Below, piece after piece: positions 1-64,000 of a DNA stretch of 64,000 nucleotides. The stretch is from Bryobacterales bacterium (GTDB lineage: Bacteria; Acidobacteriota; Terriglobia; Bryobacterales; Bryobacteraceae): the NCBI GenBank assembly GCA_026129915.1, contig JAHCHD010000002.1:5713-69712 (forward strand), in the 5' to 3' direction. The number at the start of each line of letters is the position of its first letter. Within the stretch, counting starts at the first letter, position 1. A model generated the notes under the pieces. That model ran no database searches and had not been told where the DNA came from. It saw only the letters and a list, made by a program, of their open reading frames with translations. Position numbers and translations under genes: made by a program.

Positions 1-1506
1 TGGCGCGAGGCAATCGACTACTGCAATCGGCGCAGCCTCCGCGAAGGGCTGATCGCCTGTTATGGCGATGACGGATCGTGGAACCGCACCTGCACCGGCT
101 ACCGGCTGCCCACGGAAGCTGAGTGGCTGGCCGCGCTGGGCAGCAGCGCAGGCATCCCCGCGGAGCAACTCGCCGACGCCCATCTCTTGCGCGGAGAAAA
201 CAGGGTGGCGGTGGTAGCGGAGCAATCCGTTAAGGGCAGCCTCCCCGTCGAGCGCGGGGCGCTGTTTGGCGCGGGCCTGCGCAACCAGATCGGGAATGTA
301 TGGGAATGGTGCTGGGATCGCTTCCATGCGGCACGCATCGTGGATGCCGTAGATAATCCGCAGGGGCCGCAGACAGGGAACGAGCGGGTAATTCGTGGAG
401 GTTCCTATCTGACGCGACCCAACGAATGGAATAAGGGCTTCCGATCGTCGATGCCGCCCAGCGGGCGCAGCCCCTATACGGGGTTCCGGCTGGCGCGCTC
501 GTTGCCGCATGGCGGCGAGTCCTTGCCCGCCCGCCTGTACGCCGGAGTGGTGGATGTACAAGCCAGCGGCGATGAGACTCCCAAGCCAGCCAACGAGTTG
601 CGACTGCAATGGATGGAGGTGCTGGGCGAGCCCAAACTGCCGCCCACACCCGTGCAGGCAATTGCACGAGAGCACTTAGTGGAACCAGCGTGGCGCGGGC
701 GCTTGCTCGACTTGACGCTGGAGCCGGGGCTGCCCTGCCGCGCCCTGCTGATGCTGCCCGCGACAGCACAGCCCGGGCCTCTCCCCGTGGTGGTAGTGCC
801 ATTCTATGACGTGGATACCCCGGCGGGCAGAGACCTTGGAGGCCGCAGCGCGATGCCAGCAAGTCCTCGTGCTTTGGGCCATCTTGCGGTACAGCACGGA
901 ATGGCGGCGCTTGTGGTGCGCTGGTCTGGTGAAAACGATGCACCGGGTTACCTTGAAGTCGTGGCGGAACTGGAACGACGCCATCCTGGCGTGACAGGTC
1001 TTGGTTACTGGGTGTGGCAGGCAAAACGCATCGCCGACTGGCTGCAGACCCAGCCGGAGATTGACCCTGCGCGCATCGGCATCGCTGGGCACTCCCTCGG
1101 TGGCAAGATGGCTTTGTATGCGGCGTCCTTCGAACCACGGTATCGCGCGGTGGTGTCCTCTGAGCCTGGAATTGCACTGGAGTTTTCAAACTACGGCGAC
1201 CCCTGGTATCTGGGTGAGCGCATCCGGCTTCTGCCCGAAGGCGCTGACCACCACGAACTGCTGCACCTAATGGCTCCGCGCCCTTTTCTTCTGATTGCGG
1301 GTGAGAGCGCCGACGGGGCAAAGAGCCTGCCAATGCTGGCGCGCGGCGCCGCGGCCTATCCTGCCGAGGAGAGCGCGGGAACGCCAGCGAGGCGTGCAGG
1401 CATCGCAATCCTCAACCACGGCACCGGTCATTCGCCGACACCGGAATCCGTGGCCTCGGCAATGGCCTGGCTACGAGATCACCTCAGCAACAGCAGAGCT
1501 CGCTGA
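1..1506 (+). CDS. 5'-partial fusion protein: FGE-sulfatase (formylglycine-generating-enzyme family) domain plus a C-terminal alpha/beta-hydrolase (dienelactone-hydrolase-like)
   Basis: Frame 1 is open from nt 1 (WREAIDYCN..YRLPTEAEW), so ORF 187..1506 continues upstream of the window. FGE-family motifs are GNVWEWCWD, RGGSY and GFRLARS. The C-terminal half has the nucleophile elbow GHSLGG. Confidence 0.75.
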   Translation, partial: WREAIDYCNRRSLREGLIACYGDDGSWNRTCTGYRLPTEAEWLAALGSSAGIPAEQLADAHLLRGENRVAVVAEQSVKGSLPVERGALFGAGLRNQIGNVWEWCWDRFHAARIVDAVDNPQGPQTGNERVIRGGSYLTRPNEWNKGFRSSMPPSGRSPYTGFRLARSLPHGGESLPARLYAGVVDVQASGDETPKPANELRLQWMEVLGEPKLPPTPVQAIAREHLVEPAWRGRLLDLTLEPGLPCRALLMLPATAQPGPLPVVVVPFYDVDTPAGRDLGGRSAMPASPRALGHLAVQHGMAALVVRWSGENDAPGYLEVVAELERRHPGVTGLGYWVWQAKRIADWLQTQPEIDPARIGIAGHSLGGKMALYAASFEPRYRAVVSSEPGIALEFSNYGDPWYLGERIRLLPEGADHHELLHLMAPRPFLLIAGESADGAKSLPMLARGAAAYPAEESAGTPARRAGIAILNHGTGHSPTPESVASAMAWLRDHLSNSRAR

Positions 1507-1603
1507 CATACGTTAGTTGCGTAAGTGCCGTTACCTGGGCTACGGACATTACCTGGGCTACCGCGTCCCACAGGGCCAGCGGGTCCGATACACTTGCGGT
1601 GTC

Positions 1604-2752
1604 ATGCCTCTACTGATTGTGCTTATGCTGCTGGTGACCGCATCTGTCGGCGCCGGCGAACTTCCTTCATTTCGTCAGACCAATATCGTTACTGGCCTGA
1701 AGATGGGCTACCAGGTGGTGCTGGCGGATCTGAATGCCGATGGCAAACCCGACGTGGTGGTAGTGGACGAGCGCTCTGACGAACTCGCCTGGTACGAGAA
1801 CCCATCCTGGCAGCGGCACATCATCGCAACAGAAGTGCCCCGTGTGATCAATCTCGAGTGCCAGGACCTGAATGGCGATGGCATTCCGGAGATCGCGATG
1901 GCGCACTACTTCGAAAGCAATCCTGACCGTAGCGCGGGAGACGTGCTGCTGCTGGAACATGACGGCGATCCACGAAAACCGTGGCGCAAACGGCCCATCG
2001 ACCGCGTGGCAACGGCCCACCGCATTCGTTGGATTCCCGTAGAAGCGGGCAAACCATCCTGGCTGCTGGTGGCGCCCATCGTTGGCGAGAAAGTCTACGC
2101 GCCGGAGTTTGAGGGCAAGGTACCGATCTACGCATACCGCCCGGGTGAGTGGAAGCGCATGCGCATCTCTGGGTCTCTGAACGGTGTCCTGCACAGCATC
2201 CACCCGGTGGAATGGGAGCCCGGCCAGTGGCACCTGCTGACTGCCAGCTTCGACGGATTGCAGCGCCTGGTCCCGCGTCCGGAAGGCGAGTGGACCCATA
2301 TCCCGCTGCACCCCGGCTACGCGGAGCCTTGCCCGCGCTGCGGCACCAGCGAAGTGAAGGAAGGCTATCTCGGCAAGCAACGATTTCTGGCCACGATTGA
2401 GCCCTGGCACGGCAATATCGTGGCCGTCTACCTGGAAGGCAGGCAGGGCTGGAAGCGCGTCGTGATTGAAGAGGGAATGGTGAATGGCCACGCTCTGGCG
2501 GTGGCGGATCTCGATGGCGACGGGCGCGCCGAGATCGTGGGCAGCTTCCGGGGCCAGGATTTCCGGCTGAGCGTCTACCAGGCCGCGGACGCCGACGGCG
2601 CCACCTGGAATCGCACCATATTGAACGAAGGAAAACTCGCTGGAGCAGACTGCAAGATCGCGGACATCACCGGCAATGGCCGCCCGGACATTGTGTGCTC
2701 CGGTGCGTCCACTGGCAACGTAATGCTGCTCGAGAACCTCGGAAAACCCTAA
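1604..2752 (+). CDS. Secreted FG-GAP/VCBS repeat protein
   Basis: Four Ca-binding-type repeats are present: DLNADGKPDVVVVD, DLNGDGIPEI, DLDGDGRAEIV and DITGNGRPDIV. ATG 1604 gives the signal peptide MPLLIVLMLLVTASVGA. The ORF track opens earlier, at TTG 1517. Confidence 0.8.
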   Translation: MPLLIVLMLLVTASVGAGELPSFRQTNIVTGLKMGYQVVLADLNADGKPDVVVVDERSDELAWYENPSWQRHIIATEVPRVINLECQDLNGDGIPEIAMAHYFESNPDRSAGDVLLLEHDGDPRKPWRKRPIDRVATAHRIRWIPVEAGKPSWLLVAPIVGEKVYAPEFEGKVPIYAYRPGEWKRMRISGSLNGVLHSIHPVEWEPGQWHLLTASFDGLQRLVPRPEGEWTHIPLHPGYAEPCPRCGTSEVKEGYLGKQRFLATIEPWHGNIVAVYLEGRQGWKRVVIEEGMVNGHALAVADLDGDGRAEIVGSFRGQDFRLSVYQAADADGATWNRTILNEGKLAGADCKIADITGNGRPDIVCSGASTGNVMLLENLGKP

Positions 2753-2913
2753 CCCTGTTGGAAGTGCGAAAGGGCTCGACGCGCCACTCTGCTCGCAGTA
2801 CGATAAGGCAGGCCCATCTGCCAGTAGTCGCCGCGGGATGGTGCCGGGATCTGCATTTGGACGACATAGCCCGGGCGTCGCGCAGGGCACTGGCAAGGCT
2901 CAAGGAGGATTTA

Positions 2914-3405
2914 ATGTCTCCTCGTTGGCTTGCCCTTGGACTCAGTGTCGTTCTTCTGCCGCCCTTCGCGGGCGCGCAGGACCCCCTCAAACCATTTCGC
3001 TATAGCGGCAGCGCGTTCGCACACGGCACCGTTGGAGCTTGCGCCCATGGCGTGGCATTCGGAGGCGTTGGCGGAGGCGTGGAAGGCTTGGTGTGGAAAG
3101 GACTCTCATTGGGAGCTGCCGGTTCCGCGAACACATTCGTACGCGGACCCAACATCTATCTGCTGACCGGCCAAGTGGGCTATCACTTTGTGGACCGGAA
3201 CCGGCCCCGTGGTTCTGATCCTTTCGTATCATTCGGAATGGGCTTCGGCACTTCGCTGCACGGACGCAGTAGCGGAAGTGCCAATCTGGGTGGCGGGCTG
3301 AACTACTGGGTCAGCAACCACGTGGGCATCCGGATGGAAGGTCGCGTGATTGGAATTACCAGCGATGGCATTGGCGTCTTGCAGCTTGGGGTTGCATTCC
3401 GCTAA
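2914..3405 (+). CDS. Small outer-membrane beta-barrel-like protein
   Basis: ATG 2914 is preceded by AAGGAGGA. The signal peptide ends PPFAGAQ. The body is Gly/aromatic-rich with alternating strand-like segments, and the C-terminus is LQLGVAFR. Confidence 0.55.
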   Translation: MSPRWLALGLSVVLLPPFAGAQDPLKPFRYSGSAFAHGTVGACAHGVAFGGVGGGVEGLVWKGLSLGAAGSANTFVRGPNIYLLTGQVGYHFVDRNRPRGSDPFVSFGMGFGTSLHGRSSGSANLGGGLNYWVSNHVGIRMEGRVIGITSDGIGVLQLGVAFR

Positions 3406-3811
3406 CGGTGATTCCTGTCGCACTCGCTAGCGGGCTCCTCATTGCATCGCACTGCACCCTTGTGTCCAGCCGGTGGCTTAACGCAACCAACAGATTGGGT
3501 GATCTTAACCCCGCGTTGAAATCAAAGATGGGGAAACACAAGTGTTGCTTCAAGCTTCACATGGGAGTTGGCACATTGAAGTCAGTCTGCCCATGAGTCA
3601 CGGTTGCTCAAGAAAGAGACCAAAGTCACAGCCGGGCGACACCAGACTCCTGTACTCTCGTTACTTCACAGCCAGGTGACGTTACTGCGCCGCGCAGCTA
3701 CCTGCCAGCACGTGGGTACTGAGGAGCCTACAGGAACACTCAGACAGACCCGCCTACACAATTGCGCGGTGAAAGGCATCGCGCATATCACTCCAGGAGG
3801 AGCCACAACAC

Positions 3812-5125
3812 ATGACCTCGCCAGAATTGACTGAGTCCGTTCGCCAGAATGGCAAAGAGCGGTCTCTTTCAAACCACACAGAGTCCACCAACCCGTATGA
3901 GCTTGCGCTCCAGAATTTTGAAGCTGCCGCGGATTTGCTGGAACTGAATGAAAGTGACCGCGCGGAGATTCGCGCTCCGGAACGCACACTGATTGTGAAC
4001 GTGCCAGTACGGATGAATGACGGCAGCATCCGTTCGTTCGAGGGATACCGCGTGCAACACAGCACAGCACGCGGGCCGGCCAAGGGAGGCATTCGCTTTC
4101 ACCCTGGAGTGACCCTTGATGAAGTGCGGGCGCTGGCGATGTGGATGACCTGGAAATGCGCCGTCGTAAACGTTCCTTTCGGCGGCGGGAAGGGCGGGGT
4201 GACCTGCAACCCCAAGGAAATGCGTCCGGAGGAGATTGAACGCCTGACGAGACGTTATACCAGTGCCATTTTGCCCATCATCGGACCAGACAAGGATATT
4301 CCCGCCCCCGACGTATACACCAACGCTCAGGTGATGGCGTGGATCATGGATACCTACAGCATGACGCGCGGCCACCTGGTGCCGGGAGTGGTGACCGGCA
4401 AGCCGATTTCCCTCGGGGGTTCCCTGGGGCGCAGCGAGGCCACCGCTCGTGGCGTGTTCCACACCATCGAAGCGGCTTGCCAGCACCTGCGTTTCAGCCT
4501 CAAGGGCGCGCGTGTAGTGATTCAAGGATTCGGCAACGCGGGCTCCATCGCGGCCAACCTCATCGACAGTGCCCAGGCGGAGGTGATTGCGGTTAGCGAT
4601 TCCAAGGGCTGCGTTTACAATGCCCATGGCTTGCATATCCCCAAGCTGATGACGCACAAGGAAAAGACCGGGAGTGTGGTGGGTTTCTCGGGTGCCGAAC
4701 CAATCACCCCTGAGGAACTGTTGGCGCTTCCCTGCGACATCCTGATACCTGCCGCTCTGGAAAACGCCATCACCCACACCAACGCAGAAAAAGTGCGCGC
4801 CAAGGTGGTGGCAGAGGCCGCCAACGGACCCTTGACTCCAGAGGCAGACGCCGTCCTGGATGAACTGGGAGTATTCGTGATTCCAGACATTCTGTGCAAC
4901 GCCGGAGGAGTGACTGTTTCCTACTACGAGTGGGTCCAAAACCACCAACACATCTCGTGGGACCTCAACGAGGTGAATAGCCGCCTGGAAGCAGTGATGA
5001 GCAGGAGTTTTCACGAAGTCCTGGAGACCAGCCAGGAGCGCAAGACCAATATGCGCACGGCTGCCAACATCCTGGCAATTCGGCGTGTGGTGGATGCGGC
5101 CAAGCTCCGCGGACTCTATCCGTAG
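3812..5125 (+). CDS. gdhA: Glutamate dehydrogenase (Glu/Leu/Phe/Val dehydrogenase family)
   Basis: Motifs are PAKGGIRFHP, the catalytic-Lys region VPFGGGKGG, and the Rossmann motif VVIQGFGNAGS. An AGGAGGA RBS lies upstream of ATG 3812. Confidence 0.95.
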   Translation: MTSPELTESVRQNGKERSLSNHTESTNPYELALQNFEAAADLLELNESDRAEIRAPERTLIVNVPVRMNDGSIRSFEGYRVQHSTARGPAKGGIRFHPGVTLDEVRALAMWMTWKCAVVNVPFGGGKGGVTCNPKEMRPEEIERLTRRYTSAILPIIGPDKDIPAPDVYTNAQVMAWIMDTYSMTRGHLVPGVVTGKPISLGGSLGRSEATARGVFHTIEAACQHLRFSLKGARVVIQGFGNAGSIAANLIDSAQAEVIAVSDSKGCVYNAHGLHIPKLMTHKEKTGSVVGFSGAEPITPEELLALPCDILIPAALENAITHTNAEKVRAKVVAEAANGPLTPEADAVLDELGVFVIPDILCNAGGVTVSYYEWVQNHQHISWDLNEVNSRLEAVMSRSFHEVLETSQERKTNMRTAANILAIRRVVDAAKLRGLYP

Positions 5126-5195
5126 GCCCTATGCGCTGAACGGAATTCCCTTTGTGCTGCATTCCCTGATAGGCGCAGCGGGGCACATGCAAAAA

Positions 5196-5221
5196 CCGGG
5201 GCTGCCTGCAGGCAGCCCCGG
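5196..5221 (-). terminator. Intrinsic terminator hairpin between convergent gdhA and gltD
   Basis: A perfect 11-bp stem ccggggctgcc / ggcagccccgg encloses the loop tgca. The A5 run at 5191-5195 reads as a T5 tail on the minus strand, so the hairpin best fits termination of gltBD. Confidence 0.6.
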
Positions 5222-5271
5222 GGGAATTCCCAAGAAGGAGGGGAACGAACTTCGTGTTGCGGACGCGCCCG

Positions 5272-6711
5272 CTACTGCCGGTAGGTAAGCGGCAGTGCGC
5301 TGGAGCCCATTAGATACTTGTCCACACCGTGTGCCGCGTTGCGCCCTTCGGCAATCGCCCACACTACCAGAGACTGGCCACGGCGCACGTCACCAGCGGC
5401 GAACACTCCCGGGACGCTGGTCATGTAGTCGTCGTTGGCTTTTGCGTTGCCGCGCCTGTCAAGCTCATAGCCGAGTTGCTCCGCGATGCCGCCAGGCTTG
5501 GGACCCAGGAAGCCCATGGCCAGCAGGACCAGGTCAGCGGGCAGCACCGTTTCCGACCCCGGCTCCGCTTCAAACTTAGGCGGAAGACCCACCGTCACCG
5601 CGTGCAGCGCCTTTACGTTACCCTGGTCATCGCCCTCAAAATGCGTGGTATTTATGCTCCAAAGACGCTCGCCGCCCTCTTCATGCGAGGTCTCGGTGCG
5701 TAGCCGCAAGGGCCAAAGAGGCCATGGCGTTTGCGGTGCGCGCTCAGCGGGGGGCTTGGGGAATAGCTCAAGCTGGGTGATGCTTTTTGCCCCCTGACGC
5801 CGGGAGGTCCCGAAGCAATCCGCTCCTGTATCCCCTCCACCGATGATGATGACGTGCTTACCCGCGGCGGAGATTTCACCTTCGTTATATCCCGTTTCCT
5901 CACTGGAAACACGGCGATTCTGTTGCGGCAGGAACTCCATGGCGAAGTGGATGCCCTTCAGTTCCCTGCCCGGCACGTGCAGATCGCGTGGTTGCTCCGC
6001 GCCCATCGCCAACACAATGGCATCGAATTCGGCGCGCAGCCAGTCGCCGGTGATCTCCGCTCCCACGCTGACGTTCGTACGGAACTTCACGCCCTCGGCT
6101 TCCATCTGTTCCAGGCGACGATCGATCACCCATTTTTCCAGCTTGAAATCGGGGATGCCATAACGAAGCAACCCGCCCGGCTTCCCGTTCTTCTCAAACA
6201 CCGTCACCAGATGCCCGGCGCGGTTCAGCTGCTGCGCGGCCGCAAGTCCCGCAGGTCCTGATCCGATAACCGCCACCTTCTTGCCAGTGCGGTGAAACGG
6301 TGGTTCCGGTTTGATGAAGCCCTTCTCCCAGGCTTCTTCCACGATGGTGCGTTCCACCACCTTAATGGATACGGGCGGCGATGTAATACCGAGTACGCAT
6401 GCTGTTTCACAAGGAGCTGGGCAGATGCGACCCGTGAACTCCGGGAAGTTGTTCGTGGCATGCAGCATGCGGATCGCCTCGTCCCAACGGTCACGGTAAA
6501 CCAGGTCGTTCCAATCCGGAATGATGTTGTTCACCGGGCAGCCGGTGTGGCAGAAGGGCACGCCGCAATCCATGCATCGCGCAGCCTGCGTCTTCACCAC
6601 GTCCATCGGCAACGGCTGGTACACCTCAAAATAGTCGTGCACCCGCTCATCCACTGGCCGCTTGCCAATCTCCTGGCGATCGTACTCTAGGAAACCGGTA
6701 ACCTTACCCAC
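5272..6711 (-). CDS. gltD: Glutamate synthase (NADPH) small subunit
   Basis: The N-terminus is [10 protein letters not shown]. There are two Cys clusters ([15 protein letters not shown]), FAD/NAD Rossmann motifs [14 protein letters not shown] and [12 protein letters not shown], and a GTG start at 6711. Confidence 0.95.
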
Positions 6712-9700
6712 GAACCACCTCCGTCTTTCCGCCGTTTGCTGGCGCCCCTGCTCTCATCTCTGCTCCGGGTTTCGTGTAGCCCATCACCCGCTGGAACTCG
6801 TGCGGGAAGACCTTCACAAATCGCGGCAACATACGGTTGAAGTGCTCAAGGATCCACTTCGCCTTTGGACTGCCGGTGTAGTCAATATGGTTCTGAATAA
6901 GCTGCCGCAGAATGCGCTGGTCTTCCTGGTCGGAAACCGGCATCAGGTCGACGCTGGCCAGGTTGCACTGGTGGCGTCCGAACTCGCCAACTTCGTCGAG
7001 CACATATGCGATGCCTCCGCTCATGCCCGCGGCGAAGTTGCGGCCGGTGGTTCCCAGCACCACCACTCTGCCATTGGTCATGTACTCGCAGCCGTGGTCG
7101 CCCACGCCTTCCACCACTGCAGTGGCACCGCTGTTGCGCACACAGAATCGTTCCCCGGCTACGCCATTGAAGTAAGCTTCTCCGCTGGTAGCGCCATACA
7201 TCACCGTATTGCCGATGAGGATGTTCTCCTCGGGCAGGAACGAAGACTCGCGCGGCGGGTAGACGATCACTTTGCCGCCTGAGAGCCCCTTGCCCACATA
7301 GTCGTTGGAATCGCCTTCGAGTTCGAGCGTTACGCCGCGCTCAAGGAAGGCACCGAAACTCTGGCCCGCTGAGCCGCGGAACTTGAAGTGAATGGTGTCA
7401 TCCTGCAGCGGATCTTCATGGAATGCCCGCGCCACGCGCCCGCTTAGCATCGCACCCACGGTGCGGTGTACGTTACGGATGTCCAGCTCCGCCCGTACAG
7501 GCTGCCGTGCCTCAAGGGTGGGCGAGGCGATCTGAATAAGTTCGTGATCGAGCGCGGCTTCCAATCCGTGGTCCTGCGGCATGATGCAGCGGGCCGCAAC
7601 GCGCGAGGGCAACTCGGGACGATACAGAATGGACGAGAAATCAAGCTGGCTGGCTTTCCAGTGCTCCACTCCCGCTTGCATTTCCAGACGATCGCTGCGG
7701 CCGATCATCTCGTTCATCGTGCGGAATCCCAGCTTCGCCATGATTTCGCGCAACTCCTCCGCCACAAAGAAGAAGAAGTTGATGACGTTCTCGGGCGCGC
7801 CGGTGAACTTGGCGCGCAGGACGGGGTCCTGCGTGGCAATACCCACCGGGCAGGTGTTCAGATGACACTTGCGCATCATGATGCAGCCCATCGTAATGAG
7901 CGGCGCGGTGCTGAAGCCAAACTCTTCCGCACCCAGCAGCGCGGCGATGGCCACGTCGCGGCCCGTTTGCAGTTTGCCGTCGGTCTGTACGGTGATGCGG
8001 CTGCGCAGGTCGTTCATCAGAAGCACCTGCTGCGTTTCCGCAAGGCCCAGTTCCCAGGGGATGCCCGCGTGCTTGATGGACGTAAGCGGCGAAGCGCCCG
8101 TGCCGCCGTCGTGGCCGCTGATGAGCACCACATCGGCATGCGCCTTGGCTACGCCCGCGGCAACAATCCCCACACCAACCTCCGCCACCAGCTTTACGGA
8201 GATCCGCGCATTCGGGTTAACGTTTTTGAGGTCGAAGATCAGCTGTGCCAGATCCTCAATCGAATAGATATCGTGGTGCGGCGGTGGCGAGATCAGGCCC
8301 ACCCCCGGCACCGAATGGCGCACCTTGGCGATGATGGCATCCACCTTGTGGCCGGGCAACTGGCCACCCTCACCCGGCTTGGCTCCCTGCGCAATCTTAA
8401 TCTGCAGTTCGTCCGCATTCACCAGGTAGTGAGTGGTGACGCCAAAGCGCCCCGACGCCACTTGCTTGATGGAACTGCGCTTGGAATCACCATTGGGCAA
8501 GGTAAGGTAGCGCACCTCATCCTCGCCGCCTTCGCCCGTATTGGAGCGCGCGCCGATACGGTTCATCGCAATTGCCAGCGTCTCGTGCGCTTCCGCACTG
8601 ATTGAGCCGAATGACATTGCCCCCGTGGCAAAACGCTTGACGATATTGGCCGCCGGTTCCACCTGGTCAATCGGAATCGGCGTACCGGATTCCTTGAAGT
8701 GCATCAGCCCGCGAAGCGTGGCCCGGTGCCGTTCCTGGTTGTTCAGGTGCTCCGCGTATTCCTTGTAGCTGGCGTACGAATTGCCACGCACGGCATGCTG
8801 CAGCTTGCTTACGGAGAATGGATTGTAAAGGTGATACTCGCCGCGCACGCGGTACTGATAGGAACCGCCAACGTCAAGCTCAGGTTCGTCCTTTGTTACC
8901 TTGCGGAACGCATAGTCGTGTTTCAACTGCGCTTCGCGGGCAACCACATCTATGCCCACGCCCTCAATGCGGGAAGGGGTGCCAGTGAAGTACTGGTCAA
9001 TGAAATCGCGGCTCAGGCCAATGGCCTCGAATATCTGGGCGCCCCTGTAGCTCTGCAGCGTGGAGACGCCCATCTTCGAGAACACCTTTAGCAGACCCTT
9101 ATTCACGGCCTTCACAAACTTCTTGTGCAGGATGTCGGGCGGAGTATTGCCCAGAAGCCCGCGCGCCGATAGATCGTCCAGTGTCTCAAACGCGAGGAAG
9201 GGGTTCACTGCGCTGGCCCCGTAGCCGATCAGCAACGCAAAGTGCATTACTTCGCGGGGCTCGCCTGATTCCACAATCAGCGCACACTGGGTACGCAACT
9301 CCTCGCGGGTAAGGTGGTTATGCACCGCGCTTAAGGCGAGCAGACAGGGAATCGGCGCATACTCGTCGTCGAGGCCGCGATCAGAGAGAATCAGCATTGA
9401 ATAGCCAGACTTCACGGCCAGGCTGGCTCGCTTGCACAGTGCATCCAGCGCGCGCCGCAGCCCATCGGGCCCGTCTGCCACCCGGAAAAGGGTAGGCAAC
9501 GTGGTGGCCAGGAAGTCGCCTCGTGACACGCGCCGCAGCTTTTCGAGGTGCTTGTTTTCAAGGATTGGGTGGTCGAGTTTTAGAGTCTGTGCGTGCTCCG
9601 GCGTTTCGTCCAGAATGTTCCGCTCCGTGCCGATATAGCTCACCAGCGACATCACCAGCTCTTCGCGAATGGGGTCAATGGCCGGATTGGTGACCTGCGC

Positions 9701-11284
9701 GAAAAGCTGCTTGAAGTAGTGAAAGAGCGGCTGCGGTTTATCTGACAGGCAGGCCAGCGGCGTGTCGGTGCCCATGGATCCAATTGGTTCCTGGCCGTCC
9801 GTGGCCATGGGACCCATGATCACGCGAATGTCCTCATCCGTGTATCCAAAGGCCCGCTGGCGCTGCAACAGCGTCTCATGCGTCGCGGGGAAGCTACGCC
9901 CGCTCTCTGGAAGGTCCTCAAGCCGCAGTTGATTCTTCTCGATCCACTCGCGGTACGGGCGCCGGCTCTTCAGTTGGTCCTTGAGTTCCTCGTCGGGCAC
10001 AATCCGGCCCTGCGCCAGATCCACCAGGAACATGCGTCCCGGTTGCAGCCTCCCCTTGGAGCGGATGTTCTTGGGCTCCACTGGCAGCACGCCGGTTTCC
10101 GATGCCATGATCACAAGGTCGTCATGCGTCACGTAATAGCGCGCCGGGCGCAAACCGTTACGGTCAAGCGTGGCGCCCACCACCGTGCCGTCGGTGAACG
10201 CAACAGCCGCCGGACCATCCCAAGGCTCCATCAGCGACGCATGGAATTCGTAAAATGCCTTGCGGTCGTCGTCCATCGTTTCGTCAGCGTCCCAGGCCTC
10301 CGGGATTAGCATTGCCATCACATGAGGCAGGCTGCGTCCCGTCAGCGTAAGCAGTTCCACCACGTTGTCGAGGCCTGAGGAATCACTGCCCTCAGGCAGC
10401 ACGATGGGAAACAACTTCTTCAGTTCGTCACCAAACAGCGGACTTTCCAGCACACTCTGGCGAGCGTTCATCCACGCCACGTTGCCGCGGATCGTGTTGA
10501 TCTCACCGTTGTGGCAGATGTACCGGAAGGGATGGGCAAGGTCCCACGTCGGAAACGTATTCGTGGAAAAGCGCTGGTGCACCATGCAGAGCGCACTCAC
10601 AAAATCCTTGTCGTTCAAGTCCTGGTAGAACTCGCGGATCTGCGGCGCCAGCAACAGGCCTTTATAGATGATCGTGCGCGTGGAGAACGACGAAATGTAG
10701 AAGAACTTCCGCTCGTTGATGTCGGAGCGGTCGACGCGGTTCTTTGCCACCCGGCGCAGCACGTAGAGCTTCCGCTCAAGCGTCATCTGGTCAACGCCAG
10801 CCGGACCCTTTACGAAGACTTGCGCGATATACGGCTGCGACGAGCGCGCCACTCGCCCAATGGCGTCCGGATTGATGTAACAGGTCCGCCAACCCAGCAG
10901 TTCGAGTCCTTCCTCTTCAATCGCCTTTTCCACCATCGCCTCACAGCGAAGGCGGTCGAAACGATCCACGGGAAGGAAGATCATACCCACGCCATAACTG
11001 CCCGCCGGAGGTAATGAGAATCCCTGCTTCTCGGCTTCCTTCGCAAAAAAGGCGTGTGGTATCTGCGTCAGTACTCCAGCGCCGTCGCCGGTTTCCGGGT
11101 CGCAGCCACAGGCGCCGCGGTGCGTTAGGTTAATCAGGATTTCAACGCCCTTGTCAATGATGGCGTGCGACTTCTCACCCTTCAAATGGGCGACAAATCC
11201 CAGCCCGCAGGCGTCCTTCTCAAACGAAGGCAGATAGAGTCCCTGGGCTTCGGGAAGCCAGGGTGAGGCAGTATGATGGCGCAT
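6704..11284 (-). CDS. gltB: Glutamate synthase large subunit
   Basis: It carries the Ntn-amidotransferase N-terminus (KDACGLGFV), an FMN/3Fe-4S central domain and a C-terminal GXGXG beta-helix. It overlaps the gltD start by 8 nt. I chose ATG 11284 (MRHHTASPW..); the track's TTG 11359 is an alternative start. Confidence 0.93.
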
Positions 11285-11400
11285 AGGTCTTCTGGGAACC
11301 CCCGGGCAGAGCGAGCGAGGATTCCCCTCAGAATACAACTGGACGAAAACATAAGTCAATACGGACTTGCAGTTTTATAAAATAAGTTATACTGATAGCC
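11285..11400. promoter_or_regulatory. Divergent gltB / LysR promoter region with a candidate LysR-type dyad
   Basis: This stretch is markedly AT-rich in a GC-rich genome. The dyad ATAA-N6-TTAT sits at 11377-11390, immediately upstream of the LysR start. Confidence 0.3.
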
Positions 11401-12345
11401 ATGCCGGTCCGCGTAGACTCTGACCATCTCCGACTTTTTCGCGATATTGTCCTTCAGCGCAGCATCAGCAAGGGAGCCTCCCTGAATGGCGTAAGCCAGT
11501 CCGCGGCCAGCCAGCACTTGCAGGAATTGGAACGGCGTCTGGGCGAAACGCTGCTTGACCGGTCCACGCGCCCCTTCCGCGTTACTGACCTCGGCGAGCT
11601 TTACCTGACGCTTTGCCAGGACCTGCTACGCCGCTGCGAAGAGTTCGAAGCCGAACTCGAACGTCGTCGCAATGTGGTAACGGGAACGCTTCGGGTGGCG
11701 GCGATTTACTCCGTGGGACTGTCCACAATGACGGAGGTGGAAACCGCGTTCCGCTCTCGGTTTCCAGGCGCTACGCTGGAAGTCGAGTATTTGCGACCGG
11801 ACAGGGTATACGAGAGCGTCCTCCACGAGGCTTGCGAACTGGGGCTAATCAGCTATCCGGAGAGCAACCGCGACATCAATGTGCTGCCGTGGCTGGACGA
11901 ACAGATGGCCCTGGGGCTAAGTCCGAAACACCCGCTGGCGTCACAGGAAAGCATCACGCCGAGGGACCTGAACGGTGTCTCGTTTATCGCCTTCGACCCT
12001 GACCTGCCCATCCGCCGTCACATTGACCAGTTCCTTGCGGAATGGCGCATCGAAGTGAAGAACTCGATGAGCTTTGACAACATCCAGATGATCAAGGAAG
12101 CTTTGGTGCTGGGGCGAGGCGTCAGCATCCTGCCGCTGCGCATGATGGACGCCGAGATCCAGGAGGGCAAACTGGTATCGGTGCCAATCGAAGCGGACGG
12201 GTTGGTGCGTCCGGTTGGGGTGATTCACTTGCGACGTCGGCCCTTTAGCCCGGTGGCGGAGCAATTCTGCGCAATGTTGCGCGAGGAGTTCGCCACCGAA
12301 GCCAAGCCCGCGCAAGGGCAGGCGTTGGCGGTGGAATTCCATTAG
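11401..12345 (+). CDS. LysR-family transcriptional regulator, divergent from gltBD (GltC-like arrangement)
   Basis: It has an N-terminal wHTH (SISKGASLNGVSQSAASQHLQELE) and a C-terminal substrate-binding domain. The divergent position mirrors Bacillus gltC-gltAB. Confidence 0.9.
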   Translation: MPVRVDSDHLRLFRDIVLQRSISKGASLNGVSQSAASQHLQELERRLGETLLDRSTRPFRVTDLGELYLTLCQDLLRRCEEFEAELERRRNVVTGTLRVAAIYSVGLSTMTEVETAFRSRFPGATLEVEYLRPDRVYESVLHEACELGLISYPESNRDINVLPWLDEQMALGLSPKHPLASQESITPRDLNGVSFIAFDPDLPIRRHIDQFLAEWRIEVKNSMSFDNIQMIKEALVLGRGVSILPLRMMDAEIQEGKLVSVPIEADGLVRPVGVIHLRRRPFSPVAEQFCAMLREEFATEAKPAQGQALAVEFH

Positions 12346-12366
12346 CCGGCGCTCGAGGATGCTCCG

Positions 12367-12870
12367 CTATTTCTTGCGCCAGTAAGAATAGTCAACAGCC
12401 ATGTCGCCCGCCCAAAGCAGGTGGCCGAGACGCTTTGGACGCACATCCCCCGCGTCATAAGCCTGCAAGTCATCCCAGCCCCCAACGTCCACAGCACCCT
12501 CTTTGGCAACGATCAGGACCCGGTAGTCGCATTCCTCGGGCACTGAACCTTCCTGTTCAATCAGTTGGCGGATGGGATTGAGGTCGCTGCCCATAGTGCC
12601 GTCGCCACCATAGGCATAGATGATGTCCATATCCCATCGCCCCACCAGACGGTTCTTCCGGGGATGAAAAATCTCCACGGATACCTTCAGCAGGTCCTGC
12701 GAGACAATCCAGCGCCCGATGCCCTTCTCAAGTGTGGTCCACTGCCGGGTGAGTTTCGCCGGATCCAGGCCACTTTCGCGCACAATCTCCTTGAGCGAGT
12801 ACATCAGCTTGTCCGACAAAAAGGAGGCGCTGTAGGCTTTGGTGTCAATGTAGGTACGTGTGCTGCTCAT
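12367..12870 (-). CDS. 167-aa cytoplasmic protein, third gene of the TRIP13-like operon; candidate bacterial HORMA-domain protein
   Basis: ATG 12870 overlaps the upstream stop (ATGA). Size and operon context match HORMA partners of TRIP13-like ATPases. There is no TM segment, signal peptide or catalytic motif. The HORMA assignment is by context and by eye only. That it is coding is fairly certain; the functional call is not. Confidence 0.45.
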   Translation of the reverse strand: MSSTRTYIDTKAYSASFLSDKLMYSLKEIVRESGLDPAKLTRQWTTLEKGIGRWIVSQDLLKVSVEIFHPRKNRLVGRWDMDIIYAYGGDGTMGSDLNPIRQLIEQEGSVPEECDYRVLIVAKEGAVDVGGWDDLQAYDAGDVRPKRLGHLLWAGDMAVDYSYWRKK

Positions 12871-13358
12871 GGCCGGAAAAACGCTCCCATCTTCAATACT
12901 TTGGCCAGGCCTTTGGGCTTGGCTGGTTCCTGCTTACGGTCGAACTCAGATCCAAACGAAGGCGTCTGGCCAACGCCGCGGAAGATGATGTTTTCCGAGA
13001 GGGAAGCCAGTTCACGGTTCATCCATCGAAGGTCGGATGACTCACAGGGAATGGACATGCGCCACTCGCCTTCTGTGGGGTTTACGACGAGACAACTTTC
13101 ATCGTAGGTCGGATTCATAATCGCCTCCTCCCCATGGAGGCAGTAGATGCGGACCGCCATATTGTCCGTCTGCAGCACCAGGGCATCCTCGCGCATGGCT
13201 TCCGCCGCAATGGCCGCGCACGCCAGCCCGGCCACGCGATTGAACTCGCGACGCGCGTTGCCTGTGGGGTCCGGAGCCAGAAGCACCGCAATGGTGGCCC
13301 AGGTATCTGTTGCTGAGCGTACAGGGGTAGATACAATCCGTCGGACGATGGCATTCAT
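12867..13358 (-). CDS. 163-aa protein of unknown function, middle gene of the TRIP13-like operon
   Basis: ATGA overlaps occur at both ends (13355-13358 and 12867-12870). No motif is recognisable. The C-terminus is a basic G/P/K-rich tail, ..DRKQEPAKPKGLAKVLKMGAFFRP. Confidence 0.6.
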   Translation of the reverse strand: MNAIVRRIVSTPVRSATDTWATIAVLLAPDPTGNARREFNRVAGLACAAIAAEAMREDALVLQTDNMAVRIYCLHGEEAIMNPTYDESCLVVNPTEGEWRMSIPCESSDLRWMNRELASLSENIIFRGVGQTPSFGSEFDRKQEPAKPKGLAKVLKMGAFFRP

Positions 13359-14305
13359 GAGAGCAGCTCCTGAAGAACCTGGGTTGGCATGGCGGCCGTT
13401 TGCAGACCTCCGTTTTGTCGCAGGCGGTGCACCGCAGCCAGCAAATCGCTCGCGCTCAGCGAACCGGGATCAAGCGCAACCTGCTTGCTGGTGGCGCATG
13501 CACTCACCACCACCTTGCGGATTCGCCGGCCATCAAGGCCCTGGCAGAGGTGGCAGGCCTCTGCGAACTCGGGATGATCCATCAAGCCGGCGACGGCTGG
13601 ATAGTGAAGGGCCAGCGCGTTGATGGTATCGGACAGAATGCGCGCGCAGCCCTCGGCGTCCGGCAGTGGCAGCGTCTCCACGATGTCCGCGCGCGAAAGG
13701 AAGGCAGCATCGATGGCCTCAGGGAAATTGCTGGTAGCCAGGAAAAGCAGATTCGGGTAACGCGCCGCCAGGTGATCCACCTGGGCAAGCACAGCATCCG
13801 TAGCCCGGTGTACGTCAATCGGATTCGCTTCCATGCTCATCCGGGACCGGTCCGCGGCCAGGGTCTCCACCTCGTCGAGCAGCACAATCAGTGGGCCGGC
13901 GTCCGCCTGCTCCGCCACCACAGCGCCAAGTAAGTGCTTCACCGCCTGCTGGCTGCGGCCAAGTGCGGCACTGGCTAGGGCATGCGGCTCCACCTCGATA
14001 TATCGGAAGGACTGTTCCGCTTCCACACACTCGGCCACCCGCGAAGCGAGGCCGCGGGCGATGGACGTCTTCCCCGTGCCCGGTGGACCCACCAACACCA
14101 TCACGCCATGTAACGGTACGGTGGCCCGGTCGAGGCGTCCACGCAGCGTGAAGTTGAGAATTGCTTGCGAGAGCAAACGGTCTTTGAGTTCCTGCGGCAG
14201 GAACACCGCCTCCCACAGCGCGCTGAACTCCTCACACGGCAACGCCCGCGAGTCGAGGATGCCCCGGATCTCGCTAACGGGCTTCGTATTTGGCGTGTGC
14301 TCCAA
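13355..14305 (-). CDS. TRIP13/Pch2-like AAA+ ATPase
   Basis: Motifs are Walker A VLVGPPGTGKTS, Walker B LIVLLDEVETL, sensor-1 LFLATSN and the Arg-finger region IDAAFLSRADI. An upstream W..V.L....K..L motif is also present. The order and spacing follow TRIP13/Pch2, from memory of the human and CBASS proteins. The TTG start at 14305 has a GGAGAGGA RBS. Confidence 0.8.
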   Translation of the reverse strand: MEHTPNTKPVSEIRGILDSRALPCEEFSALWEAVFLPQELKDRLLSQAILNFTLRGRLDRATVPLHGVMVLVGPPGTGKTSIARGLASRVAECVEAEQSFRYIEVEPHALASAALGRSQQAVKHLLGAVVAEQADAGPLIVLLDEVETLAADRSRMSMEANPIDVHRATDAVLAQVDHLAARYPNLLFLATSNFPEAIDAAFLSRADIVETLPLPDAEGCARILSDTINALALHYPAVAGLMDHPEFAEACHLCQGLDGRRIRKVVVSACATSKQVALDPGSLSASDLLAAVHRLRQNGGLQTAAMPTQVLQELLS

Positions 14306-14732
14306 GAAATTCCTCTCCGGCAGGATAAACCCACCGTTTGCACATGTAACATTTCGCTGTTGGTCTAATTAGAATTCTAGCCCCCGTTTGCCTGGATTCC
14401 CATACCTTCTGGTAGCCAGATGTCACTTTTCGGTACTGAAACCCGGGTACCAGAGGGACTACCCCCGTGTTTCATTTGATTTCGATTGTGGCTCCCCATC
14501 CATTCTTCAAAGTGCCCCCCCCCAACGGTTCCTTACGATCTTGGAAAACTGCTCACCCGAATCCGCCGCCGTACCATACTACTTCGCCCGTTCCTTCCCT
14601 GGTCCTATTTGTGCCTCGATTTCCGACGAGACGCTCCGGTTTTTTCGTTTGCTCGGTAAACAATAAGCGATACAATGAACGTAGAAAATTATCGAGTCGA
14701 TTCACAAAACTTATGAAGCAAGGTGCATCGCC

Positions 14733-15377
14733 ATGACCTCGTCCGTATCCACCTCACAACCCGACCTTGCCGCACAAAGCCAGCCTGTGGCTCTTGGCCT
14801 TTTGGAATTGCTAGGTGCGGTGCGCATGTTCTCAATCGCGATGGAGCAGTTGGTTGAAACTAAGGTGCAGCGGCAGATCGCGGGCGACCGCCTGAGCCGC
14901 TCTCAATGGAAGCTGCTGGAGATGTTTGCGCTGAGCGATGTGCGGAATGTCACTGACCTTGCCACGTATCAGGGCGTAAGTACTGCGGCGGCGAGCAAGG
15001 CAGCGGACCGCTTGGTGCGGATGGGTCTGCTGACGCGCGAAGAGGATCTCGAAGACCGTCGGCACATCCACCTTCAACTCAGCCCGGAGGGTCAGCGCAT
15101 CACCAAGGATTACCTCAGCGCTCTGCAGGAACGGATCGCCAAGGTTTTCGTAGGCGCGGACGCACTGCTGGCGCCACGTTTGGCAGGAGAAATAGACGAC
15201 TTGACGGCGGCCACTGCCGCTACCCGGGAAGAAATGGAGCAGGTCTGCCTGCAATGCGCCATCAACCGGCACGAGCCCTGCTTGATTCGACAGCGGATGG
15301 GGGCGACTTGCGCCTATGCACTGCATCACCGCGGAGGCAGCCCCCTTACGAAGGAAACTGCCGCGGTCAGCGCCTGA
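14733..15377 (+). CDS. MarR-family transcriptional regulator with a Cys-containing C-terminal extension
   Basis: The wHTH is LSRSQWKLLEMF..VTDLATYQGVSTAAASKAADRLVRMGLLTREEDLEDRRHIHLQLSPEG. The extra tail is CLQCAINRHEPCLIRQRMGATCAY. Confidence 0.85.
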   Translation: MTSSVSTSQPDLAAQSQPVALGLLELLGAVRMFSIAMEQLVETKVQRQIAGDRLSRSQWKLLEMFALSDVRNVTDLATYQGVSTAAASKAADRLVRMGLLTREEDLEDRRHIHLQLSPEGQRITKDYLSALQERIAKVFVGADALLAPRLAGEIDDLTAATAATREEMEQVCLQCAINRHEPCLIRQRMGATCAYALHHRGGSPLTKETAAVSA

Positions 15378-15432
15378 GTGGCGACGTCAGGGGTGGCGCC
15401 CTGCAAAGTCGAATCCTGGCCGCAAATTCCGT

Positions 15433-17436
15433 CTAGAACGACCCTTCCCGCTCATACGGCTTCTGCAGGTACTTAGCCGCTTCTTCCTGTGCGCCCGCGG
15501 TATTGTCGCGAGTACGGATGGCGGCATTGTACGAGGTTACGGCGCGCTCACGCTGCCCGCTGACGTCGAAGATCTTGCCAAGATTGATGTGCGCCCACAC
15601 TTCCGTCCATGCGGGTTTCAGGTCGCCATTCAGCACCTCGCGGAATTCATTCGCAGCGGCTTGATAGTTGTTCTGAAGGAAGAACACCTCCGCCACCCGG
15701 TAATGCGCCAGGGAGGAACTGCGGTTTACTTCCAGCGCTTTCTGATACTCCTGCAGGGATTCATTGAACTGGCCGATTTCCGCAAACTGCTCACCGCGGC
15801 GAATGGCCACCAGCACCCGAAGGTCGCGGCTGAAGCGCAGTACATTGGTGTCCGGGTCAATGCTGATCTTGGTGGGCTTGCCGAAGGTTTCCACCACAAA
15901 CTCGGTTTCCGGGCCCATCACCTCAACAACCTGCTCCTCTGGATTTCCTTCTGTTTCCACCAGTAGCTTCACCGGCATGCTGAAGGTATCGAGATCCTGC
16001 TTCACCTTGCCCACTACGCGAAAGCCCTGTTGCGTGCGGAGCACTGTATATTCCAGCTTGAACTCGGGCGCGCTGTTTGACTCCAGCCACTGGATGAAGA
16101 ACGGCCCCATATCGCGGTTGGCAAACTCGCTGGCAAGGCGGCTGAAGGCGCCCGTGCCCAGCGGCTTATTGGCAAACTGGTCTACGGAGGCCTTCACAAA
16201 TTCAAAGAAGGTTTCGTCCCCCATTAGGGAGCGTATCATTTCGAGCGCCGCGGCGCCCTTGCTTGCCGTCAGCGCCCAGTACTCGGGCGAATAATCCTCA
16301 AGCCGTGCTGCTTGCAGCGCCGGCGGATAGTCCACAGTAAGAGCGTCGATGTATAGCGATTCGCGGTCTTCGATGGCCGCCGCCCGATTCACGGTTTCCT
16401 CCAGCCATAGAAGCTCCGAGAGGCGAGCAATGCCGTTGAATATCCAAAGATGATTGCGGCTCTCCGGAAACACCATATTGCCCCACCACTGGCGAGACAG
16501 GTGATTGGCCAGTAGCCGGGAGTTCACAGTTTCGCCGAGCGATACGGAGTTCAGAAACAGAATTCCGGGCGCGGCATAAGCCGCCGGAGCTCCGCGCTCC
16601 GTCTCCACCAGGACAAGATTCGAGAGCGGTGGCAGCCCGTAATACTTCTGCAGAAGGCGCATGAGCTTCCCGGTTTCCTGCCCGTAGCCTTGCGCAAGGG
16701 AAGCATGCTCGTCGCGGAAGAAGATGCGGGTCTGGATGCCCTCGGCATTTACCACCGAAGGATCCTGGCGACTGTATGCCACGCTTCCGCCAAAGTTAGG
16801 CCTGCTGCTCTTGAACTCCCGCACCATACCTTTGTCGGAGATAATCTCGGTCACATCCCCGCTGCTCACCACGTTGTACTCGCTTGGCGTGGTAATGCGG
16901 ATCTGCCACTCGTACGGATCAGTGGTGTACCCGCTTACCGGGAACCAGCGCGTGGGGTACAGCAGATAACCAAATTCCTGCTGCATGGAGGCAAAACGGA
17001 TTCCATAGATCGGCGATTCCTCAATACCGGAAAGCCGGCCGCCGTACAGAAACGTAAGATCCTGCTGTTCTCCCTTTCGCATGGGCTTTGCCAGAGTCAC
17101 CGTGACGGTGAATGTTTTCATGTCGCGATCAAAATTGAGGCTTTCTCCCGTGGAATCGGTCACCCGGCTTACCGCCAGCGCATTATTGAGGTCGAAGCGC
17201 ACGGCGGTGGAGTAGTCACTCAGCATGGAAAAGCTCACTTTGGCGGTGGACGTGAGGCTTTGCCCTTGAGGATCGAGTTCAGCGTCGATTTCGTAGCGAA
17301 GGACATCGATATCGGTCCGCGCTGCGCCTTGGGCTAAGGCAGCCCAGGGGGTGAGCAACGCCAGCGCTAAAAGCACAAGACCGGCGAGCCCGGCTGGGCG
17401 GTTAATCCGTTTCCGAGGGCAAATGCTTCGCTGCAT
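15433..17436 (-). CDS. Secreted M1-aminopeptidase homologue with degenerate active site plus C-terminal TPR repeats
   Basis: The layout resembles LTA4H/aminopeptidase-N. The Zn motif reads NHLSRQWWGN instead of HExxHxWxGN, FNGIA replaces NEGFA, and AAYAAPG replaces GxMENPG. The C-terminal TPR region includes AIRRGEQFAEIGQFNESLQEYQKALEV. I chose ATG 17436 (MQRSICPRK.. signal peptide); GTG 17475 is the alternative. Confidence 0.75.
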   Translation of the reverse strand: MQRSICPRKRINRPAGLAGLVLLALALLTPWAALAQGAARTDIDVLRYEIDAELDPQGQSLTSTAKVSFSMLSDYSTAVRFDLNNALAVSRVTDSTGESLNFDRDMKTFTVTVTLAKPMRKGEQQDLTFLYGGRLSGIEESPIYGIRFASMQQEFGYLLYPTRWFPVSGYTTDPYEWQIRITTPSEYNVVSSGDVTEIISDKGMVREFKSSRPNFGGSVAYSRQDPSVVNAEGIQTRIFFRDEHASLAQGYGQETGKLMRLLQKYYGLPPLSNLVLVETERGAPAAYAAPGILFLNSVSLGETVNSRLLANHLSRQWWGNMVFPESRNHLWIFNGIARLSELLWLEETVNRAAAIEDRESLYIDALTVDYPPALQAARLEDYSPEYWALTASKGAAALEMIRSLMGDETFFEFVKASVDQFANKPLGTGAFSRLASEFANRDMGPFFIQWLESNSAPEFKLEYTVLRTQQGFRVVGKVKQDLDTFSMPVKLLVETEGNPEEQVVEVMGPETEFVVETFGKPTKISIDPDTNVLRFSRDLRVLVAIRRGEQFAEIGQFNESLQEYQKALEVNRSSSLAHYRVAEVFFLQNNYQAAANEFREVLNGDLKPAWTEVWAHINLGKIFDVSGQRERAVTSYNAAIRTRDNTAGAQEEAAKYLQKPYEREGSF

Positions 17437-17474
17437 TCTGGATGTCCTTCCATTCACAAAAAACCAAGGGCGCA

Positions 17475-18644
17475 CTATTGCGCGGGAACAAGAGGCTCCA
17501 CTGGCGAGCCAAGGAGAGCGGCGATGGCATCGGCCGCGCGAGCAATGGGGTCCTCGCTGCCAGCAAGGAGTACCCTGACGCGCCTGAGGTCTTCCCTCAT
17601 CCGCAGCATCCGCTCCGGATTGGCCAGAAGTCCATCTGCCGCGGCCGCCAGCGCGGCGCCGGTGGCTGCGTCCTGCATAAACTCAGGCACCACGCGCTCA
17701 CCGGCAATGAGGTTCACCATTGTCAGATGAGGAACCTTCACCAAACGACGCCCGAGTTTCCAGCTCAGGGGCGCCACCCGATAGAACGTCACCATGGGCG
17801 TGCCCGCGAGAGCCGCCTCCACGGTAACCGTGCCGCTGGCCGCCAGCAACAAATCGGCATTGGCCAGCACGTTCCATGTATCCGCTTCAATCACTTGGAT
17901 GGATAAATCGGAAAAGCGTTTCCTCCAAGTGGCCTCATCCGCAAGCGGAAACCCAGTAGCCGGAACCGCTAAGGCGAACTGAGCCGGGCGAAGCTGGCGC
18001 AATTCCCGCACCGCATCGAGGAGCACTGGCAAATGCCGGCGCCACTCTCCTTCGCGGCTGCCTGGCAGGAGACCAATCACGGGATCCCCGCCGGAGAAAC
18101 CGTACCGGGCATGGAACTGCTGCCGGTTACTGGAGGCATGGAACATCCGGGTGAGCGGGTGACCGGCGTACATGGCATGAATGCCGCGCTCCTGAAAGAA
18201 CTGCTCTTCAAAAGGAAAGATGCACACCAGCAGGTCAATGATGTCTCGCATTGTGCGGGCGCGTCCTTGTCGCCATGCCCAAACCTGGGGTGCCACATAG
18301 TACACCACCGGTACACCCATGCGTTTCAACTGGCGAGCGAGGCGAAAATGGAAATCGGGACTGTCCGTGAGAATGGCGATGTCAGGACGCTCAGTACGGG
18401 CAGCGGCGAGGAGTTTCCGGAACTCCCGGTAAATCCTCGGAATGTGAACGATCACCTCCACCAGACCCACCACCGAAAGCGACTCCGCACGAATCACCGG
18501 CCGAACTCCTGCAGCTCGCATCTTCGGCCCGGCGCAGCCGAAGAACGTCGCGCCTGGGTAGCGCTGGCGCAACTCTTCCACCAGACGCGTGGCGTACATC
18601 TCGCCGCTCGCCTCCCCGGCGGAAATCAGGATCCTGGGGCCCAT
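17475..18644 (-). CDS. lpxB: Lipid-A-disaccharide synthase
   Basis: The N-terminus MGPRILISAGEASGEMYATRLVEEL is typical of LpxB, and the length and overall pattern match the GT19 family. Confidence 0.9.
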   Translation of the reverse strand: MGPRILISAGEASGEMYATRLVEELRQRYPGATFFGCAGPKMRAAGVRPVIRAESLSVVGLVEVIVHIPRIYREFRKLLAAARTERPDIAILTDSPDFHFRLARQLKRMGVPVVYYVAPQVWAWRQGRARTMRDIIDLLVCIFPFEEQFFQERGIHAMYAGHPLTRMFHASSNRQQFHARYGFSGGDPVIGLLPGSREGEWRRHLPVLLDAVRELRQLRPAQFALAVPATGFPLADEATWRKRFSDLSIQVIEADTWNVLANADLLLAASGTVTVEAALAGTPMVTFYRVAPLSWKLGRRLVKVPHLTMVNLIAGERVVPEFMQDAATGAALAAAADGLLANPERMLRMREDLRRVRVLLAGSEDPIARAADAIAALLGSPVEPLVPAQ

Positions 18645-18692
18645 CAGCCTGTAGTCTAGCAGGCGCTCGTCTCGCGTCCCGCGGAATGGGGC

Positions 18693-19649
18693 TTAAGCCT
18701 GTGAAGAGATACCGCGCAGCCAGGCGATGGTAGCCGTAATCGCATTCGCGTAGGGTGTCCGGTGCGTGGGGCCCACTCGGGCTTGCAGCTTGCTGTCGTC
18801 AAGGAAAACTGGGGTTTCCATGAGGTACTGCATCTCCACGAGTTCGCGCATCAGAGGGCTAAAGAGCCCCATCAGCCTCAGCATTCCCTTTCCTGCGCTC
18901 CGAAACCTGGGACGGCGGCATGCGGCATTGTAGATCTGCCGAATGAGTTCCTGGCCCGAGATAAGGCCGGAACCAGCGAGGTTATAACGCTCGCCCCACA
19001 CGTCGTCGCGGGCAAGCAAGCTGGCAATAACGGGGGCGACGTCAGGCACGTAGATGAACTCATGCTGCAGGCTGGCATCGCCGAGCCAGTTAGCCGTCTT
19101 GTTCGCGAGTGCGGTCTCGAAAAGGGTGGTGGAGAAACTCTGGCTGGCGTGCGGTCCCAGGAAGTCGGGCAGGTGCAGGACGATGGTTTCCAGCTTGCCT
19201 GCGGCATGGGCCGTCATGACGATATCTTCTTGTTCCTTGCGGAACTGGCCCTTGCGGGGGGCGGGGTTGCGGGGATGCTCCTCGGAGACCAATTGGGTGA
19301 CTGGTGCGCCGTAGGAATAGACGCTGGAGATCACCAGCAATCGGCGCACGCCAGTGGCGATGGCCGCATCCACCGTGTTGCGCATCATCAGGGGATGCAG
19401 TTGAAACTGGGAATAGGGCGCGCCCACCGCGTAGACAATGGAAGATGCACCCTCGCAGGCCTTATGCGCGCCTTCTGGTTTGCTGAGGTCAGCCGCGCGG
19501 AACGAGAGGCTCGCGGACTCACCGAGCGCATCTTTCAGCCGTTGGGTGCTGCGCCCAACCGCAACCACGGGAATCTGGCGGCGCTGCAGGTCCGCTATCA
19601 AGTGAACGCCAATAGCGCCGGCCGCGCCCAGAACTGCCACTGTTCCCAT
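18693..19649 (-). CDS. NAD-dependent epimerase/dehydratase (extended SDR)
   Basis: ATG 19649 gives MGTVAVLGAAGAIGVHL, a GxxGxxG Rossmann motif. The ORF track's longer N-terminus would overlap the divergent chromate-transporter gene. Confidence 0.8.
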   Translation of the reverse strand: MGTVAVLGAAGAIGVHLIADLQRRQIPVVAVGRSTQRLKDALGESASLSFRAADLSKPEGAHKACEGASSIVYAVGAPYSQFQLHPLMMRNTVDAAIATGVRRLLVISSVYSYGAPVTQLVSEEHPRNPAPRKGQFRKEQEDIVMTAHAAGKLETIVLHLPDFLGPHASQSFSTTLFETALANKTANWLGDASLQHEFIYVPDVAPVIASLLARDDVWGERYNLAGSGLISGQELIRQIYNAACRRPRFRSAGKGMLRLMGLFSPLMRELVEMQYLMETPVFLDDSKLQARVGPTHRTPYANAITATIAWLRGISSQA

Positions 19650-19792
19650 ACTCTTATCACCACGATACATCGGACTCGAACACAGACGGGCGCCGGCCGT
19701 CCGCGACCGGTACCCCCAATGCGCATAGATGCATGCCGAGTCTGCCAGGTCGCGACAAGATACGCGCGGCCCAATCCGGGTATGGTGAAGAA

Positions 19793-20341
19793 ATGCCACC
19801 ATCCACTTCGCAGGTAACCAGATTGCTTACGCGGGTGGTTTCGCTCACCTTCGGCGGCGGAAGCGCCATCATGGCAGCGCTTCAGCGCGAGATGGTGGAA
19901 CGGCGGCAGTGGCTGACCCACGAGCAGTTCGGAGTCTGCTATGGGGTGTCGCGCATCACGCCCGGCACGAACATCTTCGCCTTCTGCACGGGCGCCGGTT
20001 GGATATTCGGCACCTGGCGAGGAGCATTGCTGGCCCTACTGGCCGCGTCGATCCCATGCACCGGGTTAATGATGCTGGCACTGGTAAGCTACCAGGCAGC
20101 AAGTGGCAACGCGTGGTTGACGGCGGCGTTGCGCGGCGCGATGGCAGCGGCCATTGGCGTGATTCTAGCCAGCATCTGGGCCGTCCTGCGGCCCTATCTG
20201 GACGGTGTCCATCGTCATCGAAACGCCCTCCTGTTCGTTGCCAGTGGAGTAATGATGATAGGGCTTGGATTATCGCCCATCCCGATCCTGGTGATGGCGG
20301 CCACGATCGGCTTCCTGCTTCCAGGAAGGCGGCCGGCATGA
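19793..20341 (+). CDS. Chromate transporter (CHR family), short-chain N-type half
   Basis: The motif LTFGGGSAIMAALQREMVERRQWLTHEQF is a CHR signature. It is a multi-TM protein, and its stop overlaps the next start (ATGA at 20338). Confidence 0.8.
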   Translation: MPPSTSQVTRLLTRVVSLTFGGGSAIMAALQREMVERRQWLTHEQFGVCYGVSRITPGTNIFAFCTGAGWIFGTWRGALLALLAASIPCTGLMMLALVSYQAASGNAWLTAALRGAMAAAIGVILASIWAVLRPYLDGVHRHRNALLFVASGVMMIGLGLSPIPILVMAATIGFLLPGRRPA

Positions 20342-20856
20342 ATTGGCTGATGCTCTACCTGGTGCTGCTGAAGGCCACCCTCTCCACCTTCAGCGGCATG
20401 ACTTCTCTGCCCGTGCTGCGCGACGAACTGGTTGTGAAACGTCAACTGATCAGTGACGAACAGTTGAACACCGCAATCGTCGTGGGACGCAGCACTCCCG
20501 GTCCGGCGGGCCTGCACGTGGTGGGATGCGGGTATTTCGCAGCGGGCTTGCCCGGTGCACTGGCGGGCTTTCTAGCCCTGGTGACCCCGGCGTTGCTGGC
20601 GATCCCATTAATGGCCTTTCTAGGCAGGCGTCAGCAGCACGCGCGGCTGCAATCCGCGCTCAGCGCTATTGTGGTGGCCAGTGTGGGTTTAACCACTGGC
20701 ACAGCGTGGCAATTGTCGCGATCCGCACTCGATTCCCCATTCACGTGGCTGATCGCATTGGGAAGCCTCGCCACTCTGTTGGCCACCCGGTGGGACACGG
20801 TATGGGTGATGGCCGGTGCGGCGGCATTGGCACTCGCCGCCCGTACAATCTCATGA
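20338..20856 (+). CDS. Chromate transporter (CHR family), short-chain C-type half
   Basis: The start is MNWLMLYLVLLKATLSTFSGMTSLPVLRDELV... Only the part of track ORF 19909..20856 from ATG 20338 onwards looks coding. Confidence 0.8.
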   Translation: MNWLMLYLVLLKATLSTFSGMTSLPVLRDELVVKRQLISDEQLNTAIVVGRSTPGPAGLHVVGCGYFAAGLPGALAGFLALVTPALLAIPLMAFLGRRQQHARLQSALSAIVVASVGLTTGTAWQLSRSALDSPFTWLIALGSLATLLATRWDTVWVMAGAAALALAARTIS

Positions 20857-20939
20857 ATTCTGCTTGATTTCCGGCAAACCACGGCTACACTGGGACACAC
20901 GTACAGCGGCGCAGACAGCGCGGAGGCCAGCGACCCACA

Positions 20940-21449
20940 ATGAGCGGAGAACAGTTCGACTACACCAATGCCGGCGGCGGTTCGGTACCAAATCCACCGG
21001 GGCGACATGGGTGGCAATCCTCTCCTTGGCAGGCAGCACCGCCCGTACCCCCGCGCCGAAACCGAACAGCGCCCGTTGCCCTGATTGGCTGCGGCGCCGT
21101 GCTGGTGTTCTTTCTGGCGGTCTTGAGCTTCATCGGCGGAATTGGCTACCTGGTGATGACGTCCATTAAGTCGAGCGATATCTACGCGACCGCTCTGGAA
21201 AAGGCGCGCACGCACTCGCCACTGCAGGAAAGACTCGGCGAGCCCATTCAAGCGGGCTGGTATGTGATGGGAAGCTACAGCACCAACAACAGCGAGGAGA
21301 CCGCGAGCCTCACTGTTCCACTCACTGGGCCATTTGGAGGCGCCACGCTCTACGTGGAGGGACGCAAGCGAGCAGGCCTGATTGCCTACAGCGAACTGGC
21401 GGTAGTGCTGGATGACAGCGGCGAGCGCATCGAGATCCCCAAGGATTAG
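20940..21449 (+). CDS. Membrane-anchored Coa1-like (cytochrome oxidase assembly factor 1 family) protein
   Basis: One TM segment (VALIGCGAVLVFFLAVLSFIGGIGYLV) is followed by SSDIYATALEKARTHSPLQERLGEPIQAGWYVMGSY..TLYVEGRKRAG, which is typical of this family. Confidence 0.6.
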   Translation: MSGEQFDYTNAGGGSVPNPPGRHGWQSSPWQAAPPVPPRRNRTAPVALIGCGAVLVFFLAVLSFIGGIGYLVMTSIKSSDIYATALEKARTHSPLQERLGEPIQAGWYVMGSYSTNNSEETASLTVPLTGPFGGATLYVEGRKRAGLIAYSELAVVLDDSGERIEIPKD

Positions 21450-21529
21450 CGCCCCTCGCCTGAGAGCGACGGCTTCTTTGGGTGATGCACTGCCATGTTT
21501 CCAACTCGCCAGCGTGTTAGCTTGGGGGT

Positions 21530-22828
21530 ATGAAACGCAATCGGCTGGCGATCATTCTAGGACTGTTTTGTTTCGGACTGGGCCTTGTCGCCCAGGACCT
21601 CAATAGCGAGATGCCGCGTGACCGCAGGCGCGCCGTAGCAGAATTGGGCAAGCAGGGTCCATCGGCGCTGCCTCAACTGGCGCCCGTCCTGCGCGACGTG
21701 GATGTGGACGTGCGACGCGAGGCGGCGAAGGTGATATCCGAAATCGGCACGCAGGACGCGATACCGATACTGATCACTGCTACCGAGGACCGTCATCCCG
21801 ATGTGCAGATACTGGCCACCGACGGACTGGTGAACATCTATCTGCCGGGCTATTTCCAGACCGGCGTTTCCGCGATCTGGAGCAACTTCACCCGGAGCGT
21901 CAAGAGCCGCTTTGTGGAAGTCTCTGACCAGGTGATTGACCCCTATGTGCAAGTGCGCCCAGAGGTGATTGACGCCATCGGCGCGTTGGTAACGCGGGGA
22001 ATGAGTTCCGATGTCAAGGCGAATGCCGCGCGGGCTGTGGGAATTCTGCGGGGCAAGCAGGCCACGCCTCAACTATTGGAAGGCCTGAAGAACCGGGACG
22101 GCAGTGTGATCTACGAGTCACTGAACGCCCTCTCGAAGATTGGCGATCCCGAGACGGCGCCGAAAATCGCCTACCTGCTGAACGACCCAGACCGGAAGAT
22201 TCAGATCGCAGCCATTGAGGCTACAGGGATGCTGCGCAACCAGGAGGCTTCAGGCAACCTGGAAGCCCTGCTGAACCGGTCTCGCAACCGGGATGTCCAA
22301 CGTGCGGCGCTAGGGGCGATTGGAATGATTGCGTCGCCGTCGAGCCGCCCGATCTTTCTGCAGTATATCCATGACCGCGACGACGGATTGCGTGCCGGCG
22401 CGGCAGAAGGGATTGGACGTCTGGGCAGCCGCGACGACATGCCGATGATCCGTGAGAAGTTTGAAGCGGAAGCGAAGCGGTCGCCACGGCTTTCGCTAGC
22501 ATTCGCTTTGGTGAAGCTGGGCGACAACAGTACCGAGCCGCTCAGTCCGCTTACTTTACTGGTGAATGAGACCAACAAGAGCGCCTTCCGTCAGGTTTCG
22601 GCGGCTTTTCTCACGGAGCTGGCAAGAGACCCGGACGTCCGGTTGCCGCTATACCGCTTTATGGAGGCAGGTACCCGGGACGAGAAGATTGCGCTCTGCC
22701 AAGTGATGGGGCGCAGTGGGGGCGCGGATAGCGTACCCTACCTGGAGCGCCTCAGCCAGGATCGCGACGTCGAGGTGGGCAAGGAAGCCCTGCGCGCACT
22801 GCAGGTAGTGCGGGGACGCGTACGGTAG
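21530..22828 (+). CDS. HEAT-repeat (PBS-lyase-type) protein with signal peptide
   Basis: Repeated D..VR..AA.ALG.IG units run throughout the protein. Confidence 0.8.
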   Translation: MKRNRLAIILGLFCFGLGLVAQDLNSEMPRDRRRAVAELGKQGPSALPQLAPVLRDVDVDVRREAAKVISEIGTQDAIPILITATEDRHPDVQILATDGLVNIYLPGYFQTGVSAIWSNFTRSVKSRFVEVSDQVIDPYVQVRPEVIDAIGALVTRGMSSDVKANAARAVGILRGKQATPQLLEGLKNRDGSVIYESLNALSKIGDPETAPKIAYLLNDPDRKIQIAAIEATGMLRNQEASGNLEALLNRSRNRDVQRAALGAIGMIASPSSRPIFLQYIHDRDDGLRAGAAEGIGRLGSRDDMPMIREKFEAEAKRSPRLSLAFALVKLGDNSTEPLSPLTLLVNETNKSAFRQVSAAFLTELARDPDVRLPLYRFMEAGTRDEKIALCQVMGRSGGADSVPYLERLSQDRDVEVGKEALRALQVVRGRVR

Positions 22829-22876
22829 TTCCGCTCCTTTACGTAAGCAGGGCAAGCTAGAATCGAAAGGGTACCT

Positions 22877-23176
22877 ATGCAACCTCAAAAGCTGGAACTC
22901 ATCAAGCGCGAAGACTACCGAGAAGACTACGCAAATAGCGTACAGTTGCGGGCCAGCCTGTGGGACTTTTTCCTGCTGTTCGGCAAGGCCGACCAACGGT
23001 CAGCAGAGGAAGTGCAGATCGAGAACTTCCAGGGTGTCTACCTGAGCCCGCAACAGGCAAAGGCGCTGCTGAACTTGCTGCGGCAGAATGTACAGCAGTA
23101 CGAACAAGCGTTTGGAGAAATCCGGCTGGAGCCGCAGGGGGAAGCAGGACCTCTAGGGCAGCCCCCCGTTAACTAA
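22877..23176 (+). CDS. Small conserved protein, DUF3467-like
   Basis: 99 aa. The motif YANSVQLRASLWDFFLLFGK resembles that family, from memory. Confidence 0.5.
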   Translation: MQPQKLELIKREDYREDYANSVQLRASLWDFFLLFGKADQRSAEEVQIENFQGVYLSPQQAKALLNLLRQNVQQYEQAFGEIRLEPQGEAGPLGQPPVN

Positions 23177-24688
23177 ATGGCAGCCAAGGCAGGCCCGAAG
23201 GCGGACGACCGGCGCGGACGCAACTCCCGGGCTGCGCTGGTATTCTTCCTTCTGATCGCCACGGCGGTATTTGCCTCACATTACCCGCTTTGGGATATGC
23301 CCTATTTCTGGGACGAGATGGGGCAGTTCGTACCGGCGGGCCTCGACTTGCTACAGCACGGGAAGTGGATCCCTGAAAGCACCCTTCCCAATATCCACCC
23401 TCCCGGGATCCCCCTTTGGCTCGCCGCCGTATGGAGCGTCTTCGGATACTCCGTGATGGCGACACGCCTGGCTATGCTCACCCTTGCATCGGTGGCGGCG
23501 TTCCTGGCTTTCCTGCTGGCGCTGCGGCTGGCGGATGGGGTACGAGGCCTGCCCGGTTTTGCGGTGCTGCTGCTGCTTCTGCTGAACCCGCTGTTCTACA
23601 CGCAGTCCATGATGGCGCAACTGGATATGCCCGCCATGCTATTTACGCTGCTGGCTCTATTGCTGTTTGTGGAGGAGCGCATTGTGCTGGCGCTGCTGGC
23701 ATGCACGGCGTTGGTGTGGGTGAAGGAGACCGGCGTGATCCTCCCCGTGATGATGGGGCTTCTGCTCTATCGTGAAGGCAGACACAAGCAGGCCTGGCTG
23801 TTTGCCCTACCCTGCATATCGCTGCTTCCTTGGCTGGCAGCCTTGTGGCACGCCACTGGCAGTCCGTTCGGCAATCGGGAGTTCGCCGCCTATAATCTGG
23901 CCTACCCCCTCCACCCTGCCCGCTTGGGATTGGCGCTGCTGCGTAGGGTCTTTGAGCTATTTGTGAACCACGGCTACCTACTGGGAGCGCTGCCGCTGGC
24001 AGTGCTCTGGCAACGGCTGGAAATCTTCCGGCGCCGCGAGTGGCAACTCATCCTGTGGTTTGTGGCGGTACACGTTCTGGCGGTAACCGTCACCGGGGGA
24101 GCCGTGCTTGAACGATATCTGCTGCCCGTGCTGCCATTAGTGCTGATCGCCTACGCCTTTGCTTGGAGCCATTTGCAGGGGAAGCGCTGGCGCCTGGGGT
24201 TGCCCCTGGCGACGGCGATACTTTCCATCCTGGGTTTCTTCTGGAGCGCTGGTTTTCCGCAGCCGCATGAGAACGACATCAGCATGGTGCGGCTGGTGGG
24301 TCTGTTCCGCATTACCGCTTCCGATATGGAATCCCGGATGCCCAGTGCGCGAATCGCTACGGCCTGGCCCCTGAGCGACGCGCTGCGCCGCCCTGAGTTC
24401 GGTTATGTGCGCACCCCGCGACGGGTGCTTGCGATGAGAGATTTCAGCCAGCAGGAACTGGCCAAGGCGGGTGCTACCAAGCCGGATGTGCTTATCTGGT
24501 TTTCCAGGGATTCGCTGGGCAATTCCTGGCTCTTTGATCGCTTTCCCACCCTGGCCCGGGTGCGCCAAGAGATCTACGGCTGGGAAGCCGAAGATGATGC
24601 CATTGGCGTGGAGGCAGCCACAGGCCTGCGCGAAGTATCCCGCCTGAGCATCGGAGGCGAGTCGATCGCCATCTTCCGGCGCCAGTAA
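23177..24688 (+). CDS. Polytopic membrane glycosyltransferase (GT39/ArnT-like, 4-amino-arabinose/mannosyltransferase family)
   Basis: There are about 10 TM helices, an early periplasmic-loop motif YFWDEMGQF (DE-type), and a C-terminal soluble domain. Confidence 0.7.
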   Translation: MAAKAGPKADDRRGRNSRAALVFFLLIATAVFASHYPLWDMPYFWDEMGQFVPAGLDLLQHGKWIPESTLPNIHPPGIPLWLAAVWSVFGYSVMATRLAMLTLASVAAFLAFLLALRLADGVRGLPGFAVLLLLLLNPLFYTQSMMAQLDMPAMLFTLLALLLFVEERIVLALLACTALVWVKETGVILPVMMGLLLYREGRHKQAWLFALPCISLLPWLAALWHATGSPFGNREFAAYNLAYPLHPARLGLALLRRVFELFVNHGYLLGALPLAVLWQRLEIFRRREWQLILWFVAVHVLAVTVTGGAVLERYLLPVLPLVLIAYAFAWSHLQGKRWRLGLPLATAILSILGFFWSAGFPQPHENDISMVRLVGLFRITASDMESRMPSARIATAWPLSDALRRPEFGYVRTPRRVLAMRDFSQQELAKAGATKPDVLIWFSRDSLGNSWLFDRFPTLARVRQEIYGWEAEDDAIGVEAATGLREVSRLSIGGESIAIFRRQ

Positions 24689-24845
24689 GCCTGGACTCCG
24701 TGCGTACGCCCGCCCCTTCCGGGACAAGACAGTGACCGTGTAGCTCCATGAGCGATGGAAACACCGATCGTGCGGTCCCAATGATAACGAAGTTCGTCTT
24801 GTTTCCTGCATTGGTTTGCCGATGGGTGGACCTCCATTTCCGCGG

Positions 24846-25832
24846 CTATTGGTTGAGGTTTTGGGGAGAGGGATGGCGGTTTCCGGCCGCTGGCGGCGTG
24901 GGGTTTGCAGGTGTTGCCGGATTTTGCGAAACGAACTCTTCGGGGCGGAGGGTGGCTAGCATTGCCTGGCGCAAGCGGAGGTCCGCCTGGCCTCTGGCCA
25001 TGAGGTCTGCGTGACGGGCTTCGCGGCGGCGGTCGGTGGCTTCCTCCTGCTGCTGGCGGCGGAGGTCGCGCTGCTTGCGGCGCTCTTCGCGGGCCATGCG
25101 GGCTTCGTGCCACTCTTGCCTCTCGCGGTCGCGGGCGTCCTGGCGGCGGGCTTTGCAGGCGCGTTCGAATTCGGCGATCGCGCGCTGGTGACGACGCTCC
25201 CACCAGGTGCGGTAGCGCTGCAGGTTGTTCAGGCCCGGCCAGAGCGGGATGTCGAGCATGGGGCGGGGCTTCTGGTCGAGCATGGGGTCGTAGCGGCCGG
25301 GTTCGAATTTCTGGGGTTCGGCGAGTCCGCCGAGGGCTTCGCCGTAGGAGTAGGGGTATTTGGGATCGGCGAAGAAGGGGCGGGTTGCCTTTTCGATGGC
25401 CATGAGTTCGGCCTCGTCGAAGCGGCGGAAGGCCCAGCGGCATTGCGAGATGTCGTCGACGGCGAGGGTCTCGCGGGCGGACTGGGGTTCGTAGATGGCG
25501 AGGATGGAATCGCGCAGTTCGGCGTACTCGGCGGGGTCCTCGTGGGGGAGGAGGACGTGGCGCTGGATGGAGAGGCCGAGTTTGAGGGCGTTCTGTGCGG
25601 AACGGGCCTTGCCCTCGGGGGTGCGCGGTCCGGTGGGGCCGGGGGATGAGACGTTTTCCGTTGTCGGTTCGCCGTTGTCAGCGGGGAAGGGCGAGGGGTT
25701 AGGGTCTAGGGATTGGGGGTTAGCTCCAAAACACGGGTTGTCGGTTGTCGGTTGGCCGTTGTCCGATGGCTCGTCGGGGATGGTGTCGGAGTTCGTGTCG
25801 GAGTTGGTGAATCGCAACGTATCTTCGGTCAT
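24846..25832 (-). CDS. Hypothetical protein: repeat-containing acidic N-terminus, conserved core, Arg/Glu-rich coiled-coil C-terminus
   Basis: ATG 25832 has a GGGAGGA RBS. Internal repeats are SDTNSDT and DNGQPTTDN/DNGEPTTEN. The core motif is GKARSAQNALKLGL. The tail is RRKQRDLRRQQQEEATDRRREARHADL. Confidence 0.7.
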   Translation of the reverse strand: MTEDTLRFTNSDTNSDTIPDEPSDNGQPTTDNPCFGANPQSLDPNPSPFPADNGEPTTENVSSPGPTGPRTPEGKARSAQNALKLGLSIQRHVLLPHEDPAEYAELRDSILAIYEPQSARETLAVDDISQCRWAFRRFDEAELMAIEKATRPFFADPKYPYSYGEALGGLAEPQKFEPGRYDPMLDQKPRPMLDIPLWPGLNNLQRYRTWWERRHQRAIAEFERACKARRQDARDRERQEWHEARMAREERRKQRDLRRQQQEEATDRRREARHADLMARGQADLRLRQAMLATLRPEEFVSQNPATPANPTPPAAGNRHPSPQNLNQ

Positions 25833-26190
25833 GGTTATGGTCCTCCCGCGGAGAAAATTTCAGTCGCGTGAGTATAGCGGCGCGGGAGGGAGAGAGGAGG
25901 GGTGGTTTTTGCGGAAGTGTTTGATTGCAGGGGAGAAAGGAATTTTCAATCTCGCGGACTGGTGGTGGATGGGTGGGCGCGGGTGGATGTAAATTTCGCG
26001 CGGAGATTGCGGTGGCTCCGTCGGCGCTGCCGCCGAACGATGGATTGGCTGAGTACCTGGTAGGCGATGTTAGGCGGATTCGAATGTCTTGCTGGAGATA
26101 GGGTGCTCGGCGAAAGGAAGCAGCGTCGGGGGAGTTTCGAGGTTGACGTCCCTAAAACCCCCGCGAACATGGAGGTCGTTGCAGGTGCAT

Positions 26191-26338
26191 AGTTTCGAGG
26201 TTGAGTGCGAGCTTGTCGGAATGAACGCAATCAGCTACGTAGAATCAATAACTTACGGGCAGACCCAGGTCTGTAAGTTGTTGATTCTACGTTCGGGAGA
26301 TTTTCATTCCGACAAGCTCGTGCTATGTCCCCGAAACT
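26191..26338. repeat. Roughly 148-nt imperfect palindrome (MITE-like or large hairpin)
   Basis: The arm cgagcttgtcggaatgaa (26208-26225) pairs perfectly with 26303-26320. The arm acgtagaatcaataacttac (26237-26256) pairs with 26273-26292 with one mismatch. The outer agtttcgagg pairs with ccccgaaact. The apical agac..gtct forms a mini-stem. Confidence 0.7.
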
Positions 26339-26354
26339 TCCGAAGACGCGAACG

Positions 26355-26504
26355 TCAACGTTGGGCTACAAGGTAGGAACTGCCGCCCCAGACCGTAATC
26401 AGGAACGCTAAGCCGCCAAAGTACGAGACGAGACGGCGACATAACAGCCAGAGTCCTTGCGGGCCGATCCGCGGACCGCGATCCGGTTTCCAGAGCCGAC
26501 TCAT
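26355..26504 (-). CDS. Possible 49-aa single-TM micro-protein, translationally coupled to the hydrolase gene
   Basis: It is not in the ORF track because it is under 60 aa. ATG 26504 overlaps the hydrolase TGA (ATGA). The translation is MSRLWKPDRGPRIGPQGLWLLCRRLVSYFGGLAFLITVWGGSSYLVAQR. Confidence 0.3.
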   Translation of the reverse strand: MSRLWKPDRGPRIGPQGLWLLCRRLVSYFGGLAFLITVWGGSSYLVAQR

Positions 26505-27613
26505 CGCCTACCAGTCCTCAGCTGGGCATCGAAGAATTGGATAGCCAGATCGGCGGTCTTCTCGTGAACAGCGTTGCGATCCACGCCAGATTTGCCTGTA
26601 CAGAGCAAGGGAAGCGACTGACGCCCCCAAGCGGTGCAAGAGGCCAGAAATTCGTAGTGCCGTACGCCGCCGTCGAGAAGCACGAGTTTCGAAGCTGGGA
26701 TATGCGCAGCAAAATATTCTGCGCTGCTCGCAATCGGGACTAGGTCGTCATCCCTACCGGCCACGATTTGGACGGGGGTTGCAATTCTCTTCAGTCCGGC
26801 CGGCCGGAAAGCAGGCCCCAATGCCGGCGCAATGGCAAAGACGGCCCGCACTCGTGAATCGCGGTGTGACTCTTTTTCCTGGCTCAGCGAAGCGGCTATC
26901 TCCGGATCGCCCTTGGCCACTTCGTCCAGCCGATCAAAATAGTCCAGCAATTCCGGGAACTCCGGCGGGGACTTACAGATGGCGTCTGCTGTAGGCGACT
27001 TACAGAACTCCCGATATGCGGCCCGGTCGGTGATCCCTCCGGCGATTTCGATCACTGTGTAACCGCCAAGTGAAAATCCGGCAGCACCGATCGAGCTGGA
27101 ATCGAGGTGAGGGCCGAATTCCCGGTCCGCGAGCATGTTGTCAATGGTCACGCTCAGGTCTCTTGCTCGCTCCCACCAAAGTGAAAAACCTGAAGGGGTG
27201 TATGGCTCTAACGCGTTGTTGCCGGGATGATTGACCGCAGCGGCGATGTATCCGTGTGACGCCAGCTTGGTACCAAGCCATGCCAGCATAGATGCCGAGC
27301 CGCCCGTCCCGTGAGACAGTATGATGAGCGGAAACCTGCCAGGGGATGGTTTGGCATCCTGCGCGGCGGAGCCGAGGCTAAACAGAGGCGAGTTCGGAGG
27401 ACCGAGCCACTGCGGTTGCTCCGCTGACGCTGAATCGGCGGGGTACCAGACGGTCGTCAAGAGCGCATGGGTCTGCGCACCGCGCCAGCGGTAGGCCTTA
27501 TCGAGGACGAAAGCCCTCTGCGCCACTCCTACTTTGAAAAGGCCCTGGGCTGGCAACCGCCCGTTGGCGAAGAGCAGAAGCAATATTAGGCCTGCCTTGG
27601 CGATTCGCATCAT
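26501..27613 (-). CDS. Secreted alpha/beta hydrolase (dienelactone hydrolase / PAF-acetylhydrolase-like)
   Basis: The signal peptide is MMRIAKAGLILLLLFANG. It has an HGTGG oxyanion-type motif and the nucleophile elbow GFSLGG. Confidence 0.8.
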   Translation of the reverse strand: MMRIAKAGLILLLLFANGRLPAQGLFKVGVAQRAFVLDKAYRWRGAQTHALLTTVWYPADSASAEQPQWLGPPNSPLFSLGSAAQDAKPSPGRFPLIILSHGTGGSASMLAWLGTKLASHGYIAAAVNHPGNNALEPYTPSGFSLWWERARDLSVTIDNMLADREFGPHLDSSSIGAAGFSLGGYTVIEIAGGITDRAAYREFCKSPTADAICKSPPEFPELLDYFDRLDEVAKGDPEIAASLSQEKESHRDSRVRAVFAIAPALGPAFRPAGLKRIATPVQIVAGRDDDLVPIASSAEYFAAHIPASKLVLLDGGVRHYEFLASCTAWGRQSLPLLCTGKSGVDRNAVHEKTADLAIQFFDAQLRTGRR

Positions 27614-27939
27614 GGCTCCTGAATCTCTTGCATAGTGTTTCTCAGTGTAGACGAACGGATCCAGGGAAGTCTCGAACGGACCCGCTTAGCCGTATCACCC
27701 ATTGTTGACAGTTGCCGACTACCCCGGATAGATCATCCCGGACGGCAACAGCTTAGAAGTTGGGGACAGGAAGCTGTGAAAGAATCCATCCCGGCTTTGC
27801 CGTCGCACGGGTCCGGGCGTTTTCTGGGGTTGGCGGCCGCCGGTCCGGGCTGCGGTACGAATTTCGGCCGTCGGGTTCGGCGATCGGTAGTTCCTCGTTG
27901 TGATGCGCGGCAGAGGTGCCGCAGGGGCTTCGGGAAGGC

Positions 27940-29634
27940 GTTTTCAGGCGGATTGTCGGCTTCCGCAAGGGTTCGTATTAGGCCGTCTGCGTTTGGGCGC
28001 GCGTGATCGCGAAGTAGCGTTGCAGGTTGTAGGTGAGGACGGGCCAGATGGCTTCCACGGCCACGCGTTTCAGGCCGCGCGACCGCACCCTCGCCCAGTT
28101 CAGCTTCGTCTTGATCCACGCATTGGGGAACTCCGCAATCGGAGCCCGTGTCTTGTAGATCGCCTTGGCTTCGTCGGTTTCCATGCGTGCCAGGAACGCG
28201 TCCACGCGGTCATCTTCCAGCCGGATGCTCACCGCGCGGCCGTGCTTTTCCATCTTGTTGTTGGGCGTGCAGAGCTTCCGCTTTTTGCATGCCTGGCAGT
28301 CTTCGCGGGCGGCTGCGTAAACGTGAATGGCGCCGTTGCCTTCGGCCGCACTGACGCGAATCTCAACCAGCCGTCTGCCCATCGGGCAGATCACTTCGTT
28401 GGTCGTTTCGTCCCACTCAAATTCACTCGGAGCAAACTGCGGATCGATGCCCCTGCCGGGCTTGTTCTCGGTCGTCTCGCCCCAGGAGCCGATGAACGCG
28501 ACGCCCTTATCGGCGGCCTCCATGATCGACTTGCGGTTCGTGTAATCGCCATCGGCAATGATCTCGCCGGGCAGCTTGCCGGTGGTTGCTTCGACGCGTT
28601 CGATGGCGGGCGCCAGGTGCGCTGCGTCGGAGGGTTGCGTGCTCACCGCCACGTCCACAATCAGGCCGTTGGCCGCGTCGGTGACCAGTTGCACGTTGTA
28701 GGCCGGCGCGAGGCCGTGATCGCTGGTCTTCATGAAATGCGCGTCAGGATCGGTGCGTGAAACGCTCGGTTCCTTCTCCTTCTCCCATTTCTTGTTGGCG
28801 GCCAATTCCGCTGCCTCTTCGAGCGCTTCCTTCACCCGTTCGGAACGCTCGCGCGCGGCCCGTTTGCGTGCCGCCTTCTGCCGCGCGTTCAACTCCTGCC
28901 GCGCCTGGTCGGCCTCAATCGCGGCCACGTGCTTGGCAACTTCGTCCTGGTAAGCGCGCAGTTTGGCCGGCTTGCTGAAGGTCTTCTTGTTAACGTGCGC
29001 CCGCACCTTGGTGCCGTCCACCGTCACACGTTCCAGCGTGATGAGATCCTTCATCATCAGCACCGTGAGCACCTGCTGGAAGAGCTCCTTCATGGCCTCG
29101 GCGTGCTCGACCCGGAAGTCGCTCAGCGTGTGGTGATTGACCTTCTGCAACCCGGTCAGCCACTGAAAGCCGGGCTCCCAGTCGCACTGCCGCTCGACCT
29201 CGCGCGCCGAAGAGAGGCCCCGCGCATAGGCGTAAATCCACATACAGATGAGCAGCCGCGGCGACCACGAATCGCGGCCCGCGCCGCCCACCTTCACCTG
29301 GACCTTGCCTTCGAAGCGGCTCAGATCCAGCCCGCCGACGAACTCCCAGATCGCCCGTGCCGGATGCGACTCATCGAGCATGCGCTCCAGATCGACGAGC
29401 ATCCAGGTGGGCTGATTGCGCTCAATGTGACGGAAGCGCAGCGGGGCGTTGGGCGCCGGGCGCGCCTTGCGGCGGGAGGAGGGAGTGGGCACGGAATCGG
29501 GATCGGGAAACACCTCAGCCGCCGCGAAGAGGGGCTCGATATCCGGAATCGGATTCATAGATCCATTATACCACAATAGCCCTAAACTCGATCAAGATTA
29601 CTGTGATTATTTAGCGGAATATTTTCACATCTTC
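27940..29634 (-). mobile_element. IS1182-family insertion sequence (ends approximate)
   Basis: The single transposase ORF fills the element. I could not identify terminal inverted repeats or target duplications by eye, so the boundaries are guesses. Confidence 0.45.
27978..29576 (-). CDS. IS1182-family (IS5-like) DDE transposase
   Basis: 532 aa. It has an InsH-type N-terminal domain, a central charged coiled region, a DDE domain, and Cys pairs (ICPMG.. and CQACKKRKLC) typical of IS1182 transposases. The start is TTG 29576 or ATG 29558. Confidence 0.85.
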   Translation of the reverse strand: MWYNGSMNPIPDIEPLFAAAEVFPDPDSVPTPSSRRKARPAPNAPLRFRHIERNQPTWMLVDLERMLDESHPARAIWEFVGGLDLSRFEGKVQVKVGGAGRDSWSPRLLICMWIYAYARGLSSAREVERQCDWEPGFQWLTGLQKVNHHTLSDFRVEHAEAMKELFQQVLTVLMMKDLITLERVTVDGTKVRAHVNKKTFSKPAKLRAYQDEVAKHVAAIEADQARQELNARQKAARKRAARERSERVKEALEEAAELAANKKWEKEKEPSVSRTDPDAHFMKTSDHGLAPAYNVQLVTDAANGLIVDVAVSTQPSDAAHLAPAIERVEATTGKLPGEIIADGDYTNRKSIMEAADKGVAFIGSWGETTENKPGRGIDPQFAPSEFEWDETTNEVICPMGRRLVEIRVSAAEGNGAIHVYAAAREDCQACKKRKLCTPNNKMEKHGRAVSIRLEDDRVDAFLARMETDEAKAIYKTRAPIAEFPNAWIKTKLNWARVRSRGLKRVAVEAIWPVLTYNLQRYFAITRAQTQTA

Positions 29635-29650
29635 CAGCCTCCGTGTTTCC
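29635..29650 (-). repeat. 16-nt REP-like motif ggaaacacggaggctg (reverse orientation), 3' flank of the RAYT gene
   Basis: It is the exact reverse complement of 30433-30448. It lies next to the tandem tttccggg x2. Confidence 0.7.
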
Positions 29651-29661
29651 GGGTTTCCGGG

Positions 29662-30384
29662 TCACGGACTCGTCGCTGCACTGGCTTGTCCGGAGGCATC
29701 GTTGCCATCCGGTGTGCGCGCCGATGGACGGCCACCTTTCGATGGTCGCAAACTCCTGCCGAGCCTCGCTTCCAGTTCGTCAATGAAGTCCTCGCTCCCC
29801 ACCGGTCGCCCTGATGCAAGTGCGTGCCGGATCCGCTCCAATTGCCCGTGATTGCGGAAACCCACTTCCAGAATGTCGGCCCATTGCGTGCTCGTATGAC
29901 TGTACGCCCACGGAGCCGGATTCAGCCAGGCGGGAAAGGGATCCAGGCCCGCATGCGACCGTGCGCTCGACCACGGGTAGTCCACCGCGCTGTCGACCAT
30001 TCCCGCTCGCACTGGGTTAAGTTCCGTGTACAGAAGGGCTTGCCAGGTATGCACATAGTCCAGCGGAGCCGAATGAAAACGGTTTTGGAACAGGTGTCCG
30101 GTTTGGCGACGACGGATCTGCAGCCAGCGGCTGTACTCCTGATGGACGCGACCGATGCCCAGCGCGAGGGATTCGGGCCTGCGCGGAATCACCACCAAAT
30201 GCACATGGTTCGCCATCAAGCAGTGCCCGACCAGGTCGACTCGCTGCTCTGTGAAGTGGGTGGACAGCAATTCCAGATAAAGGTGCCGGTCCTGATTCGA
30301 GTAGAAGATCGGGGCACGGTGATTGCCCCTCTGAGTGACATGGTGCGGAACATCCACGGCGACAATTCTGGCAATGCGTGGCAC
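29662..30384 (-). CDS. IS200-like Y1 (HUH) transposase, REP-associated tyrosine transposase (RAYT)-like
   Basis: Motifs are HHVTQRGN, the HUH motif MANHVHLVV, GHLFQNRFHS, and the Tyr-helix YTELNPVRAGMV. GTG start at 30384. Confidence 0.85.
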   Translation of the reverse strand: MPRIARIVAVDVPHHVTQRGNHRAPIFYSNQDRHLYLELLSTHFTEQRVDLVGHCLMANHVHLVVIPRRPESLALGIGRVHQEYSRWLQIRRRQTGHLFQNRFHSAPLDYVHTWQALLYTELNPVRAGMVDSAVDYPWSSARSHAGLDPFPAWLNPAPWAYSHTSTQWADILEVGFRNHGQLERIRHALASGRPVGSEDFIDELEARLGRSLRPSKGGRPSARTPDGNDASGQASAATSP

Positions 30385-30432
30385 ACGACCCTATGGTCAG
30401 CCGAGGAACAGAAAGTTCTCCGCAAAAAACCA

Positions 30433-30448
30433 GGAAACACGGAGGCTG
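30433..30448 (+). repeat. 16-nt REP-like motif ggaaacacggaggctg, 5' flank of the RAYT gene
   Basis: This exact copy extends to a 19-mer, ccaggaaacacggaggctg (30430-30448), which is identical to 33663-33681. Confidence 0.7.
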
Positions 30449-30450
30449 TC

Positions 30451-30510
30451 CCGGCTGGTTCCGGCTGGTTCCGGCTGGTTCAGGTGGGTTGGTTCAGGTT
30501 GGTTCAAGGT
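30451..30510 (+). repeat. Decamer tandem repeat (ccggctggtt x3, then degenerate units)
   Basis: The sequence is ccggctggtt ccggctggtt ccggctggtt caggtgggtt ggttcaggtt ggttcaaggt, read directly. Related ggctggtt units surround the copy at 33643-33690. Confidence 0.8.
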
Positions 30511-30529
30511 CCAAGCGCGGTATCCGCGT

Positions 30530-31213
30530 TCAGACCTGGGCTTCGGATTCCGCCAAGTTTGCCCCGGCGGCATCCTGCAAGTCTTCACCGAGCTTGTCCC
30601 GCAGGAACAACGATTCGGCTAGCCGGGATGGATGGACTTCCTCACCCAAGCCAAAGAAGCGGCAGAAACTCATCAATAGCGGACGCCAGCGCAATGGATC
30701 AATATGCGGCTTCGGTCCAGACGTGTTCAGCAGATTCTGTTCCACATGCAGTTTCACCACTTCAATCTCAAACAGAATCCCGTCGACATCCTTGCCAAAC
30801 GAAAGCGACTGCCTGAGGATGCCCTCCATCTGCACCGGGCACTCGGCAACCCGCGGGGGCCGAACCACCTCGGATGTCTGCGGCGAAAGGCCGGCGAGCC
30901 CGAATTTGTCGTGCTCCCAGCGGTAGCCCCAACCGCGCTTGAGCTCGGGCACCGGGTTTCGTCCCGTCGTCATCGCCAGACGGTCCACGTGGGAGACCAG
31001 CTGTTCGGACGGCAGGTTGATGACGCATTCGCCTGATCGCAAGAGATTCCCAGCGGTTTGGGAGAGTGCGCCAAGCCCCAGAATGCAAGTCCAGCCAAGC
31101 CACCACGCCGACGACATCGGCGCAAGATTCGCCGAACCGTCCTGATTGAGCGTGCTGAGGAGAACAACCGGGGTACCGAAGTAGAGGATGGTGGGGTCAA
31201 TCGTGCGGTGCAT
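30530..31213 (-). CDS. Flavin reductase-like (FMN-binding split-barrel) protein
   Basis: The motif PVVLLSTLNQDGSANLAPMSSAWWLG is typical of the flavin reductase domain. Confidence 0.75.
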   Translation of the reverse strand: MHRTIDPTILYFGTPVVLLSTLNQDGSANLAPMSSAWWLGWTCILGLGALSQTAGNLLRSGECVINLPSEQLVSHVDRLAMTTGRNPVPELKRGWGYRWEHDKFGLAGLSPQTSEVVRPPRVAECPVQMEGILRQSLSFGKDVDGILFEIEVVKLHVEQNLLNTSGPKPHIDPLRWRPLLMSFCRFFGLGEEVHPSRLAESLFLRDKLGEDLQDAAGANLAESEAQV

Positions 31214-31291
31214 GTCCTGACGATAGCGACCTTCAGGCTCTGCCAGCTATCCGGTTTCGGCCGCCGCGTTGTGACATTGGGTGCTGATACA

Positions 31292-31329
31292 GAAATTTGG
31301 AAATTTGGAAATTTAGATTTGGAAATTTG
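31292..31329. repeat. Octamer tandem repeat gaaatttg (4 full units plus 1 short unit) in a divergent promoter region
   Basis: The units gaaatttg gaaatttg gaaattta gatttg gaaatttg lie between the flavin-reductase start (31213) and the ECF sigma gene. Confidence 0.8.
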
Positions 31330-31521
31330 AGTTGCTTCTTAGACTCCATACATGAATTCTCAGCCTCGTCTAGCACAGGATTCTATATGTGTAAACGAGA
31401 ATCACCGTCGCGAGAATCAGAGTCAGGGGTTTCGGCTACAGGACAGGATTCCACGGAAAAATGCGCGCCACCCCCACTTTCTGCGTTCGCTTGGGGATCT
31501 TGCTTCGTATCCTTCGTAGAC

Positions 31522-32079
31522 ATGGCGGTGACGGGCCAGCAAATTTCTTTCGAATCCGCGGCGGGCGATAGCAATCGGCCCGGGGCGGGACTCGATTTCG
31601 AGGTTTTGCTGCGGCGTTACCAGTCCATGGTGTTTAGCTGTGTCCTGCATCACCTGGGCGATGCCGGCGTTGCCGAGGAAGTAGCGCAGGATGTGTTCCT
31701 GCGGCTGCATGCGGAGTTACCGCGCATCCAGAGCGAGGCGCACGCCGTGTCCTGGCTCCGCCGCGTTGCGGTCCATCGCGCGATTGATGCGTCGCGCTCG
31801 GGACACTTTCGGCGCACCGTTCATCTGGAAGGTGCAGTGGAGGCATCGCAGGCTGCGTCGCCGCCCGATGTCCTGATGCAGCGCGCGCTCCGGCGCTTGC
31901 TGGCGACGCTGCCGGATGCGCAGCGCATGGCGCTGATATTGCGGTACCAGGAGGATCTGGAGCCGGCCGAGATTGCCGGGGTCCTTGGTGCGCCGGTGGC
32001 TACCGTGAAGAGTCATCTGCGGCGTGGCCTTGCCATGCTGCGCGAGAAAACACAAACGCTTTGGGATAAGCAGCCATGA
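31522..32079 (+). CDS. ECF (sigma-70 family, group 4) sigma factor
   Basis: Region 2 is FEVLLRRYQSMVFSCVLHHLGD..AEEVAQDVFLRLH. Region 4 is LPDAQRMALILRYQEDLEPAEIAGVLGAPVATVKSHLRRG. I chose ATG 31522; the track opens at TTG 31297 inside the repeat. Confidence 0.85.
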   Translation: MAVTGQQISFESAAGDSNRPGAGLDFEVLLRRYQSMVFSCVLHHLGDAGVAEEVAQDVFLRLHAELPRIQSEAHAVSWLRRVAVHRAIDASRSGHFRRTVHLEGAVEASQAASPPDVLMQRALRRLLATLPDAQRMALILRYQEDLEPAEIAGVLGAPVATVKSHLRRGLAMLREKTQTLWDKQP

Positions 32080-32483
32080 GCGACGAACTGGAACAGCAGC
32101 TACGCCACGCTTTGCGGCGCCAGCAGCCCCCGCCCGGCTTCGCCGAACGGGTGCTCGCCGCCGCGGCACACCAGGCTGCGGCACGGGAAGAGACGGCGTT
32201 GCCATCTGAGCGTCTCTCGTGGTGGCTGCGGCTTTGGGCTGCTCCGCGATGGGCGCACGCCTTGGTGGCCGCGGTCCTGGTGCTAGTGCTTGCAGGCGCC
32301 TGGCTGCAAGTGCAACAAGCTCGTTCCGAAGCGCTTGCCCGTCAAGAACATGCCACCCGGCAGGTGCTGTTTGCGCTCCGGCTGGCCAGCAAAAAAACCG
32401 CCCCCGCTCGCGAAGCTCTTCGCCACCTGGGCATTCTGTCCGAATCGCCGGCGCCGGCAAGCGAGCCCGTCCAGTCCAATTGA
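32076..32483 (+). CDS. Putative anti-sigma factor (single-pass membrane protein)
   Basis: An ATGA overlap joins it to the sigma gene. A short cytoplasmic N-terminus is followed by the TM segment WAHALVAAVLVLVLAGAWL. Confidence 0.6.
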   Translation: MSDELEQQLRHALRRQQPPPGFAERVLAAAAHQAAAREETALPSERLSWWLRLWAAPRWAHALVAAVLVLVLAGAWLQVQQARSEALARQEHATRQVLFALRLASKKTAPAREALRHLGILSESPAPASEPVQSN

Positions 32484-32499
32484 AAGAGGAAGCGAAATC

Positions 32500-33057
32500 A
32501 TGTTTATTCGTATGTTTTTGTTGCTGACCGTGAGTGTGGTGTTCACGTTCGCTCAGCAGTTGCGTCTTCCGGCTGAACTGGAGAAACAACTCCGTGAGCA
32601 GGCCGAAGAAGTCGCTGAGGTTGATCTCGATCAGTCGATGCTGGGACTGGCGCGCCAGATGCTCTCTTCCAAGGACGCCGGGCAGGCAAAGGCCAAACAG
32701 GTGATTGAACGGCTGAAGGGCGTTTACGTCCGTGTGTATGAGTTCGCCGGCGACAACGCCTACAACCCCGCGCAACTTGAACCGCTCCGTGCACAGCTTG
32801 CGCAAGGCGCCTGGAAGAAGCTGGTGAATGTCCGCAATACCAAGAGCGGTGAACACGTGGAAGTTTATCTGAGGATGGAGAACAACGCGCCCGCCGGGCT
32901 GGCTGTGATCGCTGCCGCGGCCCGTGAATTGGCGATTGTCCACCTGGATGGCCCCATCAACCTCCAGGACCTGGGCGAGCTGGGCGGCAGCTTCGGCATC
33001 CCCAAGCTGGGTGCCGGGGCGGTAGAGTCCTCCGTCAATGCCAAGGAGGAGGAATAG
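32500..33057 (+). CDS. Secreted DUF4252-like protein (ECF operon accessory)
   Basis: ATG 32500 follows GAAAGAGGAAG. The signal peptide is MFIRMFLLLTVSVVFTFAQQ. The LKGVYVRVYEF-type pattern and the ECF context support the call. Confidence 0.6.
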   Translation: MFIRMFLLLTVSVVFTFAQQLRLPAELEKQLREQAEEVAEVDLDQSMLGLARQMLSSKDAGQAKAKQVIERLKGVYVRVYEFAGDNAYNPAQLEPLRAQLAQGAWKKLVNVRNTKSGEHVEVYLRMENNAPAGLAVIAAAARELAIVHLDGPINLQDLGELGGSFGIPKLGAGAVESSVNAKEEE

Positions 33058-33059
33058 CT

Positions 33060-33557
33060 ATGTTTCGCGACGCCGGCTTCGTGGTTCCCTTCGCGGTCCT
33101 CCTGCTGGTGGGGATGGCGCAACCGGGAATGGCAGCTTCCGCGTTCGACCGGCTGGTGAATGCGCTGGAGGATAAACTCGGCGTGGAACGGGAGCGTATC
33201 CCCGCAGGATGGCTGGTGAACACCGTGCTTTTCGTCGCCCGCCCGGCGGGAGTCAAGCACTTGGAGATTGCCACCTACCCGGACGTCCGGCTTCGGAATG
33301 AGGATCTCGCCGGCGCCTTTCAGCATGCCGTCGGCGACCTACTCGAAGCCGGCTGGCACCAATGGGTATGGACGCGCTCCAACCGAGGCGGCGAGTGGAC
33401 CACGATGTACGTGAAGCCTGCCGGCAGGAACTGGGAGATCCTCCTGGCGACGGTGCAGCACGATGAAGCCAAGGTGATTCGGATGAAAGTGGATGCCAAG
33501 ACCATGGCGCGCTACTTGCAGGATCACCATTCGGTAGACCGGCCCAACGGCGACTGA
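33060..33557 (+). CDS. Secreted hypothetical protein (second ECF-operon accessory)
   Basis: A signal peptide ends in PGMAAS. The gene is tightly spaced after the previous one. Confidence 0.55.
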   Translation: MFRDAGFVVPFAVLLLVGMAQPGMAASAFDRLVNALEDKLGVERERIPAGWLVNTVLFVARPAGVKHLEIATYPDVRLRNEDLAGAFQHAVGDLLEAGWHQWVWTRSNRGGEWTTMYVKPAGRNWEILLATVQHDEAKVIRMKVDAKTMARYLQDHHSVDRPNGD

Positions 33558-33665
33558 ATGGGAGGAATCTGAGGGGGTTTGGGGGCCCAGACCTGTCCCG
33601 CATTTCTGTGTCTCAAGCTTGGGGTCCAGCCCAGCTGTCCGGGGCTGGTTCGGAGGCTGGTTCCA

Positions 33666-33681
33666 GGAAACACGGAGGCTG
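33666..33681 (+). repeat. Third copy of the 16-nt REP-like motif ggaaacacggaggctg
   Basis: This is an exact copy, and the 19-mer 33663-33681 is identical to 30430-30448. It is intergenic, between convergent genes. Confidence 0.7.
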
Positions 33682-33756
33682 GTTCCAGAAGTATCGCTAC
33701 GAGTAGGCGCCGCCGGGCGCAACACCGCCAGGCCGCTCCGTGGCACTCGGGAGTTG

Positions 33757-34392
33757 CTATCCCGTGGTGATTCGCACATTGCGGAACCGGACCACGTGAT
33801 CGTGCGGCTGTGCGCCATGCATCTGGAAGCCGATAGCGCCCTTCGCGGCGGGCAGTCCCGTGTAGTCGTTCACCTGCTGGCCGTCCACGTGCACTGTCAC
33901 GCGGTTGCCCGCGCACTGGATGCGGTAGCCGTTCCAGCGTTCCTCGCCGCCCACCACCTTCGCGCACTGGCTGCGGTTGTAGACGGAACCGGTCAGGTTC
34001 TTGGGGTCGTTGTAGTCAATCTGGATCTCCACGCCGTCGGTGGGCCGCTGGCCCGGGCGCGCATCGCCGCGCGGCCCAAACTCCCTCCAGGGCTGGCGAA
34101 TGAAGATGCCGCTGTTGCCGCCGCGCGACACCCAGAAGTCCAGTTCCAGCGTGAAGTCGCCGAACTCCTCCTCGGTGAACAGATACCCCGGCCCGCCCTT
34201 CTCCGGATGCGAGCGGCACACGATCGCGCCGTCCTCGATGGTCCACAGGCCAATGGCGGTCTGTTTCCATCCCGCGAAATCCTTGCCGTTAAACAGCGGC
34301 CGCGCATGCGCGCGAGGCGCAGCCACTGCGGCTGCCACAACACCCATCCAACCCCGGCGCGTCAACACGATGGCATTTACTCCCCTGCACAT
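33757..34392 (-). CDS. DUF1080 (3-keto-disaccharide hydrolase-like, concanavalin-type) protein with Tat-like signal
   Basis: Motifs are LFNGKDFAGWK, WTIEDGAIV, GYLFTEEEFGDFTLELDFW, GNSGIFIR and VRFRNVRI. The N-terminus is TRRGWMGVVAAAVAAPRAHA. Confidence 0.8.
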   Translation of the reverse strand: MCRGVNAIVLTRRGWMGVVAAAVAAPRAHARPLFNGKDFAGWKQTAIGLWTIEDGAIVCRSHPEKGGPGYLFTEEEFGDFTLELDFWVSRGGNSGIFIRQPWREFGPRGDARPGQRPTDGVEIQIDYNDPKNLTGSVYNRSQCAKVVGGEERWNGYRIQCAGNRVTVHVDGQQVNDYTGLPAAKGAIGFQMHGAQPHDHVVRFRNVRITTG

Positions 34393-34460
34393 GGAAATGG
34401 GGCGGGCACCGCGCCCGCCCGTTGAGCCCTCATGCTATCACCGTTGCTCGCCGCAATTAG

Positions 34461-35108
34461 CTACACGCAGCCTGCCATCCGGAGGCGGCGCCAGACAACG
34501 GAGGCCAGCAATCCCAGGCCTGACAGCAGCACCGTGGACGGTTCCGGCACGGCGCTGCCCGCGGTGTCTGGAATGCCATCGCCGTATTCCACGATGTAGC
34601 CATAACCCAGGTTGCCGACGTTGGCGATCCAAGCTCCTGTCGACGGGGCAGGTCCACCAAGTAACAACTGGACGTAGTCATAGTCCTCGAATCCGGGTCC
34701 ACCGAGAGGTTGTCCAGGGAGCCAGGGAGCAAAGCCGATAGGATCTCCTGCTTCGGGCCCACCCACCCACACGAAACTGCCCTCGGTTACCGTATCGGTG
34801 GCACCAATGTACATCGTGGCTCCGCCAGAAGCGAAGAGAAATGGACCAAGGTGATTCACAATGAACGCCTGCTCGTCTGCCGAGGTAATGGTTGCCAGAT
34901 AGCCCGTTAGCCCCAGATGCGTGCTCGCCTCCGCAGCCGCTTTCGATCCGTCAAAAGTAACGGGTGCGAAAGTCGAGATTGCCGGCACATACTCATACCA
35001 GTTGTCATTGCCCCCATCCTCGGCCTTCCATTGGATGGGCGCTGCCTGCAAGGCTACGGCCAGCACCAGTCCCAGGGCGCTGCGCAGCATCAGCCGAATC
35101 AAAACCAT
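34461..35108 (-). CDS. PEP-CTERM-anchored C-type-lectin-domain protein
   Basis: ATG 35108 gives a signal peptide. The lectin motifs are GYLATITSADEQAFI and MYIGATDTVTEGSFVWVGG. The C-terminus VPEPSTVLLSGLGLLASVVWRRL is a PEP-CTERM sorting signal. Confidence 0.85.
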   Translation of the reverse strand: MVLIRLMLRSALGLVLAVALQAAPIQWKAEDGGNDNWYEYVPAISTFAPVTFDGSKAAAEASTHLGLTGYLATITSADEQAFIVNHLGPFLFASGGATMYIGATDTVTEGSFVWVGGPEAGDPIGFAPWLPGQPLGGPGFEDYDYVQLLLGGPAPSTGAWIANVGNLGYGYIVEYGDGIPDTAGSAVPEPSTVLLSGLGLLASVVWRRLRMAGCV

Positions 35109-35185
35109 ACGTCGTATCCTCCAGTCCTGAATCGCCACGCATCTGGTGGCTCTCCCGGACTTGCGACGTTGCCGCAAAAACTGCC

Positions 35186-37558
35186 TCAGGGATTTCCCGA
35201 TAGGAGTTCTAGTATTCTCACCCGGCGTTTCGATTGCGCAGGCAGCAACTCCCCATAAGTATCGAGCGCCTGCCGCGCCAACCGTGCCGCCAGCGCGGGG
35301 TTCCGCCTGGCCGCGCATTCTGCCTTGTAGAACAACTGATTGCCCTTCCAGGTGCGGGGCAACTTGCCCGCGGTTAGTGCGTCCTCTTCCTGGAAGAGCG
35401 CTTCGGCCTCCTGGCAGGCGCCGCACTTGGCGCAGACCTCGGCGGTATCCGCCACCAGCATCCAGAAACTGGACCCCACCTCCTCGCGGCGGCTACGCGC
35501 CGATGCGAGGGCTTCCCGGGCAATGGGCAAGGCACCTGCGCAGTCTCCGGCATTGGCCGTGCTGCCCGCCAGCATCGTTCTCAGGCGCAGTTCCTCGAAG
35601 GGATTCACAACACCCGGCGCCAGCCGCGCGGCTTCGCGCAAGTCCGCTACCGCATCGGCGCTCCGGTTGGCAGCAGCATGGGCCTGGGAGCGCACCCGCA
35701 GCAGGGCCACCTGGAAATACGCTCCATCGGGATGCGATCGCACCAGCCCCAGGCCTGCGTCGGCTGCCTGCAGCGCGTCCCCGGGTCTTCCAGCACGCGA
35801 CTGCATCAGGCTCAGTTGCAATTGCAGTCCGGCGCGAGCGACGGGTGGGGCCACGCCGAACTCCTCATCGGGCAGCGATGCGGCGTCAGCAATCGCGGCC
35901 AGCAGGAAGCCAATCGCTTCCTCCGGTTTGGCCTCACATCCTTCGCTCGCCGCTGCTCCCGCCACCAGGAAGTCCACCTGCCGCCCTGGGGCAAGTCTCC
36001 CGCCGGATCGTTCCCGCAGACCGTCCCCACCACGCAGCAGGTCCATGGCTTCCTCGCACGCACCTCGCCGGCGCAACAGGTTTGCCAACACCGCCCTCGC
36101 TTTCAGTTGCGCTTCCAGGCTGCTGCCGCGTTCCGCGCGCTCCACCGCCTTGCGGGCCATGGGCTCCGCCAGATCTTCCCTGCCGTGTTCCTGGGTTAGG
36201 AAGGCGAAATCGGACTGTAAGTTTGCGGCCACCGCATCCGGCAGCGACGTGCCGACATCCAAGCGCGCACTGCCGCGCTCCACCATCTCCGCCACCGTCA
36301 TGGCCCGTTTGCCGCTGCCCGGCGTGGCGGAACTGGTGATCATCCAACTCAGGAAGCGCGCAATCTGCTGGCCATGTCTGGCCTCCTGCAGGGCGATGCG
36401 CTGCTGCCACCAGGCATATCCCGCCAGCGCCGACACCGCCACGCAGGCGACGCCCGCCACCGAGATCGCGGCACGATGCCGCGCCGCGAAGCGCCCGGCG
36501 AGGTATCCCAGGGATGCGGGACGCGCCCGCACCGGCCGTTTCTCCAGATGTGCGCGCAGGTCGGCCGCAAACTCCGCCGCGGAGGCATAGCGCTGGCCGG
36601 GGTCGAAACGCAGGCTCTTGGAAACGATGGCATCGAGGTCCGCCTCCCCGGTGCGTACGCGCAGGCGCGCGGTTCCCGCTGCCCGCTCCCCCAAGGCCAC
36701 AATCGAATGCGCATGCCCGAAGGGCCACTCCCCGGTGAGCAGTTCATGCAGCAGAAGCCCCGCACTGTAGATGTCGCAGGCAGTGGAGACCGGTTCACCG
36801 CGCAATTGTTCGGGACTCGCATAGCGCGGCGTGAGTTGCTCCGTGGCCGTGTCATCGTGTTCGTGCAACAGCTTCGCCGTGCCAAAATCCAGAATCCGCA
36901 CACGTCCCGCCCCATCCACCATCACGTTGGACGGCTTCAGGTCAAGGTGCACCACCAGGCTGCGGTGCGCGGCATGCAGGGCATCCAGCAATTCCACCAT
37001 CAGACGGATGGCTGGTTCCCTCCTTGCGGTTTTGGCGCCCCCGCTTTGCTGGCGGAAGTATTCGTCGATGCGCAGGCCATCTACCCAATCCATGGCGAAG
37101 TAGGGGCGCCCCCCCTCCCAGCCTGCTTCCACAAAGCGCGCGATGCCTGGGTGGTCAAGGTTCAGCAGGATCCGCTGTTCGCGCTCAAACCGTTCCAAGT
37201 CCTTGGGCGCGATCAGATGCTCGTGCATCACCTTCAAGGCCACCCGCTGCTGCGTGCCTGCCGTACTCCTGGTCGCCTCGAACACTCGTCCTTTGCCACC
37301 AGCACCTGCCGCGCGAAGAATCTGGAAGGGGCCGATCTGGTCTGGCGCCGCAGGCACTTCCGCCGCCACCTGCCACGCATTGGCTTGCGCCACCGCCTCT
37401 GCTTCCGATGCTTCCAGCAGCTCCAACACCTGGGAACAGAGATCCTCATTGGCTTCCAGGACCGCCAGCCGCTGGCGCCACTCCGTTGGCGGCCACTGAG
37501 ATGCCGTGTCGAATAACTCCTGGATCCGCGACCAGCCGCGTTGGTTTGGCATGTCCAT
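35186..37558 (-). CDS. Ser/Thr protein kinase with TM segment and C-terminal TPR-like domain
   Basis: Hanks motifs are GAGGKGRVFEA, VALKV, HRSLVHLDLKPSNVM, DFG and SPEQ. A TM segment (AISVAGVACVAVSALAGYAWW) is followed by Ala/Leu-rich repeats. I chose ATG 37558; TTG 37570 is the alternative. Confidence 0.9.
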   Translation of the reverse strand: MDMPNQRGWSRIQELFDTASQWPPTEWRQRLAVLEANEDLCSQVLELLEASEAEAVAQANAWQVAAEVPAAPDQIGPFQILRAAGAGGKGRVFEATRSTAGTQQRVALKVMHEHLIAPKDLERFEREQRILLNLDHPGIARFVEAGWEGGRPYFAMDWVDGLRIDEYFRQQSGGAKTARREPAIRLMVELLDALHAAHRSLVVHLDLKPSNVMVDGAGRVRILDFGTAKLLHEHDDTATEQLTPRYASPEQLRGEPVSTACDIYSAGLLLHELLTGEWPFGHAHSIVALGERAAGTARLRVRTGEADLDAIVSKSLRFDPGQRYASAAEFAADLRAHLEKRPVRARPASLGYLAGRFAARHRAAISVAGVACVAVSALAGYAWWQQRIALQEARHGQQIARFLSWMITSSATPGSGKRAMTVAEMVERGSARLDVGTSLPDAVAANLQSDFAFLTQEHGREDLAEPMARKAVERAERGSSLEAQLKARAVLANLLRRRGACEEAMDLLRGGDGLRERSGGRLAPGRQVDFLVAGAAASEGCEAKPEEAIGFLLAAIADAASLPDEEFGVAPPVARAGLQLQLSLMQSRAGRPGDALQAADAGLGLVRSHPDGAYFQVALLRVRSQAHAAANRSADAVADLREAARLAPGVVNPFEELRLRTMLAGSTANAGDCAGALPIAREALASARSRREEVGSSFWMLVADTAEVCAKCGACQEAEALFQEEDALTAGKLPRTWKGNQLFYKAECAARRNPALAARLARQALDTYGELLPAQSKRRVRILELLSGNP

Positions 37559-37637
37559 AGATTGCCTCAATCCATTGTTAGCGACATGCGCGCAATTTCC
37601 GACTCAGCCCCTTCCGCCCACCCGCTACAATTGCATC

Positions 37638-38303
37638 GTGGACGCCACGATCACCAGAGCGCTCGCCGATTGGGCGGCAGGGGACCAGTCGGCCCTGGAT
37701 CGCCTCGCACCGGCCGTCTATCCCAGATTGCGCGAGCTGGCGCGGGCTCTGCTGAACCGCGAGCGTCCGGGGCACACCCTGCAGGCTACCGCCCTGGTGA
37801 ACGAACTGTTCCTGAAGCTGATCGCGCAGCGTGAACCGCGCTTCGACGACCGGCAGCATTTTTACAACGCTTGCGCCAAGTTGATGCGGCTGGCTCTGAT
37901 TGACTATGCCCGCGGCGCGAATCGCGACAAGCGCGGCAACGGGCAGCAGCCGCTGGCTCTGTTGGAGGATGAGGATAACGTCCGTCCGGCATTGGTCCCG
38001 CTGCACGCGGAACTGGCCTGGCTGAATGCCGCGGGCCCGCAGATGATCGACCTGGACCGGCTGCTGCATGAACTGGCGGGCATTGATCCTTCCCTCGTTG
38101 CGATGTTTGAAGCCCGCTACCTGCTCGGCTGCACCGCGGAAGAAACGGCGGAACTGCTGCACACCTCAAAGGCAACAGTGGACCGAAAGGTGAAGCTAGC
38201 GCGAGCGTGGCTCTACCAGCGACTTCGCCCGCAGACCGGGGCGACGCCCGGGAGCCCACGCAGCTTGCCTCCCGACGGGAAAGCAACCGCTGGGACCGCG
38301 TAG
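37638..38303 (+). CDS. ECF sigma factor of the kinase-associated type
   Basis: Motifs are ITRALADWAAGDQSALDRLAPAVYPRLRELARALLNRERPGHTLQATALVNELFLKL and a region-4 HTH. It is divergent from the kinase. I chose GTG 37638; earlier starts would overlap the kinase gene. Confidence 0.8.
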   Translation: MDATITRALADWAAGDQSALDRLAPAVYPRLRELARALLNRERPGHTLQATALVNELFLKLIAQREPRFDDRQHFYNACAKLMRLALIDYARGANRDKRGNGQQPLALLEDEDNVRPALVPLHAELAWLNAAGPQMIDLDRLLHELAGIDPSLVAMFEARYLLGCTAEETAELLHTSKATVDRKVKLARAWLYQRLRPQTGATPGSPRSLPPDGKATAGTA

Positions 38304-38310
38304 CCTGGGC

Positions 38311-38340
38311 CCAATTGAAATCCAGCCAATTGAAATCCAG
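38311..38340 (+). repeat. Perfect 15-nt direct repeat x2 (ccaattgaaatccag) abutting the PadR promoter
   Basis: Read directly. The second unit ends one nucleotide before the -35 hexamer. Confidence 0.85.
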
Positions 38341-38341
38341 C

Positions 38342-38370
38342 TTGACAGGCGGCTTAGGCATCGATACTAT
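38342..38370 (+). promoter_or_regulatory. Near-consensus sigma-70-type promoter for the padR-permease operon
   Basis: TTGACA (38342-47), a 17-nt spacer, then TACTAT (38365-70). The padR ATG is at 38386, which implies a very short leader. Confidence 0.6.
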
Positions 38371-38385
38371 ATCCCTAACGCCATT

Positions 38386-38712
38386 ATGCCTAAAAAAGAA
38401 ATGCCTTCTGGTGCGCTTACGCTGTTGATCCTGCGCGTGCTTAAGTCCGGGCCGATGCATGGATACGCCATTGCCCAGCGGATTCACGTCCTCTCCTCAG
38501 AGGTGCTGCAGGTGGAGGAAGGGGCGCTCTACCCGGCGCTGCAGAAGATGCTGCTGAACGGCTGGGCGACCTCGGAGTGGGGGGTGTCGGAGACTAACCG
38601 CAAAGTACGGTTCTACCGGCTGACCCCGGCGGGCCGCAAGCATCTGGCGGCGGCGCTCGACGATTACAACCGGGTGCACGAAGCCATTCGAGCCGTTCTG
38701 AAGACGAGTTGA
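38386..38712 (+). CDS. PadR-family transcriptional regulator
   Basis: The motif LLILRVLKSGPMHGYAIAQRI..EGALYPALQKMLLNGW..RKVRFYRLTPAG is present. Confidence 0.9.
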   Translation: MPKKEMPSGALTLLILRVLKSGPMHGYAIAQRIHVLSSEVLQVEEGALYPALQKMLLNGWATSEWGVSETNRKVRFYRLTPAGRKHLAAALDDYNRVHEAIRAVLKTS

Positions 38713-38725
38713 GGCAGGTACCCCG

Positions 38726-41284
38726 ATGATGACTTTGCTGCGCCGTCTCTACTATCTGCTGAATCGCCGCCGCTTCGATGAAGAGCTGGCCAACGACCTG
38801 GAGTTCCACCGGGAGATGTCCGGCCGGGAATGGCATGTGCCGTTGGGCGATACGCTGCGCGTGCGCGAGGAATCGCGCGATGCCTGGGGCTGGACATGGA
38901 TCGAACGGTGCGGACAGGACCTCCGCTATGCCGCGCGCCTGCTGCGTACCTCGCCGGCGTTCACGCTCTCTGCCTTGCTGATGCTCGCGGCTGGTATCGG
39001 CGTGAATGTGGCGGTATTTGGATTCTTCAGCCTGATCGCGCTCCAGCCGCTGAACGTCACCGAACCCGATTCGCTGCTTCGTTTCCACCGCCGCGGCGTG
39101 GACCAATATGCGTTCTCAGTCCCTTATCAGGAGGCGGCCTTCTTTCGGGAGCATGCGCGTACTCTTTCGGCCGTCATCGGAGTGAACCGGTCCAGCGTAT
39201 TTCTGGAAGGGGAAAGGGAGCTACAGCAGAGCTGTTTCGTAACGGCCAACTTCTTTTCCGCGCTCGGTGGCGGGGTGCAGTTGGGGCGGGTGTTGCATGC
39301 GGAACGCGATGAGGCACCGGATGCCGAACCGGTGGTGGTGCTGAGCGATGGTTTCTGGAGGACCCACTTCGGTGCTGATCGCTCGATTGTGGGGCGAAGT
39401 ATTCGCGTCAACGGCCAGCCGGCGACGGTGGTGGGCGTGGCGGCGAGGGAATTTGGCGGCGTGGGAACCGGTTTGAACCCGCCGGCGTTCTGGGCTCCGA
39501 TCGCGCAGCAGCCTTACTTCGTGAAGGGCAGCACGTTGCTGACGGACTGGTCAGTAGAGAGCCCGGGGGTGAGCCTGTGGGGACGGCTGGCGCCGGGCCA
39601 GAGCGCCAAGGCGGCCGAGGACGAACTGGAGTCCCTGGCCGCGGAATTGCGTCTGCAGCAACCGGAAGCGATCTGGGAAGGGGAACGGCTGCTGAGCGAA
39701 CCGGGCGGATATGCCATCACCATGATGGCGGGCACTCGCCGTGGCACGGGAGCCGTCGTACGGCGCGATCCGGTGTACCCGGTGATTGGCCTGGTGGGGA
39801 CTATGACGCTGCTGGTCCTGGTGGTGGCGTGCGGGAACCTGGGGAGCATGCTCATGGCGCGGGGCGTGGCGCGGCAGAGGGAGATCTCGATTCGTGTGGC
39901 GATCGGCGCGGGCAATGGAAGGCTGGTGCGCCAGTTGTTCACCGAGAGCTTGCTGCTTGGATTGGTGGGGTCGGCCGCGGGATTAGCGCTGGGGGCGACG
40001 GTGCTGCAGGGCTTGCTGACGGCTACGGGATCTCCGGCATGGATGGATGCGACGCCGGGTTGGCGCGTGGCAACGTTCGCGCTGGGGATGGGCTTTTTAT
40101 CGGCAATTTTGTTCGGCCTGACGCCCGCCCTGCAGATTGGACGGCAGCGGCACCGGGCGCACTCGGCGAGACAGATCCTGATTGGAGCGCAGGTAGCGGC
40201 GAGTTGCGTCCTGTTGATTGTGGCAGGGTTGCTGGCACGGGCCTTGAACCATGCCACGGGGAGTTCGCCGGGCTTTGAGTACGAGCGGGTGATTACGATG
40301 TCGCCGGGCTTGGCCGAGAATGGCTACACGGCGGCGCGAGCCCGGAGCTATCTGGAAGGAATGCACGAACGGTTGCGGGGCATCTCGGGAGTGGAATCGG
40401 TGGCCCTGGCGCTGAGTCCACCCTTGGGCCGGATGACGATGACGGCTGTGGCCCAGGTGGACGGGCGCCAGGTCGGCTTTCAGATGAGCCACGTGAGCGG
40501 CGAGTTTTTCGAGACCATGGCCATCCCGGTGCTGCGGGGGCGTCCGTTGCGGACGGACGAGCGGCGCGTGGTGGTGGTTAGCGAAGCGCTGGCGCGGCAG
40601 GCTTGGCCGGGTGAGGACGCCTTGGGGAAGAGCCTGGAGTTGGGTGACGTGTTTACGGTGGTGGGTATTGTGGGCCACGTACGGTCGTTGAAGTTCGGCG
40701 AAACGGATACGGTGCAAGCGTACTTTCCGGTGGAGGAACACCATTGGCCATCGCTGACATTGCTGGTGAAGACGGCGGATTCGCCAAATGCATTGGCAGG
40801 CACGGTGTTGACGGTGGCTAGGCAGGTGGACCCGAACCTGTTTCCCGCGGTGGACCTGATGAGCAACGCGTTTCGCGCGCGTCTGGAGGGAGCCGAATAC
40901 AGCACGCTGGCAGTAAGTTCGCTGGGATTATTGGCCCAGATTCTGGCATGCTTCGGGATTATAGGGGTGGTGTCTTACTCGGTGTCGCAACGGACCCGGG
41001 AGATCGGCATCCGGATGGCGTTGGGTGCTCCGCCGGTGCGGGTGCTGGCGGTGGTGCTGCATCACCTTACCGTGCCCGTTAGCATTGGGCTGGCAGTGGG
41101 GTTACTGGCAGCAGCCGGGCTCTCGCAAGTGCTCCGAGGCAGGCTATACGGCCTGAGCCATTTCGACGCCGGCGCGTACGCAGGAGCGATCGTACTGTTT
41201 CTGGTGACAGCGGTGATCGCAGGGGCGATACCGGCGCAACGGGCTCTTCGTGTCGATCCACTGCAGGCGTTGCGGCATGAATGA
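38726..41284 (+). CDS. ADOP-family duplicated FtsX/MacB-like ABC transporter permease
   Basis: 852 aa with two MacB-periplasmic/FtsX modules. It has a RTREIGIRMALGA motif and a typical PadR-linked N-terminus, RRRFDEELANDLEFHREM. Confidence 0.85.
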   Translation: MMTLLRRLYYLLNRRRFDEELANDLEFHREMSGREWHVPLGDTLRVREESRDAWGWTWIERCGQDLRYAARLLRTSPAFTLSALLMLAAGIGVNVAVFGFFSLIALQPLNVTEPDSLLRFHRRGVDQYAFSVPYQEAAFFREHARTLSAVIGVNRSSVFLEGERELQQSCFVTANFFSALGGGVQLGRVLHAERDEAPDAEPVVVLSDGFWRTHFGADRSIVGRSIRVNGQPATVVGVAAREFGGVGTGLNPPAFWAPIAQQPYFVKGSTLLTDWSVESPGVSLWGRLAPGQSAKAAEDELESLAAELRLQQPEAIWEGERLLSEPGGYAITMMAGTRRGTGAVVRRDPVYPVIGLVGTMTLLVLVVACGNLGSMLMARGVARQREISIRVAIGAGNGRLVRQLFTESLLLGLVGSAAGLALGATVLQGLLTATGSPAWMDATPGWRVATFALGMGFLSAILFGLTPALQIGRQRHRAHSARQILIGAQVAASCVLLIVAGLLARALNHATGSSPGFEYERVITMSPGLAENGYTAARARSYLEGMHERLRGISGVESVALALSPPLGRMTMTAVAQVDGRQVGFQMSHVSGEFFETMAIPVLRGRPLRTDERRVVVVSEALARQAWPGEDALGKSLELGDVFTVVGIVGHVRSLKFGETDTVQAYFPVEEHHWPSLTLLVKTADSPNALAGTVLTVARQVDPNLFPAVDLMSNAFRARLEGAEYSTLAVSSLGLLAQILACFGIIGVVSYSVSQRTREIGIRMALGAPPVRVLAVVLHHLTVPVSIGLAVGLLAAAGLSQVLRGRLYGLSHFDAGAYAGAIVLFLVTAVIAGAIPAQRALRVDPLQALRHE

Positions 41285-41324
41285 GCAGGCGGATTCAGGC
41301 ACGCCGCCGCCCCGATGCGGACGA

Positions 41325-41489
41325 CGCACCCGCGAGATCGGGATACGAGGGCTTACCGCTTGGAGCCATACGCTCCATCACTGTCTGGCTGGTTCTGCGC
41401 GACGCGCTGCGAGGATCACGGCGGGCGTTGCCATCGCCTTGCCCCGCGGTTGGGCGTTCGGCAGCCGTGCAAGCGGGCTAAGGGAATAG
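41325..41489 (+). pseudogene. Degraded fragment of a second ADOP/FtsX permease C-terminus
   Basis: RTREIGIR is followed, across shifting frames, by ALGAIRSITVWLVLRDALR and ITAGVAIALP.GWAF. These are FtsX-domain segments without an intact ORF. Confidence 0.45.
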
Positions 41490-41588
41490 CCGGCTGGTTT
41501 GTCCGGCTGGGAAGCGTCCCCCACCAGCCCATCGGACCGCGTTAGCGGTTCAACAGCAGATTGGTTCCCTCACCCGAGGGTTTCGAGG

Positions 41589-42005
41589 TTAAGGCGCCTG
41601 TTCCTGGTAGAACTGCTTCACCCGGCCATGGATCTGGTCGCGGATGCGGCGGAACTCGTTCAGCCGGTCTTCCTCTGGTCCATCCACTGCGGCCGGGTCC
41701 TCAAAGCTCCAGTGGATTCGTTCGGTGCCTGCTGGGAAAACTGGGCAGTTGTCCCGGGCGTTGTCGCAGACGGTCACCACGTAGTCGAAGTGCTGCCTGT
41801 AGAACTCGTCCACCGCTTTCGAGCGATGGCCGGAAATATCGATCCCCAGTTCCGCCATCACCTTGATGGCTTCCGGGCGCACCAGCGTAGCGCGTGTGCC
41901 GGCGCTCTCCACGTGGAAGCGCCCACCGCCCTCGTGGCGGAACAGGCCCTCTCCCATCTGGCTGCGGGCAGAATTGGCGGTGCAAAGTACAAGGATTCGT
42001 TTCAC
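41589..42005 (-). CDS. arsC: Arsenate reductase, LMW-PTP/thioredoxin-coupled type
   Basis: It has the P-loop CTANSARSQMGEG and the downstream Cys pair VCDNARDNCP. Confidence 0.9.
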   Translation of the reverse strand: MKRILVLCTANSARSQMGEGLFRHEGGGRFHVESAGTRATLVRPEAIKVMAELGIDISGHRSKAVDEFYRQHFDYVVTVCDNARDNCPVFPAGTERIHWSFEDPAAVDGPEEDRLNEFRRIRDQIHGRVKQFYQEQAP

Positions 42006-42057
42006 GTGTCCCCCAGGATCTTCAGAAGTCCAGGCTCGGCAGCGTTTGCGCTTCCCG

Positions 42058-42405
42058 CTACGAATTGCATGCGGATAGGATTTCCTCCACCGCGATCACC
42101 TGGCTCCGCGTACAGCATTCCGCATACAGGAAGCTCAGCAATTCGCGCAGTACATCCACATTCGCGGTGTACCACAGTGAGGTGCCGTCCCGGCGCATTG
42201 CGATCAGGTCTTCGTTACGAAGCTTCTCCAGGTGATGCGACAGCGTGGATGACGGAATCCCCAGTTCCGCCTGGATATCCCCCGCCTTCGCACCTGTGGG
42301 ATGCGTGGCCAGCAACAGCCGCACAATCCGCAAGCGAGGCTCGCTACCCATCGCGGCAAGCATGTCCGCAAAGCGCGGAGTTTGGTCAAGTTTTCGCTTT
42401 GCCAT
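42058..42405 (-). CDS. arsR: ArsR/SmtB-family repressor with C-terminal Cys cluster
   Basis: The wHTH is FADMLAAMGSEPRLRIVRLL..STLSHHLEKLRNEDLI. There is no CVC in helix 3, but the C-terminus has AECC..(N14)..C. ATG 42405. Confidence 0.85.
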   Translation of the reverse strand: MAKRKLDQTPRFADMLAAMGSEPRLRIVRLLLATHPTGAKAGDIQAELGIPSSTLSHHLEKLRNEDLIAMRRDGTSLWYTANVDVLRELLSFLYAECCTRSQVIAVEEILSACNS

Positions 42406-42456
42406 GCACTTCGGCTCCCCCGTATTTCGATGATACCAGAAGAAGAAAAATTCACC

Positions 42457-42485
42457 TTGACGTCGTTCTGTATTTCTACTAGTAT
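42457..42485 (+). promoter_or_regulatory. Candidate sigma-70-type promoter of the arsM-arsA-acr3 operon in the divergent arsR/arsM region
   Basis: TTGACG (42457-62), a 17-nt spacer, then TAGTAT (42480-85). It is bracketed by the inverted 9-mers tatttcgat (42423-31) and atcgaaata (42484-92). Confidence 0.5.
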
Positions 42486-42559
42486 CGAAATATATGCGGC
42501 AGGGCATACGCCGGGTCGTACGCGGAACAGTTCACCTCGGGAATCGAAAGGGCAACGCA

Positions 42560-44053
42560 ATGGAAGCCATGAATGAACAGGAAGTGAAGCAGTATGTAAA
42601 GGCGAGGTACGGCCAAGCCGCGGCTCGCATCAGTGGAGGGGGCGCCTCCTGCTGTTCGGGAGGAGCTTCCTGCGGCGAGAAAGACCCAATCACAGCAAAT
42701 CTCTATGGAAGCGAGGAGGCGGGCTCCGTTCCTGAGGAAGCCATCCTCGCCTCACTTGGCTGCGGCAATCCCACCGCTCTTGCGGCCCTCAACCCCGGCG
42801 AAGTTGTCCTCGATCTGGGCTCCGGCGGGGGCATTGACGTCCTGCTCTCCGCCCGGCGTGTCGGCCCCACCGGCAAGGCCTACGGCGTCGACATGACCGA
42901 CGAAATGCTTGCTCTCGCTCGCGAGAATCAGCGCAAGGCCGGTGTCGAAAACGTCGAATTTCTGAAGGGCGAAATCGAAAGCATCCCTCTTCCCGATAGC
43001 TCGGTGGACGTCATCATCTCGAACTGCGTCATCAACCTTTCCGCCGACAAGGACCGCGTCCTCCGCGAAGCTTTCCGCGTCCTCAAACCCGGTGGCCGCT
43101 TCGCCATATCAGACGTCGTGGTGAAAGGCGGAGTGCCCCTGGCGATTCGGAAGCACCTGGAACTTTGGGCAGGCTGCATCGCAGGAGCCCTGGATGAAAC
43201 AGAGTATGTCGACAAGCTCACCGCCGCCGGCTTCGACGGCATCAGCATCGAACCCACCCGCATCTACCGCGCCGAGGACGCACGAGGATTCCTGGCCGGT
43301 GCTGGCTTCAGCAACATCGACGAAATCGTGCAGCTGGTAGAGGGCAAGTTCTTTAGCGCTTTCGTCCGTGCAGCGAAGCCTGTAACCGCTGTGTCTCAAG
43401 ATGGCCGGGTGGGAACCACGAAGAAGTTGCAGGTATTCGATCCGGCGATGTGTTGCTCGAGCGGAGTCTGCGGACCCGATCCAGACCCAGTGCTGCCGCG
43501 ATTCGCCGCCGATTTGCACTGGCTGGCCGATCAGGGTGTGGTGGTGGAACGCTACAATCTCTCCCAGCAGCCCCAGGCATTCGCGGCAAGTGAAATCGTT
43601 AAGGAGGCCTTGGCCAAGTATGGCGTTGATTGCCTCCCGCTTATTGTAGTGAACGACGCCGTGGTGAGCCGCGGGAGATACGCGGAGCGGGATGAACTGG
43701 CCCGGTTTGCCGGCTTGCAGAGTGAGCAGTCCGCGAGCCTCTACACGGAAGCGGTGGCGGAACTGGTGGCGATTGGCGCGGCAATCGCGTCGAACTGCGA
43801 GACGTGCTTCAAGTTTCACTTCGTGAAGGCCCGCAAACTCGGAATTTCCATCCAGGACATGGCCAAAGCCGTCGAGACTGCGCAAGCTGTGAAGGAAAGC
43901 CCATCGCGGTCGATGCTGGAACTGGCAAACCGCTTGCTTAGGGCTGCTGATTCGCCGGCTCCAACTGTACCGATGTCGCCGGTGATGCAGTCCGATTGCT
44001 GTGCGCCAGGCTCCGCATCATCCTCTGACGGCAACGGGAATTGCTGCTCGTGA
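42560..44053 (+). CDS. arsM: Apparent triple fusion: As(III) S-adenosylmethionine methyltransferase (ArsM) + ArsD metallochaperone + AhpD/carboxymuconolactone-decarboxylase-like domain + Cys-rich tail
   Basis: The ArsM part has the SAM motif [11 protein letters not shown] and the conserved Cys residues in LGCGNP, SNCVINL and WAGCIAG. The ArsD part starts at about 43421: [39 protein letters not shown]. The AhpD-like part starts at about 43739: [20 protein letters not shown]. The tail is SDCCAPG..GNCCS. All lie in one uninterrupted frame. Confidence 0.8.
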
Positions 44054-45837
44054 CACAGTTAGGCCAGTTTTTGGAGGGCGCCACCCGCATCCTGTTCTTC
44101 ACGGGAAAGGGTGGCGTTGGCAAGACCTCCATGTCATGCGCCACCTCCATTGCCCTTGCCGGAACAGGCAAGCAGGTTCTCTTGGTGAGCACTGACCCCG
44201 CATCGAATCTCGATGAGGTCCTCGGCGTGGAACTCTCGTCGTCTCCCACCCCGGTTCCTGGCGCTGGGGGCCTTTGGGCGCTGAACATCAACCCGGAAGC
44301 CGCGGCCCACGCCTATCGCGAGCGCGTCGTCGGTCCCTACCGCGGCGTGCTGCCAGACGCTGCCATCACCAGCATGGAGGAACAGCTTTCCGGAGCCTGT
44401 ACCGTGGAAATCGCCGCCTTCGATGAGTTCACCAGACTGCTTGGGGATCCTCAGACAACCAGTGAGTTTGAGCACATCATCTTCGACACAGCGCCCACCG
44501 GACACACCCTGCGGCTTCTGAAGTTACCCTCAGCCTGGACGGGCTTCATCGCCAATAACACTACCGGCACATCCTGCCTTGGGCCTCTCGCGGGTCTTCA
44601 AACACAGCAGGCGCTCTACGAGTCCAGCTTGCGCACGCTGTCTGAACCGGCAACCACAACTCTCGTGCTGGTGAGCCGGCCGGAGCCTTCCGCGCTCCTG
44701 GAAACGGACCGTACCCGCCGGGAGCTTTCTGAACTCGGCCTCACCAACCAGTACCTCATCTTGAATGCTCTCTTTATCGCTACTGACCGAACAGATCCAG
44801 CAGCCCTGGCGCTAGAGGCTCGCGGCCAAGAGGCACTGGCCCAGATGCCAGATGGGCTTGCCGGACTTCCCCGGCTCGAAGTGCCCCTGTTACCCTTCGC
44901 GGCTGTGGGTATCGCAAACCTCGCCCGCATCTTCAGTCCTGATGCTGAGCCACCGGTATCCCTCGCGCCAGAGCACACCGATCCTGGTGCGCTGCCCGGT
45001 CCGCTTAGCGCACTCATTGATGACCTTGAGAAGATGGGCCGCGGCGTAGTGATGACCATGGGCAAGGGCGGCGTTGGCAAAACCACCATCGCTGCCGCGA
45101 TTGCCGTGGAACTGGCCCACCGCGGACACCAGGTTCATCTCAGCACCACTGACCCCGCAGCCCACGTTAGCGCCACTGTGAATGGCGGCATCGCCAACCT
45201 GCGGGTGAGCCGCATCGATCCGGCCGAGGAAACGCAGCGCTACTCGCAGGAAGTGATGGCGAGATCCGCGCAGCAACTCGACGAGCAAGGAAAGGCCCTG
45301 CTCGACGAGGACCTCCGCTCGCCATGCACGGAAGAGATCGCCGTCTTCCGCGCCTTCGCGGAAACCGTCGCGGGCGGAGAGCAAGGCTTCGTTGTTCTGG
45401 ACACCGCACCCACGGGCCACACCCTGCTGCTGCTGGATGCGGCCGAGGCGTATCACCGGGACGTGCTGCGCTCATTGAGCGACATCCCGGATTCCGTCCG
45501 CAACCTGCTGCCGCGCCTGCGCGACCCCAAGTTCACTAAGGTTCTGCTGGTGACCTTGCCCGAAGCCACTCCCGTGCATGAAGCAGCCAAACTGCAGGAG
45601 GATCTCATCCGTGCAGGCATTCAGCCCTTTGCCTGGGTAGTGAACCAGAGCTTCTCGAAGAATGGGTTCAAAGACCCTGTGCTCGTCGGACGAGGCCTGC
45701 GCGAACTGCCGTTCATTGGCGAAGTACACACGCAACTGGCCTCGCGCCTGGCCTTGGTTTCGTGGAAGCCGGAGCCCCCAGTTGGCGCGGAACGGCTGCG
45801 GCAGCTCGCCCAGCCAGACTTGGAAGGAAAATTGTAG
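44050..45837 (+). CDS. arsA: Arsenite-transporting ATPase, two-domain
   Basis: There are two P-loops (GKGGVGKTS and GKGGVGKTT) and two DTAPTGHT motifs. The metalloid-site Cys contexts are GACTVEIAAFDEF, TSCLGPLAGL and SPCTEEIAVFRAF. GTG 44050 overlaps the arsM stop (GTGA). Confidence 0.92.
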   Translation: MTQLGQFLEGATRILFFTGKGGVGKTSMSCATSIALAGTGKQVLLVSTDPASNLDEVLGVELSSSPTPVPGAGGLWALNINPEAAAHAYRERVVGPYRGVLPDAAITSMEEQLSGACTVEIAAFDEFTRLLGDPQTTSEFEHIIFDTAPTGHTLRLLKLPSAWTGFIANNTTGTSCLGPLAGLQTQQALYESSLRTLSEPATTTLVLVSRPEPSALLETDRTRRELSELGLTNQYLILNALFIATDRTDPAALALEARGQEALAQMPDGLAGLPRLEVPLLPFAAVGIANLARIFSPDAEPPVSLAPEHTDPGALPGPLSALIDDLEKMGRGVVMTMGKGGVGKTTIAAAIAVELAHRGHQVHLSTTDPAAHVSATVNGGIANLRVSRIDPAEETQRYSQEVMARSAQQLDEQGKALLDEDLRSPCTEEIAVFRAFAETVAGGEQGFVVLDTAPTGHTLLLLDAAEAYHRDVLRSLSDIPDSVRNLLPRLRDPKFTKVLLVTLPEATPVHEAAKLQEDLIRAGIQPFAWVVNQSFSKNGFKDPVLVGRGLRELPFIGEVHTQLASRLALVSWKPEPPVGAERLRQLAQPDLEGKL

Positions 45838-45841
45838 GCAA

Positions 45842-46936
45842 ATGGGAACCACCACCAAACCAGCGCCATTGCCAACGGAGAAGCGGCTTAATTACTTCGA
45901 GCGCTACTTGAGCGCCTGGGTTGGCATCTGCATGATCGTCGGCCTCCTCCTCGGCAAAATGCTTCCCGGCTTCATCGACGGCTTGCGTCGCATGGAGTTC
46001 GGCGAGAACAGCCAGATCAATATCCCCATCGCCATTCTCATCTGGCTGATGATTATCCCGATGATGATGAAGGTGGACTTCGCGTCCATCCGGCAGGTAG
46101 GCAACCGGCCCCGCGGGCTGATAGTCACGCTCTTCGTCAACTGGCTGGTGAAACCCTTCTCCATGGCCATGTTTGCATGGGTGTTCTTCCGCTTTGTCTT
46201 CTCCGCGTGGATCTCCCCGGCGGACGCTGACCAGTACATCGCCGGGTGCATCATTCTCGCCGCGGCGCCCTGCACCGCAATGGTGTTCGTGTGGAGTTAC
46301 CTCACTGACGGCGACCCAGCCTACACGCTCGTTCAGGTTTCAGTGAACGACCTGCTGATGCTCGTTCTGTTCGCGCCGATCGTACGATTCCTCGTCAGCG
46401 GCGCTTCAACCCTCGAAGTGCCCTTCCAGGTGCTGCTGTACTCGGTGCTGGTCTTTATCGTTATCCCGCTGATTATCGGCGTTGCCCTGCGGCACTGGTT
46501 TATCGGCCGTCATGGCAAGCAGTGGTTTGAGGAACAACTGCTGCCCCGCTTCGCGCCCGTCAGCATGACGGCACTGCTCGCCACCCTGGTTCTGATCTTC
46601 GGCTTCCAGGCAGACAACATCACCGAAAAGTTCTTGCATGTGCTCTTAATCTCCGTGCCGATTCTCATCCAGGTCTACTTCAACTCCTCGCTCACCTATG
46701 GCCTGATGCGGCTCTTGAAGGTGGAATACGCCGTTGCGGCGCCGGGAGCCCTCATTGGCGCCAGCAACTTCTTTGAACTTGCGGTAGCGACAGCGATCGC
46801 CCTCTTCGGCGCGGACTCCGGCGCAGCCCTTGCGACGGTCGTTGGAGTTCTCATCGAGGTGCCGGTGATGCTGTCGGTGTGCGCCTTCTGCGTCCGCACC
46901 CGCCACTGGTTCCCGGCCCCACAAGAGGCACGATAG
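45842..46936 (+). CDS. acr3: ACR3-family arsenite efflux permease
   Basis: Motifs are LNYFERYLSAWVGICMIVGLLLGK and AAAPCTAMVFVW, the conserved Cys-containing helix. It has 10 TM helices. ATG 45842. Confidence 0.9.
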   Translation: MGTTTKPAPLPTEKRLNYFERYLSAWVGICMIVGLLLGKMLPGFIDGLRRMEFGENSQINIPIAILIWLMIIPMMMKVDFASIRQVGNRPRGLIVTLFVNWLVKPFSMAMFAWVFFRFVFSAWISPADADQYIAGCIILAAAPCTAMVFVWSYLTDGDPAYTLVQVSVNDLLMLVLFAPIVRFLVSGASTLEVPFQVLLYSVLVFIVIPLIIGVALRHWFIGRHGKQWFEEQLLPRFAPVSMTALLATLVLIFGFQADNITEKFLHVLLISVPILIQVYFNSSLTYGLMRLLKVEYAVAAPGALIGASNFFELAVATAIALFGADSGAALATVVGVLIEVPVMLSVCAFCVRTRHWFPAPQEAR

Positions 46937-46950
46937 AAGGGAAGGTAACG

Positions 46951-47172
46951 ATGACCTACGAATACAAGTGCGATGAATGCGGCGCGGGTATTGAGGTCCG
47001 CGCCAGCATGGCCGAGAAAGAGCGCGGGCTCAATGTGGAATGTCCCGCGTGTGGAAGCGCCAGGCTCACCCAGGTCTTCCGGACGTTGAACGTCATCAAT
47101 GGCAACCGGAGCAGCAGTCCATCGTCAAGCCCCTGCTGCAGTCCTGGCCCTTCCACGGGATGCTGCGGATGA
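46951..47172 (+). CDS. FmdB-type CxxC..CxxC zinc-ribbon protein with CC..CC tail
   Basis: The start is MTYEYKCDECG..ECPACGS. The C-terminus is SSSPCCSPGPSTGCCG. An RBS GAAGGGAAGG lies upstream. Confidence 0.7.
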   Translation: MTYEYKCDECGAGIEVRASMAEKERGLNVECPACGSARLTQVFRTLNVINGNRSSSPSSSPCCSPGPSTGCCG

Positions 47173-47489
47173 ATGACGCTCCAATCCGTGTGGTTATCTT
47201 CTGCGCGCCAGACGCAGGGTGCGGCTCCGGGGCCACTTGGTCAGGCGCCGCATCCTTCGTGCGCGAAAGACTCCTCCGCCGCTTCGGAGATCGGGCGGAG
47301 ACGGAGCACGTCGAGGTCTTCACTCCCCGCTTCTTCGAGTTTCCGAATGCACTATCCGCACTTGCCGCGGGTAGTCCATTGCCCTTCGTGATGGTCGGCG
47401 GCCAGATCATCAGCCAGGGCGGCAAACTTTCTGACCGTGTCATTGGGGAAGCCGTGGCAGCACAGCTAGCCTCTCGCGCGAACGACTAA
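47169..47489 (+). CDS. 106-aa thioredoxin-fold-like / ArsD-like hypothetical protein
   Basis: An ATGA overlap joins it to the previous gene. Motifs are VVIFCAPDAGCGSG..PFVMVGGQIISQGG. The assignment is weak. Confidence 0.45.
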   Translation: MNDAPIRVVIFCAPDAGCGSGATWSGAASFVRERLLRRFGDRAETEHVEVFTPRFFEFPNALSALAAGSPLPFVMVGGQIISQGGKLSDRVIGEAVAAQLASRAND

Positions 47490-47581
47490 GCCATAGCTCC
47501 CAACGTGCGTTTCGGAGTGTTTCTTTCCATGACTGATTGCGTACTTGGCCAAACCGCCAAATAGTGTTAGAGTTGTCTTGT

Positions 47582-47908
47582 ATGGATACGCAGACACAGG
47601 CCTTCTTCGAAGCACGCGCCCAGATCATGAAATCGCTCGCGCATCCCACGCGGTTGTTTATGGTCGACGAACTCTCCCGAGGGGAACGCTGTGTGTGCGA
47701 GCTCACTGAGATGGTTGGCGTTGATATGTCTACCGTAAGCAAGCATCTTTCGCTGCTGAAGTCGGCCGGAATCGTCGCCGACGAAAAGCGAGGCATGCAG
47801 GTCTACTACCGGCTGAAGACACCTTGTGTGTTGCGATTCTTTGATTGTGTCGGCGAAGTGATGATCCAGAAAATGCAGGAACTCACGCATCTGACATCCG
47901 GACGCTAG
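47582..47908 (+). CDS. arsR: ArsR/SmtB-family repressor with helix-3 CVC site
   Basis: The motif is KSLAHPTRLFMVDELSRGERCVCELTEMVGVDMSTVSKHLSLLKSAGIV. Confidence 0.88.
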   Translation: MDTQTQAFFEARAQIMKSLAHPTRLFMVDELSRGERCVCELTEMVGVDMSTVSKHLSLLKSAGIVADEKRGMQVYYRLKTPCVLRFFDCVGEVMIQKMQELTHLTSGR

Positions 47909-48011
47909 GCAGGCCCATGACGCATAACCAGAGTTGTGGGTGTGCTTATCCTTTCGCGGCCGACTGTGGAGACAGGACAACAAAGGAGACCCGGCAGTGA
48001 ATAGGAGATCA

Positions 48012-48467
48012 ATGGCAACAACGCTGTTGCTCGCGATGGCGGCCGGCACGCTGGCCTACGCGCTGCTGAATTCGAATCCATGCGTTCCCGCGGTTGCCAT
48101 GCGCGGCGTCGCCGCCAAGGCCCCTGACGATGGCGTGGTGGTCTACTACTTCCACATAAATGTACGTTGCTCTACGTGCCAGGCAATGGAAGACTTTAGC
48201 CGCGAGCTCATCATGGATCGTTTTGGCTCTCATGTGCTTTCGGGAAGCTTAACCTGGATGCCGGTAAATGTTCAGGTTCCGGAGAATCGGCACTACCTTG
48301 GCGATTTCCGAGCACTTACCCGCTCTCTTGTTTTGGAGCGGCGAAAGGGCGGCCGGTCAATCGAACACAGGGTGTTGCATGAAGCCTGGCTTCACATCTA
48401 CGACCGCCAGGAGTTTGAAGACTATCTGTCCGCGGAGATTCGGCAGGTTCTGGCTGCCGCCGATTGA
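48012..48467 (+). CDS. Membrane-anchored thioredoxin-like CxxC protein (possibly ArsF-like)
   Basis: An AGGAGA RBS precedes it. The N-terminal TM segment is MATTLLLAMAAGTLAYALL, and VVVYYFHINVRCSTCQAMEDF carries a CxxC motif. Confidence 0.5.
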   Translation: MATTLLLAMAAGTLAYALLNSNPCVPAVAMRGVAAKAPDDGVVVYYFHINVRCSTCQAMEDFSRELIMDRFGSHVLSGSLTWMPVNVQVPENRHYLGDFRALTRSLVLERRKGGRSIEHRVLHEAWLHIYDRQEFEDYLSAEIRQVLAAAD

Positions 48468-48516
48468 GTGATGTGCATGGGACAAGGACGTTCGGGAGAG
48501 AGAAAGCAGGCTTTCA

Positions 48517-48744
48517 ATGAACTGCATGGACTGTGCTGAGAAGAAGGAGACCCGACCCGCAGTGGCCATCTGCCACAACTGTTCCGCTGGACTCTGCCGG
48601 GAGCACGCATTAGTCCTTCCGCATTCTGTGGAGCAGCACTCGCCCATCTGCAAGACGGAGTCCGCAGATCTGCTGGCAAGGCGGGTTTTTTGTGACACCT
48701 GCCGAAGAGCGCTGGCCCAGGTGGAGCCGATGCTTTCGGATTGA
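48517..48744 (+). CDS. Small Cys-rich (DUF2180-like) zinc-binding protein
   Basis: 75 aa with CxxC pairs: MNCMDCAEK, CHNCSAGLC and CDTCRRAL. Confidence 0.55.
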   Translation: MNCMDCAEKKETRPAVAICHNCSAGLCREHALVLPHSVEQHSPICKTESADLLARRVFCDTCRRALAQVEPMLSD

Positions 48745-48828
48745 GCGGCATGTCGGGGATTTCGTGAAATCGCCATTTGACGGAGTTGGGTTGCCGGCGA
48801 ATTGCAGATCTTTGGCATTGGAGGATCT

Positions 48829-51800
48829 ATGTGGATTGTAAGACTGGCTCTGCGGAGGCCTTATACCTTCGTGGCAGCGGCAATTCTGCTCTTGGTGCTT
48901 GGTGCAATTGCTTTGTTCCGGATGCCCACTGACATCCTTCCCAATATCGACATCCCCGTCGTCAGCGCCATCTGGCAATACCGCGGACTCTCCGCCAATG
49001 AGATGGAGCAACGCATCATCATCCCATCCGAGCGATCCTTCACCACCACCGTAAACGATATTGAACACATTGAGTCGCAGACCTTGGCGGGACTCGGCGT
49101 GATCAAGGTCTTTTTCCATCCCGGAACCTCGGTGGAAGCGGCTGTCGCACAGATGACGGCAATCTCTCAAACCGTCACGCGTCAGATGCCCCCTGGGGCC
49201 ACGCCTCCGCTCATCCTTCGCTACAACGCCTCCAGCGTCCCTGTCCTGCAACTGGGTTTGAGCGGTGAAGGCCTGCCGGAACAGGCGCTATATGACTTAG
49301 GCGCCAATTTCATCCGTACACGGCTGGCAACCGTGCAGGGAGCCTCCGTGCTGATGCCCGCGGGAGGCAAAGCACGGCAGATCATGGTGGACCTCGACCC
49401 AGCCGCCTTGTTTGCGCGCGGACTCGGCCCTTCAGAGATTGTGGCCGCAATCAACGCACAAAGCCCGATTCTTCCCTCCGGCCAGGTAAAGATAGGGGCA
49501 ACCGAGTACTCCGTTCGCTTAAATAGCAGTCCCGAGGTGGTGGAAGACCTCAACTCGATTCCGGTTGCCCGGCAGAATGGCGCCACTGTCTTCTTGCAGG
49601 ATGTAGCCCACGTGCGCGACGGCGGTGCGGTACAGGCCAACGTGGTGCGGCTGGATGGCCGGCGCGGCGCTCTGCTCTCCGTGCTCAAGACAGGCAACGC
49701 ATCCACCCTCGCCATTGTGAACCGTGTGAAGCAGGAACTGCCCCGCATCCTCTCTACCCTGCCCCCGGAACTGAACGTGCAGTTGCTGCTTGACCAAAGC
49801 CAGTTTGTGCGAGCGGCCATTTCCTCCGTCCTCAAGGAGGGGCTGCTTGCCGCGGCACTCACCGCTCTCATGATTCTGCTCTTTATTGGAAGCTGGCGCA
49901 GCACGTTCATCGTCTGCATCTCGATTCCCCTCTCGATCATCTCCTCCCTCATTCTGCTCTACGCACTGGGGCAGACCATCAACCTGATGACCCTGGGAGG
50001 ACTTGCCCTCGCCATCGGGATTCTGGTGGACGAGGCCACAGTGGAGATCGAGAATATCCATCGCAACCTCGCCATGGGCAAGTCGATGATCCGTGCGGTT
50101 CTGGATGGCGCGGGCGAAATCGCAGTCCCCGCATTCGTCTCGGCTTTGACGATTTCAATTGTCTTCGCGCCGGTCTTTCTGCTCTCAGGCACAGCCCGGT
50201 ATTTGTTTCAGCCACTGGCGATGGCGGTGGCCTTCGCAGTGCTTGCCTCTTATGTCCTCTCGCGCACGCTCATCCCCACACTGGCCCGCTATTTTCTCCG
50301 TGCTGAGATTCAGGCGTATCAGGAAGGCCGCGGAGAACTTGAAGCCGGGCCCATCTGGAGCCTGCATCGCGGCTTTATGCGAGGCTTTGAGACTTTCCGA
50401 ACGCAATATCGGCATGTGCTCGATACGGCTTTGGATCACCGCTGGCTCGTGGTAGCCGCCTTTGCTTCGCTGGCAGCGATCTCCGCAATGCTGGTTCCTC
50501 ATCTTGGGGAGGATTTCTTTCCCCCGGTGGACGGCGGGCACTTGCGCTTGCACGTGCGAGCCTCCGCTGGCACCCGGCTCGAACGGACCGAAGAGATCTT
50601 TGCCGCGGTCGAGGCGGAAATTCGCCGCATCATTCCACCAGACAGACTGGGGGCGGTGCTCGACAACATTGGGTTGCCGGTGCTTCCGATCAATCTCGCG
50701 TACACGGATTCGGCTACCGTCGGGGCGGCTGACGGAGAGATTCTGATATCTCTCAAACCAGAACGATCGCGCAATGAAACATGGGAATATGCACGGCGGC
50801 TTCGCGAGGAACTCCCGGCGAAGTTCCCTGGGGTGCAGTTCTTCTTCCGTTCCGCTGACATGGTGGGGCAGATCCTCAACTTTGGCATCCCTGCGCCGAT
50901 TGATGTGCAGGTAGCCGGAAGCAACCGGGTGGCAAATTTCAAGATCGCACAAGAGATCGAGCAGAGGCTGCGGACGGTCCCAGGAGCCGTTGACGTCCGG
51001 TTGCATCAAGTGAAGAATGCACCTGAACTCCTGGTGGATGTGGACCGCACCCGGGCAGGCGAGTTTGGCCTCACCCAACGGGAAGTCGCCTCCAGCACGT
51101 TGATCTCGCTGAGTTCCAGCGGGCAGGTGTTCCCCAACTACTGGTTGAACCAGGCAACCGGCGTGAGTTACCTGATCGCTACGCAAACGCCTGAGCATCG
51201 GATTGCATCGCTGGCAGACATGCGGAGTATCCCCCTGCCAGGAAAAGGACAAGGCCAGACCCTGGGAAATGTCGCCTCCATTCGGCAGAGCGAAAGCAAC
51301 GTGGTACTGAGCCACAACAACATCCAGCCCGTGTTTGATGTATTCGCAGGCGTGCAGGACCGCGACCTTGGTTCCATAGCCCGGGAGGTGGATGAAATCG
51401 TCGCGAGCCTCAGCAAGGATCTCCCGCGCGGAACCACCATTCGTGTGCGGGGGCAGATCCAGACGATGCGCGAATCCTTCCTGGGATTGGGCGCGGGCCT
51501 GCTGCTGGCGGCCGGACTAGTGTATCTGGTAATGGTGATCAACTTCCAGAGCTGGCTTGACCCGCTCATCATTCTGATGGCCCTGCCGGGCGCCTTTTCG
51601 GGAGTCGTTTGGGCGCTCTATATCACCCAAACCACGATCAGCGTGCCTTCCCTGATGGGGGCCGTAATGAGCATCGGCGTTGCCACAGCGAATAGCATTC
51701 TGCTGGTTTCCTTTGCCAATCAGCGGCGTCATGAGGGCATGCCCGGCCGCGAGGCCGCCGTCTCGGCTGCCATCACTCGCCTGCGTCCCGTGCTGATGAC

Positions 51801-52008
51801 TGCCGGAGCGATGATGCTTGGCATGTTGCCCATGTCGTTTGGCCTGGGGGAAGGCGGAGAGCAGAATGCCCCCATCGGCCGGGCCGTCATCGGCGGACTA
51901 GCTGTTGCCACGGTAGCCACACTGCTGCTGGTACCGGTGATCTACAGTCTCTTTCGGCCGGCAGCGGCCAAGCCTTCCACGGAGAAAGACAGGGAGTTGC
52001 TCGCATGA
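48829..52008 (+). CDS. RND-family efflux transporter permease (AcrB/CzcA superfamily)
   Basis: About 1060 aa, with 12 TM helices and two large periplasmic loops. The N-terminus is LRRPYTFVAAAILLLVLGAIALFRMPTDILPNIDIPVV. ATG 48829 follows GGAGGA. Confidence 0.92.
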   Translation: MWIVRLALRRPYTFVAAAILLLVLGAIALFRMPTDILPNIDIPVVSAIWQYRGLSANEMEQRIIIPSERSFTTTVNDIEHIESQTLAGLGVIKVFFHPGTSVEAAVAQMTAISQTVTRQMPPGATPPLILRYNASSVPVLQLGLSGEGLPEQALYDLGANFIRTRLATVQGASVLMPAGGKARQIMVDLDPAALFARGLGPSEIVAAINAQSPILPSGQVKIGATEYSVRLNSSPEVVEDLNSIPVARQNGATVFLQDVAHVRDGGAVQANVVRLDGRRGALLSVLKTGNASTLAIVNRVKQELPRILSTLPPELNVQLLLDQSQFVRAAISSVLKEGLLAAALTALMILLFIGSWRSTFIVCISIPLSIISSLILLYALGQTINLMTLGGLALAIGILVDEATVEIENIHRNLAMGKSMIRAVLDGAGEIAVPAFVSALTISIVFAPVFLLSGTARYLFQPLAMAVAFAVLASYVLSRTLIPTLARYFLRAEIQAYQEGRGELEAGPIWSLHRGFMRGFETFRTQYRHVLDTALDHRWLVVAAFASLAAISAMLVPHLGEDFFPPVDGGHLRLHVRASAGTRLERTEEIFAAVEAEIRRIIPPDRLGAVLDNIGLPVLPINLAYTDSATVGAADGEILISLKPERSRNETWEYARRLREELPAKFPGVQFFFRSADMVGQILNFGIPAPIDVQVAGSNRVANFKIAQEIEQRLRTVPGAVDVRLHQVKNAPELLVDVDRTRAGEFGLTQREVASSTLISLSSSGQVFPNYWLNQATGVSYLIATQTPEHRIASLADMRSIPLPGKGQGQTLGNVASIRQSESNVVLSHNNIQPVFDVFAGVQDRDLGSIAREVDEIVASLSKDLPRGTTIRVRGQIQTMRESFLGLGAGLLLAAGLVYLVMVINFQSWLDPLIILMALPGAFSGVVWALYITQTTISVPSLMGAVMSIGVATANSILLVSFANQRRHEGMPGREAAVSAAITRLRPVLMTAGAMMLGMLPMSFGLGEGGEQNAPIGRAVIGGLAVATVATLLLVPVIYSLFRPAAAKPSTEKDRELLA

Positions 52009-53302
52009 TGGAAAAGCAACCTGAATCGCAAGTCCTCAAGACAGGCAATGGCGAAGGGCGCATCCCTAGATGGGGCGTCGCCACTGGACTAATCCTGATA
52101 TTGCTTCTGCTAGCTGGCCTGTTCGCGCTTGGCTACTTGCCGCGAGCCGAACGGGAGCGCCAGGTGCTGGCCCGCGTCCAGCCAGCCGAACCGGCACAGA
52201 CGGTCGTAGGCGTAGCGGTAGCTACGCTGGCAACTGGCGAGAGCCTGATGGAGTTGCCCGCAACGCTCGAGGCCGTGACGCTTGCGCCGATCTACTCCCG
52301 GGCAGACGGATACGTCCGCGCTCGCAAGGTGGACATTGGAGACCGCGTGCAGGCAGGCGCGGTGCTAGCTGAGATTGAGTCACCGGATCTCGAAAGACAG
52401 ATCGAGGAAGTGGCAGCCAACCTCCGGCGCGCTCAACTCTCGCTCCGCCAGACGGAAGCCATGCGCGCGGAGGCCGAGGCGGACCTTCACCTGACAGAAA
52501 CCACTGCCCAGCGCTGGGATGCCCTGGTGGAGGGAGGCGTTCTGGCAAAACAGGCAGGGGACGAGAAGTCCGCTCTCCTTGCGGCCAAGCGCGCGAGCTT
52601 GGACGCAGCGCAGGCCTCTGTGCTTGCCACCAGGGAAGCCATGGCGGGAGCCCAGGCTGCGCTTGACCGCAACCGGGAACTGATGCAATTTCGCACGCTC
52701 CGAGCGCCGTTTTCTGGGGTGATTACGGTGCGCAATGTCGACGTGGGCGCGCTTGTTACCTCCGGCAGCAGCAGTTCAGTTCGTGAGCTGTTCCAGATTG
52801 CGCAGACCGCTACTCTGCGCGTCTTCCTCCAGGCGCCGCAGAGCTACGTTCCCGGCATCACCCCAGGACTGCTAAGCCGTGCAAGGTGGATCTGGCGGAA
52901 TTTCCCGGCGTCTCATTTGCGGGCAAGGTAGTGCGCACTGCAAACGCTCTCGACCCTGGAAGCCGTACACTGCTCACGGAAGTGCAGATCGCCAATCCAA
53001 GAAATCAGCTCCTGCCTGGCATGTATGCAAGGGTGCAGTGCCAGGTACCGCGGGCCAGCCCGCCCGTGTTGATCCCGTCGGCCTCGTGGCGCAGCAATGC
53101 AGGTGGTCCTGAGGTGGCCGTGGTGACCCCGGATTCCATCGTGCATTTTCGGAAGGTAACGCTTGGACGAGACCTGGGCGCGCAAATTGAAGTACTGGCG
53201 GGGCTGCAGCCCGGCGAGCGTGTGGCTATCGCATTTAGCGACGACCTGCGCGAGGGGACCAGCGTCCAGGTGAAAGCACCAACGCCGGGCGGCCGCAATT
53301 AG
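52005..53302 (+). pseudogene. RND periplasmic adaptor (membrane-fusion protein, HlyD family) interrupted by a frameshift
   Basis: ORF 52005..52931 covers the lipoyl/coiled-coil part up to ..QSYVPGITPG. ORF 52886..53302 continues in another frame with VDLAEFPGVSFAGKVVRTANALDPGSRTLLTEV. Adding one C at the C4 run 52861-52864 would join the two. This may be a sequencing indel. Confidence 0.75.
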
Positions 53303-53361
53303 CTTTCCTTGCTTTGGGTTGCGACAAGGGAAGCTGCGCGGGAAGCTTGCGGAGGAGAGTT

Positions 53362-54264
53362 TCAGGTGCGGAAATGGTCCCAGCCCAGTGGGGGGAGTGG
53401 CGCGCCTTGACGGAGGCAATCGCCTGGGTGGCCGGCGGTCACTCTGCCGATGGGCGTCAACGACTGCCCGGCCAGGGTGGCTGGCACCCGCACGCCTGGG
53501 CGCACCGTGAATAGCAGTTCGTAGTCGTCTCCACCGTGGAGGGCGTCGTCCTCTGTGGCTCCGGGGAACACAGGCAACGGTCCGTCAAGCTCGGCGGCCA
53601 CCCCGGAGGCTACCAGCAACCGGTGCAGGTCGGTGGAGAGGCCATCGCTTAGGTCCATCATGGCGCTGGGAATCCTGCGTTTGCGCAGCGCCAGCCCGAG
53701 GGCAATCCGCGGCTCGGGCCTCAGGTGGCGGCGGCGAGCCGCCCGGTGGCGAGGGCTGCGCAGGCCCAGCAAGCCACCTCCCAGTTGGCCGCTCACGTAG
53801 ATCGTGTCGCCCGCACGGGCACCACTTCGCCGAAAGGCATCGCCTGCTGGCACGCTGCCCGCCACCATAACGTCCATCGAGGTGTGGGCGGCACGGGCGA
53901 GGTCCCCGCCCGCAAGGGGCACTTTGGACTGCGCCGCCAGTTCCAGAAATCCGGTATAGAAGGCGTCCACCCAGCGGGGGCGCACCCAAGGCCCCAGCGC
54001 CAGGGAGAGCAGCACGAATTCAGGCTTCGCGCCCATTGCGGCGATGTCGCTAAGCCCGCGGGCCAGTGCCTTCCAGCCCACCGCCTCCGCCGGATAGCCG
54101 CGCAGGAAGTGGCGCCCCTCGTGCATCATATCGGTGGTGAACACCAGATCCTGCCCGGCCCTAGGGCGATAGATGGCGGCATCGTCTCCCATCCCCAGCA
54201 CCAGTTGGCGCGAAGACGCGGGAAGGCGCTTGCGCAGTGCGGCCAGAATGGAGTCTTCGGTCAT
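53362..54264 (-). CDS. thiL: Thiamine-monophosphate kinase
   Basis: Motifs are LGMGDDAAIY and the PurM-like fold pattern GGDLARA..SMDVMVAG. ATG 54264 overlaps the upstream stop (ATGA). Confidence 0.88.
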   Translation of the reverse strand: MTEDSILAALRKRLPASSRQLVLGMGDDAAIYRPRAGQDLVFTTDMMHEGRHFLRGYPAEAVGWKALARGLSDIAAMGAKPEFVLLSLALGPWVRPRWVDAFYTGFLELAAQSKVPLAGGDLARAAHTSMDVMVAGSVPAGDAFRRSGARAGDTIYVSGQLGGGLLGLRSPRHRAARRRHLRPEPRIALGLALRKRRIPSAMMDLSDGLSTDLHRLLVASGVAAELDGPLPVFPGATEDDALHGGDDYELLFTVRPGVRVPATLAGQSLTPIGRVTAGHPGDCLRQGAPLPPLGWDHFRT

Positions 54265-55227
54265 CCCGCTTGGGTGGCGCCTGGCTTCACGCCTCCCTGC
54301 ACCGGAGGTTTCGGAGATCCGCCGGTTACCACCGTGGAATCGATGAGGCGCCGCAGTTCCCGGCGGGCAATGTTCGCCCATTCGCCCTGCGGGTCGAGCT
54401 TCAGGAATCGCTTCCAGTGCCGCGTGGCTTCCATGGTGCGGCCCAGGTTCTGCAACAGGAGAGCAAGGTTGTAATGGGCGTCTACATAGTCAGGATCCAG
54501 CGAAAGCGTGGAGTGGTAAAGCTCGATCGCCTTTTCAAACTGGCCCTGTTCGTCGCAGAGGCTGGCCAGGTTGAAGTGCGCCAGTACATAGCGCGGATGC
54601 AACTCGATGGCGGCTCGGTAGTGCTGCTCGGCCAGCTTCAGCTTCTTCTGGTTGAAGTAAAGCGTACCGAGGTTCAGATGGGCGCCGAAGCACTGGGAAT
54701 CGAGAGACAGCGCGTGCTTGTAGAGCGGAATCACCTCGGCTGAGGGCGCCCCCTGGTTCTCGCGTTCCAGCGCTCGGAAGAAGGCATCCGCAGCTTCCTG
54801 CTTGCGCTTGTCATTGGCACTATTGCGGGAAGCGGCGGAGGGTGCCGGGAACGACCGGATCACCTCGAGTTCCGCGGGCGCCAGTTCCAGCAGCAATTGC
54901 CCGCTGGACGCTTCCATTTCGCAGCCTTCCCAATGCAGGGCCAGCCTCCGGCCTACGGCGGCGCAGCCGAAAATCGTGCAGGGAAACGGTATGGGGGCCG
55001 AATCGGCGTTGCAGTGCGCTCACCAGCGAGGGCACGCCGCCGGCTGGGAAGCCCGCCTCCTTCAAGGTCCTCAGGTTGGCAAGCAGCAGCAGATCCCGGG
55101 AGTCATAGGTATCTTTCTGAGGAAACAGGCCCTTACGCACCCAGGCAGCCAATTGGCGTGACGAGATTCTGGCGGATCGCAGCAACTGACTGCGCGTCAG
55201 CGCGGCAGGAAGCTCTAAGCCCGGCAC
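54261..55227 (-). pseudogene. MerR-like HTH + TPR-repeat protein interrupted by a frameshift
   Basis: ORF 54820..55227 has the N-terminal HTH-like segment LTRSQLLRSARISSRQLAAWVRKGL. The frame of ORF 54261..54917 is open back to 55019 (..PIPFPCTIFGCAAVGRRLALHWEGCEMEASSGQLLL) and then carries 4-5 TPRs. Removing one G from the G5 run 54993-54997 fuses the two. This may be a sequencing indel. Confidence 0.65.
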
Positions 55228-55361
55228 GGTTGGATTGTATCATGCACCTTGCGGGCGGGCCGTTCCAGTACCCTCCGTCGTCATCCATCGAAGGGGATGT
55301 CCGGCCCGCCTAACAGCGATCTCGGACCATATTTGACTTATTTCCCCTCCTGACACATACT

Positions 55362-55634
55362 ATGGGTGTGATGCAAGTGGATTTCAACTCCAAGGGAGTG
55401 CTGAAGGCCCTGCTTTCAGAACTCCGTGAAGGCCAGCAAGCGGTTCTGGAGAGTCTCGATCTCCCGGAAGACATCGCCATGCGACTGATGGAGTTGGGCT
55501 TCCTGCCCGGGCAAGCGATTCGCGCCTGCCAAAGTGCGCCTGGCGGCGACCCGCGAATCTTCCGCATCGACGGCAGCCAGATTGCGCTTCGCCGGGAAAC
55601 CACCAGCCGGATTCAGGTGCGGGTGGCGTCCTAG
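55362..55634 (+). CDS. feoA: Ferrous iron transport protein A
   Basis: The motif is LSELREGQQAVLESL..MRLMELGFLPGQAIR, an SH3-like FeoA domain. ATG 55371 is an alternative start. Confidence 0.85.
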   Translation: MGVMQVDFNSKGVLKALLSELREGQQAVLESLDLPEDIAMRLMELGFLPGQAIRACQSAPGGDPRIFRIDGSQIALRRETTSRIQVRVAS

Positions 55635-55717
55635 GATCGTCTCTCCTGCCTCCGCTCTAGAACTTCCCAGCCGTCTTCCCCGGCTGATACGATCGAGACG
55701 AAGAACCGCATCCCTTC

Positions 55718-57625
55718 ATGAGTGACAGCCACAGCACACCTGGTACTTCCGCTTCTGTAGCTCTGCCGCCTGTGCCCGCCATCGGAGGATCCGGGCATCG
55801 CATCATCGCGCTGATTGGCCCCCCAAACTCTGGCAAGTCTACCCTCTTCAATCGGCTGACCGGTCTTAACCAGAAAGTGGCAAACTACCCTGGCGTGACG
55901 GTGGACTACCACACCGGGCAGATACAACTGAACAGCCGCACGCTAGACCTGATTGACCTGCCCGGGGTTTACAGCCTTACTCCCCGCAGTGAAGATGAAC
56001 AGGTAACCCACGATGTGCTGGCGGGCACGATGCCGGGTATCGCCAAGCCGGATGCCGTACTGCTGATTCTGGACGCCACCAACCTCAGCCGCCACTTGAT
56101 GCTGGCCGCCCCGGTGCTCAGCAAAGGCCTGCCGACGCTGGTACTGCTGAACATGGCCGACGACCTCCGCAAGCGCGGCGGGAATGTGGATACAGAGAAG
56201 CTTGCTGACCAGCTCGGCGCACCGGTGGCCCTCATTAGCGCGGCGCGCGGTGAGGGATTGGAAACCATTCGTGCCTTCCTTGCTGGAACGGTTGCGCTGC
56301 CACGCCCGGTGGAACTGCCCATTTTGCAGAATGTGCCCGCCTGCCGCCAATGGGCCGGCCGCATGTCCAGCGCGGCGGGCTATCGCAGCCCGGCAGCGCC
56401 CATCTGGACCCAGCGCCTGGACGCCATCTTCCTGCATCCCTTGTTCGGACCCCTGATTTTCCTGGCCGTGATGCTGCTAGTGTTCCAGAGCATCTTCGTG
56501 GCTGCCCAGCCGCTAATGGATGGAGTGGAGGAAGTAATTGGCGCCTCCGGCGAATGGATGCGCGGCGCCCTTACCAACCCCTGGCTGCAATCGCTGATTG
56601 TCGACGGCGTCTGGAGCGGTGTGGGCAGCGTGGTGGTGTTCCTGCCGCAGATCCTCATCCTGTTCACCTTCATTGGCATCCTGGAGGATTCCGGCTATCT
56701 GGCACGCGCGGCGGTGATTTCCGACCGCACCATGGCCCGTGTGGGCCTGCAGGGAAAGAGTTTCATCCCGTTACTTTCGGCCTATGCCTGCGCCATTCCA
56801 GCCATCATGGCCACGCGGACGATTGAGAGCAAGCGCGACCGGCTGGCCACGATCCTGATTGCGCCCTTCATGACCTGCTCGGCACGGTTGCCGGTATACG
56901 CCCTCATCATTGCCGCCTTCCTTCCGGAACGCCAACTACTGGGCCCCTTTCTGGGCGTGCGCGCCGCCATGCTGCTGGGGCTTTACGCGCTGGGCTTCGC
57001 CGCCGCTATCGCCACCGCGGCAGTGCTGCAAAGCTCCGTACTGAAGGCCCGCCGCCAGCCCTTCGTGATGGAACTGCCACCCTACCGCTGGCCCACCTGG
57101 CAATCGATTGGCCTGCGCCTGCTTGACCGTTCCCGGATCTTCCTCACTCGCGCGGGCACGGTGATTCTGGGGGTAAGTATCGTGCTGTGGGCGCTATCGA
57201 GCCTGCCCCTGCAGGACGGACAGGCGCCTCCCATTGAACAGAGCCTTGCGGGCACACTGGGCCGCACGATCGAACCGGTGATCAAGCCGCTTGGCTTTGA
57301 CTGGCGCATCGGCATCGGGCTGATCACATCACTGGCCGCGCGCGAGGTAATCGTAGGCACTTTGGGCACGATATACGGCATTGAGGGCGGCGATGAAACC
57401 AGCATGGGGCTGCAGGAGGCGCTGCGCCAGAACCTCGACTTCCCCGGCGCTGTTGCGCTGCTTGTGTTCTTCGCCTTCGCAATGCAGTGCTTTTCCACGA
57501 TCGCGGTGGTGAAGCGAGAAACTGGCGGCTGGAAACACCCGATCTACCAGTTCACCTACATGACCGCACTCGCCTACGTTGCCGCGTTCGCGGTGAACCA
57601 CATGCTCCGCTGGTGGGGCGTGTAG
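55718..57625 (+). CDS. feoB: Ferrous iron transporter B
   Basis: The G-domain is IALIGPPNSGKSTLFNRLTG, DLPG and NMAD. It is followed by the polytopic gate domains. Confidence 0.93.
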   Translation: MSDSHSTPGTSASVALPPVPAIGGSGHRIIALIGPPNSGKSTLFNRLTGLNQKVANYPGVTVDYHTGQIQLNSRTLDLIDLPGVYSLTPRSEDEQVTHDVLAGTMPGIAKPDAVLLILDATNLSRHLMLAAPVLSKGLPTLVLLNMADDLRKRGGNVDTEKLADQLGAPVALISAARGEGLETIRAFLAGTVALPRPVELPILQNVPACRQWAGRMSSAAGYRSPAAPIWTQRLDAIFLHPLFGPLIFLAVMLLVFQSIFVAAQPLMDGVEEVIGASGEWMRGALTNPWLQSLIVDGVWSGVGSVVVFLPQILILFTFIGILEDSGYLARAAVISDRTMARVGLQGKSFIPLLSAYACAIPAIMATRTIESKRDRLATILIAPFMTCSARLPVYALIIAAFLPERQLLGPFLGVRAAMLLGLYALGFAAAIATAAVLQSSVLKARRQPFVMELPPYRWPTWQSIGLRLLDRSRIFLTRAGTVILGVSIVLWALSSLPLQDGQAPPIEQSLAGTLGRTIEPVIKPLGFDWRIGIGLITSLAAREVIVGTLGTIYGIEGGDETSMGLQEALRQNLDFPGAVALLVFFAFAMQCFSTIAVVKRETGGWKHPIYQFTYMTALAYVAAFAVNHMLRWWGV

Positions 57626-57635
57626 CCGCGCCTGC

Positions 57636-57995
57636 TCAGGTGTAGTCGAGGTCAATCACGATCAGTTCGTTGGTGTCTTCGCAGAGATCCATCGCCCATT
57701 CATCGTCGAGCCGCTCCATCCGCTCCTGCGCCGTGTCGAGGTAAGAAGATGCCTGTACCAGGATGTAGAGGCGCTCTACTGACTCCGCGCCCGGCTCGTC
57801 GTCTTCGTCATATTCCACACTCAATGTGCGGTTGGCGCCCGGGAAGTGCTTTTCGATGTGGGGCACGCTGCCGGCCAGGTACTCAAGCAGCCTAGGGTGC
57901 TTCCTCAAGAATTCCACGGTGGCGGGATAGTCCTCAAACAGATAGTTACTCGCCAGGTTATCCAGTTCTTCGGCGAAGGGAAGGGCGTGGTCCAT
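57636..57995 (-). CDS. Acidic 119-aa hypothetical protein
   Basis: The ORF is intact and D/E-rich, with no motif recognised. Confidence 0.5.
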   Translation of the reverse strand: MDHALPFAEELDNLASNYLFEDYPATVEFLRKHPRLLEYLAGSVPHIEKHFPGANRTLSVEYDEDDEPGAESVERLYILVQASSYLDTAQERMERLDDEWAMDLCEDTNELIVIDLDYT

Positions 57996-58015
57996 GTGTA
58001 ATTCTCCGGACGCTC

Positions 58016-59149
58016 TTAAGGCAACACTTCTTCATTGCGCAACGCCTCATCCAGGGCTTCCACGAAGTAGTAGTCCCCCCAAATGACACTCTCATTGATC
58101 CCGAGCTTCTGGTGCATGTGGTACACGCCGTTGCGCAGGATACCCTCGTGGTGAGTATCGGCGGCAAGATGATCCTCGCAGAGCGTGCGCAGAATCTTGC
58201 GGGCCACCTGCCCATAGAGATGCCCCTTGGTGATATCGGGAATTACGCGGGCAAGCTTGAAGAGACCGGAGGCGGCAATGGCGGCAGCGGAAGTATCCAC
58301 GGGCGCATCGCCGTTGCTGGGGACGTCGAAGTCCCAAAGCGGCACTCCGTTGGAGGGGCAATGGTGGATATAGAAGTCCGCACAGGCCTCGGCCGTCAGG
58401 ACAAGGCGCGCGTCGCCACAGTATTCAAAGGCATTGCTGAACCCATAAATGGCCCAGGAGAGGCCGCGGCTCCAGCAGGAATCCGCGCGGTAGCCCTGGT
58501 GCGTGCTCTGCCTGAGGAACTCTCCTGTGGCCGGGTCGAAGATTCCCTCCTGCGCCACGGAGCCGTCGCCGCGCACCAGTTTCCGGCGTACCGACAGGCA
58601 GGTCTGCATGGCGATATCCATCAGTTCCGTACTGCTAACCTCAAGGGCCGCATGGAAAAGAAGCCCCACGTTCATCATCACGTCGATGAACATGCTCTCG
58701 TTGGAGATGAAGGAAGCGAGATAGCGTCCTCCGGGCTGATACCGGCTGGCCAGCGTGCGTGCCGCCTGCACCAGGACATCGTTGATCTCCGAGTCGTCGG
58801 TGATCTCAAACCACCGATAGAAGGTGGTCATGAAGATGAAGCCCAGGTCGTGCACATCGCCGTCGTGTTTCCGCGGTTCGAGCGGACGGGTGTAGCGGAT
58901 CGCCTGCTCGCGCCACCACTGGGCGGAGGATTCGTCAGGGTCGCTGGCCGCAAAAATCCACATCATACCGGGCAGGAACCCATCGCACCAGTAGGTCCAG
59001 GGCGGAAGATCGTGGCGCCACTTCCCCTCGTGCGTGTACATGGGGTAGAAATCGGGATCATTCTCCACCAGAGAGCGTACCCGCTGCTGCGCCAAAAGGT
59101 AGGCATCCACAAACAGATGCTGATCCTTGCTAGAAGTGAGGTCGATCAT
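58016..59149 (-). CDS. Glycoside hydrolase family 88-like (unsaturated glucuronyl hydrolase)
   Basis: Motifs are WCDGFLPGMMW, HDLGF, WSRGLSWAIYGF and DTSAAAIAASGL. Confidence 0.8.
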   Translation of the reverse strand: MIDLTSSKDQHLFVDAYLLAQQRVRSLVENDPDFYPMYTHEGKWRHDLPPWTYWCDGFLPGMMWIFAASDPDESSAQWWREQAIRYTRPLEPRKHDGDVHDLGFIFMTTFYRWFEITDDSEINDVLVQAARTLASRYQPGGRYLASFISNESMFIDVMMNVGLLFHAALEVSSTELMDIAMQTCLSVRRKLVRGDGSVAQEGIFDPATGEFLRQSTHQGYRADSCWSRGLSWAIYGFSNAFEYCGDARLVLTAEACADFYIHHCPSNGVPLWDFDVPSNGDAPVDTSAAAIAASGLFKLARVIPDITKGHLYGQVARKILRTLCEDHLAADTHHEGILRNGVYHMHQKLGINESVIWGDYYFVEALDEALRNEEVLP

Positions 59150-59292
59150 GGAGAGGCTCCTGCCGGGACTAGCGTAACATCTTCGCGGGGCGAATTCCGA
59201 AGTGGGTCAGGCGAGCCGGACAGGCGCAATCGCAGGCCGCCTGCCGGTGAGTTTTCCGGGCGGCGGGTTCACTGCCGTATGCTGGTAGGTGG

Positions 59293-61677
59293 ATGCAGCT
59301 TTCTCCAACCCGCAACCGCCAGGATTGGCCCCGGGTTTACCTTGGCGTTTTCTTCGCCACCCTAGCCACACTGATTCTGGAACTTGCGCTGACGCGCCTG
59401 TTTTCCGTAGTTTTTTATTACCACTTCGCATTTCTGGCGATCTCAATAGCGCTTTTTGGGCTGGGCGGCGGCGGACTGCTATCGTACCTGCTTGGCCGGC
59501 GGGCGGATTACCAGCGGAGCGCCGCATGGCTTCTGCTGGGCAATGCGGCGGTGATCCCACTGGCCCTGCTGGCATTCGTCTCGGTGAAGGGCGAACCAGG
59601 CGTGGGCCTGCTAGCAGGCGTGTTTTTTGTGGCGGCCATCCCGTTCTTTATTGCGGGCGCCGTGCTCTCCCTAGTGATTGGCGAAACCATCGAGCGCGTC
59701 GACCGGGTGTATTTTTTTGACCTTCTTGGGGCCGCCGCCGGCTGCCTGCTGCTGGTGCCCTTTCTGAACAGCTTTGGTGCTCCTAATACCGTTCTTGCGG
59801 CAGCGGTGACCTACGCGGTAGCCGCTTCGCTATGGTTTTCCGCCAGCCGTATGGCCGCCATGCGCGCCCTGGGCGTGGGTGCTGCGCTGGCGCTGGTTTG
59901 CCTAATGGTGGTGAACGGAAAAACCCGTGTTCTGGACCTTCGCTTCGCCAAGGGTAAGGAACTTGGCCAGGAGCTTTTCGTGAAGTGGAACAGCTTCTCG
60001 CGTGTTGCGCTGAGGACTCCCGCTGGCCAGCAACAGCCGGAGATTGTGATTGACGGCGATGCCAGCACGGGTATCCCGCCCTATGACCTTGGCAACCTTT
60101 CCGCTGAAGATCGCAACACGCTGCTGGGCATGGGTCCTGGTTTTGTGTACAACCTGCGACCGGCCGCTTCGACAGTGGTGATTGGCGCAGGGGGCGGATG
60201 GGACCTCGCGCGGGCTCTGGCGAGCGGCAGCACCGACGTGACGGGTGTGGAGATTAACCCCGCCATCGCCCAGACCATCATGCGGGAGCGCTATCCGGAA
60301 CTCAGCCGCCGTCTGTACGAACGTCCGGAAGTGACCATCGCCGTGGAAGATGGCCGCAGTTTCGTGCGGCGCGCCACGCGCCAGTGGGACGTGATTCAAC
60401 TCACGCTGGTAGACACCTGGGCCTCTACCGCCGCGGGCGCCTTCGCCCTGACGGAAAATAACCTGTACACCACGCAGGCGTTTGAGGACTATCTGCACAA
60501 GCTCTCACCGCGGGGCGTGCTGGCGTTCACCCGCTGGGGCTTCACCACTCCCAGGGAAAGCCTGCGCCTTGTAGCGCTTGCGCGGGCCGCATTCCAGAAA
60601 ATGGGAGTGGAAGATATTGCGAGCCACGTGATTGTGGTGCGCGAGAACAGTCCGCTGCTGGATGGCTGGGGCGCGCTGGATACCATCCTGATAGGCCGGC
60701 AGCCCTTCACAGCCGATGACCTTGCCACTGCCTCCGCCCAGGCGGCCGCGCGCGGGCTCGACGTAGTCTACCTGCCTGGCCTGGCAGGCGACAGCGCCTT
60801 CCATCAACTGCTGGGAACTCGCGACGCCCCGGCTTTCTACGCTGCCTACCCCTTTGACGTTTCGCCCGTGGACGACAACCGGCCTTTCTTCTTCTATACG
60901 GTGCAGCCGCGCGACCTATGGGGCATGTTCCGCAGTGTGGGCAAAGGCAGCGCCGACTACAACATCAACCGTGCCCTTCCTACTTTGTTTGGACTCTTTG
61001 GGGTGAGCCTTGGGGCCACGGCCATTGTACTGCTGCTGCCCGCGCTGTTCCTGCGAACACGGCTGCCGCGAGACCCGCGCGTAAAGAGCTTCCTGCTGTA
61101 TTTCGTATGCCTGGGCGCGGGCTATATCCTGGTGCAGGTATCTGCCATCCAGCGCTTTGTGCTGCTGCTGGGGCATCCCACCTACTCGCTGACGGTAATT
61201 GTTTTCTCGATGCTCGTCTTCAGCGGACTCGGCAGTTTCTTCAGCAGCCGCCTGGTGCGGGATAGCCTGAGACGGCTGCGTTTGGTGCTGGCGCTGGCAG
61301 CCGTGGAAATCGCTGTACTGGCCTTGCTGGTGGGGCCACTGACGGACGCCGCGGTTAGCTGGGCCGCTCCCTGGAAGATCGCCCTTACCATCGTAGCCAT
61401 CGGCATCCCTGCCTTCACCATGGGCATTCCCTTCCCCATGGGCCTTCAATTGCTGGAACGGCTGCATGCTCCCTCTGTCCGCTGGGCGTGGGCGCTGAAC
61501 GCTGCAGCCAGCGTGCTTGGCTCGGTGACTGCGATTGTGCTGGCCATCTCCCTGGGACTGCGCGAAACAATGCTGGCCGGTTGCGCGTGCTATGTGCTCG
61601 CGGCGGCGGCACTTTGGCTGCTGCCCGCGCCCACGGCACCGGTTGCGGCACAAGAAGCCGTCGCTACGGAAGCATAG
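59293..61677 (+). CDS. Membrane-embedded spermidine/spermine-synthase-family protein (N- and C-terminal TM bundles around an aminopropyltransferase-like domain)
   Basis: The central motifs are VVIGAGGGWDLARAL..VTGVEINPAI..WDVIQLTLVDTW. Multiple TM helices lie on either side. Confidence 0.75.
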   Translation: MQLSPTRNRQDWPRVYLGVFFATLATLILELALTRLFSVVFYYHFAFLAISIALFGLGGGGLLSYLLGRRADYQRSAAWLLLGNAAVIPLALLAFVSVKGEPGVGLLAGVFFVAAIPFFIAGAVLSLVIGETIERVDRVYFFDLLGAAAGCLLLVPFLNSFGAPNTVLAAAVTYAVAASLWFSASRMAAMRALGVGAALALVCLMVVNGKTRVLDLRFAKGKELGQELFVKWNSFSRVALRTPAGQQQPEIVIDGDASTGIPPYDLGNLSAEDRNTLLGMGPGFVYNLRPAASTVVIGAGGGWDLARALASGSTDVTGVEINPAIAQTIMRERYPELSRRLYERPEVTIAVEDGRSFVRRATRQWDVIQLTLVDTWASTAAGAFALTENNLYTTQAFEDYLHKLSPRGVLAFTRWGFTTPRESLRLVALARAAFQKMGVEDIASHVIVVRENSPLLDGWGALDTILIGRQPFTADDLATASAQAAARGLDVVYLPGLAGDSAFHQLLGTRDAPAFYAAYPFDVSPVDDNRPFFFYTVQPRDLWGMFRSVGKGSADYNINRALPTLFGLFGVSLGATAIVLLLPALFLRTRLPRDPRVKSFLLYFVCLGAGYILVQVSAIQRFVLLLGHPTYSLTVIVFSMLVFSGLGSFFSSRLVRDSLRRLRLVLALAAVEIAVLALLVGPLTDAAVSWAAPWKIALTIVAIGIPAFTMGIPFPMGLQLLERLHAPSVRWAWALNAAASVLGSVTAIVLAISLGLRETMLAGCACYVLAAAALWLLPAPTAPVAAQEAVATEA

Positions 61678-62593
61678 CCCCACCGGCTGGCTCAATATGC
61701 ACCAGCACGTCAGCCACCCAGGGCAGTTTCGCGCGCAGATGGGCACGAACTTCAGAGGCAATCTCGTGGGACGCCTGGACGGTGATGTGGGGGTCTACCT
61801 CCACATGGAGATCCACGTGATACTGCAAACCGGTCTTGCGGGCATAGCACTTTTCAATGGCCACCACACCAGGGACGCCTACGGCGTGAGCCCGAATCTG
61901 TGCAATCTGCTCCCCGTCGGGCATGGTATCCATCAGTTCCAGTGAGCTTTCGCGCAGCACTCGCAGACCCGTAATGATTACGAAGAACCCCACCGCGAAA
62001 CCGCCATAGTGGTCGGCGGCGCGAAAGCGGTCTGAATCCGCGAGCGACAACCCCAATGCGGTGAGCGCGGCAAAGGCGGAGATAATGTCGACGAGGTCGT
62101 TCCAGGCGTCAGCCGCAAGGGCGCTGCTTTGGATTCGCTTGCCCACTCGAAACTTCAGCGCAGCCATGCCAGCCCGCGCAACAATAGCACCCACCAGTGG
62201 CCATAGCGCCCACAGCGGCGGCGCGGGGTGGATCTCGTCGATCTTCTGCAACGAGCGGAAACTGATGCCAATGCCCGCCAGAAAAAGGATGGTGCCCACC
62301 GCAAGGGCCGTGAGGATCTCCGCGCGTCCATGGCCGTAAGGATGGTTACTGTCAGCCGGGCGGGCAGCCACCATCATGCCAAAGAGCACCAGCAGAGAAG
62401 CCACTACGTCGCCGGCGAATTCCAGGCCCGCAGCGAGGACGGAAGTGGAGTTGGCTACGTACCCAACCGCAATATTCGCCAATGCGAGCACCGCGCTTAC
62501 GGCCACACTGGCAATCGCAACGCGCCTGCCCAACTGCCAGTCTGCTTCGTTCGATTGGATGCGAAGGGTGGCCGGTATCGGGTCAGCGGGCAT
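61664..62593 (-). CDS. Cation diffusion facilitator (CDF) family metal efflux protein
   Basis: It has six TM helices with the HD/DxxxD-type sites AGDVVASL and AWNDLVDIIS. The C-terminal cytoplasmic domain is VDLHVEVDP..VLVHIEP. Confidence 0.85.
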   Translation of the reverse strand: MPADPIPATLRIQSNEADWQLGRRVAIASVAVSAVLALANIAVGYVANSTSVLAAGLEFAGDVVASLLVLFGMMVAARPADSNHPYGHGRAEILTALAVGTILFLAGIGISFRSLQKIDEIHPAPPLWALWPLVGAIVARAGMAALKFRVGKRIQSSALAADAWNDLVDIISAFAALTALGLSLADSDRFRAADHYGGFAVGFFVIITGLRVLRESSLELMDTMPDGEQIAQIRAHAVGVPGVVAIEKCYARKTGLQYHVDLHVEVDPHITVQASHEIASEVRAHLRAKLPWVADVLVHIEPAGGAMLP

Positions 62594-62659
62594 CGCCCCA
62601 GAATAGCATCGCGGCCTGCACCATCAGGCCTGTTGGATAGAATAGAGGAGCACGCCACG

Positions 62660-63856
62660 ATGATGCGTGTTACCCGTTCATTTCACCAGATACCCATGCA
62701 AATTTCAGGAATCCACCCCACCACCGGGCTCCACACCACCGTGGAATTCGATCGATCGATCCAGAGTGTCACTACAGAGGGAGCCCCTGCCACGCCGGGC
62801 GCGGAAGCGCTTTATCTGGCGCCTGGCTTTATCGACGTACAGGTGAATGGGTTCGCTGGCGTAGACTACTGCCAGTCAATCACGGCGGTGGAGGAGATCG
62901 GCCGGTCGATCGACGTGATTCACACCAGCGGCACCAGCCTCTTCTTCCCCACGGTGATCACGAACTCCCCCGAAGAGATGGTTGGAGCGCTACGCAATCT
63001 CGCCGCCGCCAAGGAGAGCCTTCCCAATGGGGCGGCAATGGATGGCTTCCACGTGGAGGGTCCGTTTATCTCTCCCCACGATGGCCCCCGCGGCGCACAC
63101 CCGCAACGCTGGGTGACGAAGCCTGACCTTGACCTCTACAAACGCATGCAGGAGGCTGCCCGGGGGCAAGTGAAGCTGTTCACGCTTAGCCCGGAATGGG
63201 ACGAAGCTCCGGCCTTCATCGAAGCGGTGGCCGCCGATGGTGTCACCGTAAGTATCGGGCACACCTCTGCAACGACCGAGCAGATTGAAGCGGCGGTAGC
63301 AGCAGGCGCCACGATGTCCACACATATTGGCAACGGCGCGCACAAGACACTGCCGCGCCACCCTAATTACCTCTGGCAGCAACTCGCCGATGATCGCCTG
63401 TACGCAGGCATCATTGGCGATGGCATCCACGTTGGCCGGGATTTCCTGCGCGTGGCACTGCGCGCAAAAGGCCTTGATCTTGCCGTTCTAGTGACCGACG
63501 CCGCCATGCCGGCCGGCTGCGAGCCTGGACCCTACATGCTTGGCGAAGTGGAAGTGGAGCTGCTACCCCCCGGGGACCGCGTAGTGTTGCGCGGCGGCGA
63601 CCGTCTCGCGGGCTCTGCGCTGTTCATGCACAAGGGCGTGGAAAAGCTGATGACCCTCGGGAAGCTGTCACTGGCGGATGCCGTACGCGTGAGCACTGTG
63701 AATCCAGCGCGCTGCTGCAACGTGGAGGGCCGCAAGGCGGGTTTGGTGGCGGGCGATCGCGCCGACTTCGTGCTATTTCGCTGCCATCCGGAAACGCTGG
63801 ACGTGCAAGTGGTGCAGACCTGGGTGAACGGCAAGAGAGTCTACCAGGCAAACTAG
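62660..63856 (+). CDS. nagA: N-acetylglucosamine-6-phosphate deacetylase
   Basis: Motifs are APGFIDVQVNGFAG, HVEGPFIS, SIGHTSA, HIGNG and DAAMPAG. ATG 62660 follows AGAGGAG. Confidence 0.88.
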   Translation: MMRVTRSFHQIPMQISGIHPTTGLHTTVEFDRSIQSVTTEGAPATPGAEALYLAPGFIDVQVNGFAGVDYCQSITAVEEIGRSIDVIHTSGTSLFFPTVITNSPEEMVGALRNLAAAKESLPNGAAMDGFHVEGPFISPHDGPRGAHPQRWVTKPDLDLYKRMQEAARGQVKLFTLSPEWDEAPAFIEAVAADGVTVSIGHTSATTEQIEAAVAAGATMSTHIGNGAHKTLPRHPNYLWQQLADDRLYAGIIGDGIHVGRDFLRVALRAKGLDLAVLVTDAAMPAGCEPGPYMLGEVEVELLPPGDRVVLRGGDRLAGSALFMHKGVEKLMTLGKLSLADAVRVSTVNPARCCNVEGRKAGLVAGDRADFVLFRCHPETLDVQVVQTWVNGKRVYQAN

Positions 63857-64000
63857 CGCACCCGTGGCCGGCGGAATGCCGGCCATCCCGTCACAAGAAC
63901 CCGAAAGGATACCTACTCTACGGCCATGTTCTCTGTTGCATTGAAGCACCGCCCCCCGCTCGACCCCGGCTTCCTACCGGCCTCCGCCTGGAACCGCGCC

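Follow-up and report, generated by a model that had tools for sequence, protein, structure and literature searches.

A HORMA–Trip13 cassette without a cyclase in Bryobacterales: a CBASS-derived switch that has probably found another use

The closest described relatives of the locus analyzed here are the two-HORMA type III CBASS operons, represented by CdnD-HORMA2-HORMA3-Trip13-NucC of P. aeruginosa ATCC27853, whose three regulators are homologous to the three proteins of our cassette (Ye et al. 2020, 10.1101/694695). One-HORMA type III CBASS (E. coli MS115-1 CdnC-HORMA1-Trip13-NucC) shares the HORMA and Trip13 logic, but it is a different subfamily with one HORMA and, unlike the cassette, a linked cyclase. 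The cassette also resembles the eukaryotic TRIP13/Pch2 and p31comet-Mad2 system (with Rev7 and the HORMADs), in that a HORMA switch reset by a Trip13 AAA+ ATPase is uncoupled from the synthesis of a nucleotide messenger. It has been proposed that eukaryotes took over the HORMA-Trip13 pair from bacterial nucleotide-signaling operons and then repurposed it. In the literature searched, bacterial pairs have been reported solely within such (CBASS) operons (Tromer 2019; Ye 2019), in agreement with the statement of the initial annotation of this DNA that TRIP13-like ATPases are known only from type III CBASS; the Bryobacterales cassette described here is a cyclase-less exception. In this lineage of soil Acidobacteria, three CBASS sensor and reset proteins have long outlived the cyclase and the killer, and this eukaryote-like switch now probably serves another purpose.

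The cassette lies in a 64-kb stretch of Bryobacterales DNA, all of which was analyzed and which we call the window. Three minus-strand genes encode Trip13/Cap6 (316 aa, TTG start, 14305..13355), HORMA3/Cap8 (163 aa, 13358..12867) and HORMA2/Cap7 (167 aa, 12870..12367). Both junctions are 4-nt ATGA overlaps, so that the three genes are translationally coupled, and the ribosome-binding site GGAGAGGA (14311..14318, minus strand) ends 5 nt before the TTG at 14305; the gene arrangement, start codon, binding site and overlaps are thus as initially annotated, and the NCBI annotation of an identical protein (P0001, 316 aa, 100% coverage) uses the same start. Judged by their PADLOC and Pfam profile scores, the three ORFs are real and not chance ORFs. 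On the HORMA2 side the cassette is flanked by LysR (11401-12345), gltB (6704-11359) and a gltD-like gene (5272-6711). On the Trip13 side a MarR-family gene (14733-15377, plus strand) diverges from the operon and is followed by a peptidase M1/TPR protein (15433-17475) and lpxB (17475-18644). The initial description of the flanks, LysR/gltBD on one side and MarR with a peptidase homologue on the other, was right as to positions, but MarR is part of the conserved unit and not a mere flank. The closest canonical two-HORMA relatives (L003, L004, L023 and 71 metagenome loci) have the same Trip13-HORMA3-HORMA2 order and the same translational coupling.

The ATPase matches the PADLOC TRIP13 model PDLC00915 with E=4.6e-129 (287/302 profile positions covered) and Pfam AAA with 7.8e-19. 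The first of these is a model of the two-HORMA type; the one-HORMA-type model PDLC00914 scores just 3.3e-13. The top PDB sequence matches are C. elegans PCH-2 (4xgu, 7.7e-27) and human TRIP13 (~1e-26), while Cdc48/p97 follows at 1e-20 or weaker. In a neighbor-joining tree, part of the phylogenetic check that the initial annotation had proposed, the protein falls inside the canonical two-HORMA Trip13s, at a distance of 0.59 to canonical members as compared with 0.58 among them. The ranking of PDB sequence matches and the tree agree with the original assignment to the TRIP13/Pch2 type. The motifs on which that assignment was based (WEAVFLPQELKDRLL, VLVGPPGTGKTS, LIVLLDEVETLAADR, IDVHRATDAVLAQVD, LFLATSN and IDAAFLSRADI) were each found in the translation. 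GPPGTGKT, LLDEVE, ATSN and SRAD are conserved in common with canonical members, as are the Walker A/B, sensor-1, arginine-finger and pore-loop regions, and 132 shared-conserved positions stand against 3 radical changes relative to canonical CBASS Trip13. By sequence, the Trip13 of the cyclase-less clade is unremarkable in comparison with its canonical counterparts, and it is predicted to be a hexameric remodeler that re-opens HORMA2. Unlike eukaryotic TRIP13, the bacterial protein is short (~300 aa) and has no eukaryotic N-terminal domain.

The two smaller proteins, initially described only as HORMA-sized, are both bacterial HORMAs, and their matches include the solved P. aeruginosa structures of HORMA2 (6p8s/6p8r/6p8u) and HORMA3 (6p8p). 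The 163-aa protein matches PADLOC HORMA PDLC00881 (E=1e-35) and P. aeruginosa HORMA3 (6p8p, E=5e-21); it gave no match to our local Pfam copy, and its orthologues bear the precomputed Pfam assignment PF27322 (Cap8). The VLKxGAFFR motif of its C-terminal helix is conserved, and on sequence it is a probable open-locked scaffold or adaptor HORMA. The 167-aa protein matches Pfam bacHORMA_2 (PF18173) with 8e-38 (130.4 bits against a cut-off of 27.3; 164/166 profile positions), PADLOC PDLC00882 with E=2.5e-42 and P. aeruginosa HORMA2 (6p8s) with 6.5e-27. Its AlphaFold2 model, built on an alignment of 5 sequences and the best-scoring of five, reaches a pLDDT of 83 and a pTM of 0.80. A Foldseek search with this model, another check proposed at the outset, placed closed P. 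aeruginosa HORMA2 on top (TM 0.85-0.89), followed by Mad2, Rev7 and HTP-1/2. The model shows the closed state; in it, residues 1-9 are disordered and the safety belt forms a β-hairpin (146-154/157-165). Profile matches and predicted structure together identify HORMA2 as a genuine convertible HORMA, in which both the N-terminal tail and the C-terminal safety belt are present. The cassette thus resembles p31comet-Mad2 in combining one convertible HORMA with one that is probably locked open, and it retains from two-HORMA CBASS the N-terminal tail and safety belt of HORMA2, the C-terminal helix of HORMA3 and the Trip13 motifs.

What the cassette does not share with two-HORMA CBASS is a CD-NTase and an effector. 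Their absence from the neighborhood, as initially reported, was confirmed by three approaches covering the 64-kb window: tblastn found nothing below E=0.1, an HMM of 46 CD-NTase sequences and a SAVED HMM likewise found nothing below E=0.1, and PADLOC assigned none of the ORFs of at least 170 aa to a cyclase or effector family. Within 10 kb of the cassette, or up to the contig end, neither gene was found in any of the 11 cyclase-less loci. Of the elements that characterize type III CBASS, the HORMA and Trip13 accessory genes are present and the CD-NTase (SMODS) and effector are absent, so the cassette is by definition outside CBASS; HORMA plus Trip13 does not always equal CBASS, which is a warning for annotation. 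These searches cover 10-64 kb around each cassette, which would accommodate a split system in which the cassette regulates a CD-NTase and effector elsewhere in the genome and the remodeled HORMA2 surface simply follows the divergence of an unlinked cyclase. In all other respects the three proteins make a complete set of CBASS regulators, and a dedicated transcription factor is normal for CBASS (L003 and L004, for example, carry CapH/CapP-like genes upstream of the operon). We nevertheless consider such a split unlikely, though it deserves weight: the cyclase directly follows HORMA2 in 71/71 metagenomic canonical loci with informative downstream DNA, so that a cyclase detached from the operon would be without precedent among these loci. 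PADLOC also reported PD-T4-6/mad6 matches in the window; these came from an ordinary Ser/Thr kinase (35186-37570) and disappeared once that ORF was removed.

The survey of homologous operons suggested by the initial annotation recovered both canonical loci with a cyclase and a SAVED effector and a cyclase-less clade. Relatives at 56-67% Trip13 identity have the order Trip13-HORMA3/Cap8-HORMA2-CD-NTase (SMODS)-SAVED effector, and the sequence relationships clearly place the origin of the cassette in canonical two-HORMA type III CBASS. Each of the three proteins supports the monophyly of the cyclase-less clade in 100/100 bootstraps, and by its Trip13 the clade falls among the canonical systems. 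It was initially argued that finding the same genes in CBASS operons of related genomes would reduce the locus to a decayed remnant. Such relatives exist, but the conclusion drawn from them does not hold: the cyclase-less form is both conserved and monophyletic, and strong purifying selection acts on it. The gene order is indeed the exact 5' part of a canonical operon, as non-functional leftovers of a cyclase and effector deletion would have it. However, at least 11 diverged Bryobacterales lineages (all loci with full-length genes; all carriers are metagenome-assembled genomes or metagenomic contigs) carry the cassette undamaged, with open, translationally coupled reading frames. An NG86 selection test gave saturated dS (>1), dN of 0.02-0.39 and ω of ~0.06-0.16 for Trip13, 0.08-0.27 for Cap8 and 0.01-0.27 for HORMA2 (~0.01-0.3 over the three genes). 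Every catalytic motif is retained, and HORMA2 is conserved like biotin carboxylase (mean identity 83%, versus 80% for accC). The selection data, the retained motifs and the accC-level conservation together effectively refute decay.

The manner of inheritance bears on the remaining alternatives. The GC content of the cassette is indistinguishable from that of its flanks, synteny is conserved across orthologous loci, and pairwise identities of the cassette proteins rank-correlate with those of neighboring accC (Spearman 0.83-0.93). Unlike two-HORMA CBASS, the module lies in housekeeping surroundings and is inherited vertically, behaving like a chromosomal gene set and unlike a mobile defense island. 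Defense systems are usually patchy and mobile, and the synteny, host-like composition and co-divergence with accC at housekeeping-level conservation speak further against a split CBASS. They also bear on a messenger-free anti-phage module, in which HORMA2 would capture a phage closure motif and act by sequestration or Trip13-driven unfolding, with no cyclase involved. The ancestry in a phage-sensing module and the intact closure-motif machinery and ATPase fit this idea, but we regard it as very improbable, since housekeeping-like conservation and vertical inheritance would be unusual for it, a sensor binding phage directly is expected to diversify, and the cassette lies outside any defense island. 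In IMG/VR, no HORMA2 relative of either the orphan or the canonical type was found with two search patterns of limited sensitivity. In a set of 1.84 billion representatives, the HORMA2 of the window forms a 50%-identity cluster of one, and the next full-length match has 37% identity; these relatives were counted by an exhaustive search of representatives (a word-indexed search gave 6 matches). The locus thus offers a natural case in which the HORMA-Trip13 pair was kept at housekeeping-level conservation after loss of the cyclase and the toxic effector, and it demonstrates that the switch can be worth keeping even where no second-messenger output follows.

Conservation of the cassette is accompanied by a pronounced change in its HORMA proteins. 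The ratio of Kimura distances, cyclase-less to canonical over canonical to canonical, is 1.02 for Trip13, 1.56 for Cap8 and 2.01 for HORMA2, and the stem branches of the clade measure 0.09, 0.54 and 0.65, respectively, in a distance-based relative-rate contrast of 9 cyclase-less with 29 canonical loci and no outgroup. HORMA2 carries 12 radical clade-specific substitutions, as compared with 3 in Trip13. Those of HORMA2 lie mostly at residues ~100-160, with concentrations in αC (98-107), in the belt linker and in β8' (146-154). In the P. aeruginosa complex, the contacts with CdnD are made by αC and the safety belt/β8' elements of HORMA2 (Ye et al., 10.1101/694695); the divergent sites were placed on this cyclase-binding surface by means of the published text description and the AlphaFold2 secondary-structure map. 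The sequence comparison shows the αC helix, safety-belt linker and β8' of HORMA2 to have been rebuilt on the clade stem and frozen afterwards. This single burst followed by stasis in the HORMA proteins, with no continuing arms-race change, is a further point against a split CBASS.

Because the rebuilt elements are those that contact CdnD in P. aeruginosa, the client that closed HORMA2 binds and controls is most likely another protein, encoded outside the cassette; no candidate was suggested among the cassette genes or the variable flanks. We therefore favor, as the more probable explanation, a HORMA–Trip13 switch that has been domesticated and now serves a new client outside the cassette. In the mechanism that we propose, the regulator half of a two-HORMA type III CBASS would have shed its CD-NTase and effector in one Bryobacterales (Acidobacteriota) lineage, come under a lineage-specific Cys4 MarR and since then passed vertically as a chromosomal unit of four genes. 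HORMA2 would close around a short closure-motif peptide, as suggested by its P. aeruginosa counterpart, and HORMA3, whose interaction motifs are conserved, would bind it as an open-locked scaffold. The Trip13 hexamer, with its catalytic motifs intact, would then act on HORMA2 by pulling its conserved, Ser/Thr-rich N-terminus, and so return it to the open state. The output would be something other than cyclic-oligonucleotide synthesis by a linked cyclase. Such a locus is a living model for client change in the HORMA-Trip13 module and a non-lethal system for finding bacterial HORMA binding partners.

The fourth gene of the unit encodes a 214-aa MarR-family regulator (14733..15377, plus strand; Pfam PF01047, 38.6 bits against a cut-off of 24.6) with the Cys4 tail C172-x-Q-C175-x7-C183-L-x8-C193. 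Its AlphaFold2 model matches MftR, ST1710, MexR and MepR over ~136-150 residues, and Foldseek found no PDB counterpart of the tail (172-193). The gene adjoins the cassette in every locus looked at, across two chromosomal contexts (accC/BCCP...nagA-like, and lpxB/peptidase M1...LysR/gltB in the window and L020). A functional link to the accC/BCCP or nagA-like neighbors was rejected because they are absent from the second context. Among the 36 homologues found in 5.8 billion proteins, all sampled ones at 45-47% identity or above lie in the cassette, and the Cys4 motif is invariant among cassette-linked MarRs. A dedicated gene directly upstream of, and divergent from, the HORMA/Trip13 operon is also the arrangement of the CBASS regulators CapW, CapH/CapP and CapK/CapS; in contrast to these, MarR combines a wHTH with a Cys4 tail and has no WYL domain, protease or kinase partner. 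MarR is likely the transcriptional gate of the cassette. The closest paralogues head Hdr-like/ETF redox operons and share the Cys4 tail, which suggests that its input may be redox or metal.

This strict co-occurrence with the three genes, including the joint move between two contexts, would also suit a self-contained four-gene switch, in which closed HORMA2, together with HORMA3, would dock onto the Cys4-MarR and alter its DNA binding until Trip13 resets the complex. Cassette-linked MarRs carry an extra disordered N-terminal tail of ~15-20 residues that is absent from the Hdr/ETF-linked paralogues. In bacteria, however, no layout is commoner than a divergent local regulator, which can be explained without any contact between the proteins, and MarR (39-82% identity) evolves far faster than HORMA2 (66-97%). 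Both tails vary in sequence, with the invariant residues in the wHTH and the Cys4 motif, and no conserved closure-motif-like peptide is visible. The Cys4 motif, moreover, also occurs in paralogues without HORMA genes. Because of the unconserved tails and these paralogues, we retain MarR as the client only as a minor and improbable alternative. The most far-reaching picture is of a HORMA-Trip13 switch that in Bryobacterales was cut loose from cyclic-nucleotide immunity and exapted as a MarR-gated chromosomal regulator of a cellular, non-cyclase client; we put this forward tentatively, as somewhat short of probable in all its parts. If true, it would mirror in bacteria the exaptation from which the eukaryotic Mad2/p31comet/Rev7/HORMAD-TRIP13 systems are believed to have arisen, with the difference that the cassette arose from CBASS independently and recently, within a single bacterial order.

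The 427 bp between MarR and Trip13 (14306..14732) would be the divergent control region of the unit. A search of 12000-15000 against Rfam (E up to 1) gave no RNA family, and no convincing terminator or σ70 promoter was found in the intergenic region beyond pattern matches, from which the following operator and promoter assignments are inferred. In an alignment of 8 orthologous intergenic regions, a few invariant islands stand amid free sequence. One is a GTAC-N10-GTAC box (14433..14450), the candidate MarR operator, through which MarR would set expression of the coupled operon. Its GTAC...GTAC is invariant in 8/8 loci with a spacing of 10-11 and lies inside an imperfect palindrome (I1/I4), and GTAC-N10-GTAC occurs once in the 64-kb window, as compared with 0.1 expected. 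A putative -10-like hexamer of the Trip13 operon, TAGAAT (14374..14379, minus strand), lies 69 nt upstream of the TTG and is invariant as TAGA[AC]T in 8/8 loci. The putative counterpart for the MarR gene, TACAAT (14671..14676, plus strand), lies 56 nt upstream of the ATG and sits in a conserved GTT[CT]ATnGTAnC island.

The operon consists of three minus-strand ORFs, recovered at exactly the coordinates of the initial annotation: an ATPase of 316 aa with a TTG start (14305..13355), a 163-aa ORF (13358..12867) and a 167-aa ORF (12870..12367). The ATGA overlaps claimed at both gene junctions are present in the sequence, every AAA+ motif quoted for the ATPase was found in its translation, and the NCBI annotation of the identical protein (P0001) begins at the same TTG, with a Shine-Dalgarno sequence (GGAGAGGA, 14318-14311) five bases upstream. 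The proposed TRIP13/Pch2 kinship of the ATPase holds: the PADLOC TRIP13 model for 2-HORMA systems recognizes it at E=4.6e-129, and among solved structures C. elegans PCH-2 and human TRIP13 come closest (∼1e-26), with Cdc48/p97 ranking behind. The two small proteins are HORMA proteins, as had been suspected. The 167-aa protein belongs to Pfam bacHORMA_2 (130 bits, cut-off 27.3) and matches the P. aeruginosa HORMA2 structure 6p8s (6.5e-27); its AF2 model (pLDDT 83) superimposes on closed P. aeruginosa HORMA2 with TM 0.85-0.89, followed by Mad2, Rev7 and HTP-1/2. The 163-aa protein matches the PADLOC HORMA model PDLC00881 (1e-35) and the P. aeruginosa HORMA3 structure 6p8p (5e-21), and its orthologues are annotated with Pfam Cap8. 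From these PADLOC, Pfam and PDB matches it follows that the operon encodes Cap6/Trip13, Cap8/HORMA3 and Cap7/HORMA2; judged by sequence, it is the regulator set of 2-HORMA type III CBASS, which comprises Trip13, HORMA3 and HORMA2 (Ye et al., 10.1101/694695).

No cyclase or effector is linked to this set. Within the 64-kb window, cyclase and SAVED-effector queries from related loci gave no tblastn hit at E≤0.1, HMMs for CD-NTase (46 sequences) and SAVED gave no match, and PADLOC, run on every ORF of 170 aa or more, detected no cyclase or effector family, in line with the absence noted in the initial annotation. The neighbors are housekeeping genes (gltB/gltD, LysR, peptidase M1/TPR, lpxB, epimerase, RND and ABC transporters, feoB), and the GC content of the cassette equals that of its flanks.

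Comparison with homologous loci shows that this arrangement recurs. Trip13 homologues split at a gap in identity, with thirteen 90%-identity clusters at ≥72% and the next cluster at ≤67%. In the upper group (L001, L002, L013-L022, L104, L106, L111-L113, from Bryobacterales/Solibacteraceae MAGs or soil contigs throughout), each retrieved context has a divergent MarR gene and Trip13-Cap8-HORMA2, with no cyclase or effector by HMM. The cassette lies between accC/BCCP and a nagA-like gene at most loci, and between lpxB-peptidase M1 and LysR-gltB in the window and L020; because one four-gene unit occupies two chromosomal settings, MarR travels with Trip13-Cap8-HORMA2. Below the gap the loci are canonical: L023 (67%) and L003 and L004 (56-59%) encode Trip13-Cap8-HORMA2-SMODS cyclase-SAVED effector, accompanied by CapH/CapP-like regulators or defense-island neighbors. 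In a HORMA2-seeded metagenome survey of 80 loci, a CD-NTase directly follows HORMA2 in 71/71 with informative downstream DNA; in the other nine, the sequence ends within 70 bp of HORMA2.

Some canonical 2-HORMA loci carry a second CD-NTase-like ORF beyond the SAVED effector, and two others have the effector on the opposite strand (L084, 12960-13847; L096, 12946-13650; L098; L101). The HORMA2 search also retrieved a 1566-aa protein with 17 HORMA2-like stretches (P0209) and a 678-aa protein with two (P0218); HORMA domains repeated in tandem or fused would be an unusual find in bacteria.

To locate the changes in the cyclase-less clade, we compared nine cyclase-less with 29 non-redundant canonical loci, expressing distance as the ratio of cyclase-less-to-canonical to canonical-to-canonical values. 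For Trip13 the ratio is 1.02, the stem branch 0.09 and the radical clade-specific substitutions 3/307, so that cyclase-less Trip13s are as near to canonical Trip13s as those are to one another; the phylogenetic check proposed for the ATPase places them nested among canonical Trip13s (midpoint-rooted tree). The corresponding values are 1.56, 0.54 and 5/162 for Cap8, and 2.01, 0.65 and 12/166 for HORMA2, and in both trees the cyclase-less stem is the longest internal branch. For each of the three proteins, 100/100 bootstraps recover the clade as monophyletic. The HORMA2 substitutions cluster in αC (∼98-107), the belt linker and β8' (146-154, LGxLLWAGD); P. aeruginosa HORMA2 contacts the cyclase CdnD via β8' and αC (Ye et al., 10.1101/694695). 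An exhaustive HMMER search of 1.84 billion representatives leaves the window HORMA2 as the sole member of its cluster; the next full-length match is 37% identical. These comparisons indicate a single origin of the cyclase-less clade and localized HORMA remodeling. The burst of change in HORMA2 and Cap8 coincides with cyclase loss and gives way to stasis, the pattern expected from a change of binding partner. The main rival explanation is a split CBASS, in which the cassette would still work with an unlinked cyclase elsewhere in the genome; our cyclase searches cover the 64-kb window and the retrieved contexts of the related cyclase-less loci.

A decayed remnant, the alternative raised in the initial annotation, is contradicted by the substitution pattern. 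Among eight cyclase-less loci dS is saturated (>1) and dN is 0.02-0.39, with ω∼0.06-0.16 for Trip13, 0.08-0.27 for Cap8 and 0.01-0.27 for HORMA2; catalytic and interaction motifs are kept. From one pair of loci to the next, the identity of the cassette proteins rises and falls with that of the neighboring biotin carboxylase (Spearman 0.83-0.93, over pairs that are not independent), and HORMA2 is as conserved as accC (mean identity 83% and 80%). Low ω, retained motifs and the tracking of accC mark the cassette as a vertically inherited gene set under purifying selection, not as a decaying remnant or a mobile defense island.

The MarR protein (14733-15377, plus strand) has a standard MarR core (Pfam, Foldseek) and, at its C terminus, a helical tail in which the motif C-x-Q-C-x7-C-L-x8-C is invariant. 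A search of 5.8 billion proteins yielded only 36 homologues; both of the two sampled at 45-47% identity lie inside the cassette, and the nearest paralogues, at 33-36%, keep the Cys4 motif but stand at the head of Fe-S/CCG (Hdr-like) plus ETF operons. Such Bryobacterales operons (L107-L110; P0153, P0154) encode heterodisulfide-reductase-like Fe-S/CCG proteins, ETF alpha/beta and FAD/Fe-S oxidoreductases. The Cys4-MarRs look like an undescribed MarR subfamily, possibly redox-sensing.

The MarR-Trip13 intergenic region (320-490 bp across loci) is mostly variable, with three conserved islands: a GTAC-N10/11-GTAC box at 14433-14450 that occurs nowhere else in the window, a TAGA[AC]T hexamer 69 nt upstream of the Trip13 start, and a TACAAT-like hexamer 56 nt upstream of the MarR start. 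MarR probably acts as the transcriptional gate of the cassette, and it may respond to redox state or metal. In the window, TAGAAT sits in a perfect palindrome (TAGAATTCTA, 14370-14379), allowing a -10-like reading on both strands; most orthologous loci lack the palindrome, and only one of the seven others (L022) has it.

Together these features suggest a stand-alone HORMA switch. MarR-Cys4 would set its level, HORMA2 would close around a closure-motif peptide with HORMA3 as scaffold, and Trip13 would reset HORMA2 via its conserved N-terminal tail; closed HORMA2 would use its rebuilt αC/β8' face to act on a client other than a linked cyclase. A conserved peptide marking MarR itself as the client was sought in MarR and not found. 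Each cassette protein belongs to a known family. The cassette falls outside the definition of CBASS because the locus has neither cyclase nor effector. The literature searched describes bacterial HORMA-Trip13 only in nucleotide-signaling operons, and no account of a form that lacks a cyclase or is linked to a MarR was found in it. There is a substantial chance that the cassette represents an exaptation comparable to that in eukaryotes.

Elsewhere in the window, a 794-aa ORF (59293-61677, plus strand) has no Pfam family to E 1e-5. Candidate PD-T4-6/mad6 defense genes were rejected, the many PADLOC matches tracing to one ordinary 794-aa Ser/Thr kinase (35186-37570, minus strand; Pfam Pkinase 6.6e-41; ∼20 strong matches). 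This kinase is probably generic and no defense system, and is thus a false-positive trap for defense finders. Residual PADLOC matches among ORFs of at least 170 aa were mad2 (5.7e-27), HEAT-ARM_XIII (4.5e-17), PDC-M28B, C3a186 and PrimPol (4e-7). The sole obvious mobile-element gene noticed is an IS-type DDE transposase (DDE_Tnp_1_6, DUF772; 27978-29576, minus strand), 13 kb from the cassette.
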